A stretch of 64,000 nt of DNA from an uncultured Acidobacteriota bacterium. Its GTDB lineage: Bacteria; Acidobacteriota; Thermoanaerobaculia; Multivoradales; UBA5704. The translations under genes and the position numbers were made by a program. The stretch is from positions 4,288,001 through 4,352,000 of the forward strand of contig CAVYRF010000002.1 of NCBI GenBank assembly GCA_963770895.1, given 5' to 3'. Below the pieces are notes generated by a model. It ran no database searches, was not told where the DNA came from, and was given only the letters and a program-made list of their open reading frames with translations. Below are positions 1-64,000 of this stretch, piece by piece (the stretch's first letter is position 1; every line of letters begins with the position of its first letter).

Positions 1-11
1 ACGATCGCGAT

Positions 12-686
12 GTGAAGCTGCTCCTGATCGAAGATTCGGCGCGCCTGCGCACCGCCCTCCAGCACGGCCTGCGCCGCGCCGGCCACACGGTGGAGGCGGC
101 CAAGGACGGCCCCGAGGGGCTGGCGCTGGCGATGGCCGGCGACCAGGACGTCATCGTGCTCGACCTCATGCTGCCCGGCATGGACGGGCTGACGGTGTTG
201 CGCCGCCTGCGCGCGCAGGGCAAGACCACCCACGTCCTGATCCTGTCGGCCCGGGACCTGGTCGAGGACCGGGTGCAGGGCCTCCGCCTGGGCGCCGACG
301 ACTACCTGGTCAAGCCGTTTTCCTTCGACGAATTGCAGGCTCGCCTGGAAGCGCTGGCGCGGCGCACCTATCACGCGAAAAATCCGCTGCTGCGCAAGGG
401 TGCCTTGGCGATCGACACCGCCGCCCGCCAGGCCGCCTGCGATGGGCGCGCGGTCAACCTGACGCCGCGCGAATACAGCCTGCTGGAGCTGCTGGTCGTG
501 CGCTGCGGCGAGGTGCTGAGCCGCAAGGAGCTGGGCGAGCGGCTGTACGCGGTCGATCGCCAGGTCACCAGCAACGTCGTCGACGTGCTGATCCATTCGC
601 TGCGCCGCAAGCTCAACCCCGAGCATCCGCAACGTTTCATCCAGACCCGCCGCGGCCTGGGCTACATGATCGAGGACGTGCCGTGA
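12..686 (+). CDS. OmpR/PhoB-family response regulator
   Basis: Receiver motifs LLIED, VLDLMLPGMDG (phospho-Asp), GADDYLVKPF; winged-helix C-terminus LTPREY...IQTRRGLGY; GTG start; stop overlaps the kinase start (GTGA). Confidence 0.95.
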   Translation: MKLLLIEDSARLRTALQHGLRRAGHTVEAAKDGPEGLALAMAGDQDVIVLDLMLPGMDGLTVLRRLRAQGKTTHVLILSARDLVEDRVQGLRLGADDYLVKPFSFDELQARLEALARRTYHAKNPLLRKGALAIDTAARQAACDGRAVNLTPREYSLLELLVVRCGEVLSRKELGERLYAVDRQVTSNVVDVLIHSLRRKLNPEHPQRFIQTRRGLGYMIEDVP

Positions 687-2116
687 GGTCGCTGCGCGGC
701 CGCCTGAGCGTCTGGCTGCTGGCGGGCACCGGCCTGCTGCTGGCCGGCGGCGGTCTGTTCCTGGATTGGACGATCCGTTCCCAGGTGCGGCAGGACTTCG
801 ACGGCGGCCTGCTGGCCGAGGCGCGCTCGATGATGGCGGTGACCGAGCAGGAGGGGCACGCGATCTCGGTCGAGCTGAGCCCGGGGCTGATGCCGGAGTT
901 CGACGCCGGCCGCCAGCGCCCCGACTACTACCAGGTCTGGGTCGACGGCGGGCGCGTGCTGGCGCGCTCGGCGTCGCTCCGCGGCGCCACGTTGCCGCGG
1001 TCGCCCGCGGTTTCGGGCAATCCCCGGTTCGCCGACCTGGTGCTGCCCGACGGCCGGCCGGGCCGCTCGGTGCAGGTCACCTTCCAGCCGCAGATCGAGC
1101 CGGACGACGAGCGCGAAACGGCGCGCCTGGGCGGGCACCCCGTGCGCCTGGCCGCGACGCTGGTGGTCGCCCGCGGCAGCGAGGCCCGCGATGCGTTCCT
1201 GGCTTCCTTCCACTGGACCCTGGTGCTGTTCGGCGCCGGCCTGCTGCTGGGCAGCGCCCTCCTGGTGTGGGCGGTGACGCAGTTGGCGCTGCGGCCGCTG
1301 GACGACCTGGCCCGCCGGCTGCGCGCCATGGACGCCGGCTCGTTGGGGGAGCCGCTGGCGATCGCCGGCGCGCCGAGCGAGCTGCTGCCCACGATCGCCC
1401 ACCTGGACGACCTGCTGGCGCGGCTTGCCGCATCGTTCGAGCGCGAACGGACGTTTTCCGCCAACGTCGCGCACGAGCTGCGGACGCCGCTCGCGGAGCT
1501 GCGCACCGTCAGCGAGGTGGCGCTGCGCTGGCAGGGTGACGCCGCCGCCTTGCGTGCCGCGCTCGCCGAGGTGCACGGCGTCGGGCTGCAGATGGAAAGG
1601 GTGGTCGTCAACCTGCTGGCGCTGGCCCGTTGCGACAGCGGCCAGCATCGCGTGCACACGTCGCGGGTGGAGCTGCGCGATACGGTCGAACGCTCCTGGC
1701 GTTGCGCCGCCGCCGAAGCGACCCCCGGCGGCGCCAGGGCGGCGCTGGAGGTCCCGGCAGGGCTCGCCATCGTCACCGACCCGGAAAAGCTGGAGCTGAT
1801 CCTTGCCAACCTTTTCGCCAACGCCATCGCCTACGGCGTCGCCGGCGAACCGATCACCTGCGCCGCGGGCGCGGCGGACGGCAGGTTTCACCTGAGCGTT
1901 TCCAACCGCACGGCGGAGCTGGCGCCGCAGGACCTGCCGCACCTGTTCGACCGCTTCTGGCGCAAGGACCAGGCGCGCTCCGACGGCGGACACGCCGGCC
2001 TGGGGCTCAGCCTGGTCGCCGCCCTCTGCGAGCTGCTTGGCTTTGCACGCGCGGCGCGCCTGGAGGGCGACGTCTTCCAGGTCGTCGTCAGCGGTCCCTT
2101 GCATGGCAAGTATTAA
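683..2116 (+). CDS. Membrane sensor histidine kinase (HAMP, HisKA, HATPase)
   Basis: Two hydrophobic segments; H-box FSANVAHELRTPL; N-box NLFANAIAY; G-boxes LFDRFWR and HAGLGLSLV. Confidence 0.95.
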   Translation: MRSLRGRLSVWLLAGTGLLLAGGGLFLDWTIRSQVRQDFDGGLLAEARSMMAVTEQEGHAISVELSPGLMPEFDAGRQRPDYYQVWVDGGRVLARSASLRGATLPRSPAVSGNPRFADLVLPDGRPGRSVQVTFQPQIEPDDERETARLGGHPVRLAATLVVARGSEARDAFLASFHWTLVLFGAGLLLGSALLVWAVTQLALRPLDDLARRLRAMDAGSLGEPLAIAGAPSELLPTIAHLDDLLARLAASFERERTFSANVAHELRTPLAELRTVSEVALRWQGDAAALRAALAEVHGVGLQMERVVVNLLALARCDSGQHRVHTSRVELRDTVERSWRCAAAEATPGGARAALEVPAGLAIVTDPEKLELILANLFANAIAYGVAGEPITCAAGAADGRFHLSVSNRTAELAPQDLPHLFDRFWRKDQARSDGGHAGLGLSLVAALCELLGFARAARLEGDVFQVVVSGPLHGKY

Positions 2117-2144
2117 GGGATGATGAAGACGCAGCGCTTTTTTC

Positions 2145-3407
2145 TTGACCGCGGCAGCCGCCGGCACCAGAGTGGCATGCGTGCGCGCTCGACTTCTCCG
2201 CGTTCTCCTTGGCGCCAACGTGTGGTTGGCAATGGCATCCTTCGGCTGGGCGCAGGAGCCGGCGCGCACACCCATGACCCTGGACCAGGCGCTGTCCGCG
2301 GCGCTTGCCGCCAGCCCCGCGCTGGCCGCGGCGCGCCTGGGCCGCGCGGAGGCGGCGGCGCGCAAGGACGTCGCGCGCCAGCGTCCCAATCCGGAGCTGT
2401 CGCTTGAGGAGGCGCGGGATACTCCGCGCGACGTAGCAACCCTGTCGCTGCCGCTGGAACGCGGCGGCAAGCGGCAGCGCCGGATGGCGCTGGCGGCGGC
2501 GCAGGCGCAGAGCGGCGAAGCGGAGATCGCCCGCCTGACCGTGGACGTCCGCAATCAGACGCGCCGGGCCTATTTCGCGCTGGCCGCCGCGGAGCAGCGC
2601 GCCGCCGAAACGGCGGCGCTGCAACAGTTCGCCGCCCGCGCCAGCGCCGCCGCCCGCGCCCGCTTCGAAGCCGGCGACGTCCCGCGGCTGGACGTGCTCC
2701 AGGCCGAGCTGGCGGCGGAGCAGGCGGCGGGCGAAAGCGACAAGAGCCGCGGCCTCCTGGCGCGCGCGCGCGCCGACCTGGCGACGCTCCTGGGCCGGCC
2801 GCCCGAGGTACCGCTGGACGCGAGCGACGGGCTCGACTCCGGCCGCGTGCCGCCGGTCGGCGAGGCCGTCGACCTGAGCGTGCGATCGAGCGCCGAGCTG
2901 GCGGTGCTCGACCTGGGGATCGTCCAGCAGCAGGCGCAGGTGGCGCTGGCGCGCGCCGAAGCGGTGCCGGACGTGACCGCGGCCGCCGGGGTCACCCACC
3001 ACGACCCGCCCAACTTCGATTGGGGCTGGCGCGGCGGCCTCACCTTTACGCTGCCGATCTTCACCCAGCACCGCGCCCTGGCGCAGCTGGAAGAGGCGAC
3101 GCTGGCGCGGCTGCAGGCGGAGCGCGAGGCCGCCGCGACGCGGCTGCGCGGCGAAGTCTTCGCCGCCGCCACCAGCGCCCTGGTGCAGCGCCAGGCCTAC
3201 CTGCGCTATCGCGACGTGATCCTGCCCCACGTCGCGGAGGTGGAAGGGATGGCCGAAGACTCCTACCGCTCCGGCCAGACCGGCCTGGCGCCGCTGCTGC
3301 AAAGCCTGCAGACGGCGCGCGACCTGCGCCTGCAGGCGGTCCAGGCGGGGCTGGACTATCAAATCGCGCTCGCCGACCTGGAGCGGGCGATGGGAGCGCC
3401 GCTGTGA
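2145..3407 (+). CDS. TolC/CzcC-family outer-membrane efflux protein
   Basis: Signal-like N-terminus; RPNPELSL, ARFEAGDVPRLDVLQA, LTFTLPIF, YRSGQTG motifs; first gene of a tripartite efflux set. Start codon uncertain. Confidence 0.88.
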   Translation: MTAAAAGTRVACVRARLLRVLLGANVWLAMASFGWAQEPARTPMTLDQALSAALAASPALAAARLGRAEAAARKDVARQRPNPELSLEEARDTPRDVATLSLPLERGGKRQRRMALAAAQAQSGEAEIARLTVDVRNQTRRAYFALAAAEQRAAETAALQQFAARASAAARARFEAGDVPRLDVLQAELAAEQAAGESDKSRGLLARARADLATLLGRPPEVPLDASDGLDSGRVPPVGEAVDLSVRSSAELAVLDLGIVQQQAQVALARAEAVPDVTAAAGVTHHDPPNFDWGWRGGLTFTLPIFTQHRALAQLEEATLARLQAEREAAATRLRGEVFAAATSALVQRQAYLRYRDVILPHVAEVEGMAEDSYRSGQTGLAPLLQSLQTARDLRLQAVQAGLDYQIALADLERAMGAPL

Positions 3408-4522
3408 AGAGCCCGAAGGTCCCTGCCGCGGCCGCCCTGCAGGTGGGGCTGCTGCTGCTCGCCGCCTGCCACCACCCCGCCACCGAAGCCATCGACACCC
3501 AGGAGTCCGTGCCCGTCGCGGTCGCCACGGCGCACGCCGGCCGCATCCGCGCCGTGGTGCCCGCCACCGGCCAGGTCAAGCCCGCCGCCGGCGCGGATTT
3601 CCAGGTGGTGCCGCCGCAGCAGGCGCGCATCGCGGAGATGCCCAGGCTGGTGGGGGACCGCGTGCGCCGCGGCGACCTGCTGGTCCGCTTCGACATCCCC
3701 AGCCTGGCCGCGGACGCCGCCGCGCGGCAGTCGGACCTGCAGCGCGGGCAGGCCCAGCTGGAGACGGCGCGCCAGAACCTCACCCGCCTGTCCGGGCTCA
3801 ACGACCGCGGCATCGCCTCCCGCAAGGAGGTCGAGGACGCCCGCCGCGACGTCGCCCAGGCCGAGGCGACGGTGGCCGAGGCGCGCACCGCCGTCGCCAT
3901 GGCCGACCGGCTGGGCGAGCGCGCCGTGGTGCGCTCGCCCTTCGCCGGCGTCGTCATCGCCCGCGCGCAGCACCAGGCGGGGGACCTGGTCGACGCCGGC
4001 GCCGCCGAGCCGCTGCTGCGCGTCATCGATCCCTCCCGGCTGCAGGTCGACGCCGCGGTGCCCGCCGGCGACCTGGGGCGCATCGCCGCCGGCAGCCCGG
4101 CGCGGGTGCGCGGCGGCGCCTTTGCCGACGAGACGGCGCGCGTCCTCGCCGCGCCCGCGGCCGTCGACCCGGCCACCGGCACCGCCCCGGTGCGGCTGGC
4201 CTTCGACGCCCCCACCCGGCGGCCCGCCGGCCTGCCGGTGGAAGTCGAGATCTACGGCAAGGACCAGGATGCCGCGGTCCTGGTGCCCGCCGAAGCGCTG
4301 GTGCAGGAGGGGCAGCACAGCGTGGTCTTCACCGTGGACGGCCAGAAGAAAGCCCACCGGCGCCAGGTGACGGTCGGCGTCGTCGCCGGCGGCCAGGCCG
4401 AGATCACCGCCGGCGTCAAGGCCGGCGAAGCCGTCGTGGTGCGCGGCCAGACCTCGCTGCCGGACGGCGCCGCCGTCGAAGTCGCGGCGGAGACCCCGCC
4501 GCCCGCGGAGCCGGCTCCGTGA
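3404..4522 (+). CDS. RND efflux periplasmic adaptor (MFP), probable lipoprotein
   Basis: Start is probably GTG at 3404, overlapping the upstream stop (the track ORF from 3020 is over-extended); lipobox-like LLLAAC; VGDRVRRGDLL, VRSPFAGVV and VPAEALV motifs. Confidence 0.9.
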   Translation: MKSPKVPAAAALQVGLLLLAACHHPATEAIDTQESVPVAVATAHAGRIRAVVPATGQVKPAAGADFQVVPPQQARIAEMPRLVGDRVRRGDLLVRFDIPSLAADAAARQSDLQRGQAQLETARQNLTRLSGLNDRGIASRKEVEDARRDVAQAEATVAEARTAVAMADRLGERAVVRSPFAGVVIARAQHQAGDLVDAGAAEPLLRVIDPSRLQVDAAVPAGDLGRIAAGSPARVRGGAFADETARVLAAPAAVDPATGTAPVRLAFDAPTRRPAGLPVEVEIYGKDQDAAVLVPAEALVQEGQHSVVFTVDGQKKAHRRQVTVGVVAGGQAEITAGVKAGEAVVVRGQTSLPDGAAVEVAAETPPPAEPAP

Positions 4523-7500
4523 GCCTGGCCGCCGTCTCCCTGCGCCAGGGGCGGGCGATCGTCCTGATCACGTTGCTGGTCGCCGCGGCCGGCGCCCTGG
4601 TGCTGCCCGGCCTGCCGAGCGACATCTATCCGCCGCTGCAGTTCCCGCGCCTGGTGGTGATCGCGCACTCGGGGTCGCTGCCGGCGCGCACGATGATGGT
4701 GGGGGTGACGCGGCCGATCGAGCAGGTGGCCATGGAGATCCCCGGCATCCGCCGGGTGCGGTCGCGCACCTTTCGCGGCTCGAGCGAGATCTCGGCCCAG
4801 TTCGCGCCCGGCACCGAGATGGCGGGCGCCCTCCAGCAGCTGCAGAACCGCGTCGCCGAAGTGCGCGGCGACCTGCCGGCGGACACCGAGCTGACCGTCG
4901 AGCGGCTGACCGTTTCCGCCTTCCCGATGCTGAGCCTGAATTTGACCGGCGGCCTGCCGATCCCCGACCTGTACGACGACGCCTTCTACTACATCCGCCC
5001 GGCGCTGGCGCGCGTGCCGGGAGTGGGGCGGGTCGAGGTCGCGGCGAGCGACACGCGCGAGATCGAGGTGGTTGCCGACCCCGGCCGCCTGCTCGCCGCG
5101 AGTCTCACCGTGGACGACGTGGCCGCCGCGTTGCGCGCCTCCAACCGCCTGGCGCCGGTGGGGCGCTACGCCGCCGGCGGCCTGGAGCACCTGGTGCTCG
5201 CCTCCGCGCTCTGGGACTCGGCCGGCGAGATCGCCCGCACGCCGGTCGCCAGCCGCGCCGGCACGACGATCCGGGTTGCCGACGTGGCGCAGGTCTTCCC
5301 CGGTTCGCCGGACCGCACCGCCCTGGTCACCGGCAACGGCCAGGACGCGGCGGTGGTCAGCGTGTCGCAGCAGCCGGGGGCGAGCATCCTGGACGTCAAG
5401 GCGGGCATCGAGCAGACCCTTGGCGACGTCTCGCGCACCCTCCCCTCGGGCTTGCGGCTGTCCAAAGTCTACGATCTGGCGGAGTTCGTCGCCACCGCGA
5501 TCGCCAACGTGCGCGACGCCATCCTCATCGGCGGCGCGCTGGCCGTCCTGGTGCTGCTGCTCTTCCTGCGCGACTGGCGGGTGACCCTGATCGCGGCGGC
5601 GACGCTGCCGTTGACCGTGCTGGCCACGTTCCTGTTCATGAAACTGTTCGGCGAATCGATCAATCTCATGTCGATGGGCGGCCTGGCGGTCGCCATCGGG
5701 TTGGTGATCGACGACGCCGTGGTGATGGTCGAAAACATCCACCGGCGGCTGCGCGGCGGCCAGGGGGAGGGGGCGATCGCGGCGGCGACGGAGGAGCTGA
5801 TCGCGCCGGTGGTGGGCTCGACGCTGACCACGGTGGTGGTGCTGGCGCCGCTCGGTTTTCTGTCCGGCGTCGTGGGGCAGTTCTTTCGCGCCCTGTCGCT
5901 GACCCTGTCGGTGTCGGTGCTGGTGTCGCTCGCCCTGTCGCTGACCCTGATTCCGCTGCTGTCTCACCTGGCCTTCCGCGGCGGCGACCACGCCCGGCAG
6001 GAGCGACCGGCGTGGTGGGAACGCGGCTACGCGCGGGCGCTCGCCACCTCGGTGCGCCGCCCGTGGCTGGGCGTCGCCGCCGCGTGCGGGCTGGCGGTCG
6101 CGGGCTGGGCGCTGTACCGCGGCATGCCGAGCGGCTTTCTGCCTCCCATGGACGAGGGGGGCTTCGTCATCGACTGCCTGACGCCTCCCGGCACCTCGCT
6201 GGCCGAGACCGACGGGCTGGTGCGCAGGATCGAGGCCGAGCTGGGCAAGACGCCCGAGGTCGCCGCCTTTTCGCGCCGCACCGGGGCCGAGCTGGGCCTC
6301 TACGCCACGCAGCCCAACAAGGGCGACATCCTGGTGCGGCTCAAGCCCCGCGCGCAGCGCCGCCGCAGCGCGCAGCAGGTGATCGCGGACCTGCGGCCGC
6401 GGCTCGCCGACGCCGCGCCCGGCGTCGACCTTGAGTTCGCCCAGCTGCTGCAGGACATGCTCGGCGACCTGGAGGGGGCCTCGGACCCGCTGGAAGTGAA
6501 GATCTTCGGCGACGACTCGGCCACCCTGGCGGCGCTCGCCGGCCAGGCGCAGGAGCAGATGGCATCCGTCAAGGGCGTGGTCGACCTGGTGGGACCGCAG
6601 CGCGGCGCGCCCGAAACCACCTGGCAGATCGACCCCCAGGCCGCCGGCCGCGCCGGGCTGACGGTCGAGCAGATCCAGGCGCGGCTCGCCAGCGCCTGGC
6701 TGGGCGACGTCGCCAGCAGCCTGCAGGTGGGCGACCGCAGCATCCCGGTACGGGTGCGCTACCCCGACCCCGACCGCTTCGACCCTGCCCGCCTGGCCGC
6801 GACGACGCTGCGCGGCGCCGACGGGCAGCTGGTGCCGCTGGCGTCGCTGGCGCGGCCGGTCCAGGCCACCGGCTACGGCGAGCTGACGCGCGAAAACCTG
6901 CGCCAGGTGGCGCTGGTGACGGCGCGTCTGGAAGGGCGCGACCTGGGCAGCGCCGCGGCCGAAGTGCAGCAGCGTCTGGGCCGGCTGAAGCTGCCGGTGG
7001 GCTATGCGGTCGAGGTGGGGGGCCAGTCCGAATCCCAGCGCCAGGCCTTCCGCGAGCTGCTGCTGGTCTTCGGCACCGCTGCGGCCCTGGTGCTGCTGGT
7101 CCTGGTCGTCCAGTTCAGGGCGGTGCTGCCGGCGGCCATCCTGCTGGTCGCCTCGCCGCTGTCGTTCGGCGGCGCCTTCGTGCTGCTCCGCCTGGCCGGT
7201 TCGGAGCTCGACGTCTCGTCGGCGATGGGCCTGATCCTGCTGGTGGGGCTGGCGGTCAAGAACGGCATCGTCATGCTCGACTACGCCCACCGCCTGGCCG
7301 CCCAGGGGGAGCCGTTCGCCGACGCCGTGGCGCACGCGGCGCGCGTGCGCCTGCGGCCGATCCTGATGACCACCCTGTGTACCCTCTTCGGTCTGCTGCC
7401 GCTCGCCTTGGGGCTGGGCGCCGGCGCCGAGCTGCAGAAGCCGCTCGCCCTGGCGGTGATCGGCGGTCTGGGCCTGTCCACCCTCGTCACCCTGTTCGCA

Positions 7501-7563
7501 GTGCCTTCGGCCTACGTCGCCTTGCGGCGCCGCGGCCCTTCCATCCAGCGGAGGAATCCATGA
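4519..7563 (+). CDS. RND efflux permease (AcrB/CzcA superfamily)
   Basis: 1014 aa; proton-relay motifs GLVIDDAVVMVENI, AVKNGI and RLRPILMTT; GFLPPMDEG; C-terminal LALAVIGGL. Confidence 0.95.
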   Translation: MSLAAVSLRQGRAIVLITLLVAAAGALVLPGLPSDIYPPLQFPRLVVIAHSGSLPARTMMVGVTRPIEQVAMEIPGIRRVRSRTFRGSSEISAQFAPGTEMAGALQQLQNRVAEVRGDLPADTELTVERLTVSAFPMLSLNLTGGLPIPDLYDDAFYYIRPALARVPGVGRVEVAASDTREIEVVADPGRLLAASLTVDDVAAALRASNRLAPVGRYAAGGLEHLVLASALWDSAGEIARTPVASRAGTTIRVADVAQVFPGSPDRTALVTGNGQDAAVVSVSQQPGASILDVKAGIEQTLGDVSRTLPSGLRLSKVYDLAEFVATAIANVRDAILIGGALAVLVLLLFLRDWRVTLIAAATLPLTVLATFLFMKLFGESINLMSMGGLAVAIGLVIDDAVVMVENIHRRLRGGQGEGAIAAATEELIAPVVGSTLTTVVVLAPLGFLSGVVGQFFRALSLTLSVSVLVSLALSLTLIPLLSHLAFRGGDHARQERPAWWERGYARALATSVRRPWLGVAAACGLAVAGWALYRGMPSGFLPPMDEGGFVIDCLTPPGTSLAETDGLVRRIEAELGKTPEVAAFSRRTGAELGLYATQPNKGDILVRLKPRAQRRRSAQQVIADLRPRLADAAPGVDLEFAQLLQDMLGDLEGASDPLEVKIFGDDSATLAALAGQAQEQMASVKGVVDLVGPQRGAPETTWQIDPQAAGRAGLTVEQIQARLASAWLGDVASSLQVGDRSIPVRVRYPDPDRFDPARLAATTLRGADGQLVPLASLARPVQATGYGELTRENLRQVALVTARLEGRDLGSAAAEVQQRLGRLKLPVGYAVEVGGQSESQRQAFRELLLVFGTAAALVLLVLVVQFRAVLPAAILLVASPLSFGGAFVLLRLAGSELDVSSAMGLILLVGLAVKNGIVMLDYAHRLAAQGEPFADAVAHAARVRLRPILMTTLCTLFGLLPLALGLGAGAELQKPLALAVIGGLGLSTLVTLFAVPSAYVALRRRGPSIQRRNP

Positions 7564-8657
7564 ATCGATTTGTGACCTTGACCGCCGTCGTCGTCGCCGG
7601 CGGCACGCTCAGCCTGGCTCCCGTCCACGCCGCCGCGCCCCCCAAGGCGGCGGGCGACCCTGCCGCCGAAGCCGCCGCATCCAAGTCGGGCTATCACGTC
7701 GCCAAGGAGATCACGCTGGGCGGCGAAGGCGGCTGGGACTACCTGACCGTCGACGCCGCGGGCCGCCGGCTCTACGTTTCGCACACCAACAAGGTGGAAG
7801 TGGTGGACGTCGACAGCGGCAAGAAGGTGGGCGAGGTGCTCAACCTGTCCGGCGTCCATGGCATCGCCATCGCCGCCGACCTGGGCCGCGGCTTCATCAG
7901 CAACGGCCGCACCTCCACCGTGACGATCTTCGATCTCAAGACGCTCGCCTCCCTGGGGGAGGTCAAGTCGACCGGCGACAACCCGGACGCCATCCTGTAC
8001 GACGCCGCGTCGGCGCAGGTGTTCGCCTTCAACGGCCGCTCCAACAACGCCACCGTGATCGCGGCGAAGACCGGCAAGGTGGTCGGCACGATCCCGCTCG
8101 CCGGCAAGCCCGAGTTTGCCGCCACCGACCTGCAGGGAAGGGTCTACGTCAACCTGGAGGACCGCGGCGAGATCGCCGCCATCGACGCCAAAAGCCTGCA
8201 AGTCAAGGCCCAATGGCCGCTCAAGCCCTGCGAGGAGCCCAGCGGCCTGGCCATCGATCGCAAGCATCGCCGCCTGCTCGCCGGCTGCGGCAACAAGCTC
8301 GCCGCCTTCGTGGACATCGATTCGGGCAAGGTGGTCGCCACCGTTCCCATCGGCGCAGGGATCGACGCCGCGGGCTTCGACCCCGGCACCGATCTCGGCT
8401 TCACTTCGAACGGCAGGGACGCCACCCTGACGGTCATCCGCGAGCAGGACCCCGACCACTTCACCGTGCTCGACAACGTTCCCACCCGGCCGGGCGCCCG
8501 CACCATGGCCCTGGACGAAACCTCGCACACCGTCTACCTGGTGACCGCCCAGTTCGGTCCGCCGCCCGCAGCGACCGCCACCACCCCGCACCCGCGCCCG
8601 GCCGTCCTGCCCAACACCTTCACCATCCTGGTGGTGACCAGGGACGCGACTCCGTAG
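7560..8657 (+). CDS. Secreted YncE-like beta-propeller protein
   Basis: ATG at 7560 with GAGGA upstream, overlapping the permease stop; signal peptide MNRFVTLTAVV...VHA; GGWDYLTVD..RRLYVSH, HGIAIA..GRGFISNG, GARTMALD repeat motifs. Confidence 0.85.
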   Translation: MNRFVTLTAVVVAGGTLSLAPVHAAAPPKAAGDPAAEAAASKSGYHVAKEITLGGEGGWDYLTVDAAGRRLYVSHTNKVEVVDVDSGKKVGEVLNLSGVHGIAIAADLGRGFISNGRTSTVTIFDLKTLASLGEVKSTGDNPDAILYDAASAQVFAFNGRSNNATVIAAKTGKVVGTIPLAGKPEFAATDLQGRVYVNLEDRGEIAAIDAKSLQVKAQWPLKPCEEPSGLAIDRKHRRLLAGCGNKLAAFVDIDSGKVVATVPIGAGIDAAGFDPGTDLGFTSNGRDATLTVIREQDPDHFTVLDNVPTRPGARTMALDETSHTVYLVTAQFGPPPAATATTPHPRPAVLPNTFTILVVTRDATP

Positions 8658-8677
8658 GGCGGGCGGCCGCCAGGCCG

Positions 8678-11600
8678 TCAGGTCCAGGCGCCGAGCAGGT
8701 AGAAGGCGCCCCAGTCGCGGGGGTGTGGGTAGCGGCGGCGGATTTCGAGCTGGGCCTGGCGGAAGGCGTCGCGGCGGGTGGCTTGCTGGGCCAGGGCCTG
8801 GTAGAGCTCGACGAAGAAGGCGCAGGCCACGTCGCTGGCGGTTTCCCAGAGGGTGCCGACCAGGGTTTCGGCGCCGGCCAGGAGGAGGGCGGCGGGGAGG
8901 CCGCGCGGGTTGTCGGCGCGGTCGAAGCGGCCCAGGGCGGTTTCGCAGGCGCTCAGGGTGACCAGCTGCAGGCCGCGCAGGTCCTGGCGCAGCAGCTCGT
9001 GGGCGTGGAGCAGGCCGTCGGAGCCGGGCGCCGGCGTGACCACCAGGTATTGAAAGGCGGGGGCGTCGAGGTTGAGGGCGCCGTGGGTGGCGAGGTGGAC
9101 GCAGCGGGCCTGGCGCAGTCCGTCGAGCACCGCGGACTCGGTCACGGCGTCGTCCAGGATCGGCTGGCTGGCAAAGGCCTGGGCGACCAGCGTGGCCTCC
9201 GTGGCAACGTCGGGCAGCGGGTCCAGCTGGTAGGGATTGGAGCGCTGAAAGGTCAGGCCGTAGGCGGCGATCCCCTGGCGGGGCGCGGGGCCGGCCGCGG
9301 CTGGGCTGGCCGCGCCGGGGGGTTGCAGGAGCTCGATGGACGGCACCACGGTGACCGTCCATTCGTCGCCCAGCAGGCGGTTGTCGTCGAGGCCGAGCAG
9401 GTGGAGCGGTGCGTAGTGGAACGGTCCGTGGGGGACGACGATGAGGTGGTCGCAGCCTTGGCGGCGCAGCTGGTCCAGGGCGGTGCGCACGCTGCCGTGG
9501 AGAAAGAGGCTGCCGGCGATGGTCTGCTCGCGGCGCAAGGCGGCCGGGTCCAGAGTGTCGTCGAGGATGGCCTGGCGCAGGCGGAAGACGTCCGCGACGA
9601 AGGTGGAGGCGCGTTCGATGCGGTCTCCCTCCTTGAGATCGCACAGCAGGTCCAGGTCGCCCGGCACGGCGGACAGCCATTCTCCGGCGCGGGCGGCGAG
9701 CAGGGCGTAGATCGCTCGCTTGCCCTGCCATTCGCCCAGGTAGAGCTGCAACACGGCGGTGCGTGGGTCGAGGCCGCCGCGTAGCTCCTCCAGCGAAGAT
9801 GGCCGGGCCTCGGTCTGGCCGGCTCCTGCCAGCTGCCTTTCCAGCCGATCGTCGCAGCTGTGCTGGAGGTTGGTAAGGCGCTCCAGCGGTGTCCGTCCAG
9901 GCGCCGGACTGTCGGCGCGGGTGAAGGAGAGCAGGCGGATCTGGCTGTCGATGCGGCTTCCCGGCCCGGTTCCTTCGCCGGCGAGCGGCACGCTTTCGCG
10001 CAGCGCGGCGATCTGCAAGAGCAGGCCTTCGTCAGGCGTGGCCGCGGTCTGGCGGCGCGCGGGGTCCAGGCGGAGCACGGCACTGAAGCGTCGCGCCTTG
10101 GCGGCTTGCCAGGTGAGGTGGAGCAGGTTGGTGTCGACGGCGCCGGACATCTGGCGCTCGGTCAGCGCGTTGAGCAGGAGCTGGAGCAGCTCCACCGCAC
10201 GCGCTCCCAGCGCCTGGTCGAGCTGCAGGTCCAGGTCGAAGACGACGCCAAGGAAGGGAAGGAGCAGCGCGGCGTCGGCGCGCAGGCCGAGGCCGGCGAC
10301 GTAGCGCAGGTGCTCGTAGAGAAAATCGTCCAGGCCAAGCGCCAGTGCGCCGCGGAGCGCCTGGTGGTAGGCGTGGAGCGCCTGGCCGATGCGGCCGGCG
10401 CGAGCGGCGTCCACGCCGGCGCCGGACCAGAGCGACAGGCGCCAGAAGCGGATCGCCTCGGGCACCTGCGCCAGGAGTGCGGGCAGGGTCTGCTCGACGA
10501 TGTCGAGGAGCTTCAGACCCGCCGCTTCCTCGTCGCGCGCGGGGCAGTCGCGCACCAGCGCCAGCAGGGCGCCGGCGCAGCGTTCCGGGCTCCATCCCGC
10601 GGCCTGCGCCTGCTGGTTGAGGAGGCTCGCGGCGGCGAGGGTGCCCGGCGAATTGTCGACCGGCCCGTCGTAGAGCGTCGGCAGCCAGGCGGTGATCAGC
10701 GCGTTGTTGTAGCGGGCGAAGAGATTTGCATCGGCGGCGGTGGCAACCGCCGGGGCGGCGCGCTGGACCGTGGCGAGCGACAGCCGGGGGTCGATCGGGC
10801 GCAGCGCGTGCGACAGGTTGAGCAGGCTTTGCGCGGCGTCGCCCGCGCCGATGCGAGCGACGAGCGCTGCCAGCGGCACGCGCGCGGCGCGCTCCAGGAG
10901 CGCGCGATCCAGCGCCTGGCCCTGGCGCTGGGCGAGCGCCAAGAGGTAGGTGACGTCCGCGATGTCGGAGTCGGAGTCGGCGTCTGGATCCAGCAGCGGC
11001 AGCGCTTCGCGGATCGCCGCGGCGAGCTGGGCCGGCGGCGGCGTGCCCGCGGCGCGGGCGCCGCGTTCCAGGGCGTTGACCTGGCCGACCAGGGCGCGGC
11101 CGCGCTGGCGCCCCGCCGACAGCGCCGCCGCCCGGGCGAAGTGCTCGCCGGCGCAGCGCAGGGACTCTGCCGGTGGTGGATAGGGCGGCACTTCCGCCGC
11201 CGCCTGCCGGCCGCGCCGGTACCAGGCGTCGAGCACCGCCAGCCAGGCCGCGTCGTCGCCGCTGACCGGCGCCAGCAGCGGCTGGAGGTGAAGCCTTGCC
11301 AGCGCCAGGTGGGCACGTGCGGCGCGTGCGGTGTCGTGGGCCGCGAGCGCCCTGGCGAGCAGGCGGTCGCCGGCGGCGCGCGCCAGCTGGTAGCGGCGCC
11401 AGTCGGGCAGCGCGGGCAGCGCGGCGGTGACCTTGCGCATCCAGGCGGCGTCGGCCAGGTCCTGCGCCTGGCCGGTGGCGGCGGTGGCGGGCATGGCGGC
11501 GGCCGCCGTCACCAGCAGCTCGCCGAGGTCGAGTGCCGCGGTGGGGGCCGCGAGCTGATCGAGATGCGCCGCGGCGTGCGTCACGGCGGCGATATCGAGA

Positions 11601-11701
11601 GTGCCGGCGATCGGCTGCTGGGCGGCCAGCTCGCGCGCCACCGCCATGCTCAGCTCGCCGGAGGCCACGCGGGAGGCGAGCTCTGCGAGGGCAAACCTCA
11701 C
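8678..11701 (-). CDS. CHAT (caspase-like, clan CD) protease with long helical, TPR-like N-terminal region
   Basis: C-terminal CHAT motifs LIVVPHGPFHYAPLHLL, VHLATHG (His), LVTLSACET (Cys), LVGTLWE, HPRDWGAF; about 650 aa Ala/Leu-rich helical N-terminus. Confidence 0.88.
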   Translation of the reverse strand: MRFALAELASRVASGELSMAVARELAAQQPIAGTLDIAAVTHAAAHLDQLAAPTAALDLGELLVTAAAAMPATAATGQAQDLADAAWMRKVTAALPALPDWRRYQLARAAGDRLLARALAAHDTARAARAHLALARLHLQPLLAPVSGDDAAWLAVLDAWYRRGRQAAAEVPPYPPPAESLRCAGEHFARAAALSAGRQRGRALVGQVNALERGARAAGTPPPAQLAAAIREALPLLDPDADSDSDIADVTYLLALAQRQGQALDRALLERAARVPLAALVARIGAGDAAQSLLNLSHALRPIDPRLSLATVQRAAPAVATAADANLFARYNNALITAWLPTLYDGPVDNSPGTLAAASLLNQQAQAAGWSPERCAGALLALVRDCPARDEEAAGLKLLDIVEQTLPALLAQVPEAIRFWRLSLWSGAGVDAARAGRIGQALHAYHQALRGALALGLDDFLYEHLRYVAGLGLRADAALLLPFLGVVFDLDLQLDQALGARAVELLQLLLNALTERQMSGAVDTNLLHLTWQAAKARRFSAVLRLDPARRQTAATPDEGLLLQIAALRESVPLAGEGTGPGSRIDSQIRLLSFTRADSPAPGRTPLERLTNLQHSCDDRLERQLAGAGQTEARPSSLEELRGGLDPRTAVLQLYLGEWQGKRAIYALLAARAGEWLSAVPGDLDLLCDLKEGDRIERASTFVADVFRLRQAILDDTLDPAALRREQTIAGSLFLHGSVRTALDQLRRQGCDHLIVVPHGPFHYAPLHLLGLDDNRLLGDEWTVTVVPSIELLQPPGAASPAAAGPAPRQGIAAYGLTFQRSNPYQLDPLPDVATEATLVAQAFASQPILDDAVTESAVLDGLRQARCVHLATHGALNLDAPAFQYLVVTPAPGSDGLLHAHELLRQDLRGLQLVTLSACETALGRFDRADNPRGLPAALLLAGAETLVGTLWETASDVACAFFVELYQALAQQATRRDAFRQAQLEIRRRYPHPRDWGAFYLLGAWT

Positions 11702-13899
11702 GGCCGGGTGGCGGCCGATGTGCCGGCGGCCGGTGCGGTGTCAGCCGGTGCGGCGGCGGGGGGCGGCGCGAGCCGCGCGGTGACGTCGCCGAAGTAGAGG
11801 TAGGAGTAGAACGTCGGCGAGACGTCGCCGTACTTGTCGCGGATGGCGGACAGGACGGCCCCCACCGGCTCGCGGCGCGTCAGGATCCCGGCCATCAGGT
11901 CGCTGCTGACCGTGGCCGCGTCCTGGTCGTCGACCGCCCACAGCGGCGCGATGAAGCCGCCGAACTGGCGGCCCAGAAAGGCGTCCGCCCAGCCGCCCAC
12001 CGTGCCCAGGGCGCTGCCGGTCGCTCCCACTTCGCAGGCGTTGAAGAACACCAGCGTCCGGCAGGCCTTGCCGAGGCGGACCTCGGTGCGCGCCACCTCG
12101 CTGACGGCGAGCACGCCGTCTTCGAGGTCGATCGTCGAATTGTCGGCGGTCGACGCGGCGAAGGAGCCGTGGCCGGCAAAGTGGAGGACCGCCACGGGCT
12201 GGCCCGGAGAGCTGTTTTCCAGCAGGGCTCTGACCGCGGCCGTGGTGCCGGCGACGCGGGTGGCGCCGAATTGGGTCACCAGGCCGGCCGACTCCGCTTC
12301 GGCGCGCTGCAAGCCGCGGGCGGCGCTGGGGTAGTGCGGCGCGATGGTGAACAGGCCGCCGCCTGGCAGCTGATTGGGCATCCAGCCGTCGTAGCGCAGC
12401 AGCCACCTGGCCACCGAGTGCATGCGCGCGAGCGGCGGGTGGGTTTCGCTTTCGTCGCCGCGCGTCGGGCGCACCAGCTCCCACGGCAGGTGCGGCTCCG
12501 CGGTGAGGAACTGGATGGTGAGAGGCCGCCGGTAGTGGTCCCAGATCGCCCAATAGGCATCCCGGAACACGGCGGGCGTACGGTTCCAGAGCTGGCCGCC
12601 AAAGCCGTTGATCCTGTCCATGTGCTTGCCGCGTTCGAGGGCGGCGAACTGGGCGAACAGGGCGGCCGCTTCCGCGGCGGTGTCGCGGCCGAGGTCGGCG
12701 TAGCCGTCCAGCCGCGGCGGCAGGCCGTCAAAGCGCGTGGTGCGGAGCTGCCACCGCAGCTGGCCTGGGCTGGACGGGTCCTGGAGCGAGATGTAGACGG
12801 TGAGATCCGGTTCCTGGGCCGCGTATTCGACGGCGACCATGCCCACCGTTCCCACCGTTCCCACCGTCGCCAGCGTTCCCGGCCCGGCGGCCGCGGGGCC
12901 TTGCGGCGTCTCCTGCCGGTTTCCGGGAGGTGGCGTGGCAGGCGGCGAGGGCGCGGTCTGGGCGGGCGGCGCAGGGACCACCGTGAGCTGGCGCAGCGCG
13001 TCGCCGCAGAAGCGGTTGCCGGCGTAAAAGATCGCCTTGACGTCGAGCAGCGCGCCCGGCAGCAGTGCGCCGCGGACGCGGCCGGTGATGCGTGCCGGCA
13101 GCGACGCTCGGTTGCGGCGGATCGTCACCGTGCCGGCGCCGCCGTCGTCGAAATCGATGCCGGAGCAGATCAGGTTGACGGCAAGCGGCAGCGCGGTCCA
13201 ATCGGCCGGCAGCGCCGCGAGGCGCAGCGCGCCGCTGGCCGTCGCGGCGTCGGGGTGTTGCAGCAGGTCGACGGTGAGGGCGATCGGGCGCCCGGGTGCC
13301 GGGGGCGCGTCGGGTTCGATCGCCGGATAGCGGACCGGCGTGCTCCCTTCGTCCGCCGGGAGGCTGGGCTCTGACTCCGCGGGAGACTCCGCCAGCGCAG
13401 GCTGTGCCACGCCTCGCGGCAGCGGGCCGAAAGGCCGCAGCCACTGGTACTCCTGCGGCAGCTTGGAGCTTCTGTGGGTGGCCTGGCGCGGTTCCACGCC
13501 GGCGCCGCCAACCGCGGTGGGCAAGCCCCCCGGCTGGCTGCGCAGGACGTAGCGCCATACGCTGGGGAGGTCCTGGGAGCGGTCCGGACGCCACGAGACG
13601 TCGATCGCCGGCGGTGCCAGGCGATCCGCCAGGACCGTGCTCTGATGATGTTCGTGCAGGTCGAGCACCGCTGCCAGGTCGTTGGCATCGAGATCGGTCC
13701 GCGGCGCCAGGCGGCCGAGCCTGGCGCGCACCTCATCCGGTGTGAAGGCGTACAGATAGGGCGTGCCCCGACGCCGGATCACCACCCAGTGCGCCGTCGA
13801 GCTGAGGATCTTCTTGAGGGCGGTTGCCGCCGGCTGCTCGCCGTCGATGTAAAGGAGATCGCTGCTCCATTCGACGCTGGCCGGCGTTTGCAAGGTCAA
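11698..13899 (-). CDS. Second CHAT-domain protease with unknown N-terminal domain and central beta-rich domain
   Basis: EPHLPWEL, VLHFAGHG (His), LVFFNACEVG (Cys), FIAPLWAVDD, YLYFGD; TTG start 7 nt after the lipase stop; stop overlaps the next start (GTGA). Confidence 0.85.
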   Translation of the reverse strand: MTLQTPASVEWSSDLLYIDGEQPAATALKKILSSTAHWVVIRRRGTPYLYAFTPDEVRARLGRLAPRTDLDANDLAAVLDLHEHHQSTVLADRLAPPAIDVSWRPDRSQDLPSVWRYVLRSQPGGLPTAVGGAGVEPRQATHRSSKLPQEYQWLRPFGPLPRGVAQPALAESPAESEPSLPADEGSTPVRYPAIEPDAPPAPGRPIALTVDLLQHPDAATASGALRLAALPADWTALPLAVNLICSGIDFDDGGAGTVTIRRNRASLPARITGRVRGALLPGALLDVKAIFYAGNRFCGDALRQLTVVPAPPAQTAPSPPATPPPGNRQETPQGPAAAGPGTLATVGTVGTVGMVAVEYAAQEPDLTVYISLQDPSSPGQLRWQLRTTRFDGLPPRLDGYADLGRDTAAEAAALFAQFAALERGKHMDRINGFGGQLWNRTPAVFRDAYWAIWDHYRRPLTIQFLTAEPHLPWELVRPTRGDESETHPPLARMHSVARWLLRYDGWMPNQLPGGGLFTIAPHYPSAARGLQRAEAESAGLVTQFGATRVAGTTAAVRALLENSSPGQPVAVLHFAGHGSFAASTADNSTIDLEDGVLAVSEVARTEVRLGKACRTLVFFNACEVGATGSALGTVGGWADAFLGRQFGGFIAPLWAVDDQDAATVSSDLMAGILTRREPVGAVLSAIRDKYGDVSPTFYSYLYFGDVTARLAPPPAAAPADTAPAAGTSAATRP
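12842..12868. repeat. 9-bp tandem repeat (CCCACCGTT x3, last copy imperfect) encoding TVGTVGTVG
   Basis: Read directly at 12842, 12851 and 12860, in the linker before the CHAT domain. Confidence 0.8.
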
Positions 13900-13906
13900 G
13901 GCTCCG

Positions 13907-15277
13907 TCACGCGGCCCCGACCACCGCCAGGTCGGTGACCGGTGCCGCGCCTTGTGCGCTGACCTGCACGCGCCACACCCCGGCGGGCAGGTCGAACTCC
14001 CCCCGCTGCCAGCCGGTTTCGGCCTCGCGCCGCAGCTTTTCGACGAAGCTCTGGCCGGTGCCCGCGTGCGTCAGGGTGGCCACGATCTGCGGCGCGCCCC
14101 GGTCGGGCCTGGCACGCACCACGAGGGGATCGCCCGGCAGCGCGACGTCGTCCAGGTCGAGGGAGAGCGCCGCCGGCGGCGCCTCGCGGTACAGGGCGAA
14201 GTCGATCGTGTCGCGGGTGAGCAACCCCCGCAGATTGGCCAGGCAGCCATCGGAATTCTGCAGCGAGCCGTGGCATTCGGCGGCATAGATTTCGCGGAGG
14301 GCGTCGCTCAGCTCAAGCGGGGTGGCGGAGGCGCGCGGCACCGTGCCGTCGCCGCCCAGGTCCGCGCCGCCAAAGGCGCGCAGCAGCTCGACGGCGGAAC
14401 CCTGGGTGCGCGCCGTCTGATAGGTCGGCTGCTCGATGCCGACGATGGGGACCAGGGTGTAGCCGTGGTCGCGATAGTCACCCTTCTGTGCGTTGGCCGC
14501 CTGGTGTTGCTCGATCTCGGTATGGAAGGCGCGGGCCGCGTCGGCGCGTTGGCCGTCGACGTATGGCAGCTGGCCGGCCGCGGCCGCGACGCGGGCCAGC
14601 TGGGCGCCGCCGGTGTCGATGCAAGGGTAGGTGGGCAGCAGCTGGTAGACCGACGGCAGCGAGCGGAGCAGCGGGGTCAGGTCGAGGCCCCAGGGACCGA
14701 TCCCCTTCTTCATGCCGTGGACCAGAAAATCCAGCGCGTTGAGCGAGCCGCGATGCGGGGTGCCCAGGGTGATCAGCGTGCGTGTGACACGCCAGCCTTC
14801 CAGGCATTCCAGGAAGTGGCGGCAGATCAGCCCACCCATCGAGTGCGCGATCAGAACCAGCCTGGCATCGCTGTTGCCGGTGGCGTCGCGCCACCGGCGG
14901 AGATGATCCATCGCTTCCCTCTGCAGCCGTGCCGCGTGCACGCGATTGTCGAGCCGCCAGTCGTAGGGAAACGGAAAGAAATTCTGCCCGGGCGTGAGGC
15001 CGAGGTGCGCGATGAGCTCCTGCTGGATGCGCGTATAGCCGTCGATCTTGATCAAGCCCGGCACCAGCGTGACGTCCGGCATCAGGCGCGGCGCCGTGAT
15101 GCCATCGTCCTTGCCATCAGCGGGCAGCGCCAGCTGGTGAACGGAATCGCCGCCGCTGCTGGCCAGCCGCCAGATCGCTCCGGCGGACGTGCTCCACACC
15201 TCCTTGCCGTCGGCGCGCGCCAGGACGCTGCCGATGATGCCGGGCAGCAGAATGACGACGTCGCGAAAGGCTGCCAT
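13907..15277 (-). CDS. LCAT/PGAP1-like alpha/beta-hydrolase (lipase/acyltransferase) with C-terminal beta-rich extension
   Basis: VILLPGIIGS, FPYDWRL, nucleophile elbow IAHSMGG, LGTPHRGS, SVYQLLP, GDGTVP (Asp), ECHGSL (His). Confidence 0.88.
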   Translation of the reverse strand: MAAFRDVVILLPGIIGSVLARADGKEVWSTSAGAIWRLASSGGDSVHQLALPADGKDDGITAPRLMPDVTLVPGLIKIDGYTRIQQELIAHLGLTPGQNFFPFPYDWRLDNRVHAARLQREAMDHLRRWRDATGNSDARLVLIAHSMGGLICRHFLECLEGWRVTRTLITLGTPHRGSLNALDFLVHGMKKGIGPWGLDLTPLLRSLPSVYQLLPTYPCIDTGGAQLARVAAAAGQLPYVDGQRADAARAFHTEIEQHQAANAQKGDYRDHGYTLVPIVGIEQPTYQTARTQGSAVELLRAFGGADLGGDGTVPRASATPLELSDALREIYAAECHGSLQNSDGCLANLRGLLTRDTIDFALYREAPPAALSLDLDDVALPGDPLVVRARPDRGAPQIVATLTHAGTGQSFVEKLRREAETGWQRGEFDLPAGVWRVQVSAQGAAPVTDLAVVGAA

Positions 15278-15435
15278 AGGTCACTCTCAAGAAGATGAGA
15301 AGCTACTCTATGTCACCCGCCAAGAGGTGCGCAACGTGCCGGCGGCTCCGCCAACGGGGCCGGGTTGTGTCCTACGACTCTGTTGCGGTGAGGGGGACGG
15401 GGCGGCCGTGGCCCCGCCCGGGCAAAAGCGTGGGA

Positions 15436-15846
15436 TTAAGCCAGGGGACGCCAACCGATTGTTTCGCAGGGCACTCCGGAGGTTGAGTAGCCTTCGTTTT
15501 CGTTCTCCCTGATCTCCTCCCAACGCTGCCGTTCATTGTTCCACCAGCCTCTGCCCTCGGAATCGTTTGGGAACCGAGCTGCGTAACCACCCGATTGCTC
15601 CGGTCGATAGCTGGTCTGTACCCAGCCGGAGAGAACATCCGTAAGGCCTGGTCTGCCTAGACCATCAGGGCCGATGGTCTTCAGGTGACGGCGGGGTCCT
15701 ATGCACTGGAACACCTCTCTGGTGATCCGCATCAAGTCTCCTCCGCACGGCTCGGTAAGGCCGAGCGCCTCTCCCGGCAGTATCCTCTCTTCCCCTGGGC
15801 AGGCGCGTCCTTCGAAGCTCCTGTACTCGTCGTCGTACGATGGCAT
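15436..15846 (-). CDS. Hypothetical 136-aa protein
   Basis: AGGAAGGA about 8 nt before the ATG; lies in a visibly lower-GC patch; no recognisable family. Confidence 0.4.
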   Translation of the reverse strand: MPSYDDEYRSFEGRACPGEERILPGEALGLTEPCGGDLMRITREVFQCIGPRRHLKTIGPDGLGRPGLTDVLSGWVQTSYRPEQSGGYAARFPNDSEGRGWWNNERQRWEEIRENENEGYSTSGVPCETIGWRPLA

Positions 15847-16001
15847 TTGTCATTTCCTTCCTATCGTGAGTACTGGTACAAGGCTCACGTTGTAGAACCA
15901 GGGGGGACGCCCTTAACCAGCGCCGCGCCGCCCGGCAGGGCTGCTACCATAGCCGCCTCTGGCCGCGATGGCACAGAGCGTGTTGAGGAAAAGGAGGGGG
16001 C

Positions 16002-16220
16002 ATGAAGCGCAACAAGGGACACAAACTGGCCTTGCATCGCGAGACGCTGCACCTGTTGGAGCCGGCCGATCTCCGTGCCGCGGCGGGAAACATCACCACT
16101 CCGATCACGCCGCAGTGCACCGCCAGCTGCAACACCTGCGCCGGCAGCTGTGCGTTCAGCAACTGCTCGTGCGTCATCTCCGTCTGCCTCTGCAGCGTGC
16201 CCGTCGTGACCTGCGCCTGA
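16002..16220 (+). CDS. Cys/Ser/Thr-rich RiPP precursor-like peptide (72 aa)
   Basis: Strong RBS AGGAGG; leader with LALHRETLHLL (LxLxR-x5-L) ending AAAG; 43-aa putative core with 9 Cys, 6 Ser, 6 Thr. Confidence 0.8.
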   Translation: MKRNKGHKLALHRETLHLLEPADLRAAAGNITTPITPQCTASCNTCAGSCAFSNCSCVISVCLCSVPVVTCA

Positions 16221-16248
16221 AGCCGCGATCCCAGCCTAAATTCACATC

Positions 16249-16281
16249 CCGCGCCGCTCGCTCCGCCGGCGAGCGGCGCGG
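16249..16281 (+). terminator. 13-bp perfect stem-loop downstream of the Cys-rich precursor (terminator or mRNA stabiliser)
   Basis: CCGCGCCGCTCGC-tccgccg-GCGAGCGGCGCGG; possible outer stem GCGATCCC (16225-16232)/GGGATCGC (16286-16293); no U-tract. Confidence 0.55.
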
Positions 16282-16309
16282 TGCCGGGATCGCCCCCCGG
16301 AGCTGATCG

Positions 16310-17060
16310 ATGAAGCGCGCGATCGGCGCTAGAATCCGCGGCATGTCTCCCCTGGGGCGTGTCCTCTACTGCTTGCTGCTGCTCTGTCCGGCGCTGGCCT
16401 GTCGCGCCGCCACCGGCTCGGGGACGGATAGTGCGATCGGTCCGCTGCGCCCCGGCGATCATCGCATCGACCTGGACCACGGTGGACGGTCACGAACCTA
16501 CCTGGTGCATCTGCCGCCGGCTGCCGCGGCGGGAAAACCGCTGCCGCTGGTCCTCAACCTGCATGGCGCCGGCAGCAACGGGCAAGGCCAGCAGCGTTTT
16601 TCCGCCATGGACGAGCTTGCCGACCGGGCGGGATTCGTCGTCGTGTATCCCGACGGCACCGGCCGCTTCCGGCGGTTTCTCACTTGGAACGCCGGCACCT
16701 GCTGCGGCAGCGCGGCCCTGCAGCAGGTCGACGACGTGGGCTTCCTGGTTGCCGTCCTGGACGACTGCTTCCGCCGCACGCCGATCGATCGCCGGCGTGT
16801 CTACGCCACCGGCATGTCGAACGGCGCGATGATGGCTCACCGCCTGGCAGTGCAGGTGCCGGAGCGCTTCGCCGCCATCGCCCCGGTCGCCGGCGGCATG
16901 GTGTACCAGCGTTTCGGCGCCGGGCTGGCGGTGCCTGTCCTGCACATCCACAGCGTCGACGATCCCCTGGCGCTGTATGCCGCGCCTGCTCGGCGCCGAC
17001 ACCCTGGTGATCGACGCCAACCAGGTCATCTGGGATTTCGTCTCGCGCTTCCACCGCTGA
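16310..17060 (+). pseudogene. PHB-depolymerase/LpqC-family esterase with internal frameshifting deletion
   Basis: PLVLNLHGAG, VVVYPDG, WNAGTCCG, DDVGFL, TGMSNGAMMA, HIHSVDDP are present. The family-type C-terminus IDANQVIWDFVSRFHR* is in the +1 frame (16977-17060), and the intervening catalytic-His segment is missing. Confidence 0.7.
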
Positions 17061-17134
17061 GCGCACCACAACGACACTTTGATGACGGTAGAAGTATTGG
17101 CCGGCTACACTTGCCGCCGGCAAGGAGATCACGG

Positions 17135-17587
17135 ATGCCCAAGCTGCCGGAAGAGGATCGATTGGCCGGGGCGCTGAGCCGCCGCGAGGCGATGCAGACG
17201 ATGGCGGCACTGGGCACCCTGCTGGGCATCGGTCGCCTGGAATCGACGCCGCTGCAGGCAAGGAGAACGATCATGGACGTGACGACCACCAAGGACGCGG
17301 CCACGGCGACGCCAAAGGTTGCCAAACGGCGGCTTGCAAACGACCGCGTGCGGGTCCTGGAGCACATCAGCAATCCTGGCGACAAGGAAGAGTGGCACGC
17401 CCATCCGGCCATGGCCGTCTACGTGGTGAGCGGCGGCACCCTGCGCATCACCACGGCCGACGGCCAGACCAAGGACGTCGAATTCGTCACTGACGACGTC
17501 CTCTTCCGCGAGCCCACCACCCACACCACCGAAAATATCGGCAAAACACAGCTGCACGCCATCCTGGTCGAGCTGCTGAAACCGTAG
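17135..17587 (+). CDS. Cupin-domain protein (alternative start at 17273)
   Basis: NDRVRVLE...PGDKEEWHAHP, YVVSGG, THTTENIG cupin motifs; AAGGAG before both ATG 17135 (Tat-like SRREAM leader) and ATG 17273. Confidence 0.8.
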   Translation: MPKLPEEDRLAGALSRREAMQTMAALGTLLGIGRLESTPLQARRTIMDVTTTKDAATATPKVAKRRLANDRVRVLEHISNPGDKEEWHAHPAMAVYVVSGGTLRITTADGQTKDVEFVTDDVLFREPTTHTTENIGKTQLHAILVELLKP

Positions 17588-17627
17588 CGCTGCCTCCGCG
17601 GCGGCCGGGCGACAGCCGGCGGCCGGC

Positions 17628-19325
17628 TCAGCCGCGCAGTGCCAGCGAGGGGTCTGGTGTGGGCTGGGCGGTGTGGGCGGCGGTTTGCTGGTCGGATTCG
17701 ATTCTGCCGTAGTCGAGCTTGAGGATGCGGTCGGCGACGTGGAAGTAGTGGTCGTCGTGGCTGATGACGAAGACGGTCTTGCCGCGTTGCTTGAGCTCGG
17801 GGAGGATCTCCAGGTAGAAGATGGCCTTGAAGACGGGGTCCTGGTCGGCGGCCCATTCGTCGAACAGGTAGATGGGACGGTCTTCCAGGTAGGCGGTGAG
17901 CAGGGCGAGGCGTTTGCGCTGACCTTGGGAGAGGTCGATGGTGGAGAGGGTGCCGTGGGTGATCTGGACCTTGCGGTCCAGCTTCAGGCGCTGCAGGTAG
18001 CGGTGGGCCTGCTGGTCCAGCTCGCCGCCGGCGGCGGCCAGGCCGAAGAGCTGATCGAAGAGGAAGAAATCGGCGAAGACGACGGACCAGAGCTCGCGGT
18101 AGTCCTCCAGGTCCTGGGCGCGCACGGGGCGCCCGTCCAGGCGGATCTCGCCGGCTTCGGGGACGTAGAGACCGACCAGGAGCTTTGCCAGGGTGGTCTT
18201 GCCGCTGCCGTTGCCGCCGACCAGGAAGATGGTTTCGCCGCGCTCGAAAACGGCGTCGATCGAGCCGAGCTGGAAGGTCTCTGCCTCGTTTTCCTTGTAG
18301 TAGGTGTGGCGGATGCCGGACAGCTCCAGCTGCCGCCAGGGGCGCGGGGGCGCGGATTGCGGCGCGACGCCTTCGCTTTGCAGGGAGAACCCCAGGTCTT
18401 CGACGGTCTTGGTGGCGATGCTGGCGCGCGAAAAGAAGGGCAGGGTGGTGAGGACGACTTCCAGGGTGGCCAGGATCTGGAACAGCACGATCGTGTAGCT
18501 GAGCAGGATCTTGCGATCGACGTGCTGGATCTGCGGCAGGAGCAGGACCAGGAAGCCCAGGACGATGAAGAACAGCACCTGGCCCATGCTGGCGCCGGCG
18601 GCGAGCAGCACGGAGCCCTTGCGGTATTCGGTCTGGTACAGGTCGGTGCTGGCGTGCACGGCCTCCAGGAAGGAGGCGCGCCGCGCGCGGTGCATCTTGA
18701 GTTCCTTGGTGCCTTCGGTGATGGCGCGGACCTGGCCGGTGATTTCGTCGAGCCGCAGCCGGGACAGCTGGTAATACCGCAGCGCCTTGATCAGCGGCAG
18801 CTGGTAGGCCAGGATGCCGATGACGATGAACACCAGCACTTCGAGCAGCATGGTGATCGACAGCCAGCCGAGGTAGCCGAGGCAGCTTGCCAGGACCGCA
18901 AGGTTCATGCAGAGCAAAGGCACCGAGCCGATCGAGTCGATGATCAGGGTGATGTCGTTGGTGAGCGTGGTCAGGAGGCGGGGAGCGCCCAGGGTTTCCA
19001 GCTGCTTGAGCGGCGCGGCCAGGACCTGCCCGGAGAGGCGTACGCGCAGCGACAGCAGCGCCTTTTGCGACAGGTGGAGCAGGAATACCTGCGACACGAA
19101 GCGGCAGATGGGCAGCGCCACGCACAGGCCCACGAAGGTGGCGACCAGGAGCGGGGGAGTGTTGCCGGTGCGGTTGAGGATGCTGGCGGTCAGGGCGATC
19201 AGGCCGGTGCTGGCCACGCCGCCGGCGATGCCCGCAAGGGTGATGAAGGTGAGCGCCCACTGCGCGTGCGGGATGCCCTTGCAGAGCCTTATCAGGAACG
19301 AGACTAAACGGAGGAGTTCGCGCAT
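17628..19325 (-). CDS. Cyclic-peptide export ABC transporter (SyrD/PvdE/YojI family)
   Basis: TM region then GTKELKMHR, Walker A GGNGSGKTT, signature LSQGQRKRLAL, FDEWAADQDP, ISHDD. Likely start MRELLRL at 19325. No C39 peptidase domain seen. Confidence 0.92.
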   Translation of the reverse strand: MRELLRLVSFLIRLCKGIPHAQWALTFITLAGIAGGVASTGLIALTASILNRTGNTPPLLVATFVGLCVALPICRFVSQVFLLHLSQKALLSLRVRLSGQVLAAPLKQLETLGAPRLLTTLTNDITLIIDSIGSVPLLCMNLAVLASCLGYLGWLSITMLLEVLVFIVIGILAYQLPLIKALRYYQLSRLRLDEITGQVRAITEGTKELKMHRARRASFLEAVHASTDLYQTEYRKGSVLLAAGASMGQVLFFIVLGFLVLLLPQIQHVDRKILLSYTIVLFQILATLEVVLTTLPFFSRASIATKTVEDLGFSLQSEGVAPQSAPPRPWRQLELSGIRHTYYKENEAETFQLGSIDAVFERGETIFLVGGNGSGKTTLAKLLVGLYVPEAGEIRLDGRPVRAQDLEDYRELWSVVFADFFLFDQLFGLAAAGGELDQQAHRYLQRLKLDRKVQITHGTLSTIDLSQGQRKRLALLTAYLEDRPIYLFDEWAADQDPVFKAIFYLEILPELKQRGKTVFVISHDDHYFHVADRILKLDYGRIESDQQTAAHTAQPTPDPSLALRG

Positions 19326-19398
19326 GGTTGAGTCGCTGGGTCGGGGACCGTCGATAGGTCTTGTGCGGTGAAGGCCCCGCGACGTGACCAAGGCGCGG

Positions 19399-19431
19399 CA
19401 TGCCGGCGCGGGCTGCTGCCGCGCCGGCATG
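19399..19431 (-). terminator. 13-bp perfect stem-loop between lanA and the exporter
   Basis: CATGCCGGCGCGG-gctgctg-CCGCGCCGGCATG. Confidence 0.55.
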
Positions 19432-19446
19432 GACCAGCGATTTCGC

Positions 19447-19653
19447 TTAGTAGCAGTTGTAGGGCGGACAGGGCGAGCAGATCGCCGAGCCGCCGTTGGT
19501 GTACTTGATGACACCCGCGGCGACGCGCTCCAGGCCGGCGTCGACGGTGATGAGGGCCGCCGGATTGGCCGGCAGGCTGGCGCGCTCGGCGGCGGAAAGG
19601 CTCAGGTAGTAGTCTTCGTCTCTCCAGGCGCGGGCGATGTCGAGTTTCTTCAT
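19447..19653 (-). CDS. lanA: Class II lanthipeptide precursor (mersacidin/lichenicidin-type leader), 68 aa
   Basis: RBS GAGGAG; leader DIARAWRDEDYYLSLS...LPANPA; putative core after VAAG is VIKYTNGGSAICSPCPPYNCY; directly downstream of lanM. Confidence 0.9.
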   Translation of the reverse strand: MKKLDIARAWRDEDYYLSLSAAERASLPANPAALITVDAGLERVAAGVIKYTNGGSAICSPCPPYNCY

Positions 19654-19672
19654 GGAATTCTCCTCACAAACC

Positions 19673-19693
19673 GGCGCGGGACCATCCCGCGCC
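19673..19693 (-). promoter_or_regulatory. 9-bp hairpin between the lanM stop and the lanA RBS
   Basis: GGCGCGGGA-cca-TCCCGCGCC on the + strand. Confidence 0.45.
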
Positions 19694-19701
19694 AAAACCT
19701 T

Positions 19702-22700
19702 TCAAGACTCTGGCGGCGGTGCCAGGCGCACCACCGCGGGCACTCGGTGCGGCGCGGCGACTCGCAGCAGGCCGTGGCCGATGCCCGCCAGGCCGATCAT
19801 CAAGCCCGGCGCTTCGGCGGCGACGGCGATGCCCAGGCGCCAGCCGTGGCGGCGGATGTCGGCCAGGATGCCGCCGGCCAGGCGCCCGGCGCGCGCGGCG
19901 AGGTCCGGGTCGTCCAGCACGGTTGCCGCAAGGGTGAGCGCCTCCAGGTTGCCCAGATCGCCGTGGCAGAGGCTGTGGCCTTTGCCGAAGCCGCCGGCGA
20001 GGGTGGTGCGGAGGGCGGCCTGGGCCTCCGTACGGGCGAGCGCCAGGTCGTCGCCGGACAGGCGGCGCAAGCTGTCGAGGCGGCCCAGGGCGATGCCGGG
20101 GGCGCCGTGGCACCAGGCGCACATGAAATGCGGCTGGCCGGGCACGACCTCGGCGCCGGCGCGCAGGTCCGGCCAGTTGCCCAGCTCGGCTGCATAGAGC
20201 GACCGCTCGTAGTCCAGGGCTGCCAGGGCGGCGTCGCGGTAGCGCGCGGCACCGGTGGCTTCGGCGAGCTGCAGCAGCGCCCACGAGATGCCCGCCGCGC
20301 CGTGCGCGAAGCCGGCGAGCGGCCGCGGACCGGCCAGCGGAATGATCCACCCCAGGCCGCGCTCCATCGGCTGGGCGAGCTCCAGGAGCCGGTCGCCGCA
20401 CTGCACGGCGAGCTGCAGCAGCCAATGGGCGCCGCGCGTGCGCCACAGCCCCAGCAGGCAGACCAGGCAGCCCGCGGCGCCCGCCACCACGTCCCCATGC
20501 GGGTCGCGGGCGATTTCGGGCGCCAGGCGCAGGGCGCAGGCTTCGGCCTGGTCGAGCAGAGCCGCGTCGTCCCAGAGGGCGGCCAGGTGGGTCAGGGTGT
20601 AGAGCACGCCGCCCCAGCCGGCAAAGGCCCCGATCGAGCTGAGGAGCGTCGACGTCGGGGCCGCCTGCTCGAGCATCGTCACGGTGGCGGCGCGGGCCAG
20701 GTCGGCGGCCCAGGCTTCGCCGGTGACAGCACCCAGGTAGCCCAGGAACAGCGCGATTCCTGGGGAGCCGAGATACAGGTCGGGGCCCGCCGGGGCGAGC
20801 ATCGATTTGAGGGCGTTGGCCTGCGGTTCGGGGCCGAACCACACCGCGCCGCGGCCGCGGCGGAACGCCAGCGCCTCCAGGCGGCGCCCCACGGCCAGCG
20901 CCGCGACGAGCAGCTGGTCCGCCGCCGGGGAGCTGGCCGCCGCGACCAGCTGGTAGTCCGACGGCGGCGCCGGGACCGCCGCGGCGCCGGCGAGCGAGTT
21001 GCGGACGATCCAGACCTGCCGCGCGACGTCGGCGTCGTCGAGCCGCCGCAGGCGGTCGCCGACGGCGTCGAGGCCGCTGCGGTCGAGCACGTCCGTCAGT
21101 ATTTCGCCGTCGCTGGTCTGCACGTCGCGGCTGTCGGGCCACGTGGTGAACATGGGGATGTCGCCGTGCTGCAGGTCGCGGTGCTCGGCCGGGACCAGCC
21201 GTTCGAGCTCCGGGTAGTCGCCGGCGATCGTCCACAGCCGGTCGAGCAGGCGGTCCCGCTCCAGGCCGTCGCCCAGGACGAATGGGTGGTGGCTGTCGGC
21301 GAGCAGGGTGCCGTACGCCATGGTGAGGCGCACCAGGACGCGGACCGGGTGGTGGGCAAAGGCGGCGAGCGGTCCGTCCGGGGCGAGCAGCTGGTCGCGG
21401 TGCCGCGCGAGCAGGCGCAGCATGCGCTCGCAGCCTTGCGCCACCGCATCGACGTACGGCGCGAGCGGCACGTCGGCGCCGCCGAGCGTCGGTCGGTGCT
21501 CGCCGCCGACGGGCGCCTCCAGGTGCTGGTGCAGGAATCGCATCCGGTCGGTTCCCGCGTCCGTCACCCGCAGGATCGGCTGCGGTATGACCTGTCCCGC
21601 GGTCGCCGCCAGGCCGCTCAGGTCGATGCCGTCCTGGTCGCCCTTGCCGCCCCAGGACGCATCGGGCAGCAGGCCCACGCGCAGCACCGTGTCGGGCAGC
21701 GGCGTCTGCGGCGGGGTGGCGTGGCCCCAGGTTTGATCCAAGGGGTGGAACAGCGCTTCGAGGTCCACCAGGAACGGATGCTCGCCGGCCGCGATCAGGT
21801 TTTCGTGGTGCATGTCGGTCGCGGACAGCAGGTAGAGCAGCGCCAGGTACCCTCCCTGGCGCTGGTAGAAGCGCTCGACCTGCGCGGCGTCGGCGCAGGG
21901 GTGCGCCGTCACCACCGCCGCCCAGCCGTGGTCGCCGGCGTCGAGCACCGGCAGGAGCTGCCAGCCGGGGGCGAAGCCGTGCCGTTCGGTCCAGGCAAGC
22001 AGCTGCTGAAAGGTCGCTTCGACCGCCATCGAGCGCGGCTTGTAGATGAGCTCGACGCCTGAGTCGAAGCGCAACCGCGTCACCGACCGGCCGCCGCGGT
22101 GCAGGTCGCCCAGCCCGGTGCGCACCTCGACCAGCGTGCCCAGGTCCTGCCGGCCGGCGACCAGGACGCCCAGGCGCGGCGCGTCGGCGACCAGGTGCGC
22201 GCAGAGCTCGGCGCCGGCGTCCACCCATCGCCCGATGCATTCGACCGCCTGGCGCGCCGCCACCGGATATTGGCGCAGCAGCGCCAGCGCCACGCCGGGT
22301 TCGCGCAACCAGGCGACGAAGCTGGCGTAGCGATCTTCGGCAGTGTCGCCGGTCAGCCGGTTGTCCTGGGCGGCCAGGTGGAGCTCCACGGCGAGCGTCC
22401 GCTTGAGCAGGAAGAGCAGGCGGGGCCCGATGGCGCCGGCAAGCGAGGCAGCCGCCTGGCCGGGCTCGAACAGGCGCGTGCCCGAGGCGGCGGCGAGCGC
22501 CCGCAGCTGCTCCGTCAGGCGCGAAAAACCGCGGTCCAGCAGGGGCCGCACCAGCTCCAGCAGGGTCCCCTGGTGATCCGGCGTCAGCGCGGCGGCGGGG
22601 AACGGCGCGGTGGGCGCCGTGGTAAAGGCCGCCGCCAGCTCCTGCAGCCAGGCCGGAGGGCGTGCGGCGCCGGCGCGCGACGCCAGGGAGTCCGGGGTTT

Positions 22701-22953
22701 CGCCAAGCAGCGCCAGCAGATCGGCGAGATCCATACCCTCGCGCGCCAGGCGCCGCCGGAACACGCCGTCGCGCGGACTCTGCGCCTGCCAGCGGGCGAG
22801 GATGCGTGCCGCCCGATCTGCATCCGGAGGGGCCGCGGGCGGCACGCCGGCCGCCCGTCCGGCCGCCGCGCGCTCGCTCAGCGTCAGGGCTTTGTACCAA
22901 TCGGCGGCGGCCAGGATGTCGCCAGGGTCCATCAGCTCCGCCGTCGATTCCAT
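19702..22953 (-). CDS. lanM: Class II lanthipeptide synthetase LanM
   Basis: Dehydratase motifs GDLHRGGRSV, IYKPRS, TDMHHENLIA, VDLEALF, VRVLVRLT, DIPMF; cyclase motifs GFAHGAAGI, WCHGAPG, LCHGDLG. Start ATG 22953 preferred over 22992. Confidence 0.95.
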   Translation of the reverse strand: MESTAELMDPGDILAAADWYKALTLSERAAAGRAAGVPPAAPPDADRAARILARWQAQSPRDGVFRRRLAREGMDLADLLALLGETPDSLASRAGAARPPAWLQELAAAFTTAPTAPFPAAALTPDHQGTLLELVRPLLDRGFSRLTEQLRALAAASGTRLFEPGQAAASLAGAIGPRLLFLLKRTLAVELHLAAQDNRLTGDTAEDRYASFVAWLREPGVALALLRQYPVAARQAVECIGRWVDAGAELCAHLVADAPRLGVLVAGRQDLGTLVEVRTGLGDLHRGGRSVTRLRFDSGVELIYKPRSMAVEATFQQLLAWTERHGFAPGWQLLPVLDAGDHGWAAVVTAHPCADAAQVERFYQRQGGYLALLYLLSATDMHHENLIAAGEHPFLVDLEALFHPLDQTWGHATPPQTPLPDTVLRVGLLPDASWGGKGDQDGIDLSGLAATAGQVIPQPILRVTDAGTDRMRFLHQHLEAPVGGEHRPTLGGADVPLAPYVDAVAQGCERMLRLLARHRDQLLAPDGPLAAFAHHPVRVLVRLTMAYGTLLADSHHPFVLGDGLERDRLLDRLWTIAGDYPELERLVPAEHRDLQHGDIPMFTTWPDSRDVQTSDGEILTDVLDRSGLDAVGDRLRRLDDADVARQVWIVRNSLAGAAAVPAPPSDYQLVAAASSPAADQLLVAALAVGRRLEALAFRRGRGAVWFGPEPQANALKSMLAPAGPDLYLGSPGIALFLGYLGAVTGEAWAADLARAATVTMLEQAAPTSTLLSSIGAFAGWGGVLYTLTHLAALWDDAALLDQAEACALRLAPEIARDPHGDVVAGAAGCLVCLLGLWRTRGAHWLLQLAVQCGDRLLELAQPMERGLGWIIPLAGPRPLAGFAHGAAGISWALLQLAEATGAARYRDAALAALDYERSLYAAELGNWPDLRAGAEVVPGQPHFMCAWCHGAPGIALGRLDSLRRLSGDDLALARTEAQAALRTTLAGGFGKGHSLCHGDLGNLEALTLAATVLDDPDLAARAGRLAGGILADIRRHGWRLGIAVAAEAPGLMIGLAGIGHGLLRVAAPHRVPAVVRLAPPPES

Positions 22954-23066
22954 CGCGAAACTTCTTATATTCTTTTCATTTCCATTCGACAATACGATGT
23001 AGTCCTATCTGTTTTCGCGGCGAGCTCTTGTCCCGCATCCTGGCCCAGGCGTCACCCATACACTAG
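22954..23066. promoter_or_regulatory. AT-rich divergent promoter region (lanM leftward, NRPS cassette rightward)
   Basis: AAACTTCTTATATTCTTTTCATTTCC tract in GC-rich DNA between divergent genes; no boxes assigned. Confidence 0.5.
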
Positions 23067-24701
23067 GTGGAACGCTTGGCGAATTTGAGCACGCCGCAGG
23101 TCGGCGATCCCGCGCCGCGGGGACAGGGCGGGACCTTGGCGGCAGCCCGTTCGGGACCGGACCTGGTGCGCTGGCTGGCGCGCGATGCGGCGGTGCGCCA
23201 GGGCGTGATCACCGACGGACGGCACAGCGTTTCGTACGCCGAGACCGCGCTGCTGCTCGAGGAGCTGGACGGGCACTTCGCGCGCGGCGGCGTGACCAGG
23301 CGCCAGCCTCTGGCGCTCGAATGCTCGCAGACGGTGGCCGGGGCGCTGGCGATCCTGTATGTGCTGAGCAGGGAATACGACGTGGTGCTGCTGCCGGAGC
23401 TGGAGGAGACGGCGAAGGAGGCAGGGACTCCCCGTTTCATACCCAGCTTCTGCAAGCATGTCGTCACCGCCCGGTCGGCCGTGGCGCAGACGGTCGACTC
23501 TCCGCTTGCCTGCATCGCCGTCGCGGTCAACCAGGCGTTCGCCGCGGAGCCGGTGGTGACGGCCTTCGCCGGCCCGGATCTGTATCTGCGGACCTCGGGC
23601 AGCACCGGCATTCCCAAGCTGGCCAGGATGTCGCACCAGAAGTGGCTCGACAACGCGATGGCGTGCGTGGAGCGGTGGCAGCTCAGCGCCGCCGATCGCC
23701 TGGCGGTGCCGGTGCCGATCTTCCACAGCTACGGTTTCGGCGCCGCGTTCCTGCCCGGTCTGCTGGCCGGGGCGGCGATGGACCTGGGGTCGGGCGGCAA
23801 CATCCTGCGCTACCTGCAGCGCGAGGAGCGCTTTGCGCCGACCGTGGGGTTCCTGACGCCGGCCCTATGCGACATGTTCCTGACGGTGCGCAAGTCGCCG
23901 CGCCGGTACCGGCTTTCGGTCACCGCGGGCGACAAGATCAAGCGCGAGACGACGGCGCGATTCGAGCCGCTGTTCGGGCCGCTGCTCAATCTTTACGGCA
24001 GTGCCGAAATGGGAGCGGTTTCGGCGCCGGCGGCGGCCGATCCGCCGGCGGCGCGGCTGGGCACGGCGGGCTACCCGCTGGGCTCGATCGAGCTGCGCCT
24101 GACCGACGCGGGAGAGGCGGCCGGCGCGGGGGAGGAGCCCGGCGGCGCCGATGCGCCGGGCGGAGATCGCGTCGGGTTGCTGCAGTGCCGCCAGCGGTAC
24201 GGCTTTGCCGGCTACCTGGCCTGGCAGGACGGCTGGCGCTTCGAGCCTCACGGCGACGACCAGTGGTTCACCACCGGGGACCTGGCGAAGATTCGCGCCG
24301 ACGGCTACCTGGAGATCCTCGGCCGCTCCGGGTTGAGCGTCAAGCGGGACGGCCTGCTGGTGCTGTTCGCCGACGTCGAGACGGCGATGGAGAAGGTGCC
24401 CGGCGTCGAGCGGGCGGTGCTGGTGGCCGTGGGCGAGAGCCGCCGCGGCAGCCGGCTGGTCGGGGTCTGCCTGGCGCGCCCGCCGGCCCAGGCGCCGCAG
24501 CCGGAAGCCGTGCGCCGCAAGTGTGTCGAGCTGCTGCCGCGCTACGCGGTGCCCGACGCGGTGATCGTCGTTGCGTCGCTGCCGCAGCTGCCGAGCGGCA
24601 AGATCGATCGCCGTGCGATCCGCGAGCAGGTCGTCCAGGCGCAGGCGAGCGCGTCGCCGGCGCCGGCTGGCGATCGAAAGAAAGATGGATCGACGTCTTG
24701 A
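23067..24701 (+). CDS. Stand-alone adenylate-forming enzyme (acyl-AMP/CoA ligase family)
   Basis: RTSGSTGIPK, PIFHSYG, NLYGSAE, FTTGDL, LPSGKIDR. Start uncertain. Confidence 0.88.
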   Translation: MERLANLSTPQVGDPAPRGQGGTLAAARSGPDLVRWLARDAAVRQGVITDGRHSVSYAETALLLEELDGHFARGGVTRRQPLALECSQTVAGALAILYVLSREYDVVLLPELEETAKEAGTPRFIPSFCKHVVTARSAVAQTVDSPLACIAVAVNQAFAAEPVVTAFAGPDLYLRTSGSTGIPKLARMSHQKWLDNAMACVERWQLSAADRLAVPVPIFHSYGFGAAFLPGLLAGAAMDLGSGGNILRYLQREERFAPTVGFLTPALCDMFLTVRKSPRRYRLSVTAGDKIKRETTARFEPLFGPLLNLYGSAEMGAVSAPAAADPPAARLGTAGYPLGSIELRLTDAGEAAGAGEEPGGADAPGGDRVGLLQCRQRYGFAGYLAWQDGWRFEPHGDDQWFTTGDLAKIRADGYLEILGRSGLSVKRDGLLVLFADVETAMEKVPGVERAVLVAVGESRRGSRLVGVCLARPPAQAPQPEAVRRKCVELLPRYAVPDAVIVVASLPQLPSGKIDRRAIREQVVQAQASASPAPAGDRKKDGSTS

Positions 24702-24728
24702 GCGACCTCAAGGCGCGCCGGAGGCATC

Positions 24729-26108
24729 ATGGGATTGATTGAATCGGCAACACCCACCCGCCGCGGCGGCGCGGCGGGTCACCAAGGCGCTGGCCTTGCA
24801 ATCAAGGGCGGCGTGCCGGTGGTGGCGCCGGGACAGATCGACGAGCAGTGGCCGGTGGTCAGCGAGGAAGACATCGCGGCGGTCACCGCCACCCTGCGCT
24901 CGGGCAAGCTCACCTGGGTCAACAACGAAACGGTGGCGGCGCTGGAGCGGGAGTGGGCGGCCTACGTCGGATCCCGCCACTGCATCGCCTTCAACAGCGG
25001 CACGTCCGCCCTGCACGGCGCGGTGGCGGCGGCCGGCGTCGAGCCGGGGGACGAGGTGGTGGTGCCGGCGTTCACCTTCATGGCTTCGGCCGCCGCGGTG
25101 GTCCATCACCAGGGGCTGCCGGTGTTCGTCGACGTCGACCCCCGCACGTTCACCCTGGATCCGGCGCTGCTCGCCGAGAAGATCACCGATCGGACGCGGG
25201 CGATCATGGCCGTCCACCTGAGCGGCCTGCCCGCCGCCATGGACGAGATCCTGGCCATCGCGCGGCCGCGCGGCATCAAGGTGATCGAAGATCTGTCGCA
25301 GGCTGCCGGAGCGATTTACAAGGGGCGAAAAGTCGGGTCGATCGGCGACGTCGGCGCCTGCAGCATCATGGCGGGAAAGAACCTGCCGACCGCCGGCGAG
25401 GGCGGCCTGCTGACCACCGACGATGCCGATCTGCGCAATCGCGCCGATCAGCTGAAGATGTTCGGCGAACGGGTCACCGACTCCGGCCGGCGCGAGTTCA
25501 ACGTCGCCACCTACTCGTGGAACTACCGCTTCAGCTCGATCCTGGCGGCCTTCACGTCGAGCCAGCTGCGGCGCCTGGACGACAACACCTTGCGGGTGCA
25601 GGAGGGGGCGCGCTACCTGGCCGACGGGATGTCCGAGATCCCCGGCCTGCTGCCGCCCCTGGTGCCCGCGGGGAGCACGCACGCGTATCACCACTTCCGC
25701 TTCCGGGTCGATCCGCAGGCCGCCGGCATCGACCTGCCGGCCGGCCGGTTCCGCAAGGCGCTGCAGGATTTGGTCAGCGCGGAAGGGGTGCCGCTCAAGC
25801 AGTATCAGAACCGGCCGGTGCCCGGCCAGTGGATGTTCCAGGAGACGCGCGGCTGTCCCTTCGACTGCGATCACGCCAGCCACAAGGTGCGCTACGACAT
25901 CCACGACTATCCGCGCACCCTGGACGCCATCCGCAGCTCGCTGGTGATCGGCAATCGCCTGTGCATGGCGACTTTCTTCGAACGCCGCAACCTGGACCTG
26001 TACCTGGACGCCTTGCACAAGGTTTTCAGCCATCGCGACGAGCTGGTCGCCTACGGCCGTGCGCTCGAGTACCAGGAACCGTGGGAGGAGGACCTCCGGG
26101 TCGCCTGA
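24729..26108 (+). CDS. DegT/DnrJ/EryC1/StrS-family PLP aminotransferase
   Basis: NSGTSALH, GDEVVVPAFTFMAS, AIMAVHLSG, IEDLSQA, GKNLPTAGEGG (PLP Lys), WNYR. Confidence 0.92.
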   Translation: MGLIESATPTRRGGAAGHQGAGLAIKGGVPVVAPGQIDEQWPVVSEEDIAAVTATLRSGKLTWVNNETVAALEREWAAYVGSRHCIAFNSGTSALHGAVAAAGVEPGDEVVVPAFTFMASAAAVVHHQGLPVFVDVDPRTFTLDPALLAEKITDRTRAIMAVHLSGLPAAMDEILAIARPRGIKVIEDLSQAAGAIYKGRKVGSIGDVGACSIMAGKNLPTAGEGGLLTTDDADLRNRADQLKMFGERVTDSGRREFNVATYSWNYRFSSILAAFTSSQLRRLDDNTLRVQEGARYLADGMSEIPGLLPPLVPAGSTHAYHHFRFRVDPQAAGIDLPAGRFRKALQDLVSAEGVPLKQYQNRPVPGQWMFQETRGCPFDCDHASHKVRYDIHDYPRTLDAIRSSLVIGNRLCMATFFERRNLDLYLDALHKVFSHRDELVAYGRALEYQEPWEEDLRVA

Positions 26109-26137
26109 CCGTGCCGGACCCGAGAGGACACGACGAC

Positions 26138-27061
26138 ATGGGAGATACCGCCGCCATCGCCACCGCCACCGCCACCGCCACCGCCGCGGGCCAGGACGCC
26201 GCTGCCGGCGAACGCCTGGCGGACCTCGCCGCCCTCGCCGCCCTCAAATCCGCCGCCGACACCCTGCGCCGCCACATCGTCAACATGGCGGCGGATTCCG
26301 GCGCCCACGTCGGCGGTTCCATGTCGGTGGTCGAGATCCTTGCGGTGCTGTATTTCGACGGCGTGCTGCGGGTCGATCCGGCGCAGCCCCAGGCCGGCGG
26401 ACGCGACTACCTGATCTTCAGTAAAGGACATGCCAGCTCGGCGCTGTACGCCGCGCTGGCCGAGCGCGGCTTCTTCCCGGCGTCCGAGCTCGCCTCCTAC
26501 AAACAGATGGGGAGCCACCTGGCCGGCCATCCGTCCAAGAGCATCCCCGGCGTCGAGCTGGCGACCGGTTCGCTGGGTCATGGCCTGGCGGTGGGCAACG
26601 GCATCGCGCTGGCAGGCAAGCACGACGGCGGCGCCCATCGCGTCTTCGTGGTGATGGGCGACGGCGAATGCCAGGAGGGCGTGGTCTGGGAGGCGGCGAT
26701 GGCCGCGGCGCACTACCGGCTGGACAACCTGGTCGCGATCGTCGACCGCAACGGCGTGCAGGAGGACGGCCCGACGGAAACGATCATGTCCCTGGAGCCG
26801 TTCGCCGAGAAGTGGCGCGCCTTCGGTTGGGAAGTGCGGGAGGTGGACGGTCACGACGTGGCCGCGCTGTCCCGCGAGCTGCACGCGGTGCCGTTCGCGG
26901 CGGGCAAGCCGTCGCTGCTGCTCGCCCGCACGGTCAAGGGCAAGGGGCTGTCGTTCGCCGAGAACACCCATACCTGGCACTACGGCAAGCTGAGCTCGGC
27001 GCAGCGGGACCAGGCGCTCGCCGAGATCGCGGCCAGCCGCGCCGGCGAAGGCGGGGCATGA
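26138..27061 (+). CDS. Transketolase N-terminal (ThDP-binding) subunit
   Basis: HVGGSMS, FSKGHAS, LAGHP, TGSLGHGL, GDGECQEG..WEA...VDRN, TVKGKG, WH; ATG 26138 with GAGGA upstream. Confidence 0.92.
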   Translation: MGDTAAIATATATATAAGQDAAAGERLADLAALAALKSAADTLRRHIVNMAADSGAHVGGSMSVVEILAVLYFDGVLRVDPAQPQAGGRDYLIFSKGHASSALYAALAERGFFPASELASYKQMGSHLAGHPSKSIPGVELATGSLGHGLAVGNGIALAGKHDGGAHRVFVVMGDGECQEGVVWEAAMAAAHYRLDNLVAIVDRNGVQEDGPTETIMSLEPFAEKWRAFGWEVREVDGHDVAALSRELHAVPFAAGKPSLLLARTVKGKGLSFAENTHTWHYGKLSSAQRDQALAEIAASRAGEGGA

Positions 27062-28077
27062 CGGCAGTCAGCTTGGGATGGACGGCGCCCGCCGGCCTCA
27101 CGGCGGTGGCGGCCAGCCGCCTGGCGCAGTGCGAGCTGGCGCGCGAGGACGGCCGATTTTTCTCGCTCGAGGCCAGGCCCGGCGATGCCGCCGGCTGGCC
27201 GTTCCGCGCCGAGTTCCCCGAGCGCTACGTCGCCTGGCCCGGCGCCGAGGCCAGCCTGATCGGCGCCGCCGGCGGCCTGGCGCTGGCCGGCAAGATCCCG
27301 CTCGTCAACCTGTTTTCGTCCTTCGCCCTGATCCGCGCCTGCGAGCAGGTGCGGCTCGATCTCTGCTATCACCAGGCTGACGCCAAGCTGTTCGGCGGCA
27401 TCGGCAGCGCGGGGGCCGCGGACCAGGGCTTTCCGGAGCCCGCCCGGCTGGCGCTCGAAGACCTCGCCGTGGCGCGCAGCATGCCCAACATGACGGTGAT
27501 CGCGCCCGCCGATGCCACCGCCGCCTACCATGCGACCCTTGCCGCCGGCCGCCATGCCGGTCCGGTCTACCTCCGGCTGGCCCGCGACGCCGCGCCGCGG
27601 GTCTATGGCGACGCCGGCCGCGACGGCGCCGGCGGCGGGTTCGAGATCGGCAAGGGCATCGTGCTGCGCCAGGGGTCCGACCTGACGCTGGTCGCCGCCG
27701 GCGCCGGCGTGGTGGCGGAGAGCCTGACCGCCGCGGCGCTCCTGGAGCGCGACGGCATCGCCGCCCGCGTCATCGATCTGCACACCGTCAAGCCGGTCGA
27801 CCGCGCGCTGCTGGCGCAGGCGGCCGCGGAGACCGGGCTGATCGTCACCGTCGAAGAGCACCCGGTGCAGGGAGGCCTGGGCGGCGCCGTGGCCGAGGCG
27901 CTGGGCGATGAATACCCGGTGGCGATGCGCATCCTGGGCATCCGCGACGGCTGCCGCGAGCGCACGGGAACGCGAGAGGAGCGTCTGCGCCGCTACGGCC
28001 TGGACGCCGCGGCGATCGCCGCCAGCGCCGCCAGCGCCCGCCAGGCGCTCGGCGGGCGGGAGCGCCGGGGAAGGTGA
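27058..28077 (+). CDS. Transketolase C-terminal subunit, degenerate paralogue
   Basis: FPERY, RACEQVR, MPNMTVIAPAD, GPVYLRL, TVKPVD, VEEH..GGLG; GIAE is changed to PGAE and the GPxH loop to GFPEPAR. Confidence 0.85.
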   Translation: MTAVSLGWTAPAGLTAVAASRLAQCELAREDGRFFSLEARPGDAAGWPFRAEFPERYVAWPGAEASLIGAAGGLALAGKIPLVNLFSSFALIRACEQVRLDLCYHQADAKLFGGIGSAGAADQGFPEPARLALEDLAVARSMPNMTVIAPADATAAYHATLAAGRHAGPVYLRLARDAAPRVYGDAGRDGAGGGFEIGKGIVLRQGSDLTLVAAGAGVVAESLTAAALLERDGIAARVIDLHTVKPVDRALLAQAAAETGLIVTVEEHPVQGGLGGAVAEALGDEYPVAMRILGIRDGCRERTGTREERLRRYGLDAAAIAASAASARQALGGRERRGR

Positions 28078-29117
28078 ATCCGATGGGGCTCAGCATGTCC
28101 GACACCGCCGCCGGCCCGGCCCTGGGCTCGCCGGAATGGATCGCCGCCTACAGCCTTTCGAGCCGCACCGCCTGCCGCAAGGCGCAGCTCGACCTGGCGC
28201 GCGTCGAACCGCGCCTGTTTTCGCTCGAAGGCGACCTGGGCCAGTACATGGTCCCCTTCCATCGCGAGTTTCCCGACCGCTTCGTGCAGATCGGCATCGC
28301 CGAGGGCGACCTGGTGGGCACGGCGGTGGGCATGGCGCTCGGCGGCAAGATCCCGTTCGTCAACACCTTCGCTTCCTTCCTGTCGATGCGCGCCTGCGAG
28401 CAGGTGCGCTTTGCCGTTGCATCGCAAGGCGCCAACGTCAAGCTGGTGGGCTATGTCGCGGGTCTGTCGGCGTGCTTCGCCGGTCCCTCCCACCACTGCG
28501 TCGAAGACATGGCCATCCTGCGCTCGCTGCCCAACCTGGTGATCCTGTCGCCGGCCGACGCGGTCGAGACCTACAAGGCGACCTGGGCGGCGGCGGCGTG
28601 GGACGGCCCGGTCTACCTGCGGCTGGGCAGGGCCGACACGCCGCAGGTCTACTTCGGCGACTACGAGCTGACGATCGGCAAGGCCGTGCAGCTGGCCGCG
28701 GGAGACGACCTGGCGCTCCTCGCCACCGGCAACCAGATGGTCGCCGAGGCGGTCGCCGCGGGCAAGCGCCTGGCGGCTTTGGGCATCGCGGCGCGGGTGC
28801 TCAACGTGCACACCGTCAAGCCGCTGGACCGCGAAGCGGTGCTTGCCGCCGCCGCCACCGGTGCGGTGGTGACGGTCGAGGACCACAACGTCCTGGGCGG
28901 CCTCGGCGGCGCAGTGGCCGAGCTGCTGGCGCAGGAGGCGCCGGTGCCGCTCGAGCGCGTGGGAGTGCGAGACTGTTTCTGCAGCACCGTCGGACCCTAC
29001 GAGGAGATGTTGGCGCATTACGGCATGGACGCGGCGGCGATCGCGGCCGCGGCGCTGCGCGTCCTGGAGCGCAAGCGGCTGGGCCGCCGGCGGGACCTCC
29101 TGCCGGCAGAAAATTGA
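28074..29117 (+). CDS. Transketolase C-terminal (pyrimidine-binding) subunit
   Basis: FPDRFVQIGIAEG, RACEQVR, AGPSHHCVED, GPVYLRLGR, VKPLD, VEDH..GGLG. Confidence 0.92.
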   Translation: MNPMGLSMSDTAAGPALGSPEWIAAYSLSSRTACRKAQLDLARVEPRLFSLEGDLGQYMVPFHREFPDRFVQIGIAEGDLVGTAVGMALGGKIPFVNTFASFLSMRACEQVRFAVASQGANVKLVGYVAGLSACFAGPSHHCVEDMAILRSLPNLVILSPADAVETYKATWAAAAWDGPVYLRLGRADTPQVYFGDYELTIGKAVQLAAGDDLALLATGNQMVAEAVAAGKRLAALGIAARVLNVHTVKPLDREAVLAAAATGAVVTVEDHNVLGGLGGAVAELLAQEAPVPLERVGVRDCFCSTVGPYEEMLAHYGMDAAAIAAAALRVLERKRLGRRRDLLPAEN

Positions 29118-29147
29118 ACGCAATCGTGCGAAGGAGCTCAGGCCAGC

Positions 29148-29891
29148 ATGATATTCACCCCGGACTTCGTCTTCATCCACTTTACAAAGACGGGCGGGAC
29201 GTACGTGACGAAGATGCTCGCCCGTCTCTACGGCGACCGCTTCGTCGACGTCGACCAGCACGCGACGTGCAGCGACGTGCCGCAGGAACACCGCGGCAAA
29301 CCGCTGCTTTCGACAGTACGCAATCCTTACGATCGCTACGTGTCGCAATACCGCTACGGGTGGTGGAAGATCTCGCCGCACGAGTATTGCGGCGAGGCGG
29401 CGATGCGCGAAATGTATCCTCACTACCCCGACATCACCTTCGCCGAGTTCCTGGAGCTGGCCAATACCAGGTTCGTGAGCTGCCACCGCGGCTCCCCCAA
29501 CGGCTTCGTCAACGACAACTTCCCGCCCGAACGCCGGCTGGGCTGGCACACCGAAAGCTTCATCCGTTTCTATTTCCACGATCCGCGCCAGGTCTACGCG
29601 CGGCTCGACGAGCAAGCCATCGCCAGCGGCAGCTACCGCGGCGACATGTACGACGTCCGCTTCCTGCGCACCGACAACCTGCGGCGCGAGCTGCACGACT
29701 ACCTGCTCGGCGTGGGGCACAGCCCGGAGGATCTGGCGTTCATCCTCGCCTCCGAGAAGGTGCTGCCGGACGACGGCCTGGTGAGACCGCAGCACGACCC
29801 GTGGCAGAGCCATTACACCCCAACGCTCCAAGAGTTCGTGCGAACTCGCGAGCGGCTCATCTTTGATCGATTTCATGATTTCGATCAGTGA
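29148..29891 (+). CDS. Sulfotransferase-family protein
   Basis: PAPS-binding motifs FIHFTKTGGT (5'-PSB) and VRNPYDRYVSQY (3'-PB); AAGGAG upstream. Confidence 0.82.
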   Translation: MIFTPDFVFIHFTKTGGTYVTKMLARLYGDRFVDVDQHATCSDVPQEHRGKPLLSTVRNPYDRYVSQYRYGWWKISPHEYCGEAAMREMYPHYPDITFAEFLELANTRFVSCHRGSPNGFVNDNFPPERRLGWHTESFIRFYFHDPRQVYARLDEQAIASGSYRGDMYDVRFLRTDNLRRELHDYLLGVGHSPEDLAFILASEKVLPDDGLVRPQHDPWQSHYTPTLQEFVRTRERLIFDRFHDFDQ

Positions 29892-29970
29892 TGGACGGCA
29901 TCGCTTGTGACGATCGCGGCGGGCTCGCATCCTTGTCCCGCTTCGCTACGGCAGTGATACCTAAGTCTAT

Positions 29971-30051
29971 GGGTAGCAAGTGGGTTCCAAGTCGGTAACA
30001 AGTCGGTAGCAACCGATTGCGCCGATCGATGCCGGTCGATGCCGATCTGAT
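29971..30051. repeat. Two short tandem arrays (4 x 11 bp and 3 x about 10 bp) upstream of the permease-NRPS genes
   Basis: GGGTAGCAAGT/GGGTTCCAAGT/CGGTAACAAGT/CGGTAGCAACC at 29971-30014; GCCGATCGAT/GCCGGTCGAT/GCCGATCTGAT at 30021-30051. Confidence 0.75.
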
Positions 30052-30086
30052 GACCAGGGCATGAACAGGATGGAGGATTGACCCCG

Positions 30087-32534
30087 ATGGGGAGCGTCTG
30101 GCGGGATGTGCGCTACGGACTGCGGCAGCTGGTCGCGGACAAGGTGTTTTCGGTTGCCGCGATCCTCACCCTGGCCTTGGGACTCGGTGCCGCGATCACC
30201 ATCTTCACCGTCGTCAACGCAGTGCTGTTGCAAAGGGTTCCCTATCGCTCCCCGGAGCGGCTGGTGATCTTACAGGGCAGCGACAGCGACAACGGCACGA
30301 TTCAGCAGGTGTCGATCTCGCAGACCGACGTGGCGGACTGGCGCGAGCGGAGCACGGTCTTTTCCGGCCTGTCGGTGTGGGGCAGCCTGGCCTTCAACCT
30401 GGAGCAGGGCGAACGGTCGCAGCGCCTGTCGGCCGAGCTGGTCAATCAGAACTACTTCGCGCTGCTCGGGGTGAAGCCCGCGCTGGGCCGCTTCTTCGAT
30501 CCCGAGGAAGACTTGAAGCCCCTGGAGCGGTATGTCGTCGTGCTCGGCTACGACCTCTGGCGGAGCTCCTTTGGCGCCGATCCGGCGATCCTTGGCCGCA
30601 AGCTGCAGTTCAACGGCATGTCCTACCAGGTCGTCGGCGTGGGGCCGCGGGACTTCCACGGCCTGTCGGACAAGGCCGATCTGTGGGTGCCGTCGATGCT
30701 GCCGCCGATCCGCTCGTTCGTGACCTCGCGCGGCTTTCGCTGGGCGTCGGGCGTCGGGCAGCTCAAGCCGGGCGTCAGCCTGAGCCAGGCGCAGCAGCAG
30801 ATGCACGGTGTCACGGACGCTCTCGACAAGGAGATGCCCGACACCAATCACGGGTTCGGCGTCACTCTCACCCCGATCAAGGAATACCTGCTGGGCGAGA
30901 TGCGCGGCGGCCTGCTGGTGCTGACCGTCGGCGCGGCGCTGCTGCTGCTGATGGCCTGCATCAACGTCGGCAACCTCCTGCTGACGCGGGCCGCTGCCCG
31001 CCAACGCGCCTGGAGCATCCAGGTGGCGCTGGGGGCCAGCCGCCGCCGCTTGATCCGCCAGCTGTTGACCGAGAGCCTCCTGCTGTCGCTGTGCGGCGCC
31101 GTCGCCGGGTTTCTCCTGGCGCAGTGGGCCACCCGCGCCTTGATCGCCGTCAGCGGCATCAAGTTCCCGAGCTTCGTCCACATCGGCGTGTCGCCGGAGG
31201 TGATCGCGGTGACTCTGGGCCTGGCGGTCGTCTGCGGCGTGGCGTTCGGGCTGGCGCCGATCCGGGTGAGCTTTCGCTCCGACCTCACCGCGAGCCTGGG
31301 CCGCAACGACAAGCTGCCGCCGAGCCGCGGCTGGAACCGCTTCCAGAACGTCCTGGTCGTGGTCCAGGTGGCGTTGGCCCTGACGCTGTCGGTCGATTCC
31401 GTCCTCATGGCCAAGAGCTTTCGCAAGATGATCGGCGAAGACCTGGGGTTCCGCCCGGCGAACATCCTGAGCTACCGCGTCGACATGCGCGGGTCGCGCT
31501 ACGACAGCGAGGCCTTTGTCACCAAGCTGCTGGGTCAGGAATACCTGCCCCGCGTCGCGGCCGTGCCGGGCGTGCAGCAGGTGGCGATGGCGGACCCGAC
31601 GGTGCCGACGGACCAGCTGGTCGAACGGTTCATCACCATCGAGGACCACGACAGCAACGCGGCCAACGGCGCCTACCCGGCCCTGGTGCACGCGGTCAGT
31701 CCGCAGTATTTCGACATCTTCCGCATACCGATCTTGAGCGGCCGCAGCTTCAACGAGCACGACACCGGCACCTTCGCCGTGATCGTCAGCAAGGCCATGG
31801 CGGACCAGCAGTGGCCGGGCAAGAGCCCGATCGGCAGGCGTCTCAAGCTGGGCGCGCGCGTCGGCGGGCCGGCGATCAACTGGCTCACCGTCGTGGGGGT
31901 CGCCGGCGAAGTCAAGTATCAAGGCTTTGGGGCCGGGGCGCCGCCGGCGCCCGACATCTACGTGTCGCTGCTGCAGTTCATCTTTCGCCCGCCGCTGACC
32001 ATCAACTTCCTGGTCCGGCCGCAGCCGGGCGTTTCGACGGCGCAGCTGCGGCAGGCCCTGCACCGGCAGATGGTGGGGATCGATCCCGAGGTGCCGGATT
32101 ACGACGTCGCCACCATGGACGATCGCCTGGCCCGCCAGACCGACAAGGAGAGGTTCCAGCTCATCCTGATCGACGTCTTCGCCATCCTGGCGCTGCTCCT
32201 GGCGGCCATCGGCATCTATGGCGTGATCTCCTACGGCGTGGCGCAGAGAAGGGCCGAGATCGCCGTGCGCATGTCGCTGGGGGCCGACCGCCGCAGCATC
32301 GTCGGCATGGTGGTCGGACGCGGCGCCGTGCTGACCGCGGTGGGGCTCGGCCTGGGGCTGCTGGCGGTCTTCGCCTTGAGCCCGCTGCTGGTCAGCCTGC
32401 TGTACAAGACCAGCATCGCCGATCCGTGGAGCCTGCTGGGCACCTCGGCCGGCCTGTTCGCCATCACGCTCGTCGCCAACTACATCCCGGCGCGCCGCGC
32501 CGCGACCTTGGATCCGATGATGGGTCTGCGCTAG
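30087..32534 (+). CDS. ADOP-type duplicated MacB/FtsX ABC permease
   Basis: DVRYGLRQL...LTLALGLGA..IFTVVNAVLL, LLMACINVGNLLL, QLLTESLLL, GIYGVISY.V.QRRAEI.VRMSLGA, PARRAATLDP; ATG 30087 is well spaced from GGAGGA. Confidence 0.92.
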   Translation: MGSVWRDVRYGLRQLVADKVFSVAAILTLALGLGAAITIFTVVNAVLLQRVPYRSPERLVILQGSDSDNGTIQQVSISQTDVADWRERSTVFSGLSVWGSLAFNLEQGERSQRLSAELVNQNYFALLGVKPALGRFFDPEEDLKPLERYVVVLGYDLWRSSFGADPAILGRKLQFNGMSYQVVGVGPRDFHGLSDKADLWVPSMLPPIRSFVTSRGFRWASGVGQLKPGVSLSQAQQQMHGVTDALDKEMPDTNHGFGVTLTPIKEYLLGEMRGGLLVLTVGAALLLLMACINVGNLLLTRAAARQRAWSIQVALGASRRRLIRQLLTESLLLSLCGAVAGFLLAQWATRALIAVSGIKFPSFVHIGVSPEVIAVTLGLAVVCGVAFGLAPIRVSFRSDLTASLGRNDKLPPSRGWNRFQNVLVVVQVALALTLSVDSVLMAKSFRKMIGEDLGFRPANILSYRVDMRGSRYDSEAFVTKLLGQEYLPRVAAVPGVQQVAMADPTVPTDQLVERFITIEDHDSNAANGAYPALVHAVSPQYFDIFRIPILSGRSFNEHDTGTFAVIVSKAMADQQWPGKSPIGRRLKLGARVGGPAINWLTVVGVAGEVKYQGFGAGAPPAPDIYVSLLQFIFRPPLTINFLVRPQPGVSTAQLRQALHRQMVGIDPEVPDYDVATMDDRLARQTDKERFQLILIDVFAILALLLAAIGIYGVISYGVAQRRAEIAVRMSLGADRRSIVGMVVGRGAVLTAVGLGLGLLAVFALSPLLVSLLYKTSIADPWSLLGTSAGLFAITLVANYIPARRAATLDPMMGLR

Positions 32535-32556
32535 CGCTGGGACGAAGGCGCAGGCG

Positions 32557-35500
32557 ATGCAGGTTACAGAGGCCACGGGCGGGCTGGCGGTCGCAGAGCT
32601 CCACGCACCGCACGAGCATCCGGTCGAAGCCTTCCTGCAGGCGGCGCTGGCGCGGGTTCTGGGGTGCGACCCCGCCCGCATCGACCGCGCGACGCCGATG
32701 GCGTCCTACGGCCTCGATTCGCTGGCGGCGGTCGAGCTGTGCCACGCGGTCGAGGAGGAGCTCGGGGCGGCGCTGGATGTCGCGGACCTGCTGTCCGGCT
32801 GTTCCATCGCGGAGGCGGCGCGGCAGGTGGCGGCGCTCGGCGCCGCCGCAAACGGTGCCCGGCAGCGCGGGGCGCCCGGCGATCGCGCCGGCTTCTCCCC
32901 CGCCCTCGCCGCCGCCGAATTCCCGCTCAGCCTGGGCCAGCAGGCGCTGTGGATCCTGCATGGGCTGGCGCCCGAAAGCGCCGCCTACGTCATCGCCGGC
33001 GCCGCGCGGCTGGTCGGGGGCGTCGATGCGGCGGCCCTGGGCCGCGCCGTCCGCACCCTGGTGGCACGCCACCCGGCGCTGCGCACGACGTTCGCCAACG
33101 GGCCTGGCGGGCCGGTCCAGCGCGTGCATCCGCCGGCGGCGCCGGCAGCGGCCGCGTGGGCGCGCGAGGACGCCGCGGGCTGGAGCGGCGAGGAGCTCGC
33201 GCGGCGCGTGCGGCAGGCGGCGTTTCGCCCGTTCGACCTGGAGCACGGCCCGGTGCTGCGCGCCGTGCTGTTCGATCGCGGACCGCGCGAGCCCGCGGCG
33301 AGCGTGCTGGTCCTGGCGGTGCACCACATCGCCGCCGACTTCTGGTCGCTGGCGGTGCTGCTGCGCGAGCTGGGGGAGCTCTACGCCGGCGGCGGCGCCG
33401 CCGCCCTGGCCGCTCCCGGCGTGCACGTCGCCGACCTGGTGGCGCGGCAGCGGCAGGAGCTGGCGGCCGGGCGGTACGACCCGATGCTGGCGGCGGCGCG
33501 GCGGCAGCTGGCCGGCGCGCCGCCGCTCGACCTGCCGCTGGACCGCCCGCGGCCGGACCTGCAGACCTTCCGCGGCGCGCGGGTGGGCGGCCGCCTGGGC
33601 CGCGACCTGGCGCTGGCCGCCGCCGCCCTGGCGCGGCGCTGCGACGCGACGCTCTTCACGGTGCTGCTGGCCGCCTTCGAGGTGCTCCTGGCGCGCCACG
33701 GGGGGCAGGAGGACTTCCTGGTCGGAACGCCGACCGCGGGCCGCTCGTCGCGCGCGCTGGCCGGCCTGGTCGGCTACCTGGTCAACCCGGTGCCGCTGCG
33801 GGCCGACCTGGCGGCCGACCCCGACGTCCTGACGCTGGTGGCCCGGGCGCGCCGCGCCACGCTCGACGGGTTGGCGCGGCAGGACCTGCCGTTCACCCTG
33901 CTGGCCGAGGGGCTGGCGGAGGCGCGCGATCCGAGCCGTCCGGCGGTGTTCCAGGCCATGCTCGTGCTCGAACGTTCGCCGGTGCCGGAGCTGGAAGGCC
34001 TGGCTGCCTTCGCCCTGGGCGAGGGCGGCGCCCGCGTCCGCCTCGGCGCCGCCGGCGCCGCTCCGACCGGCGGCGAGCTGACGCTCGAGTCGGTCGCCCT
34101 GGAGCGGTCCGCGGCCCAGGTGGACCTCACGCTGCTCGCCGCCGAGATCGGCGGCGACCTGGCCGCCGCCTTCGAATGGAACCTCGACCTGCTGGACGCC
34201 GCGACGGCGCGGCGCATGTTCGGCCATCTGGTCAACCTGTTGACCGCGATGACCCGCCATCCGGAGCGGCGTCTTTCGGCGCTGCCGATGCTCGGCCCGG
34301 CCGAGGTGCAGCAGGTCGTGCGCGAGTGCAACGACACCGGCCTGGCGCTGGGCGGGGAGTGCCTGCACCAGCTGATCGAAGCGCAGGTCGAGCGCACTCC
34401 GGGAGCGCCGGCGGTGGTCTTCGCCGGCGAGACCCTGACCTACCGCGAGCTGAACGCCCGCGCCAACCGGCTGGCTCTGCACCTGGCGCGGCTGGGGGTG
34501 GGGCCGGAGGTGCGGGTGGGGCTCTGCCTGGAGCGGTCGGCCGAGCTGATCGTGGCCCTGGTCGCGACGCTCAAGGCGGGCGGCGCCTTCGTGCCGATCG
34601 ACCCGTCCTACCCCGCGCCGCGGATCGCCCACATGCTCGGCGACGCCCGCGTGTCCGTGGCGCTCACCGAGGAGCGGATCGCCCCCTTGCTGCCGCCTGG
34701 GGCCGCCCGCACCGTGCTGCTCGACGGCGGCGGCGACCACGACGCGGCCTGGCGGAGCGGACCCGATCCCGGCAACCCGGCCGCGGGTGGCGGCGGCCCG
34801 CTGCGCCTGGCGTACGTCCTGTACACCTCGGGCTCGACCGGCGAGCCCAAGGGGGCGATGAACAGCCATGGCGCCATCGTCAACCGCTTGCGGTGGATGC
34901 AGGAGACGTTCCGGCTGACGGCGGCGGACAGGGTGCTGCAAAAGACTCCGGCCAGCTTCGACGTCTCGGTCTGGGAGTTCTTCTGGCCGCTCGCGACCGG
35001 CGCCTGCCTGGTGGTGGCGCGGCCCGGCGGGCACCTGGACCCCCCCTACCTGCGCGACGAGATCGCCCGCGCCGGCGTCACCACCGTGCACTTCGTCCCC
35101 TCCCTGCTGCAGGTCTTCCTGGAGCAGCCGGGGCTGGAGGCCTGCGCCGGCCTGCGCCGTGTGCTGGTGAGCGGCGAGGCTCTCGGGCGCGATCTTGCCG
35201 AGCGCTTCCAAGAGCGCCTGGGACGGCTGGGGAGCGAGCTGCACAACCTGTACGGTCCGGCGGAAGCGGCGGTGGACGTCACATGGTGGCCCTGCGCGGC
35301 CGCCGGCGACGCGCGCCCGGTGCCGATCGGCAGGCCGATCGACAACGTCCAGATCCACCTGCTGGACCGCCACCTGCGGCCGGTTCCCATCGGCGTCGCC
35401 GGCGAGCTGCACATCGCCGGCGTGCAGGTGGCGCGCGGCTACCTGGGCCGCCCGCGGCTGTCGGCCGAGCGGTTCATCCCGGACCCGTTCGCAGCCGAGC

Positions 35501-36315
35501 CGGGCAGGCGGCTCTACCGCACCGGCGACCTGGTGCGGCGGCGCGCCGGCGGCGAGCTGGAGTTCCTGGGGCGTCTGGACCACCAGGTCAAGATCGGCGG
35601 CGTCCGCATCGAGCTGGGAGAGATCGAGCACGCCCTGGCCGGCCATCCGGCGGTGCGCGAGGCGGTGGTGCTGGCGCGCCGCAGGGGCGGCAACCTGCGC
35701 CTGGTCGCCTACGTGGTCCCGGCGACGCCGGAAGTCCCGGCAGCGGCGGCGGACGGCGCGCCCGACGCCGCGGCGCTGCGCGCGCACCTGGTGGGGAAGC
35801 TGCCGGCGACGATGATCCCCGCCGTCTGGGTGTTCCTGCCCAGCCTGCCGCTGTCGCCGAGCGGCAAGGTGGACCGCAAGGCGCTCCCCGAGCCGGACCA
35901 GGAAGCGGCCATGGCGCCCTGGGCGCCGCCGGCAACGGCCGCCGAAAAGGCGCTGGCGGCGATCTGGTGCGAGGTCCTGGGGCGCCAAGGCGTCGGCGTG
36001 CACGACAACTTCTTCAGCCTGGGCGGCGATTCGATCCTCGGCGTCCAGGTGCTGACGCGGGCCGCGCAGGCCGGCCTGCAGCTGACGCCGCGCCAGGTCT
36101 TCCGCCATCCCACGATCGCCGAGCTGGCCGCCGTCGCCGCGCCGATCGCCGCCGCCCCCGATGCGGACGACGCGGACGATGCGCACGATGAGGACGATCC
36201 CGCCCAGCGCGCGGCGCCGGCCGCCCTCGACGCCGCCGCATCCGGCCTGTCCGAACGCGACCTGCAGCGGTTGCTGAGCAGGCTCGTCCAGGGCGAGCAG
36301 GAGCCGGGTCGATGA
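32557..36315 (+). CDS. NRPS starter protein: T(ACP)-C-A(Ser)-T
   Basis: N-terminal carrier YGLDSL; C motif HHIAADFWS; A code read by eye DVWHLSLVDK (Ser); terminal T GGDSI; short helical tail. Confidence 0.93.
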   Translation: MQVTEATGGLAVAELHAPHEHPVEAFLQAALARVLGCDPARIDRATPMASYGLDSLAAVELCHAVEEELGAALDVADLLSGCSIAEAARQVAALGAAANGARQRGAPGDRAGFSPALAAAEFPLSLGQQALWILHGLAPESAAYVIAGAARLVGGVDAAALGRAVRTLVARHPALRTTFANGPGGPVQRVHPPAAPAAAAWAREDAAGWSGEELARRVRQAAFRPFDLEHGPVLRAVLFDRGPREPAASVLVLAVHHIAADFWSLAVLLRELGELYAGGGAAALAAPGVHVADLVARQRQELAAGRYDPMLAAARRQLAGAPPLDLPLDRPRPDLQTFRGARVGGRLGRDLALAAAALARRCDATLFTVLLAAFEVLLARHGGQEDFLVGTPTAGRSSRALAGLVGYLVNPVPLRADLAADPDVLTLVARARRATLDGLARQDLPFTLLAEGLAEARDPSRPAVFQAMLVLERSPVPELEGLAAFALGEGGARVRLGAAGAAPTGGELTLESVALERSAAQVDLTLLAAEIGGDLAAAFEWNLDLLDAATARRMFGHLVNLLTAMTRHPERRLSALPMLGPAEVQQVVRECNDTGLALGGECLHQLIEAQVERTPGAPAVVFAGETLTYRELNARANRLALHLARLGVGPEVRVGLCLERSAELIVALVATLKAGGAFVPIDPSYPAPRIAHMLGDARVSVALTEERIAPLLPPGAARTVLLDGGGDHDAAWRSGPDPGNPAAGGGGPLRLAYVLYTSGSTGEPKGAMNSHGAIVNRLRWMQETFRLTAADRVLQKTPASFDVSVWEFFWPLATGACLVVARPGGHLDPPYLRDEIARAGVTTVHFVPSLLQVFLEQPGLEACAGLRRVLVSGEALGRDLAERFQERLGRLGSELHNLYGPAEAAVDVTWWPCAAAGDARPVPIGRPIDNVQIHLLDRHLRPVPIGVAGELHIAGVQVARGYLGRPRLSAERFIPDPFAAEPGRRLYRTGDLVRRRAGGELEFLGRLDHQVKIGGVRIELGEIEHALAGHPAVREAVVLARRRGGNLRLVAYVVPATPEVPAAAADGAPDAAALRAHLVGKLPATMIPAVWVFLPSLPLSPSGKVDRKALPEPDQEAAMAPWAPPATAAEKALAAIWCEVLGRQGVGVHDNFFSLGGDSILGVQVLTRAAQAGLQLTPRQVFRHPTIAELAAVAAPIAAAPDADDADDAHDEDDPAQRAAPAALDAAASGLSERDLQRLLSRLVQGEQEPGR

Positions 36316-39300
36316 GACCGGAGAACCTGGAGTCGGTATACCGGCTGTCGCCGGTGCAGGCGGGCATCCTGTTTCACGTCCTGCACGATCCGCAAGGCGG
36401 GCTCTATGGCCGGCAGCTGGTGGTCGAGCTTGCCGGCACCCTGGATGTGGAGCGGCTGGCGCAGGCCTGGGCCGGCCTGCTCGAACGCCACGCGGTGCTG
36501 CGGACCTCGTTTCACTGGCAGGAGGTGGCGCACCCGGTGCAGGTCGTCGCCCGCCAGGTGGCGCTGCCCTGGGAAGAGCTGGACTGGCGACAGCTGACCG
36601 CCGCGGAGCGCCAGCAGGCGATGGCGGAGCTGCTGCGCGCCGACCTGGCGCGGGGCTTCGACCTGGAGCGCCCGCCGCTGCTGCGTCTGACGCTGGTGCG
36701 CACCGGCGAGGCCGCCTGGGAGCTGATCTGGACCTTCCATCACCTGATCCTCGACGGCTGGTCGCTGCTGCTGCTGCTGCGCGAGGTGTTCGCGAGCTAC
36801 GCGGCGCTCTGCCAGGGGACGCGGCCGGCGGTCGCCAAAACGGTCCCTTACAAGGATTTCGTCGCCTGGCAGGAGCGCCAGGACGGGGCTGCCGCGGAGC
36901 GCTTCTGGCGCCAGCTGCTGGCGGGGTTCGCGGCGCCGACGCCGCTGCCGGTCGTGGCGCCGCCCGCGGTTGCAGCGGCGTCCGGGCATCGCTCGTACGA
37001 AGAGCGCAGCGTCGAGCTCGCGGCGGAGACCACCGCCGCGCTGGCGCGGGCGGCGCGGCGGCATGGGCTGACCGTCAACACGCTCTTGCAGGGAGCCTGG
37101 GCGGTGCTGCTGTCGCGCTACAGCCAGGAAGCCGACGTGGTGTTCGGCACCACGGTGTCCGGTCGCTCGGCGCCGCTGGCGGGGATCGAAGCCATGGTCG
37201 GGCTGCTCATCAACACCCTGCCGCAGCGGGTGCGGGTCGAGGACGGCCGCGCGCTGCTGCCCTGGCTGCGGGACCTCCAGCAGGCGCAGAGCGAGCTGCT
37301 GCAGCACGAGCACCATTCGCTCGCCGCGGTGCAGGGGTGGAGCGAGCTGCCGCGCGGGCTGCCGCTGTTCGACAGCATCGTGGTGTTCCAGAACCTGCCG
37401 ATCGAAACGATCCTGGACCAGGGCTTCGTCGGCTCGCTGCCGCTGCGCCTCGCGGTGCGCCGCGGCGGCGAGCCGCTCAACTACCCGCTCACCCTGATCG
37501 CCTTTGAAGGCGACCGGCTGGATCTCCGCCTGAGCTTCGAGCGCGGGCGGGTGGAAGCCGCGGCGGCGGTGCGCATGCTGTGGCATTTGCGGTCGCTGCT
37601 CGCGGGGATGGCCGCGCTCGCCGCCAGCCCGCACGCGGTGCTGGCCGATCTCTCTCCCTGGAGCGCGGCGGAGCGGCAGCAGCTGCTGGCCGAATGGAAC
37701 AGCGGCCCCGCCGTGCCGGTGGCTTGCGGCAGCCTGGCGGCGCACTTTGCGGCGGTGGCGGCCGAGCGGCCGCAGGCGGTGGCGGTGGTGTGCGCCGAGG
37801 CGCACCTGTCCTACGGCGAGCTGGCGGCCCGCGGCCGGCGCCTGGCGCGCCACCTGCGCCGTTGCGGGGTGATGCCGGGCGAGGCGGTGGCGCTGCTGCT
37901 CGAACGGTCGCCGGAGATGGTGGCGGCGATCCTGGGCGTGCTGGCGGCCGGCGCTGCCTACGTGCCGCTCGATCCGGCCTATCCGGAGGAGCGGCTGTCG
38001 TTCATCCTGGCTGACAGCGGGGCGCGCGTGGTGGTGATGGACGACGCGCTCGCGTCGCGCCTGCCGCTGCCCGCGGGGGTGCGGCGGGTGGCGCCGTCCG
38101 GCGGCGCGGCGGAGCAAGACGGCCAGGAGATCGGCGACGCCGCGGCGGCCGTCGGACCGGACGACCTGGCGTACGTGATCTACACCTCCGGCTCGACCGG
38201 CCGGCCGAAGGGGGTGGGGGTGACGCATGGCAACGTCCTGCGCCTGCTCACCTCGACCGCCGACGATTTCGCCATCGGCGCGCGCGACGTCTGGACGCTC
38301 TTTCATTCCTACGCCTTCGATTTCTCGGTATGGGAGCTGTGGGGGGCGCTGGCCGCCGGCGGACGGCTGGTCCTGGTGCCCTGGGCGGTGAGCCGGACGC
38401 CCGAGACGTTCCGGCAGCTGTTGATCCGCGAAGGGGTGACGGTGCTCAACCAGACCCCCTCGGCGTTCGGCCAGCTCATCGCGGTGGACGAGGCGGCGGC
38501 CAGGACGGCCGGCGGCGAGGGCGACCTGTGCGGCCTGCGCCTGGTGATCTTCGGCGGCGAGGCCCTGGAGCCGCGCCTGCTGCGGCCCTGGATCGCCCGC
38601 CACGGCGACGAGTCGCCGTGCCTGGTCAACATGTACGGCATCACCGAGACGACGGTGCACGTGACCCTGCGCCGGGTCGGCATCCGCGACCTGGAGGCGG
38701 GCAGCCGCATTGGCCGGCCGATCGCCGACCTGGCGGTCTACCTGCTCGATCGCTGCCTGGAGCCGGTGCCGGTGACCGTCACGGGCGAGATCTTCGTCGG
38801 CGGGGCGGGAGTGGCGCGCGGCTATCCGGGACGCCCGGACCTGACGGCCGAGCGGTTCGTCCCCGACCCGTTCGGCGGCGCCGCGGGTGCGCGGCTCTAC
38901 CGCTCGGGCGACCTGGCGCGCCACCGTGCCGACGGCGACCTGGAATACCTGGGGCGGCTCGATCACCAGGTGAAGGTGCGGGGCTTCCGCATCGAGCTCG
39001 CGGAGATCGAGCTGGCCCTGGCGAGCTTCGCCGGGGTGGCGGACGCGGCGGTGGTGCTGCGCCGCGGCCTGGCGGGGGGCGACGGGCTGGTCGCCTACCT
39101 GGTGGCGGAGCCCGGCGCCGATCCGCGGGGTGCGGCGCTGCGCGATCATCTGAAGAGCCGGCTGCCCGACTACATGATCCCGGTGCAGGTGGTGCTCCTG
39201 GCGGCGCTGCCGCTCACCGCCAACGGCAAGCTGGACCGCAGATGGCTGGCGGAGCTGGCGCCGCTGGACGCTGGCGGGGCTGGGCACGCCGACCCGGCGT

Positions 39301-39530
39301 CAGGGCCGCGCCCGCGCACGCCGGTCGAGGAGCTGGTGGGCGACCTTTTCGCCCAGGTCCTGGCGGTGCAGGAGGTGGGCGCGGACGCCGACTTCTTCGC
39401 CCTGGGCGGCCATTCGCTGCTCGCCACGCAGCTGCTGTCGCGGATGCGGGACGCTTTCCGGGTCGAGCTGCCGATGCGGGCGATCTTCGAGCAGCCGACG
39501 GTGGCCGGCCTGGCGCGGGAGATCGCCAAG
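36312..39530 (+). other. Module 1: DCL-like C, A(Thr), T (approximate)
   Basis: YRLSPVQAGILFH, WTFHHLILDGWS; code DFWNIGMVHK (canonical Thr); GGHS near 39405. Confidence 0.88.
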
Positions 39531-42500
39531 GCGTCCAACCTGGGCGGCGCCGTGCCGCCGCCGCTGGTGCGCGGCGAGCGCGCGGCCGACGAACGACCTG
39601 CCGGAAGTGCCGCGACAGGCGAAAGCCGCGGCCCCCTGTCCTTCGCCCAGCAGCGGCTGTGGTTCGTCGACCAGCTGGAAGGCGGGTCGCTCTACAACGT
39701 GCAGGCCGCGCTGGCGGTGAGCGGCGAGCTGTCGGTCGCCTTGCTGTCGCGGGTGCTGGCGGAGGTGGTGCGCCGCCACGAGGTCCTGCGGACCGTGTTC
39801 CGCGCCGGCGGCGGCCAGCCGCGGCAGGTGATCCTGCCGCCGGCCGGCGTCGCGGTGCCCGTCGCCGACCTGACGGCCCTGGCCGCGGCGCGGCGGCAGC
39901 CGGCCGCGTCGAGTCTAGTGGCGGACCTGGCGCAGCGGCCGTTCGACCTGGCGCGCGGGCCGCTGCTGCGGGTGGGGCTGTTGCGCCTGGAGCAGACGGA
40001 GCACGTGCTGTTCCTGGCCCTCCACCACATCGTCAGCGACGGCTGGTCGCTCGGCGTGCTGGTGCGGGAGGTGACGGCCCTGTACACCGCCTTTGCCGCC
40101 GGTCAGCCGTCGCCGCTCGCACCGCTGCCGGTGCAGTACGCCGACTTCGCGTCCTGGCAGCGGCGCTGGCTCGCCAGCGCCACCGATGCGAGCGATGCCG
40201 GCGAAGCCCTCAGCGTGCTGGACCGGGAGCTGCGGTACTGGCGCTCCCACCTGGCCGGGGCGCCGGCGGTGCTGGATCTGCCCACCGACCGGCCGCGCCC
40301 GGCGCTGCGCAGCATCCACGGGGCGGTCCGCCCGCTGGCGCTCGGGCCGCGGCTGTCGGCGGACCTGGCGGCGCTGTCGCGGCGCGAGGGAGCGACGCTC
40401 TTCATGACCCTGGCGTCGGCGCTGAGCGTGCTGCTGTCGCGCTTCGCGGGGCAGAGCGACTTCACCCTGGGCACGGTGGTGGCCGGCCGTCACCACCTGG
40501 AGATCGAGGGGTTGATCGGGTTCTTCGTCAACACCCTGGTGCTGCGGCCGGAGTTGGCCGGCGAGCCGCGCTTTACCGAGCTCCTGACCCGCATGCGGCG
40601 GGAGGCGCTGGAAGCCTACGCCCACCAGGACCTGCCGTTTGAAAGGTTGGTGGAAGACCTGGCGCCGGAGCGCAGCCTGGCCCACACGCCGCTGTTCCAG
40701 GTGATGTTCGCCTGGCAGAACGCGGCGCTGGGCGAACTCGCGCTGCCGGGGCTGCGGCTGGCGCCCCGGGCGGTCGCGGACCAGACCGCCAAGTTCGATC
40801 TGACCCTGTCGCTCGCGGACAGCGGCTCGGCGATCGCCGGCGACATCTCCTACGCGCGGGACCTGTTCGACGCCGTGACGATCGAGCGGCTGGCGGCGGC
40901 CCTGCAGGTGCTGCTGGCGGCGGTGGTCGCGGAACCCGAGCTGCCGATCTCGCGGCTGCCGCTGTGGGATGCCGGGCAACGGCACCAGATGGTGGTCGAG
41001 TGGAACGCCACGGGCACGGACTGGCCGTCCGCCAGCACGCTGCCGGAGCTGTTCGCCCTGCAGGCGGCGGCCCATCCGCGGCGGCTCGCCTGGGAGCTCG
41101 GCGCTGAAGAGCTGTCGTACGCAGAGCTGGCCGTCCGCGCCGACGCGGTGGCGCGCTACCTCCGGCGGCAGGGGGTGGGGTCCGGGGACGTGGTGGGGGT
41201 CAGTCTGGAGCGTTCGGGAGCCGTGCTGGTGGCGATGCTGGGGATCGTCAAGGCCGGCGCCGCCTACCTGCCGCTCGACGCGGACTACCCGGCCGAGCGT
41301 CTGGCGTGGATGCTCGCCGACAGCGGCGCGCCGGTGGTGCTCACCCAGGAGAGCCTGGCGCCGCGCCTGCCGGCGGCGGGGCCGCGGGTGGTGCGGCTCG
41401 ACACGCAGTGGGAAGAGATCGCCGCCGCCCCTGCGGCCGGTGCAGCGGGTGTGGCCGGTGCAGCCGGCCAGGCGGGCGTCACGCCTGCGCCTGGCGCCGG
41501 GACCGCGGCGCCCGCGCCGCACCCGGAGGACCCGGCCTACGTGATGTACACGTCGGGTTCGACGGGGCGGCCCAAGGGCGTGGCGGTGCCGCACCGGGCC
41601 GTGGTCCGCCTGGTCCTGGCGACCGATTATGTCGACCTGCAGGCAGCCGGCCGCATCGCGCAGCTGTCCAACCTGGCGTTCGACGCGGCGACGTTCGAGA
41701 TCTGGGGCGCGCTGCTGGGCGGCGCGACGCTGGTGGGGGTGCCGCAGGAGGTGCTGCTGTCGCCGGCCGACCTGGCGGCCCACCTGGCGGCGGCGCGCGT
41801 CCGGGTGCTGTTCCTGACCACGGCGCTGTTCAACCAGGTGGCGCAGCAGGTGCCGGGCGCTTTCGCCGCCCTGGACACCGTGCTGTTCGGCGGCGAGGCG
41901 GGCGATCCGGAGGCGGTGCGCAAGGTCCTGGCCGGCGGCGCGCCGCGGCGCCTGGTGAACGCCTACGGGCCGACGGAAAACGCCACCTTCAGCACCTGGT
42001 ACCGGGTCGGAGCGTTGGCGGCGCAGGCGGTGACGGTGCCGATCGGGCGGCCGATCGCCAACAGCCGGGCGTACGTGCTGGACGCCGGGTTGCAGCCGGT
42101 GCCGCTGGGCGGCGTCGGCGACCTGTACCTGGCCGGCGCGGGGTTGGCGCTGGGCTATTGGCGGCAGCCGGAGCTGACGGCGGAGCGGTTCGTGGAGAGC
42201 CCGGCGCTGCCGGGTGAGCGGCTGTATCGGAGCGGCGACCGGGCTCGCCTGCTGGCGGAGGGCAACCTGGAGTTCCGCGGCCGTGACGACCAGCAGGTCA
42301 AGCTGCGCGGCTTCCGCATCGAGCTGGGCGAGATCGAGCTGGCGCTGACGGCGATCGCGGGGGTCGGCGAAGCGGCGGTGGTGCTGCGCGGCGACCTGGC
42401 GGGCGGCCGGGGCCTGGTCGCCTACGTGGTGCCGGCGGCTCCGGTCGGCGCGAGCAGCGCGGACGGTGTGGGCGCCGCGGGCTGGCCGGCCGAGCTGCGG

Positions 42501-45500
42501 CAGGCGCTGGCCGGCCAGCTGCCGGCGTACATGGTGCCGGCTCACGTGGTGCCCCTGGCGGCGCTGCCGCTGACCCCCAACGGCAAGGTGGACCGGCGTT
42601 TCCTCGCCGAGCGCGGGCCGCTGCCCGACGCCGCGGCCGGCGGCGCGCGGACCGCACCGCGCACGGTGACCGAGGAGCTGCTGGCCGGGATCTTCGCCGA
42701 CGTCCTGCAGCTGGGCGACCTGGGGGCGGAGGCCGACTTCTTCGCCCTGGGCGGGCATTCGCTGCTGGCCACGCAGCTGGTGTCGCGGGTGCGGGAGACG
42801 TTCGGGGTCGAGCTGCCGCTGCGGGCGGTGTTCGAGCGTTCGACGGTCGCCGACCTGGCGCGGGAGGTCGACACGGCGTCGAGCCCGCGCGGCAGCGCGC
42901 CGCCGCTGGTGCGCGCCGGCCGCCAGGGGGAGATTCCGCTGTCGTTCGCGCAGCAGCGGCTGTGGTTCATCGACCAGCTGGAGGGCGGGTCGCTCTACAA
43001 CGTGCCGATCGCGCTGCGCATGAGCGGCGACCTGTCGGTCGCGGTGCTGGCGCGGGTGTTGGGCGAGGTGGCGCGGCGCCACGAGGTGCTGCGGACGGTG
43101 TTCCAGTCGGTGGCAGGCCGGGCGCGCCAGGTGGTGCTGCCGGCGGCCGGGCTGGCGGTGCCGGTGGTCGACCTGACGGGCCTTGCCGCGGCGCAGCGCG
43201 AGCCGGCGGCGATGGGCCAGGCGACGGACGAAGCGCGGCGGGCGTTCGACCTGGCGCGCGGCCCGCTGGTGCGGGCGCGGCTCTGGCGGCTCGACCCGGC
43301 GGAGCACCTGCTGCTTTTGGCCATGCACCACATCGTCAGCGACGGCTGGTCGCTGGGCGTGCTGGTGCGCGAGGTCAAGGCCCTGTATGCGGCATTCGCG
43401 CTCGGCCTGCCGTCGCCGCTGCCCGAGCTGCCGGTGCAGTACGCCGACTTCGCGGTCTGGGAGCAGGAGCGGTTCGCCGGCGAGGCGCTGGCGGCGGACC
43501 TGACCTGGTGGCGCGAGCACCTGGCCGGCGCGCCGCCGCTGCTTGAGCTGCCCACCGACCGGCCGCGGCCGGCGATGCTGCAGCGCCAGGGCGGCAGCCT
43601 GCAACTGACCTATGACGTCGAGCTGGCCGCCGCGCTGACCCGGCTGGCGCACCAGCATGGGGCGACGCTCTTCATGGTGTTGCTGGCGGCGGTCCAGAGC
43701 CTGCTGGGCCGGCTCGCCGGCGCGCCCGAGGTCACGGTGGGCACGCCGATCGCGGGCCGCACGCGGCGCGAGACCGAGGACCTGATCGGCCTCTTCGTCA
43801 ACACGCTGGTGATGCGCGGCGACCTGGCGGACGATCCGTCGTTCGCCCGCCACCTGGCGCGCGTGCGGACCGAGGCGCTCGCCGCCTATGCCCACCAGGA
43901 GCTGCCGTTCGAGAAGCTGGTCGTCGAGCTGGCGCCGGAGCGCAGCTTGAACGCCACGCCGCTCTTCCAGGTGCTGCTGGCGCTGCGCAACGTGCCGATG
44001 GGAACGGTGGAGCTGCCGGGCGTGGCGCTGACGCCGGTCGACCTCGAGCCCAGCGTCACCCGCTTCGACCTGGAGCTGTCGTTCACCGATGCCGCCGCGC
44101 AGGGGTTGGCGGGACTGCCGGGAAGCATCGAGTACGACACCAGCCTCTTCGACCGCACGACGATCGCCCGCCTGGCGGGGCAGCTCGCGGCGCTGCTGCG
44201 CTCCGCCGCGGCGGCCGCGGAGCTGCGGCTGTCGGACCTGGCGCTGCTCACCGCGGCGGAGAGCCAGCAGCTGCTGGTGGAGTGGCGGCGGCACCCGCAG
44301 CCGTTGGCGTCGGCGCCGGTCGACGTCGCGACACGCCTGGCGGCCGCGGCGTCGCGCGCGCCGGACGCGGTGGCGCTGATTGCGGGAAGCCACTGGCTGA
44401 GCCACGGCGAGCTCGACCGGCGGGTGCGGCTGCTGGCGCAGCGGCTGCGCGGTCTGGGGGTGAAGCGGGAGACCCGCGTCGGCCTGCTGGTCGAACGGTC
44501 GCTCGACCTGGTGGTGGGCCTGGCGGCGATCTGGCGCGCCGGCGGCGCCGCGGTGCCGCTCGATCCCGGCCAGCCGCGCGCCCGCCTGGCGCTGATGGTC
44601 GAGGACGCCCTGGGACCGGCCGGTGCCCTGGTGGCGCAGCGCGGGCTGCTGGAGCTGGTGGCGGCGCTGCCGCTCGACCGCGTGCCGATCGCCTGGGTGG
44701 ACGCGGCGGCGGACCGGGCGACGGTCGGCGCACCGGCCGCACCGGCCGAGGCGGCAGAGCCGGTCGGCGCCGGCGACCTGGCGTACGTCATCTACACCTC
44801 GGGCACGACGGGGCGCCCCAAGGGGGTGATGGTCGAGCACGGCAGCCTGGCCCACACGCTGGCGGCGGTCGACGAGATGTTCGGCTTCGGCGCCGACGAC
44901 CGCATGCCGGTCCTGGCTTCGGCGTCGTTCGACATCTTCCTCTTCGAGCTGCTGGCGCCGCTCCTGGCCGGCGGCACGGCGGTGCTGTTCGACCTGCAGC
45001 CGACCCTCGACCTGGCGTTGGTGGCCGAGGAGCTGCGCACCTCGACGCTGCTGCACGCGGTGCCGGCGGTCATGCGGCAGCTGACGGCGGGCTTGCTGGC
45101 GCAGGGGGTGGAATGCCCGCGGCTGCGGCGGGTGTTCGTCGGCGGCGACGCGGTGGGCGCCGATCTGCTGGAGCTGATGCGGCGCGCCTTCCCGCAGTCG
45201 CGGCTGACGGTGCTCTACGGCCCGACCGAGGCCGCCATCCTGGCGTCGTGGGACGCCGGGGAGGCGCGGCCGGGGAGCGGGCTCGGCCGCCCGCTGCCGG
45301 GGGTGGCGGTGGCGGTGCTCGACGCCCTGGGCGCGCCGGTGCCGATCGGGGTGGCCGGCGAGCTGTGGCTGGGCGGACCTGGCGTGGCGCGGGGCTACCT
45401 GGGCCGGCCGGAGCTGACCGCGGAGCGCTTCGTGCCGGACCGGGAGGGCGGCGGGCGGCGCCTGTACCGCACCGGCGACCGGGTGCGCTTTACCGCCGCC

Positions 45501-48500
45501 GGCCGCCTGGAGTTTTTGGGCCGGGTGGACCAGCAGGTGAAGGTCCGCGGCTTCCGCATCGAGCTGGGCGAGGTCGAGGCGGCGCTGCTCGCCCATCCGG
45601 CGGTGCGCGAGGCGGCGGTCGTGGCGCGCCGCCAGGGCGGCGACGAACGGCTGGTGGCGTTCGTCGTCGGGGAGAGCCCGCCGCCGGCCGCGGAGCTGCG
45701 CCGGTTCCTGGACGCGCGCCTGCTGGCGGCGATGGTGCCGAGCCACTTCGTCCAGCTGGCGGCGCTGCCGCTGTCGCCGCACGGCAAGGTGGACCGGCGC
45801 GCGCTGGGGGCGCTGGCGACCCAGGCCGCTGCTGGAGCGGCGGGGGCGGCGGGGGATCCAGGGTCGTTCGGCGCGCCGCGGACGCCGCTCGAAGAGCTGG
45901 TGGCCGGCCTGTTCGCCGAGGTGCTGCACCTCGAGCGCGTCGGGCCGGAGGGCGACTTCTTCGAGCTGGGAGGTCATTCCCTGCTGGCGACACAGCTCGC
46001 CTCGCGCCTGCGGCAGGTGGCGGGCGCCGAGCTGCCGCTGCGCGCCATCTTCGAGCAGCCGACGGTGGCCGGCCTGGCGCGCCTGGTGGAGGAGGCGTCG
46101 CGGTCCGCCGCCGGCCCCGCCCGGCCGCCGATCCAGGCCGCGGCGCGGGAAGAGCCGCTGCCGCTGTCGTTCGCGCAGCAGCGGCTGTGGTTCATCGACC
46201 AGATGGAGGGCAGCTCCACCTACAACATGCCGATCGCGCTGCGGATGAGCGGCGCGCTGTCGGTCGCGGTGCTGCGGCGGGTGCTGGCCGAGGTGGTGCA
46301 GCGGCACGAGGTGCTGCGCACGGTGTTCTCCTCGGTCGAGGGGCATCCGCGCCAGGTGATCCTGCCGCCGGCCGGCGCGACGGCGGCAAGGGTCGGCCTG
46401 GTGGACCTGACTGCCCTGCCTGCCGTGCTGCGGCAGCCGGCGGCGACCGCCAGCATCGCGGCGGAAGCACGCCGGCCGTTCGACCTGGCGCGCGGCCCGC
46501 TGCTGCGCGGAGCGCTGTGGCGGCTCGACGCGACGGAGCACCTGCTGCTGCTGTCGCTGCATCACATCGTCGGCGACGGCTGGTCGCTCGGCGTGCTGGT
46601 GCGCGAGGTGACGGCGCTCTACACGGCGTTTGCCGCCGGGCACCCCTCGCCGCTCGCCCCCCTGCCGGTGCAGTACGCGGACTTCGCGGCCTGGCAGCGC
46701 GAGTGGCTGGCCGGCGACGTGCTGGCGGCGGAGCTGGAGCACTGGCGCGCCCGCCTGGCCGGGGCGCCGCCTCTGTTCGAGCTGCCCACCGACCGGCCGC
46801 GCCCGGCGGTGCAGAGCTTCCGCGGCGCCGTGCGCCCGGTGTCGCTGCCGCCGGCGCTGGGCGCGGCCTTGACCGCCCTCTCCCGGCGGCAGGGCGCCAC
46901 CCTTTTCATGACGCTGGCGTCGGCCTGGAGCGTGCTGCTGTCGCGCTACGCGGGGCAGAGCGACTTCACTCTGGGCACGGTGGTGGCCGGCCGCCACCGC
47001 CTGGAGATCGAGGGGCTGATCGGGTTCTTCGTCAACACCCTGGTGCTGCGCCCCGACCTGGCGGCCGAGCCGCGCTTTACCGACCTGCTGTCGCGGCTGC
47101 GCCACGAGACGCTGGACGCCTACGCGCACCAGGACCTGCCGTTCGAAAAGCTGGTGGAGGAGCTGGCGCCGGCGCGCAGCCTGGCCCATTCGCCGCTGTT
47201 CCAGGTGATGTTCGCCTGGCAGAACGCGGCGGTGGGGGAGCTGGCGCTGCCGGGGCTGCGGCTGGTGCCGCTGGAGCTGGCGGACGAGACCGCCAAGTTC
47301 GACCTCAACCTGGCGCTGCACGAAGCCGCGGGCGGCATCGCCGGCGACCTCTCCTACGTGCGCGACCTTTTCGACGCCCCGACGATCGCGCGGCTGGCGG
47401 CGGCCTTCCAGGTCCTGCTGGCGGCGGTGGCGGCGGATCCCGACCTGCCGATCGCGCGGCTGCCGCTGCTGGGGCCGAGCGAACGGCACCAGCTGGCGGT
47501 CGAGTGGAACGCCACCGGCACCAGCTGGCCGGCGGGCAGCACGCTGCCGCAGGTCTTCGCCTTGCAGGCGGCGGCGCATCCCCGGCGGCTCGCCTGGGAC
47601 TACGCCGGCGAACAGCTGCGCTACGAGGAGCTGGCCAGCCGCTCGGACGCGATGGCTGGCTTCCTGCGCCGGCACGGGGTGGCGGCGGGCGACCTGGTGG
47701 GGCTGTGCGTGGAGCGCTCGGGCGTCCTGCTGGTGGCGATGCTGGGGATCCTCAAGGCCGGCGCCGCCTACCTGCCGCTCGATGCCGACAACCCGCGCGA
47801 GCGGCTGGCGTGGATGCTCGAAGACAGCGGCACGCCGCTGCTGCTCACCCAGGAGAGCCTGGCGTCCCGGCTGCCGCCGTCCGCGGCGCGGGTGGTGCGG
47901 CTCGACTCGCAATGGGAAGAGGTCGTCGCCGCGGCGAGCCCGGCGGGCACGCTGCCCGCCGGCAGCCCGGCGGACGCGGCCATGGTGATCTATACCTCGG
48001 GCTCGACGGGGCGGCCCAAGGGTGTGGTGGTGCCGCACCGCGGTGTGGTCCGCCTGGTGGTGGCCAACGACTACGTCGATTTCGCCGGCCTGGATGCCGC
48101 GGCGGAACCGGGGCGGCGGGACGAGCCGGACGATGCCGGCAGGGTCAACCGGGTCTCGCAGACGTCCAACCTGTCGTTCGACGCGGCGACGTTCGAGATC
48201 TGGGGCGCCCTGCTCTCCGGCTCGACCCTGGTCGGGGTGCCCCATGAGGTCCTGCTGTCGCCGGCCGACCTGGCGGCGTACCTGACGACGGCGCGCATCC
48301 GCGTCCTGTTCCTGACCACGGCGCTGTTCCACCAGGCGGCGCACCAGGCGCCGGGGATGTTCGGCGCGATCGACACCCTGATGGCCGGCGGCGAGGCGAT
48401 GGATCCGGCGGCGGCGCAGAAGGTCCTGGCCAGCGCCACCCCGCCGCGGCGCCTGCTGAACCTCTACGGGCCGACCGAGAACTCCGTCTGCAGCACCTGG

Positions 48501-51500
48501 TTCCGGGTCGAGCTGCTGGCCGGGGAGGCGGCGGCGCACGCGGTGACGGTGCCGATCGGCCGGCCGATCGGCAACAGCCGGGCGTACCTGCTGGACGCGG
48601 GGTTGCAGCCGGTGGTGGTGGGCGGCGTGGGCGAGCTGTACGTCGCAGGCCTTGGCTTGGCGCTGGGCTATTGGCGCCAGCCGGAACGGACGGCGGAGCG
48701 CTTCCTGGAAAGCCCGGCGCTGCCGGGCGAGCGCCTGTACCGGACCGGCGACCGGGCGCGCCAGCTGGCGGACGGCAACTTCGAGTACCGCGGCCGCGGC
48801 GACCAGCAGGTCAAGCTGCGCGGCTTCCGCATCGAGCTGGGCGAGATCGAGCTGGCGCTGACGGCGATCGCGGACGTCGCCGAAGCCGCGGTGGTGGTGC
48901 GCGACGACCTTCCCGGCGGCCGCAGCCTGGTGGCCTACGTCGTACCCGCCGCGGATGCCGAACCGTCCGCGGCCGGGCTGCGGCAGGCGCTCAGGGACCG
49001 GCTGCCCGACTACATGGTGCCGGCCCGCTTCGTGCCCCTGGCGGCGCTGCCGCTGACGTCGCAAGGCAAGGTGGACCGCCGGTGGCTGGCGCAACGCGGG
49101 CCGCTGTCGCCGGGAGGCGGCGCGGCCGCCGCGCCGGCCGGCGCCTGGAGCAGTCCGGTCGAGGAGCTGCTGGGGGCGATCTTCGCCGCCGTCCTGGGCG
49201 TCGGCAGCGTCGCCGCGGACGACGACTTCTTCGCCCTGGGCGGGCACTCCCTGCTGGCCACGCAGGTGGTGTCGCGGCTGCGCGCGACCTTTGACGTCGA
49301 GCTGCCGGTGCGGCTGCTCTTCGAACGGTCGACCGTCCGGGAGCTGGCGCGGGCGGTCGAAGAGGAGCTGCGGCGCGGCGGCGCCACGGCCGCCCAGCCG
49401 CCGATCGCGCCGCGGCCGCGCGACGGGGCGGGCCTGCGACCTGCCGGAAGTGCCGCGACAGGCGAAAGCCGCGGCCCGCTGTCGTTCGCCCAGCAGCGGC
49501 TGTGGTTCGTCGATCAGCTGGCCAGCGGCTCGCTCTACAACGTGTCGATCGCGCTGCGGGCGGAAGGCGACCTGTCGATCGCGGTGCTGTCGCGGGTGTT
49601 CGCGGAAGTGGTGCGCCGGCACGAGGCGCTGCGGACGCTGTTCCGCGGCGCCGGCGGCCAGGTGCGGCAGGTGATCCTGCCGCCGGGCGGCTTCGACCTG
49701 CCGCTGGTGGACCTGTCGGCGGTGGCGCCGGCGTTGCGGGAAGCGACGGCGCTCGCGGCGCTTTCCGCCGAGGCGGAGCGGCCGTTCGACCTGGCCGGCG
49801 GCCCGCGAGATGAGGCGAGTGCCGGCCGGCCACGGCGGCCGGCCGGCCTGCTGCGGGTGCGGGTGTGGCGGCTCGGCGCCACCGAGCACCTGCTGCTGGT
49901 GGCGCTGCATCACATCGTCAGCGACGGCTGGTCGATGGGCGTGCTGGTGCAGGAGGTGGCGGCCCTCTACCGGGCATTCTCCCAGGGGGAGGCGTCGCCG
50001 CTCGCACCGCTGCCGGTGCAGTACGCGGATTTCGCGGCCTGGCAGCGGCAGTGGCTCTCCGGCGAGGTCCTGGCACAGGAGCTGGCGTACTGGCGCGGAT
50101 ACCTGGCCGGCGCGCCGCCGGTGCTGGAGCTGCCGACGGACCGGCCGCGCCCGCTGGTGCAGAGCCTGCGCGGCGGGCTGCTGCCGGTGGCGTTCGACCG
50201 CGCGCTGGCGGCGGCGGCGGCGCAGCTGGCCCTGCGCCACCGGGCGACGCTCTTCATGGTGCTCACCGCCGCGTTCCAGAGCCAGCTGGTGCGCCTGAGC
50301 GGCGTGCCCGACCTGTGCCTGGGCACGCCGATCGCAGGCCGCACGCGCCGCGAGACGGAAGGTCTGATCGGCTTCTTCGTCAACACCCTGGTGCTGCGCG
50401 GCGACCTGGGCGGTGATCCGTCGTTCGGCGACCACCTGGCGGCGGTGCGGCGGGAGGCGCTCGCCGCCTACGCCCACCAGGACCTGCCGTTCGAAAAGCT
50501 GGTCCTGGAGCTGGCGCCGGAGCGCAGCCTGGCCCACACCCCGCTGTTCCAGGTCATGTTCGCGCTGCAGAACGCGCCCATGGGGTCGCTCGACCTGCCG
50601 GGCGTGCGGCTGGCGCCGGTGGCGCTGGCCAGGGACGTCGCGCAGTTCGACCTGACGCTGTCGCTGGCCGCGGCGGATCCCGCGGAGCCTGCCGGGCTCG
50701 CGGGATTCGTCGAATACGCCGAGGCGCTGTTCGACCGCGCGACGGTGGCGCGTTGGATCGGCCAGCTGGAGACCCTGCTGCGCGGCGCCGTGGCGAGCCC
50801 GGAGACGCGGCTCTCCGAGCTGCCGCTGTGGAGCGCCGCGGAGCGCCAGCAGCTGCAGCGGGAGTGGCGCGGGGTGGCGCGGCCGGCGCCGGCGGCGAGC
50901 GTGCCGGCGAGCCTGGCGCTGCAAGCCGCGCTGACGCCGTCGGCGCCGGCGCTGGAGTGGGGGGACGTGCGCTGGACCCACGCCGAGCTGCAGCGGCGCG
51001 CCGGGCGGCTGGCGCGGCGCCTGCGCGCGGCCGGGGTGGGGGCGGAGACGCGGGTGGGGCTGCTGGTCGAGCGGTCGGCCGACCTGGTCGTGGGCCTCTT
51101 GGGGATCTGGCTGGCGGGCGGGGCCGCGGTACCGCTCGATCCCTGGCAGCCGGTGGCGCGCCTGCAGCTGCTGATGGCGGAGGCCTTGCCGGAAGGTGCC
51201 TCCGCCGTGGTGTCGCAGCACGTCCTGCGCGGGTTGCAGGAGTCGTTGGAGCTGGGATCGACGCCGGTCGTCCAGGTGGCGGAGACGGAGGACGGCGAGG
51301 AGGCGGCGGGTCCGGACCTGGCGCCGGCCGCGTTCGACGCCTGCCTGCCCGGCGCCGGCGACCTGGCCTACGTGCTCTATACCTCGGGCAGCACGGGGCG
51401 GCCCAAAGGGGTCATGGTGGAGCACGGCAGCCTGGCTCACACCCTGGCGGCGGTGCAGGAGGCGTTCGGCGCCGCCGCCGGCGAGCGGATGCCGGTCTTG

Positions 51501-54500
51501 GCGCCGGCGACGTTCGACGCCTTCCTGCTGGAGCTGCTGCTGCCGATGGTCGGCGGCGGCACGGCGGTGCTGTTCGCGATCCGGCCGGTCGTCGACATGG
51601 CGCAGCTGCTGGCGGAGCTCGAGCGGTCGACGCGGCTGTTCGCGGTGCCGGCGCTGATGCAGCGGCTGGCGGCGGCCGTGGTCGAGCGCGGGGCCCGCTG
51701 TCCGCGCCTGCGCCAGGTGTTCGTCGGCGGCGACGCGGCGGGGCGCGACCTGCTGCTGGCGATGCGGCAGGCGTTCCCGGCGGCGCGGAGGGTCGTGCTC
51801 TACGGCCCCACCGAGGCGGCCATCGCGGCGACCGGCGAGGAGCCGGACGAAGGGGCGCACAACGGCATCGGCTGGCCGCTGCCGGGGGTGACCGTGGAAG
51901 TGCGGGACGCCGCCGGCGGGGCGGTGCCGGCCGGCGCGGCCGGGGAGCTGTGGCTGGGCGGCCCGGGGGTGGCGCGCGGCTACCTGGACCGCCCTGACCT
52001 GACGGCGGAGCATTTCGTGCCGTCCTGGTCGGGACGCGGCGAGCGGCTCTATCGCACCGGCGACCGGGTCCGCTTCCACGCCAGCGGCCGCCTGGAGTTC
52101 CTGGGCCGGATGGACAAGCAGGTCAAGGTGCGCGGCTTCCGCCTCGAGCCCGGCGAAGTGGAGGCGGCGCTGCTGGCCTGTCCGGGGGTGGCGGCGGCGG
52201 CGGTGCTGGTCGAGCGGCACGGCGCCGGCGACGAGCGGCTGGTGGCCTACGTGGCGGGGGCGGCAGGGACCGCCGTGCCGCAGGGTGCCGAGCTGCGCCG
52301 GTTCGCCGAGTCGCGGCTGCCCGCGTACATGGTGCCGAGCCGTTTCGTCGGCCTGGAGCGGCTGCCGCTGACGCAGCACGGCAAGGTGGACCGGCGCGCC
52401 CTGGCCGAGCTGCGGGCGCGCGGCGCGGAGGAGGCGCCGGCGCAGGCCCCCGCGGCCGGCCTGGAGAGCCTGGTCGCCGGGGTGTTCCAGGAGGTGCTGG
52501 GGGTCGAGCGGGTGGGGATCGCCGACAACTTCTTCGACCTGGGCGGGCACTCGCTGCTGCTCACCGAGGTGCAGAGCCGGCTTTCCAAGCAGCTGGGCGA
52601 AGACGTGCCGCTGCTCGAGATCTTCCGCAACCCCAACGTCGGCGCCCTGGCCCGCGCGCTGGCGGAGCGGCGGGACCCCGGCAGCGGCGCCGCCGCGGCG
52701 AGCCTGGAGGCCCTGCGCCTGGCCGCGCCGGCCGCCGCCGCCGCGGCGCGCGCCGCGGGGCCGGAAGGCCGGGCGGTGGCGATCGTCGGCAGGGCCGGGC
52801 GGTTCCCGGGCGCTCCCGACCTGGAGGCCTTCTGGCGCAACCTGCGCGACGGGGTCGAATCGATCTCCTTTTTCACCGCCGCCGAGCTGGACCTGGCCGG
52901 CGTCGACCGCGAGGTGCGGCGGCTGCCCGGCTACGTCGCCGCCGGCGGGGTGCTTGCGGGGACCGAGCTGTTCGACGCCGGCTTCTTCGACGTCGGACCG
53001 CGCGAGGCGCAGATCATGGATCCGCAGCAGCGGGTGCTGCTGGAGTGCTGCGCCCAGGCGCTGGAGAGCGCCGGCTACGGGGCGGGCAGCCCGGCGGCCG
53101 AGGCGGTGCGCATCGGCGTCTTCGTCGGCGGCGGCGCCAGCAGCTACGCGCTGTTGAACCTGGTCGGCCACCCGGAGTTGGACGGCCTGGAGATGGCGCT
53201 CGGCAACGAGAAGGACTTTTTGGCCACCCGCCTGTCCTACAAGCTCGACCTCAAGGGGCCGGCGCTGACCGTGCAGACGGCGTGCTCCACGTCGCTGGTG
53301 GCGGTGCACCTGGGGGTGCGCAGCCTGCTCGACGGCGAGTGCGAGCTGGCTTTGGCGGGAGGCGTCAACATCAGCCCCTCGCAGGTCGCAGGGTACGTCT
53401 ACCAGGAGGGGAGCGTGGCGTCGCCGGACGGCCACAACCGGGCGTTCGACGCGCGCGCCAAGGGGTCGGTTTCCGGCAACGGCGCCGGGGTGGTGGTGCT
53501 CAAGCCGCTGGCCCGCGCGCTGGCCGACGGCGACACCATCCACGCCGTCATCCTGGGCTCGGCGCTCAACAACGACGGCGCCGGCAAGGTGGGCTTCACC
53601 GCCCCGTCGGAGGAGGGCCAGGCCAAGGTCATCGTCGCCGCGCAGGCGGCCGCGGGGGTGTCGCCGGAGAGCATCGCCTACGTCGAGGCGCACGGCAGTG
53701 CCACGCCGGTCGGCGATCCGATCGAGGTCGCGGCGTTGACGCGGGCCTTCCGGCTGGGCACGGCGCGGCGGGGATTCTGCGCCGTCGGTTCGGTGAAGAC
53801 CAACATCGGCCACAACGGCTCGGCGGCCGGCATCGCCGGCCTGCTCAAAACCGTGCTGGCGCTGGAGCACCGGCAGATCCCGGCGAGCCTGCACTTCGAG
53901 CAGCCCAATCCGCGGATCGATTTTGCGTCGAGCGCCTTCTACGTCAACCGGCAGCTGGCGGAGTGGCCGGCGGGCGAGACGCCGCGGCGGGCGGGGGTGA
54001 GCTCCTTCGGCCTGGGCGGCACCAACATCCACGTCATCGTCGAGGAGGCGCCGGCGCGGCCGGAGACGGCGCCGTCGCGCCCCTGGCAGCCGGTGGTGCT
54101 GTCGGCGCGCACGCCGGCGGCCCTGGAGGCGGCGACCGAGCGGCTCGCGGCGCACCTTGCAGAGCATGCGGAGCTGGACCTGGCCGACGTCGCGGCGACC
54201 CTGGCGACCGGCCGCAAGGGGCACGCCTGGCGGCGGGCGGTCATCTGCCGCGACGCGCGCGACGCGCGGGAGGTGCTGGCGACGCGCGATCCGCAGCGGC
54301 TCCTGGCGGGGACGGTGGACGGCTCGCGGCGGCCGGTGGCGCTGCTGTTCTCGGGGTTGGGCGAGCAGTACCCGGCGATGGCGGCCGGTCTCTACCGCGA
54401 CCTTCCGGCCTTCCGCGAGCGGCTGGACCGCCATGCCGCGGTGCTGGCGCCGATCCTCGGGTTCGATCCGCTGGCGGTGCTCTTTGCCGGGGCGGACCGC

Positions 54501-57500
54501 CAGGCGGCCGGCGCGCCGGCCGCCGGCCTCGACCTGCGCCGGATGCTCGGCCGCCGGCGCGCCGGGACCGACCCCGGGGTGCCGGCGCCGGCCGACGAGC
54601 GGCTGGCGCGCACGGCGGTGTCCCAGCCGTTGCTCTTCGCGGTCGAGCTGGCGCTCGCCGGGACGTGGCGGGACTGGGGCATCCAACCGCAGGCGATGCT
54701 CGGCTACAGCCTGGGCGAGTACGTGGCGGCGTGCGTGGCCGGGGTGCTCGCCGCCGAGGACGCGCTGCGGCTGGTGGCGGAGCGGGCGCGTCTCATCGAC
54801 GCCCTGCCGGCGGGGGCGATGCTGGCCGTGCCGCTCGGGCCGGAGGAGCTGCGGCCGCTGCTCGCGGGCGAGCTGTGGGTGGCGGCGGTCAACGGGCCGC
54901 GGCTCACCGTGGTGTCGGGGGCGCCGGGGGCGGTGGCGGAGCTGGCGCGGCGGCTCGACCAGCTGGGGACGGCAAGCCGGCCGCTGGCCACGACGCACGC
55001 CTTCCACTGCCCGCTGCTGGCGCCGGTGGCGGCGGCGCTGGTCGAGCTGCTGCGCCGGGTGCCGCTCGCGGCGCCGCGCATCCCGTACCTGTCGAACCTG
55101 ACCGGCACCTGGATCACCGCCGCGCAGGCCACCGATCCGCAGTATTGGGCGGAGCAGATGTGCCGGCCGGTGCAGTTCGCCGCCGGCGTGGCCGAGCTGT
55201 GGCGGGAGCCGGGACGGGTGCTCCTGGAGGTCGGGCCGGGGGCGAGCCTGTCGTCGCTGGCGCTGCAGGCCGGCGGCGCGGCGGCCGACCCGGTGGCGGT
55301 CTCGTCGCTGCCGGGCGCCTACGAGCGCCAGCCGGACCGCGTCCACCTGCTGGGCGCCGCGGCAAAGCTCTGGCTGTCGGGGGTGCGCCTGGACTGGCGG
55401 GCGGCCTGGGGCGGCGAGCAGCGGCGGCGCGTCCCCCTGCCCACCTATCCGTTCGAGCGGCGGCGGTATTGGATCGAGCGCCGCCAGCCGGACCGCTTGT
55501 CCGGGGGCGGCGAGGCCGCCGGACGGGCGGGCGCCGGCGCCGGGCCGGGGCTGCACCTGCCGGCGTGGCGGCGGACGCCGGCGCTGCCGGTGCCGGGCGC
55601 TGCCGGGCTGCAGGCCGCGGGGGCGCCCTGGCTGGTGCTGGTGGAGGAGTCCGGCCTGGGCCAGCGCATCACGGCGCGGCTGCGGCAGGCGGGGGCGCGG
55701 GTGGTGGAGGTGACGGCCGGGACGGCGGGCGCCGGTTTCGCGTCGCTCCGGCCGGACACCTTCCGCATCGACCCGTGCGAGCCGCGCGACTACGACCTGC
55801 TGGCCGCGGCGCTCGGCGGTGCGGGCCGGCCGGGACCGGGGCGGATCGTTCACCTGTGGGGCATCGGCGCCGGGCGTGCCCGCGCCGCGGCCGGCCTGGG
55901 CCTGCGCGCCCTGCTCGGGTTGGCGCAGGCGCTCGACCGCGCGGCCGGGGGGAACGGTGGGACCGGCGCGGACGGCGCGGATGGCGCCGGCGGCGCCGCC
56001 AATACGCTGGCGTTGCTGGTGGCCGCCGACGGGCTGCATCCGTTCACCGGCTCGGCCCGGCGCCGTGCGGAGCTGGCGCCGCTCGGCGCCCTCTGCCAGG
56101 CGCTGCCGCGCGAGCTGCCGGGCGTCGCCAGCCGCGCGGTGGACATCGAGCTGCCGCGCGGCACGGGGGGGGCCGCGGAGCGGCGGTGGGAGCGGCTGGC
56201 GGCGGCCCTGCTGGCGGAGATCGCGGCAATGCCCGCCGCCGGCGTCGCCGGCACTGCCGGCGCGCCCGCGGCGGCGGCGGTCGCGCTGCGCGGCGGCGAG
56301 CGCTGGACGGAGGCGTTCGAGCCGGTGCCGCTGGCGCCCGCGCCGGGGTCGTCGTCGCTGCAGGGCGCCGTGCTGCTGGTGGGACGGCGCGCCGGGTTCC
56401 TGGCGGCCGCGGCGTCGGTTCTCGGCCAGGCCGGCGTGCGCACCGTCTGGGAGGAGAGCGACGCCGGCGGCGGCGGCACGCCCGCCGGGGCGGCGCCGGG
56501 CGGCCTGAACGCCGCGGGTGAGGAGCCGCTGGCCGGGGTGATCGTGGGAGAAGAGGCGCTGCTCGGCGACACGGCGCCGGTGCCGGCGGCGCGGCTCGAT
56601 GCCGCCGCGTGGGACGCCCTGCTGGCCGGGGTGGCGGATCGCTTCGCGGACCTCGGGCGGCGGCTGGCGGATCGCCAGCCGGGCTTCCGCGTCCTGGCGT
56701 CGTCCTGGTCGCCCTTGGCGGCGCTCCCGGCGCCGATGGCGGCGACTGCGGCGGCGGCGGCGAAGCCGGAGCCGGCGTGGCGCGCCGCGGCGCGCGGCCT
56801 GCTCGACGCCCTGGCCGAAAAGGCGGGCCGTGCGGAGCCGCACTCCCCCTGGGTGCGAGTCGCCTGGGACGGGCTGGCGGCGATGCCTGCGGGGATGGTT
56901 GCGGACCTGCTGGCGCGGTTGGCGTCGGAGGCGGACGGCGGGCGCTTCGCGGTGTCGCCGGGCGAGGCGGCCGTGCCGCGGTCCACGCCGGAGGCCGGCG
57001 ACTTCCCGGGGACGCTCCACGGCCGGCCGAACCTCAAGCATGCCTACGTCGCCCCCGAAGGGGAGGTCGAGCGCCAGCTGACGGTGATCTGGCAGGAGCT
57101 GCTGGGCATCCAGGGGATCGGCGTCCACGACAGCTTCTTCGAGCTGGGCGGCGACTCGCTCCAGGCGGTGCAGGTGATCTCGCGGGTGCGCGGCGCCTGG
57201 GGGGTGGAGATCGCTCTGGGCGCGCTCTTCGAGACGCCGACGCCGCGGGCGCTCGCCGCCACGCTGCGGACAATGCGGCCGGACGCCAGGCCCGCCATCG
57301 TGCCGCAGCCGCGGCAGGGGGGCGCCGCGGCGGAGTTGCCGCTGTCGTTCGCGCAGCGGCGGCTGTGGTTCATCGACCAGCTGGAAGGCGGCGCCCTGTA
57401 CAACGTGCCGCTCGCGGTGCGGTTGGAAGGCCCTCTGTCGGCCGCCTTGCTGTCGCGGGTGCTGGGGGAGGTGGTGCGCCGGCACGAAGGCGTGCGTACC

Positions 57501-60500
57501 GTGTTCCCGGGCGTCGACGGCCAGGCGCGGCAGGTGATCCTGCCGCCGTCCGCGGTGGCGGTCGCGGTCGTCGATCTGACGGGTCTGGCGCCGGCGCTGC
57601 GCCAGCCGGTGGCGGCGGACCTGGTGCGGGAGGACGTGCGCCGGCCGTTCGACCTGGCGCGCGGGCCGCTGCTGCGGGCAGGGCTCTGGCGCCTGGGCGC
57701 GGCCGAGCACGTGATGCTGCTCAACCTCCACCACATCGTCAGCGACGGCTGGTCGCTGGGCGTGCTGCTGCGGGAGATGACGGCCCTGTACGCGGCCTTT
57801 GCCGCCGGTCAGCCGTCGCCGCTTGCCCCGCTGCCGGTGCAGTACGCGGATTTCGCGGCCTGGCAGCACGGCTGGCTGGCCGCCGATGCCGGCGGCGCCG
57901 GCGGCGCCGGCACCACCCTGGAAGCGGAGCTGCGCCATTGGCGCTCGCGGCTGGCCGGGGTGCCGCCGGTGTTCGAGCTGCCCACCGACCGGCCCCGCCC
58001 GGCGGTGCAGAGCTTCCGCGGCGGGGTCCGCTCGCTGGCGCTGGCGCCGGAGCTTGCCGCGGCCCTGGCGGCGCTGTCACGCCGCGAGGGAGCGACGCTC
58101 TTCATGACGCTGGCGTCGGCGCTGAGCGTGCTGCTGTCGCGCTTCGCGGGGCAGAGCGACTTCACCCTGGGCACGGTGGTGGCCGGCCGTCACCACCTGG
58201 AGATCGAGGGGTTGATCGGGTTCTTCGTCAACACCCTGGTGCTGCGGCCCGACCTGGCCGGCGAGCCGCGCTTCACCGACCTGGTGGCGCGGATGCGCGA
58301 CGAGGCGCTGGCCGCGTTCGCGCACCAGGATCTGCCGTTCGACAAGCTGGTGGAAGACCTCGCGCCGGAGCGCAGCATGGCCCACACGCCGCTGTTCCAG
58401 GTGATGTTCGCCTGGCAGAACGTGGCGGTGGGAGAGGTGTCGCTGGCGGGCCTGCGCCTGGTGCCGCTGGAGCTGGGCGAGGAGGTCGCCAAGTTCGACC
58501 TGACCCTGACGCTGCACGACAGCGGGTCGGGGATCACCGGCAACATCTCCTACGCACGGGACCTGTTCGACGCCGCGACGATCGAGCGGCTGGCAGCGTC
58601 CCTCCAGGTGCTGCTGGCGGCGGCGGCCGCGGACCCCGAGCTGCCGATCTCGCGGCTGCCGCTGTCGAGCCCCGCGCAGCGGCACCAGCTGGTGGTCGAG
58701 TGGAACGCCACGGACACCGACTGGCCGAGCGGCAGCACGCTGCCGGAGCTGTTCGCCCTGCAGGCGGCGGCCCATCCGTGGCGGCTGGCCTGGGAGCTCG
58801 GCCGCGAGCAGCTGTCGTACGCGGAGCTGGCCGTCCGCGCCGACGCGGTGGCGCGCTACCTCCGGCAGCAGGGGGTGGGGTGCGGGGACGTGGTGGGGCT
58901 CTGTATCGAGCGTTCGGGGGCCGTGCTGGTGGCGATGCTGGGGATCGTCAAGGCCGGGGCCGCCTACCTGCCGCTCGATGCGGCCTACCCGGCGGAGCGC
59001 CTGGCGTGGATGCTCGCCGACAGCGGTGCGCCGGTGGTGCTCACCCAGGAGAGCCTGGCGCCGCGCCTGCCGGCCGCGGGACCGCGGGTGGTGCGGCTCG
59101 ACACGCAGTGGGCAGAGATCGCCGCCCCCCCTGCGGCCGGTGCGGCCGGTGTGGCCGGCGGGGCGGGCGTCACACATGCGGCCGGCGCCGGGGACGCGGC
59201 GCCCGCGACGCGCCCGGAGGACCTGGCCTACGTGATCTATACGTCGGGCTCGACGGGGCGGCCCAAGGGCGTGGCGGTGCCGCACCGGGCGGTGGTCCGC
59301 CTGGTTCTGGCGACCGACTACGTCGATCTGGAGGCAGCCGGCCGGATCGCGCAAACGTGCAACCAGGCGTTCGACGTGGCGACGTTCGAGATCTGGGGCG
59401 CGCTGCTGTGCGGCGCGACGCTGGTGGGGGTGCCGCAGGAACTGCTGCTGTCGCCGGCCGAGCTGGCGGCACACCTGGCGGCGGCGCATGTCCGGGTGCT
59501 GTTCCTGGTCACGGCGCTGTTCAACCAGGTGGCGCAGCAGGCGCCGGGTGCCTTCGCCGGGGTGGACACCGTGCTGTTCGCCGGCGAGGCGGCCGATCCG
59601 GAGGCGGTGCGCAAGGTCCTGGCGGGCGGCGCGCCGCGGCGCCTGGTGAACGCCTACGGGCCGACGGAAAACACCACCTTCAGCACCTGGTACCGGGTCG
59701 AAGCGTTGGCGGCGCACGCGGTGACGGTGCCGATCGGGCGGCCGATCGCCAACAGCCGGTCGTACGTGCTGGACGCCGGGTTGCAGCCGGTGCCGCCGGG
59801 CGGCGTCGGCGACCTGTACCTGGCGGGCGCTGGGCTGGCGGTGGGCTATTGGCGGCAGCCGGAGCTGACGGCGGAGCGGTTCGTGGAGAGCCCGGCGCTG
59901 CCGGGTGAGCGGCTGTACCGGTCCGGCGACCGGGCTCGCCTGCTGGCGGACGGCAACCTGGAGTTCCGCGGCCGTGACGACCAGCAGGTCAAGCTGCGCG
60001 GCTTCCGCATCGAGCTGGGCGAGATCGAGCTGGCGCTGACGGCGATCGTGGGTGTCGCCGAAGCGGCGGTGGTGCTGCGCGGCGACCTGGCGGGCGGCCG
60101 GGGATTGGTCGCCTACGTGGTGCCGGCGGCACCTGGCGGCGCGGGCGATGGAGGCGGTGTGGGCGCCGCGGGCTGGCCGGCGGAGCTGCGGCAGGCGCTG
60201 GCAGGCCACCTGCCGGGCTACATGGTGCCGGCTCACGTGGTGCCCCTGGCGGCGCTGCCGCTGACCCCCAACGGCAAGGTGGACCGGCGCTTCCTGGCCG
60301 AGCGCGGGCCGCTGCCCGACGCCGCGGCCGGCGGCGCGCGGATCGCGCCGCGCACCGTGACCGAGGAGCTGCTGGCGGGGATCTTCGCCGACGTCCTGCG
60401 GTTGGAGGGCGTCGGGGCGGAGGCCGACTTCTTCGCCCTCGGCGGGCACTCGCTGCTGGCCACCCAGCTGGTGTCGCGGGTGCGGGCGGCGTTCGGGGTC

Positions 60501-63500
60501 GAGCTGCCGCTGCGGGCGGTGTTCGAGCGTTCGACGGTCGCCGGGCTGGCGCTGGAGGTCGACCGGGCGGCCAGCCTGGGCGGCAGTGTGCCGCCGCTGG
60601 TGCGCGCCGACCGGCAGGGGGAGCATCGACCTGCCGGAAGTGCCGCGACAGGCGACAGCCGCGGCCCGCTGTCGTTCGCGCAGCAGCGGCTGTGGTTCAT
60701 CGACCAGCTGGAGGGCGGGTCGCTCTACAACCTGCCGATCGCCCTGCGCATGAGCGGCGACCTGTCGGTCGCGCTGCTGGCGCGGGTGCTGGGCGAGGTG
60801 GCGCGGCGCCACGAGGTGCTGCGGACGGTGTTCCAGTCGGTGGAGGGCCGGGCGCGCCAGGTGGTGCTGCCGGCGGCCGGGCTGGGCGTCCCGGTGGTCG
60901 ACCTGACGGGTCTTGCCGCGGCGCTGCGCGAGCCGGCGGCGACCGGCCAGGCGATGGGCGAGGCGCGGCGGGCGTTCGACCTGGCGCGCGGCCCGCTGAT
61001 GCGGGTGCGGCTCTGGCGGCTTGACGCGACGGAACACCTGCTGCTGCTGGCCATGCACCACATCGTCAGCGACGGCTGGTCGATGGGCGTGCTGGTGCGG
61101 GAGGTGACGGCCCTCTATACGGCGTTCGCGCTCGGCCGGCCGTCGCCGCTGCCCGAGCTGCCGGTGCAGTACGCCGACTTCGCCGCCTGGCAGCAGAGCT
61201 GGCTCTCGGGCCAGGTGCTGGCGGCGGAGATGGATCACTGGCGCCGCCGCCTGGCCGGCGCGCCGCCGGTTTTGGAGCTGCCGACCGACCGGGCCCGCCC
61301 GCCGGTGCGCAGCTTCCGCGGCGCCACGCGCGCCCACCGCCTGTCGCCGGCGCTGACGCAGACCATCCTGGCGTTGGCGCGGCGCCGGGGGACGACGCTC
61401 TTCATGGCTCTTGCCGCCGGTTTCCAGGCCTGGCTGGCGCGCATCAGCGGCCAGACCGATTTCACCCTGGGCACGCCGATCGCCGGCCGCAACCGCCTGG
61501 AGACCGAGGGCTTGATCGGCTTCTTCGTCAACACCCTGGTGCTGCGCGCCGAGCTGTCCGACGACCCCGCCGCCGGCGAGATCCTGGACCGCGTGCGGCG
61601 GCAGACGCTGGCGGCGTATCAGCACCAGGACCTCCCCTTCGAGAAGCTGGTCGAGGAGCTCGATCCGGAGCGCAGCCTGAGCCGCGCGCCGCTGTTCCAG
61701 GTGATGCTGGTGCTGCAGAACAACGCGGCGGAACGGCTGGAGATGCCGGGCCTTGAGCTGCGGCCGGTGGCGGTCCCCACCGGGACGACCGACTTCGACC
61801 TGACGCTGGTGGCGGGGGAGAGCGAGCAGGGGCTGGACGCGATGCTCGACTACAGCACCGACCTGTTCGACGCCGCGACCGTGGCGCGGTTCCTGGCGCA
61901 GATCGAGCGGCTGCTTGGCGCCGTCGCGGCGGCGCCGGAGACGCGGCTGTCGCAGCTGCCGCTGCTCGGCGCCGGCGAACGCCACCAGGTGGTGGCCGAA
62001 TGGGCCGCCTGGAGCGAATGGGCCGGCCGCGCCGCGGCGAGCGAGGGCAGCGGCGGCGGGCCGGACCGCGCCGGGGGCGGGCTGCTGCATGCGCCTTTCT
62101 TCGCCCAGGCGGCGCTGGTTCCCGAGCGCGTGGCCTTGACCTGTGGCGAAGCGCACGTGACCTATGGCGAGCTGGCGGCTCGCGCCGGCCGCCTGGCGCG
62201 CCAGCTGGCGGTCCTGGGCGCCCGCGCCGAGGCGCCGGCCGGCATCCTGCTGGAACGCGGCGTGGATCGCATCACCGCCGTGCTCGGCGTGCTGATGACG
62301 GGCGCCCTCTACCTGCCCCTCGACCCGTCGCTGCCGCGGGAGCGCGTCGGCGAGCTGCTGGCCGGCGCCGGCGCCGCGCTGGTGGTGACGCGCGAGGAGC
62401 TGCTGGAGCTGGTGCCGGCCGCCACCACCGCCCTCTGCCTTGGACGCGACGGCGCGAACGACGCAACTGGCGCGAACGTCGCGAGCGGCGCGCACGAGGC
62501 GAACGGCGCCTACGTCCTGTACACCTCGGGCTCGACCGGCCGCCCCAAGGGGGTGCTGGTCGAGCATCGCGCCGCCGCCTGGTACTCCCGGTGCGCCGCC
62601 GGCAACTTCGCCTTGACGCCGGCCGACTGCGCCCTGCAGTTCGCCTCCCTCAGCTTCGACGTCAGCATCGAGGAGATCTTCCCGATCCTGGCGAGCGGCG
62701 GCCGGCTGGCGATCCTGCCGCCCGGCGACGTGCCGACGGCGGCCGAGTTCCTGGCCGCGTGCCGGACGGCGGGGGTCACCGTCCTCACCCTGGCGACCGC
62801 CTACTGGCACGAGCTGGCGATCGAGGTCGAGGCGCGGCCGCACACGCTGCCGCCGGCGCTGCGCCTGGTCTCGATCGGCGGCGAAAAGGCCAGGCCGGAC
62901 CGCGTCGCGTCGTGGCAGCGCGCCGCCGCCGGCAGCGCCGTGTACAACGGCTACGGCCCCACCGAAACCACCGTCATCGCCACGCTCTACCGGGTGGAGT
63001 GCGGGCCGTGGGACGCCGCGGCCGACCTGCCGCTGGGCCGTCCCATCCCCGGCGCTCGCACCTTCGTCGTGGACCGCCAGCTGCAGCCGCTGCCGCCGGG
63101 AGCGCCGGGGGAGCTGGCGATCGGCGGCGCCGGCCTGGCGCGCGGCTACCTGGGCGAGCCGGCGATGACGGCGGAGCGCTTCGTGCCGGACCCGTTCGGC
63201 GCCGCGGGCGACCGGCTGTATCGCACCGGCGACCTGGCGCGTCAGCGGCCGGACGGCCAGATCGAGTTCCTGGGGCGGATCGACCACCAGGTGAAGCTGC
63301 GCGGTTTCCGCATCGAGCCGGGGGAGATCGAGCAGGCCCTCGCCGCCCAGCCGGAAGTGACGGGGGCGGTGGTGGTGGTGCGCGAAGGCCTGCCGGGCGG
63401 CCGCGGGCTGGTGGCCTACGTCGTGCCGGCGCCGGCGGCCGGGGCAACGGCGGCGGCGCTGCGGGAAGGGCTCAAGGCCAGGCTCCCCCCCTACATGGTG

Positions 63501-64000
63501 CCGGCGCACGTGATGCTGCTCGAGGCGCTCCCCCTGACGCCCAGCGGCAAGCTGGACCGCAAGTGGCTGGCGCAGCACGGACCGCTCCCCGGCGGCGCCG
63601 ACCTGCCGGCGGCGCGGGAGTCGCGGCGGCTCAACGTGACCGAGGAGCTGCTGGCCGGGCTGTTCGCCGAGGTGCTGGAGATCGCGGCGCCGGCGATGTC
63701 CGCGAGCGCGCCGGGCGGTTCGGGCGCGCCGGCGGGCACCTCTGGGGCAGGGGTGGGGTTGGACGCCGACTTCTTCGAGCTGGGCGGCCACTCCCTGCTG
63801 GCGACGCGGCTCATGTCGCGGGTGCGGACCACCTTCGGCGTCGAGCTGCCGCTGCGGGCGATCTTCGAGCAGCCGACGATCGCCGGCCTGGCGCGGGAGA
63901 TCGACAGGGCGTTGCGGTCCGGGGCGGGCGCACCGGTCGAGGTCGCGGCGCCGGTGTCGCGCGACGCCCTTCTGCCGCTGTCGTTCTCGCAGGAGCGGCT
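36312..64000 (+). CDS. Giant hybrid NRPS-PKS (>9200 aa, 3'-truncated by window): 5x(C-A-T)-KS-AT-(decayed KR)-ACP-2x(C-A-T)-C...
   Basis: ATG 36312 overlaps the upstream stop (ATGA). All core motifs checked (HHxxxDG, YTSGxTGRPKG, YGPTE, GKxDR, GG(H/D)S) are in the same frame, and the ORF is missing from the track, as expected for one with no stop in the window. Confidence 0.92.
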   Translation, partial: MRPENLESVYRLSPVQAGILFHVLHDPQGGLYGRQLVVELAGTLDVERLAQAWAGLLERHAVLRTSFHWQEVAHPVQVVARQVALPWEELDWRQLTAAERQQAMAELLRADLARGFDLERPPLLRLTLVRTGEAAWELIWTFHHLILDGWSLLLLLREVFASYAALCQGTRPAVAKTVPYKDFVAWQERQDGAAAERFWRQLLAGFAAPTPLPVVAPPAVAAASGHRSYEERSVELAAETTAALARAARRHGLTVNTLLQGAWAVLLSRYSQEADVVFGTTVSGRSAPLAGIEAMVGLLINTLPQRVRVEDGRALLPWLRDLQQAQSELLQHEHHSLAAVQGWSELPRGLPLFDSIVVFQNLPIETILDQGFVGSLPLRLAVRRGGEPLNYPLTLIAFEGDRLDLRLSFERGRVEAAAAVRMLWHLRSLLAGMAALAASPHAVLADLSPWSAAERQQLLAEWNSGPAVPVACGSLAAHFAAVAAERPQAVAVVCAEAHLSYGELAARGRRLARHLRRCGVMPGEAVALLLERSPEMVAAILGVLAAGAAYVPLDPAYPEERLSFILADSGARVVVMDDALASRLPLPAGVRRVAPSGGAAEQDGQEIGDAAAAVGPDDLAYVIYTSGSTGRPKGVGVTHGNVLRLLTSTADDFAIGARDVWTLFHSYAFDFSVWELWGALAAGGRLVLVPWAVSRTPETFRQLLIREGVTVLNQTPSAFGQLIAVDEAAARTAGGEGDLCGLRLVIFGGEALEPRLLRPWIARHGDESPCLVNMYGITETTVHVTLRRVGIRDLEAGSRIGRPIADLAVYLLDRCLEPVPVTVTGEIFVGGAGVARGYPGRPDLTAERFVPDPFGGAAGARLYRSGDLARHRADGDLEYLGRLDHQVKVRGFRIELAEIELALASFAGVADAAVVLRRGLAGGDGLVAYLVAEPGADPRGAALRDHLKSRLPDYMIPVQVVLLAALPLTANGKLDRRWLAELAPLDAGGAGHADPASGPRPRTPVEELVGDLFAQVLAVQEVGADADFFALGGHSLLATQLLSRMRDAFRVELPMRAIFEQPTVAGLAREIAKASNLGGAVPPPLVRGERAADERPAGSAATGESRGPLSFAQQRLWFVDQLEGGSLYNVQAALAVSGELSVALLSRVLAEVVRRHEVLRTVFRAGGGQPRQVILPPAGVAVPVADLTALAAARRQPAASSLVADLAQRPFDLARGPLLRVGLLRLEQTEHVLFLALHHIVSDGWSLGVLVREVTALYTAFAAGQPSPLAPLPVQYADFASWQRRWLASATDASDAGEALSVLDRELRYWRSHLAGAPAVLDLPTDRPRPALRSIHGAVRPLALGPRLSADLAALSRREGATLFMTLASALSVLLSRFAGQSDFTLGTVVAGRHHLEIEGLIGFFVNTLVLRPELAGEPRFTELLTRMRREALEAYAHQDLPFERLVEDLAPERSLAHTPLFQVMFAWQNAALGELALPGLRLAPRAVADQTAKFDLTLSLADSGSAIAGDISYARDLFDAVTIERLAAALQVLLAAVVAEPELPISRLPLWDAGQRHQMVVEWNATGTDWPSASTLPELFALQAAAHPRRLAWELGAEELSYAELAVRADAVARYLRRQGVGSGDVVGVSLERSGAVLVAMLGIVKAGAAYLPLDADYPAERLAWMLADSGAPVVLTQESLAPRLPAAGPRVVRLDTQWEEIAAAPAAGAAGVAGAAGQAGVTPAPGAGTAAPAPHPEDPAYVMYTSGSTGRPKGVAVPHRAVVRLVLATDYVDLQAAGRIAQLSNLAFDAATFEIWGALLGGATLVGVPQEVLLSPADLAAHLAAARVRVLFLTTALFNQVAQQVPGAFAALDTVLFGGEAGDPEAVRKVLAGGAPRRLVNAYGPTENATFSTWYRVGALAAQAVTVPIGRPIANSRAYVLDAGLQPVPLGGVGDLYLAGAGLALGYWRQPELTAERFVESPALPGERLYRSGDRARLLAEGNLEFRGRDDQQVKLRGFRIELGEIELALTAIAGVGEAAVVLRGDLAGGRGLVAYVVPAAPVGASSADGVGAAGWPAELRQALAGQLPAYMVPAHVVPLAALPLTPNGKVDRRFLAERGPLPDAAAGGARTAPRTVTEELLAGIFADVLQLGDLGAEADFFALGGHSLLATQLVSRVRETFGVELPLRAVFERSTVADLAREVDTASSPRGSAPPLVRAGRQGEIPLSFAQQRLWFIDQLEGGSLYNVPIALRMSGDLSVAVLARVLGEVARRHEVLRTVFQSVAGRARQVVLPAAGLAVPVVDLTGLAAAQREPAAMGQATDEARRAFDLARGPLVRARLWRLDPAEHLLLLAMHHIVSDGWSLGVLVREVKALYAAFALGLPSPLPELPVQYADFAVWEQERFAGEALAADLTWWREHLAGAPPLLELPTDRPRPAMLQRQGGSLQLTYDVELAAALTRLAHQHGATLFMVLLAAVQSLLGRLAGAPEVTVGTPIAGRTRRETEDLIGLFVNTLVMRGDLADDPSFARHLARVRTEALAAYAHQELPFEKLVVELAPERSLNATPLFQVLLALRNVPMGTVELPGVALTPVDLEPSVTRFDLELSFTDAAAQGLAGLPGSIEYDTSLFDRTTIARLAGQLAALLRSAAAAAELRLSDLALLTAAESQQLLVEWRRHPQPLASAPVDVATRLAAAASRAPDAVALIAGSHWLSHGELDRRVRLLAQRLRGLGVKRETRVGLLVERSLDLVVGLAAIWRAGGAAVPLDPGQPRARLALMVEDALGPAGALVAQRGLLELVAALPLDRVPIAWVDAAADRATVGAPAAPAEAAEPVGAGDLAYVIYTSGTTGRPKGVMVEHGSLAHTLAAVDEMFGFGADDRMPVLASASFDIFLFELLAPLLAGGTAVLFDLQPTLDLALVAEELRTSTLLHAVPAVMRQLTAGLLAQGVECPRLRRVFVGGDAVGADLLELMRRAFPQSRLTVLYGPTEAAILASWDAGEARPGSGLGRPLPGVAVAVLDALGAPVPIGVAGELWLGGPGVARGYLGRPELTAERFVPDREGGGRRLYRTGDRVRFTAAGRLEFLGRVDQQVKVRGFRIELGEVEAALLAHPAVREAAVVARRQGGDERLVAFVVGESPPPAAELRRFLDARLLAAMVPSHFVQLAALPLSPHGKVDRRALGALATQAAAGAAGAAGDPGSFGAPRTPLEELVAGLFAEVLHLERVGPEGDFFELGGHSLLATQLASRLRQVAGAELPLRAIFEQPTVAGLARLVEEASRSAAGPARPPIQAAAREEPLPLSFAQQRLWFIDQMEGSSTYNMPIALRMSGALSVAVLRRVLAEVVQRHEVLRTVFSSVEGHPRQVILPPAGATAARVGLVDLTALPAVLRQPAATASIAAEARRPFDLARGPLLRGALWRLDATEHLLLLSLHHIVGDGWSLGVLVREVTALYTAFAAGHPSPLAPLPVQYADFAAWQREWLAGDVLAAELEHWRARLAGAPPLFELPTDRPRPAVQSFRGAVRPVSLPPALGAALTALSRRQGATLFMTLASAWSVLLSRYAGQSDFTLGTVVAGRHRLEIEGLIGFFVNTLVLRPDLAAEPRFTDLLSRLRHETLDAYAHQDLPFEKLVEELAPARSLAHSPLFQVMFAWQNAAVGELALPGLRLVPLELADETAKFDLNLALHEAAGGIAGDLSYVRDLFDAPTIARLAAAFQVLLAAVAADPDLPIARLPLLGPSERHQLAVEWNATGTSWPAGSTLPQVFALQAAAHPRRLAWDYAGEQLRYEELASRSDAMAGFLRRHGVAAGDLVGLCVERSGVLLVAMLGILKAGAAYLPLDADNPRERLAWMLEDSGTPLLLTQESLASRLPPSAARVVRLDSQWEEVVAAASPAGTLPAGSPADAAMVIYTSGSTGRPKGVVVPHRGVVRLVVANDYVDFAGLDAAAEPGRRDEPDDAGRVNRVSQTSNLSFDAATFEIWGALLSGSTLVGVPHEVLLSPADLAAYLTTARIRVLFLTTALFHQAAHQAPGMFGAIDTLMAGGEAMDPAAAQKVLASATPPRRLLNLYGPTENSVCSTWFRVELLAGEAAAHAVTVPIGRPIGNSRAYLLDAGLQPVVVGGVGELYVAGLGLALGYWRQPERTAERFLESPALPGERLYRTGDRARQLADGNFEYRGRGDQQVKLRGFRIELGEIELALTAIADVAEAAVVVRDDLPGGRSLVAYVVPAADAEPSAAGLRQALRDRLPDYMVPARFVPLAALPLTSQGKVDRRWLAQRGPLSPGGGAAAAPAGAWSSPVEELLGAIFAAVLGVGSVAADDDFFALGGHSLLATQVVSRLRATFDVELPVRLLFERSTVRELARAVEEELRRGGATAAQPPIAPRPRDGAGLRPAGSAATGESRGPLSFAQQRLWFVDQLASGSLYNVSIALRAEGDLSIAVLSRVFAEVVRRHEALRTLFRGAGGQVRQVILPPGGFDLPLVDLSAVAPALREATALAALSAEAERPFDLAGGPRDEASAGRPRRPAGLLRVRVWRLGATEHLLLVALHHIVSDGWSMGVLVQEVAALYRAFSQGEASPLAPLPVQYADFAAWQRQWLSGEVLAQELAYWRGYLAGAPPVLELPTDRPRPLVQSLRGGLLPVAFDRALAAAAAQLALRHRATLFMVLTAAFQSQLVRLSGVPDLCLGTPIAGRTRRETEGLIGFFVNTLVLRGDLGGDPSFGDHLAAVRREALAAYAHQDLPFEKLVLELAPERSLAHTPLFQVMFALQNAPMGSLDLPGVRLAPVALARDVAQFDLTLSLAAADPAEPAGLAGFVEYAEALFDRATVARWIGQLETLLRGAVASPETRLSELPLWSAAERQQLQREWRGVARPAPAASVPASLALQAALTPSAPALEWGDVRWTHAELQRRAGRLARRLRAAGVGAETRVGLLVERSADLVVGLLGIWLAGGAAVPLDPWQPVARLQLLMAEALPEGASAVVSQHVLRGLQESLELGSTPVVQVAETEDGEEAAGPDLAPAAFDACLPGAGDLAYVLYTSGSTGRPKGVMVEHGSLAHTLAAVQEAFGAAAGERMPVLAPATFDAFLLELLLPMVGGGTAVLFAIRPVVDMAQLLAELERSTRLFAVPALMQRLAAAVVERGARCPRLRQVFVGGDAAGRDLLLAMRQAFPAARRVVLYGPTEAAIAATGEEPDEGAHNGIGWPLPGVTVEVRDAAGGAVPAGAAGELWLGGPGVARGYLDRPDLTAEHFVPSWSGRGERLYRTGDRVRFHASGRLEFLGRMDKQVKVRGFRLEPGEVEAALLACPGVAAAAVLVERHGAGDERLVAYVAGAAGTAVPQGAELRRFAESRLPAYMVPSRFVGLERLPLTQHGKVDRRALAELRARGAEEAPAQAPAAGLESLVAGVFQEVLGVERVGIADNFFDLGGHSLLLTEVQSRLSKQLGEDVPLLEIFRNPNVGALARALAERRDPGSGAAAASLEALRLAAPAAAAAARAAGPEGRAVAIVGRAGRFPGAPDLEAFWRNLRDGVESISFFTAAELDLAGVDREVRRLPGYVAAGGVLAGTELFDAGFFDVGPREAQIMDPQQRVLLECCAQALESAGYGAGSPAAEAVRIGVFVGGGASSYALLNLVGHPELDGLEMALGNEKDFLATRLSYKLDLKGPALTVQTACSTSLVAVHLGVRSLLDGECELALAGGVNISPSQVAGYVYQEGSVASPDGHNRAFDARAKGSVSGNGAGVVVLKPLARALADGDTIHAVILGSALNNDGAGKVGFTAPSEEGQAKVIVAAQAAAGVSPESIAYVEAHGSATPVGDPIEVAALTRAFRLGTARRGFCAVGSVKTNIGHNGSAAGIAGLLKTVLALEHRQIPASLHFEQPNPRIDFASSAFYVNRQLAEWPAGETPRRAGVSSFGLGGTNIHVIVEEAPARPETAPSRPWQPVVLSARTPAALEAATERLAAHLAEHAELDLADVAATLATGRKGHAWRRAVICRDARDAREVLATRDPQRLLAGTVDGSRRPVALLFSGLGEQYPAMAAGLYRDLPAFRERLDRHAAVLAPILGFDPLAVLFAGADRQAAGAPAAGLDLRRMLGRRRAGTDPGVPAPADERLARTAVSQPLLFAVELALAGTWRDWGIQPQAMLGYSLGEYVAACVAGVLAAEDALRLVAERARLIDALPAGAMLAVPLGPEELRPLLAGELWVAAVNGPRLTVVSGAPGAVAELARRLDQLGTASRPLATTHAFHCPLLAPVAAALVELLRRVPLAAPRIPYLSNLTGTWITAAQATDPQYWAEQMCRPVQFAAGVAELWREPGRVLLEVGPGASLSSLALQAGGAAADPVAVSSLPGAYERQPDRVHLLGAAAKLWLSGVRLDWRAAWGGEQRRRVPLPTYPFERRRYWIERRQPDRLSGGGEAAGRAGAGAGPGLHLPAWRRTPALPVPGAAGLQAAGAPWLVLVEESGLGQRITARLRQAGARVVEVTAGTAGAGFASLRPDTFRIDPCEPRDYDLLAAALGGAGRPGPGRIVHLWGIGAGRARAAAGLGLRALLGLAQALDRAAGGNGGTGADGADGAGGAANTLALLVAADGLHPFTGSARRRAELAPLGALCQALPRELPGVASRAVDIELPRGTGGAAERRWERLAAALLAEIAAMPAAGVAGTAGAPAAAAVALRGGERWTEAFEPVPLAPAPGSSSLQGAVLLVGRRAGFLAAAASVLGQAGVRTVWEESDAGGGGTPAGAAPGGLNAAGEEPLAGVIVGEEALLGDTAPVPAARLDAAAWDALLAGVADRFADLGRRLADRQPGFRVLASSWSPLAALPAPMAATAAAAAKPEPAWRAAARGLLDALAEKAGRAEPHSPWVRVAWDGLAAMPAGMVADLLARLASEADGGRFAVSPGEAAVPRSTPEAGDFPGTLHGRPNLKHAYVAPEGEVERQLTVIWQELLGIQGIGVHDSFFELGGDSLQAVQVISRVRGAWGVEIALGALFETPTPRALAATLRTMRPDARPAIVPQPRQGGAAAELPLSFAQRRLWFIDQLEGGALYNVPLAVRLEGPLSAALLSRVLGEVVRRHEGVRTVFPGVDGQARQVILPPSAVAVAVVDLTGLAPALRQPVAADLVREDVRRPFDLARGPLLRAGLWRLGAAEHVMLLNLHHIVSDGWSLGVLLREMTALYAAFAAGQPSPLAPLPVQYADFAAWQHGWLAADAGGAGGAGTTLEAELRHWRSRLAGVPPVFELPTDRPRPAVQSFRGGVRSLALAPELAAALAALSRREGATLFMTLASALSVLLSRFAGQSDFTLGTVVAGRHHLEIEGLIGFFVNTLVLRPDLAGEPRFTDLVARMRDEALAAFAHQDLPFDKLVEDLAPERSMAHTPLFQVMFAWQNVAVGEVSLAGLRLVPLELGEEVAKFDLTLTLHDSGSGITGNISYARDLFDAATIERLAASLQVLLAAAAADPELPISRLPLSSPAQRHQLVVEWNATDTDWPSGSTLPELFALQAAAHPWRLAWELGREQLSYAELAVRADAVARYLRQQGVGCGDVVGLCIERSGAVLVAMLGIVKAGAAYLPLDAAYPAERLAWMLADSGAPVVLTQESLAPRLPAAGPRVVRLDTQWAEIAAPPAAGAAGVAGGAGVTHAAGAGDAAPATRPEDLAYVIYTSGSTGRPKGVAVPHRAVVRLVLATDYVDLEAAGRIAQTCNQAFDVATFEIWGALLCGATLVGVPQELLLSPAELAAHLAAAHVRVLFLVTALFNQVAQQAPGAFAGVDTVLFAGEAADPEAVRKVLAGGAPRRLVNAYGPTENTTFSTWYRVEALAAHAVTVPIGRPIANSRSYVLDAGLQPVPPGGVGDLYLAGAGLAVGYWRQPELTAERFVESPALPGERLYRSGDRARLLADGNLEFRGRDDQQVKLRGFRIELGEIELALTAIVGVAEAAVVLRGDLAGGRGLVAYVVPAAPGGAGDGGGVGAAGWPAELRQALAGHLPGYMVPAHVVPLAALPLTPNGKVDRRFLAERGPLPDAAAGGARIAPRTVTEELLAGIFADVLRLEGVGAEADFFALGGHSLLATQLVSRVRAAFGVELPLRAVFERSTVAGLALEVDRAASLGGSVPPLVRADRQGEHRPAGSAATGDSRGPLSFAQQRLWFIDQLEGGSLYNLPIALRMSGDLSVALLARVLGEVARRHEVLRTVFQSVEGRARQVVLPAAGLGVPVVDLTGLAAALREPAATGQAMGEARRAFDLARGPLMRVRLWRLDATEHLLLLAMHHIVSDGWSMGVLVREVTALYTAFALGRPSPLPELPVQYADFAAWQQSWLSGQVLAAEMDHWRRRLAGAPPVLELPTDRARPPVRSFRGATRAHRLSPALTQTILALARRRGTTLFMALAAGFQAWLARISGQTDFTLGTPIAGRNRLETEGLIGFFVNTLVLRAELSDDPAAGEILDRVRRQTLAAYQHQDLPFEKLVEELDPERSLSRAPLFQVMLVLQNNAAERLEMPGLELRPVAVPTGTTDFDLTLVAGESEQGLDAMLDYSTDLFDAATVARFLAQIERLLGAVAAAPETRLSQLPLLGAGERHQVVAEWAAWSEWAGRAAASEGSGGGPDRAGGGLLHAPFFAQAALVPERVALTCGEAHVTYGELAARAGRLARQLAVLGARAEAPAGILLERGVDRITAVLGVLMTGALYLPLDPSLPRERVGELLAGAGAALVVTREELLELVPAATTALCLGRDGANDATGANVASGAHEANGAYVLYTSGSTGRPKGVLVEHRAAAWYSRCAAGNFALTPADCALQFASLSFDVSIEEIFPILASGGRLAILPPGDVPTAAEFLAACRTAGVTVLTLATAYWHELAIEVEARPHTLPPALRLVSIGGEKARPDRVASWQRAAAGSAVYNGYGPTETTVIATLYRVECGPWDAAADLPLGRPIPGARTFVVDRQLQPLPPGAPGELAIGGAGLARGYLGEPAMTAERFVPDPFGAAGDRLYRTGDLARQRPDGQIEFLGRIDHQVKLRGFRIEPGEIEQALAAQPEVTGAVVVVREGLPGGRGLVAYVVPAPAAGATAAALREGLKARLPPYMVPAHVMLLEALPLTPSGKLDRKWLAQHGPLPGGADLPAARESRRLNVTEELLAGLFAEVLEIAAPAMSASAPGGSGAPAGTSGAGVGLDADFFELGGHSLLATRLMSRVRTTFGVELPLRAIFEQPTIAGLAREIDRALRSGAGAPVEVAAPVSRDALLPLSFSQER
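39594..39632 (+). repeat. 39-bp in-frame hairpin insert, copy 1
   Basis: CGACCTGCCGGAAGTGCCGCGACAGGCGAAAGCCGCGGC. Confidence 0.85.
39633..42870 (+). other. Module 2: LCL C, A(Ile/Val-like), T (approximate)
   Basis: LSFAQQRLWF, HHIVSDGWS; code DAFFLGATFK. Confidence 0.78.
42935..46090 (+). other. Module 3: C, A(arylglycine-like code, uncertain), T (approximate)
   Basis: Code DIFHFGLILK; GGD instead of GGE. Confidence 0.7.
46160..49370 (+). other. Module 4: C, A(hydrophobic), T (approximate)
   Basis: HHIVGDGWS; code DAFFMGLVCK. Confidence 0.72.
49437..49475 (+). repeat. 39-bp in-frame hairpin insert, copy 2
   Basis: Identical to copy 1. Confidence 0.85.
49476..52670 (+). other. Module 5: C, A(unassigned), T (approximate)
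   Basis: Code DALFFGLIAK; paralogue of the module 3 A domain; T directly precedes the KS. Confidence 0.7.
52776..57270 (+). other. PKS module: KS-AT(malonyl-type)-decayed KR-ACP (approximate)
   Basis: KS TVQTACSTSL (Cys codon 53283), EAHGSAT, NIGH; AT GYSLG (Ser codon 54708), HAFH; ACP GGDS near 57150. Confidence 0.88.
57335..60570 (+). other. Module 6: C, A(aliphatic, variant of module 2), T (approximate)
   Basis: Code DVFFLAATFK; DNA nearly identical to module 2 at an offset of about 17.7 kb. Confidence 0.75.
60627..60665 (+). repeat. 39-bp in-frame hairpin insert, copy 3
   Basis: One substitution (GAAA to GACA) relative to copy 1. Confidence 0.85.
60666..63910 (+). other. Module 7: C, A(probably basic residue), T (approximate); next C begins near 63975
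   Basis: Code DVETSGGVIK, with acidic residue at position 239 as in Lys/Orn/Arg-type domains; LPLSFSQER at the window end. Confidence 0.7.

Follow-up and report, generated by a model that had tools for sequence, protein, structure and literature searches.

The window, a 64,000-nucleotide stretch of a genome referred to here as G000 (95% complete), carries a six-gene cassette, a permease gene and two multimodular synthetase genes. Modules A and B in the following lines denote two gene sets distinguished below.

23067-24701, + strand: stand-alone adenylate-forming AMP ligase LIG1 (PF00501 and PF13193), assigned to module B
24729-26108, + strand: DegT-fold aminotransferase (PF01041) with the catalytic Lys motif present, module A
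26138-27061, + strand: transketolase N (alpha) chain (PF00456) with an intact ThDP motif GDGE...N, module A
27058-28077, + strand: transketolase C chain beta1 (PF02779 and PF02780) with an eroded active site, module A
28074-29117, + strand: transketolase C chain beta2, intact by alignment to human transketolase, module A
29148-29891, + strand: Sulfotransfer_2-family sulfotransferase (PF03567) that carries both PAPS-binding motifs and is an accessory to module B
30078-32534, + strand: ADOP-family duplicated permease (TIGR03434 above cut-off)
32557-36315, + strand: NRPS1, organized T-C-A-T, with a FAAL-type ACP, a starter C domain, an A domain with a serine code and a T domain
36312..64000, + strand, ending at G000:C2:4356630: NRPS/PKS2 (10,773 aa), with eight A modules, one KS-AT-T module, a terminal C domain and no TE
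62499..63011, + strand: core region of the penultimate A domain (code DVETSGGVIK), where the module A product may be loaded

From the ligase to the sulfotransferase all genes lie on the + strand with intergenic gaps of -4 to 30 bp, in agreement with the compact co-oriented cassette described in a sequence-only reading of this DNA. Also as described there, NRPS1 opens with an ACP (GLDSL at residue 52) followed by a C domain (HHIAADFWS at residue 256), with no loader in cis. The permease, absent from that account, sits between the cassette and NRPS1 and is found immediately 5′ of NRPS1 in relatives as well. The cluster continues past the window, where 12 tailoring genes lie behind NRPS/PKS2, two of them encoding free ACPs and one a second ligase. 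A scan of 18 ORFs in the window and 13 ORFs or pieces downstream of it revealed no NDP-sugar enzyme and no soluble glycosyltransferase. The reported lack of glycosyltransferases and NDP-sugar enzymes thus stands for soluble enzymes in the ORFs scanned, but not for membrane enzymes, as a PMT_2-family membrane glycosyltransferase follows the last tailoring gene about 17 kb beyond the window end (L001:18814). The marks of a polysaccharide or NDP-aminosugar locus, with no NRPS but with neighbors that encode a nucleotidyltransferase, a dehydratase and a soluble glycosyltransferase, were seen neither in the window nor in the relatives' loci; the cassette genes were NRPS-associated in the loci examined and do not form a polysaccharide locus. 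No characterized cluster with a matching gene combination was found in the freely readable literature searched; the earlier reading had recognized none either.

The distribution of these genes was examined in 92 genomes of the host family (Acidobacteriota, Thermoanaerobaculia-like soil lineage). In this set, where many genomes are fragmented, the top candidates per genome were scored and kin are not independent, the ligase was found in 26 genomes, the aminotransferase family in 13 and both in six, so that 20 of the 26 ligase genomes are without a window-type aminotransferase. Close orthologues of the sulfotransferase fall almost entirely in ligase genomes (18/19), and 12/19 are in genomes without the aminotransferase. 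The aminotransferase, in turn, co-occurs with transketolase beta2 in 12 of its 13 genomes. A complete one-contig genome, G783, carries module B behind an NRPS and has no aminotransferase match. The six genes are therefore two separate kits that stand beside an ordinary lipid-starter carrier, and not one unit. Since the ligase and sulfotransferase belong to one kit and the aminotransferase and transketolase to another, a single new starter-unit pathway, as previously suggested, is not supported; the ligase and sulfotransferase follow a different cassette, mostly without the aminotransferase or transketolase. An aminated, hydroxylated unit remains a likely product of the transketolase and aminotransferase, but the proposal that it is a sulfated starter is not supported, as the sulfotransferase tracks the other cassette.

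The ACP of NRPS1 is 71-76% identical to the FAAL-fused ACPs of two related loci (L032 and L173; clade support 98). The ACP and starter C domain are orthologous to FAAL-fused modules and the active Ser is kept, matching FAAL-ACP-C lipoinitiation, for which orthologues have the FAAL in cis. On the basis of these sequence relationships, the ACP is assigned to the FAAL type and NRPS1 is read as a lipoinitiation module missing its FAAL. No cognate FAAL was found in cis or in the cluster. An assembly error was rejected as the reason, because bare ACP starts are seen in G003 and G005 too and the NRPS1 frame opens with an ATG of its own, 22 bp behind the permease. Among 77 long frames in G000, 20 begin ACP-C and three begin FAAL-ACP-C, and a FAAL C-terminal remnant lies ahead of one such bare ACP. 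G000 also encodes an orphan stand-alone FAAL (C2:910086-911972), with orthologues of 76-79% in six of nine same-genus genomes; G005 has a bare ACP and no stand-alone FAAL orthologue was found in that genome, which is 84% complete. Of five same-genus or g6 orthologues of NRPS1, one (L035) is a partial frame with its FAAL status taken from BLAST. The orphan FAAL would supply the NRPS1 ACP with an ordinary fatty acid, leading to N-acyl-serine, and would serve many other NRPSs of G000. In the sections available of PMC11837247, stand-alone FAALs such as JamA and CylA usually adjoin their ACP, whereas the candidate here lies some 3.4 Mb from this ACP, in a genome where 20 NRPS frames are without a cis FAAL. 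The bare N-terminal carrier is thus no sign of an exotic starter. If the FAAL is shared, clusters of this genus would likely need co-expression of the distant FAAL to become active in a heterologous host.

These observations also bear on the earlier model, in which the ligase, aminotransferase, transketolase and sulfotransferase cooperate on a single aminated and sulfated starter, to be placed by the ligase on the N-terminal ACP. Tight packing and shared orientation in the window, the NRPS1 ACP without a cis loader and G003, where ligase and sulfotransferase genes likewise lie 5′ of a bare-ACP NRPS, are consistent with it. However, the genes of the two modules are distributed independently across the family, cassette gene order is rearranged among relatives, bare ACP starts are the norm in G000 and orthologues of the ACP are fused to a FAAL although the ligase is retained, as in G041, where the FAAL is in cis and a different contig carries a 66% ligase orthologue. 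We consider the model very improbable. Loading of the NRPS1 ACP by the ligase was rejected, given the FAAL-fused orthologues of this ACP, the distribution of the ligase with its own cassette and the frequency of bare starts.

Module B, to which LIG1 and the sulfotransferase belong, is a two-ACP cassette located 3′ of NRPSs that end in a C domain. In all 11 loci checked, the terminal C domain closes the protein, with the stop at most 26 residues after it. The ligase neighbors in relatives include FlK, sulfotransferase/GrpB, ACP and radical SAM genes, and the module contains an SDR. LIG1 matched no NCBIfam family at cut-off, and PDB searches with both ligases, ACAD1 and an uncharacterized cluster protein returned generic matches or none. 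The ligase would load one of the free ACPs, and the terminal C domain would use the product of that ACP. As far as the partial description of the kribbellichelin krb cluster goes (PMC9962454), it shares with module B an AMP ligase, a DapB homologue and an NRPS with an extra C domain; module B differs in adding a second ligase, two free ACPs, a class C radical SAM enzyme, an ACAD pair, a SagB-like oxidase, sulfotransferases, GrpB and FlK. The uncharacterized cluster protein was placed by Atlas near 3-keto-disaccharide hydrolase clusters, with the family on 18% of members.

Within module A, the three-chain transketolase contains two dissimilar beta chains. Of the canonical beta-chain residues (DLG Asp, Glu and THH/THQ His), beta1 in the window keeps the cofactor-activating Glu and has lost the DLG Asp and the THH histidines. 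Its dN/dS is 0.34-0.44 in six pairs, and it is likely to be kept as a structural subunit whose active site has eroded. The longer form of module A also carries ALDH, creatinase-like (M24), racemase-like and Fe-ADH genes. Comparison of the beta1 sites in 16 loci showed erosion in 8/8 loci without the racemase-like and Fe-ADH genes and intact sites in 8/8 loci with them; an eroded beta1 goes together with the module B context, and so does the loss of the four extra genes (ALDH, M24, racemase-like and Fe-ADH). On alignment to human transketolase, beta2 retains the catalytic Glu and both Arg, and has no equivalent of human D424, an Asp that we take to bind the 2-OH of sugar acceptors. The His416 and Ser345 equivalents are also lost in the window transketolase.

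In a PDB search, the best solved relatives of the aminotransferase were 8GYH/I/J (315 bits) and 8Y96-98 (211 bits), with the next entry at 181 bits. These structures are Fic25 and Ser5, aminotransferases of AmCP/DADH clusters, according to the available part of PMC11726168. Seven of 11 plasmid matches were inspected; five lie within LysW/LysX/ArgC clusters and 7/7 have an adjoining split transketolase. A metagenome set of DegT loci (35-50% identity), which shows generic patterns with no window-family member and serves as a control only, had no transketolase nearby in any of 80 loci. The aminotransferase and transketolase are near-obligate partners and in one case are fused, as an aminotransferase-alpha protein of 753 aa (P0181). 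In a quick tree, the window aminotransferase falls outside the DADH enzymes in a 24-row clade of its own. The 34-row clade with the DADH aminotransferases also includes three enzymes from loci without a transketolase, two of which adjoin apparent inositol-pathway genes (judged by eye), so that an identity of 40-45% does not settle the substrate of the aminotransferase.

Module A could instead draw on ketose or inosose metabolism to make an amino sugar, amino-polyol or aminocyclitol, which would be joined to the product once assembly is complete. Such a product is in keeping with the DegT fold, the inositol-type loci in the same wider aminotransferase clade, the two phosphate-binding Arg kept in beta2 and the PMT_2 glycosyltransferase just beyond module B; the four additional genes of the longer module A are readable as a sugar or amidine pathway. 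However, NDP-sugar genes are absent among the ORFs scanned, the equivalents of the 2-OH-binding Asp, His416 and Ser345 are lost, and inspection of other loci, made by eye and not with a profile, recognized no PMT_2 gene near module B. On this evidence, we think a sugar or cyclitol product unlikely.

DADH formation offers a closer parallel than the analogies drawn earlier to pactamycin 3-aminobenzoate and to the glycolyl unit of naphthyridinomycin, as indicated by the Fic25 and Ser5 structures and the plasmid loci. In a glycolyl reading modelled on naphthyridinomycin and quinocarcin, the ThDP enzyme would place a glycolyl (C2) unit on an ACP, and the aminotransferase would serve a separate purpose. 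A split ThDP enzyme, free ACPs and an NRPS do occur together in this cluster. However, in a glycolyl-ACP pathway the ThDP enzyme is linked to a dedicated ACP and to either a KSIII-type transferase or a lipoyl domain, and neither of the latter two was among the ORFs scanned. The free ACPs moreover track module B, and the tight pairing of aminotransferase and transketolase speaks against separate roles, making a glycolyl route highly doubtful.

AmCP-mediated DADH modules include AziC5/C6 with AziC7 (azinomycin), Fic25 (ficellomycin), Vzb9 (vazabitide A) and SerTA (Serratia ATCC 39006), as given in the accessible portions of PMC9570651 and PMC11726168. The window shares with these modules a split transketolase adjoining a Fic25/Vzb9-like DegT aminotransferase, a nearby NRPS and beta chains without the Asp equivalent to human D424, but it has three transketolase chains instead of two, a lost His416 site and an aminotransferase from its own clade. 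The carrier itself was not detected: the LysW/AmCP profile PF21344 matched 0/1 in G000 and 0/5 relatives with a positive control of 5/14, and tblastn of G000 with the L046 LysW was empty. LysX gave no match in G000; the RimK profile matched weakly once, in a frame of 986 aa that is unrelated. The cluster has no AmCP-type kinase, reductase or M20 hydrolase, and ArgB/ArgC-like genes are only on another G000 contig. A BtrH domain, which we take to correspond to AziU3, was not found in G000 (PF14399, 0/1), nor was an AziU2-like gene. The DADH-cluster sulfotransferase of L051 had no match in G000 and a best E of 1.1 against the window sulfotransferase. An aziridine pathway by sulfate elimination was rejected, as an AmCP-cluster-type sulfotransferase and a BtrH gene are both absent. 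ACAD1 matched the L046 ACAD weakly (27%).

Taken together, we see an even chance that the window brings together parts of three functions that are inherited separately within a single lipopeptide NRPS/PKS cluster, and that its transketolase and aminotransferase form a DADH-like amino-diol unit without an AmCP. Gene content, co-occurrence, homology and residue states are observed; from these we infer the substrates, products and loading partners of this route as follows. Alpha/beta2 would move a two-carbon hydroxyacetyl unit from a ketose phosphate onto a non-sugar aldehyde, most likely an amino-acid semialdehyde of primary metabolism such as N-acetylglutamate or aspartate semialdehyde. The aminotransferase would convert the new ketone to a 2-amino-1,3-diol end, and the resulting diamino-dihydroxy acid is predicted to enter at the penultimate A module. 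No aldehyde-forming or deprotecting gene was found in the cluster among the ORFs scanned. The proposed chemistry, in which an N-protected semialdehyde is extended by C2 and aminated without a carrier, matches that of the N-acetylglutamate-semialdehyde route proposed for azinomycin in the portion of PMC9570651 available, but the window cluster is without the acetyltransferase, kinase, reductase and deacylase. A known carrier-free semialdehyde transketolase system with a sulfotransferase nearby, likened here by description only, has the same features; in that system the ketone cyclizes to a proline analogue, whereas here a DegT aminotransferase is the fixed partner.

Relatives of the DVETSGGVIK A domain at 71% or above are confined to two module A genomes, G844 and G005, and the next best reaches 56%. 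However, G003 has both modules and no DVETSGGVIK module, and the spread of this module may just reflect kinship. DTEDIGTIVK, the DxE code of G003, was rejected as a module A marker because it is common in genomes without module A. The last module carries DARHFVFLIK, a code like that of side-chain-activating Glu/Aad domains. The peptide itself as the amino carrier is only a remote option, as DxRH modules also occur in G827, which has module B only, and are absent from G003.

In a further alternative, module A extends the product of module B: reduction of an acyl group made on the free ACPs would give an aldehyde, which the transketolase would extend before amination, and the terminal C domain would take the amino-diol as its releasing nucleophile, giving a C-terminal cap. 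The C domain that closes every locus checked, the SDR in module B and the location of module A in G003 and in one of the G005 loci, immediately behind that C domain, are compatible with capping, and beta1 erosion and gene losses track module B as though it had replaced an older aldehyde supply. However, module B is complete without module A in the 20 ligase genomes noted above, and close relatives of the basic-residue A domain are confined to module A genomes. Capping therefore appears to be a real but rather improbable outcome.

In a broader and more tentative view, which we hold possible but doubtful, soil Acidobacteriota make DADH-type diamino-diol acids without a carrier by means of a three-chain transketolase whose two active sites differ, as beta2 has the phosphate-binding Arg pair and beta1 does not, and one of these sites has decayed to a scaffold in the lineage of the window, and one orphan FAAL loads about twenty lipopeptide lines of the genus, so that a single gene would set the lipid of most of its peptides. 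DADH chemistry is an entry to aziridine warheads and has so far been mined via the carrier gene; a carrier-free route, if true, would escape such searches. A two-beta transketolase acting on non-sugar aldehydes together with an aminotransferase would, if confirmed, be a natural cascade to chiral amino-diols. The carrier-free route would also widen this chemistry to Acidobacteriota, some Alphaproteobacteria and Actinomycetota; members of the aminotransferase family are found in Actinomycetota such as Amycolatopsis magusensis and Streptomyces sp. NBC_01262.

The six enzyme genes and the two NRPS motifs described in the sequence-only reading are all present, and the cassette is compact, with intergenic gaps of -4 to 30 bp. 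Its proposal of a single starter pathway built from the six genes was not borne out, as the genes distribute across the family as separate modules. In all 92 family genomes, including the source genome (8.16 Mb, 71% GC, three contigs, 95% complete), the ligase was found in 26, the aminotransferase in 13 (14 matches, less one of 46% identity sitting in a LysX/BtrH cluster of genome G840), beta2 in 13 (G840 dropped) and the sulfotransferase in 19 (of 26 matches, those with at least 56% identity counted and seven at 40-43% dropped); in these counts the genomes are often fragmented, only top candidates are scored and kin are not independent. Ligase and aminotransferase occurred together in six genomes, the ligase only in 20 and the aminotransferase only in seven. 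The ligase accompanied the sulfotransferase in 18 of 19 genomes, 12 of the 19 lacked the aminotransferase, and aminotransferase and beta2 co-occurred in 12 of 13. Because the aminotransferase is missing from the closed genome G783 (ligase-only, single contig, 100% complete), the ligase does not require the aminotransferase-transketolase set (module A). We are highly confident that the cassette comprises separate modules.

The window is G000:C2:4288001-4352000 of the source genome, and its ADOP permease, with named homologues, suggests a Thermoanaerobaculia-like member of the Acidobacteriota. The cluster extends beyond the window end, where NRPS/PKS2 (10,773 aa) finishes in a condensation domain without a TE; such a terminal C domain closes all 11 loci checked. 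Behind it lie, in order, an unknown protein, a HemN-type radical SAM enzyme, an ACP, a sulfotransferase-GrpB fusion, an SDR, a SagB-like oxidase, an ACAD, a second ligase, a second ACP, an ACAD-like protein without a Pfam hit, DapB and an FlK thioesterase. This region is the conserved module B:

L001:6627-18734 (stretch past the window end; G000:C2:4356627-4368734 of the source genome): two ACPs, two ligases, class C radical SAM enzyme

This two-ACP cassette houses the ligase in G840 and in the five ligase-only genomes opened, G783 among them, in all five of which the ligase sits directly behind a C-terminated NRPS. APS kinase is present in the source genome, and PAPS can therefore be made. 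As a cassette behind C-terminated NRPSs, module B is apparently undescribed; the kribbellichelin cluster (PMC9962454) offers a loose parallel.

The bare N-terminal ACP of NRPS1 is probably loaded with a fatty acid by a distant FAAL. Two loci (L032 and L173) hold the same permease-NRPS1 pair but with a FAAL preceding the ACP, and the window ACP, 71-76% identical to these FAAL-fused ACPs, falls in one clade with them (support 98). Genome G041 has the cis FAAL, and its module B retains a ligase orthologue of 66% identity. Of the 77 long synthetase-like frames in the source genome, 20 start with a bare ACP-C and three with FAAL-ACP-C; 16 of the 20 carry the plain G[LV]DSL motif and one follows another NRPS. 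The 20 frames are spread over contigs C1 and C2. Searching this genome for FAALs (at least 40% identity over 380 aa) gave five matches. Three belong to NRPSs and a fourth to a frame of 2,327 aa; the fifth stands alone:

G000:C2:910086-911972, minus strand: stand-alone FAAL, 629 aa, outside any cluster

Six of nine genomes of the genus carry an orthologue of it (76-79% identity), with a frame length of 607-720 aa in five and 1,293 aa in the sixth; G005 has a bare ACP start, yet no stand-alone orthologue was found there. A FAAL C-terminal remnant still precedes one bare ACP (C1:1518395), and another (C1:2172513) has what is probably an N-terminal remnant. We infer that cis FAALs were lost repeatedly, with one shared enzyme covering for them. 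A review places the ACP usually next to the stand-alone FAAL gene (PMC11837247), and our literature search found no paper on bare-ACP starts served by a distant FAAL.

For module A, the best PDB matches of the aminotransferase were 8GYH/I/J (315 bits) and 8Y96-98 (211 bits), followed by perosamine synthase (181). Published descriptions state that 8GYJ is Fic25, which forms DADH on the carrier AmCP, and 8Y96-98 are SerTA (PMC11726168), and the pathway runs from transketolase through aminotransferase and sulfation to aziridine (PMC9570651). Eleven plasmid matches were found and seven opened. Five of these lie in LysW/LysX/ArgC clusters, one of them unannotated and interpreted through ORFs that we called ourselves; the other two lie in clusters of Mesorhizobium. 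A split transketolase accompanied all seven, against a transketolase nearby in none of 80 generic DegT control loci, and an aminotransferase-alpha chain fusion exists. A quick tree of 41 rows placed the window aminotransferase in a 24-row clade (support 98) of acidobacterial, alphaproteobacterial and actinobacterial members, enclosed with the DADH enzymes in a 34-row clade (support 96). The kinship with the DADH enzymes is real; it does not prove the substrate, because the 34-row clade also includes three enzymes from transketolase-free loci. Two further clusters were observed:

L050:7936-30031 (Mesorhizobium plasmid CP050294.1): aminotransferase, split transketolase, two radical SAM enzymes, BtrH-domain protein, tyrosinase, P450; annotated LysW absent within the stretch, possibly another carrier-free relative
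L161:6542-16569 (G840:C18): AmCP-type cluster in an acidobacterium from the host's family, with BtrH, aminotransferase, transketolase, LysX, kinase and M20

Unlike the AmCP-dependent DADH pathway, the window cluster lacks LysW, LysX, a BtrH domain and a sulfotransferase of the DADH-cluster type; homologues of the last three were not found in the source genome, and LysW was found neither there nor in five relatives. Module A therefore does not belong to the AmCP pathway. We consider it somewhat favored that its chemistry is nonetheless DADH-like; the whole explanation, combining the modular split, the distant FAAL and this chemistry, has about an even chance. With BtrH domain and DADH-type sulfotransferase absent, nothing supports aziridine formation.

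The transketolase chains were compared with human transketolase, using residue roles that we presume for E366, R318, R474, S345, H416 and D424. Beta2 keeps E366, R318 and R474 and has lost S345, H416 and D424; the AmCP-cluster transketolases likewise lack D424, whose loss suggests an acceptor without a 2-hydroxyl rather than a sugar. Beta1 is intact in all eight loci whose clusters hold racemase-like and Fe-ADH genes, most of which also hold ALDH and a creatinase-like M24 gene, and neither Arg is present in intact beta1. It is eroded in all eight loci without the racemase-like and Fe-ADH genes, the window among them, and both genes are absent genome-wide from the source genome. In six pairs, dN/dS (rough, given the high GC) was 0.34-0.44 for eroded beta1 versus 0.16-0.25 for beta2; selection on eroded beta1 is relaxed but its frame is kept, as expected for a structural subunit. 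A longer module A, common to Acidobacteriota and an alphaproteobacterium, consists of ALDH, creatinase-like M24, aminotransferase, alpha, intact beta1, racemase-like protein, Fe-ADH and beta2:

L030:4452-13820; L038:3919-17429; L164, L165, L166, L170, L171: longer module A

A-domain codes were extracted by motif. We take modules 1-3 to activate Ser, Thr and Ile/Val; behind them follow DIFHFGLILK, a presumed Leu-like code, DALFFGLIAK, the PKS module, a presumed Ile-like code, DVETSGGVIK and DARHFVFLIK. Among 33 loci read, the basic-residue code of the penultimate A domain occurs only in G000, G844 and G005; the same three genomes, all with module A, are the only ones to hold relatives of this domain at 71% or more, and G005 holds two. 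This distribution is no more than suggestive of the module A product entering at the penultimate module, because genome G003 has module A and lacks that module; the main rival explanation is a C-terminal cap made by module A together with module B. The last A domain (L001, about 3300-4950), with code DARHFVFLIK, resembles what we take to be domains that activate Glu, Asp or aminoadipate at their side-chain carboxyl, and DxRH codes recur ahead of the terminal C domain in G005, G008, G827 and G844.

Other genes of the window are as follows:

16002-16220, plus strand: candidate precursor, 72 aa, Cys/Ser/Thr-rich, 3.5 kb from LanM
19702-22992, minus strand: LanM, over cut-off, transcribed away from the cassette; none seen in related loci
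17628-19514, minus strand: cyclic-peptide ABC exporter (TIGR01194), possibly serving the NRPS product
16310-17587, plus strand: PHB-depolymerase-like esterase continuous with a cupin, the part between them being unusual; a frameshift may have fused two genes here
8678-13899, minus strand: two CHAT-domain genes, one with TCAD7; an LCAT-like lipase adjoins
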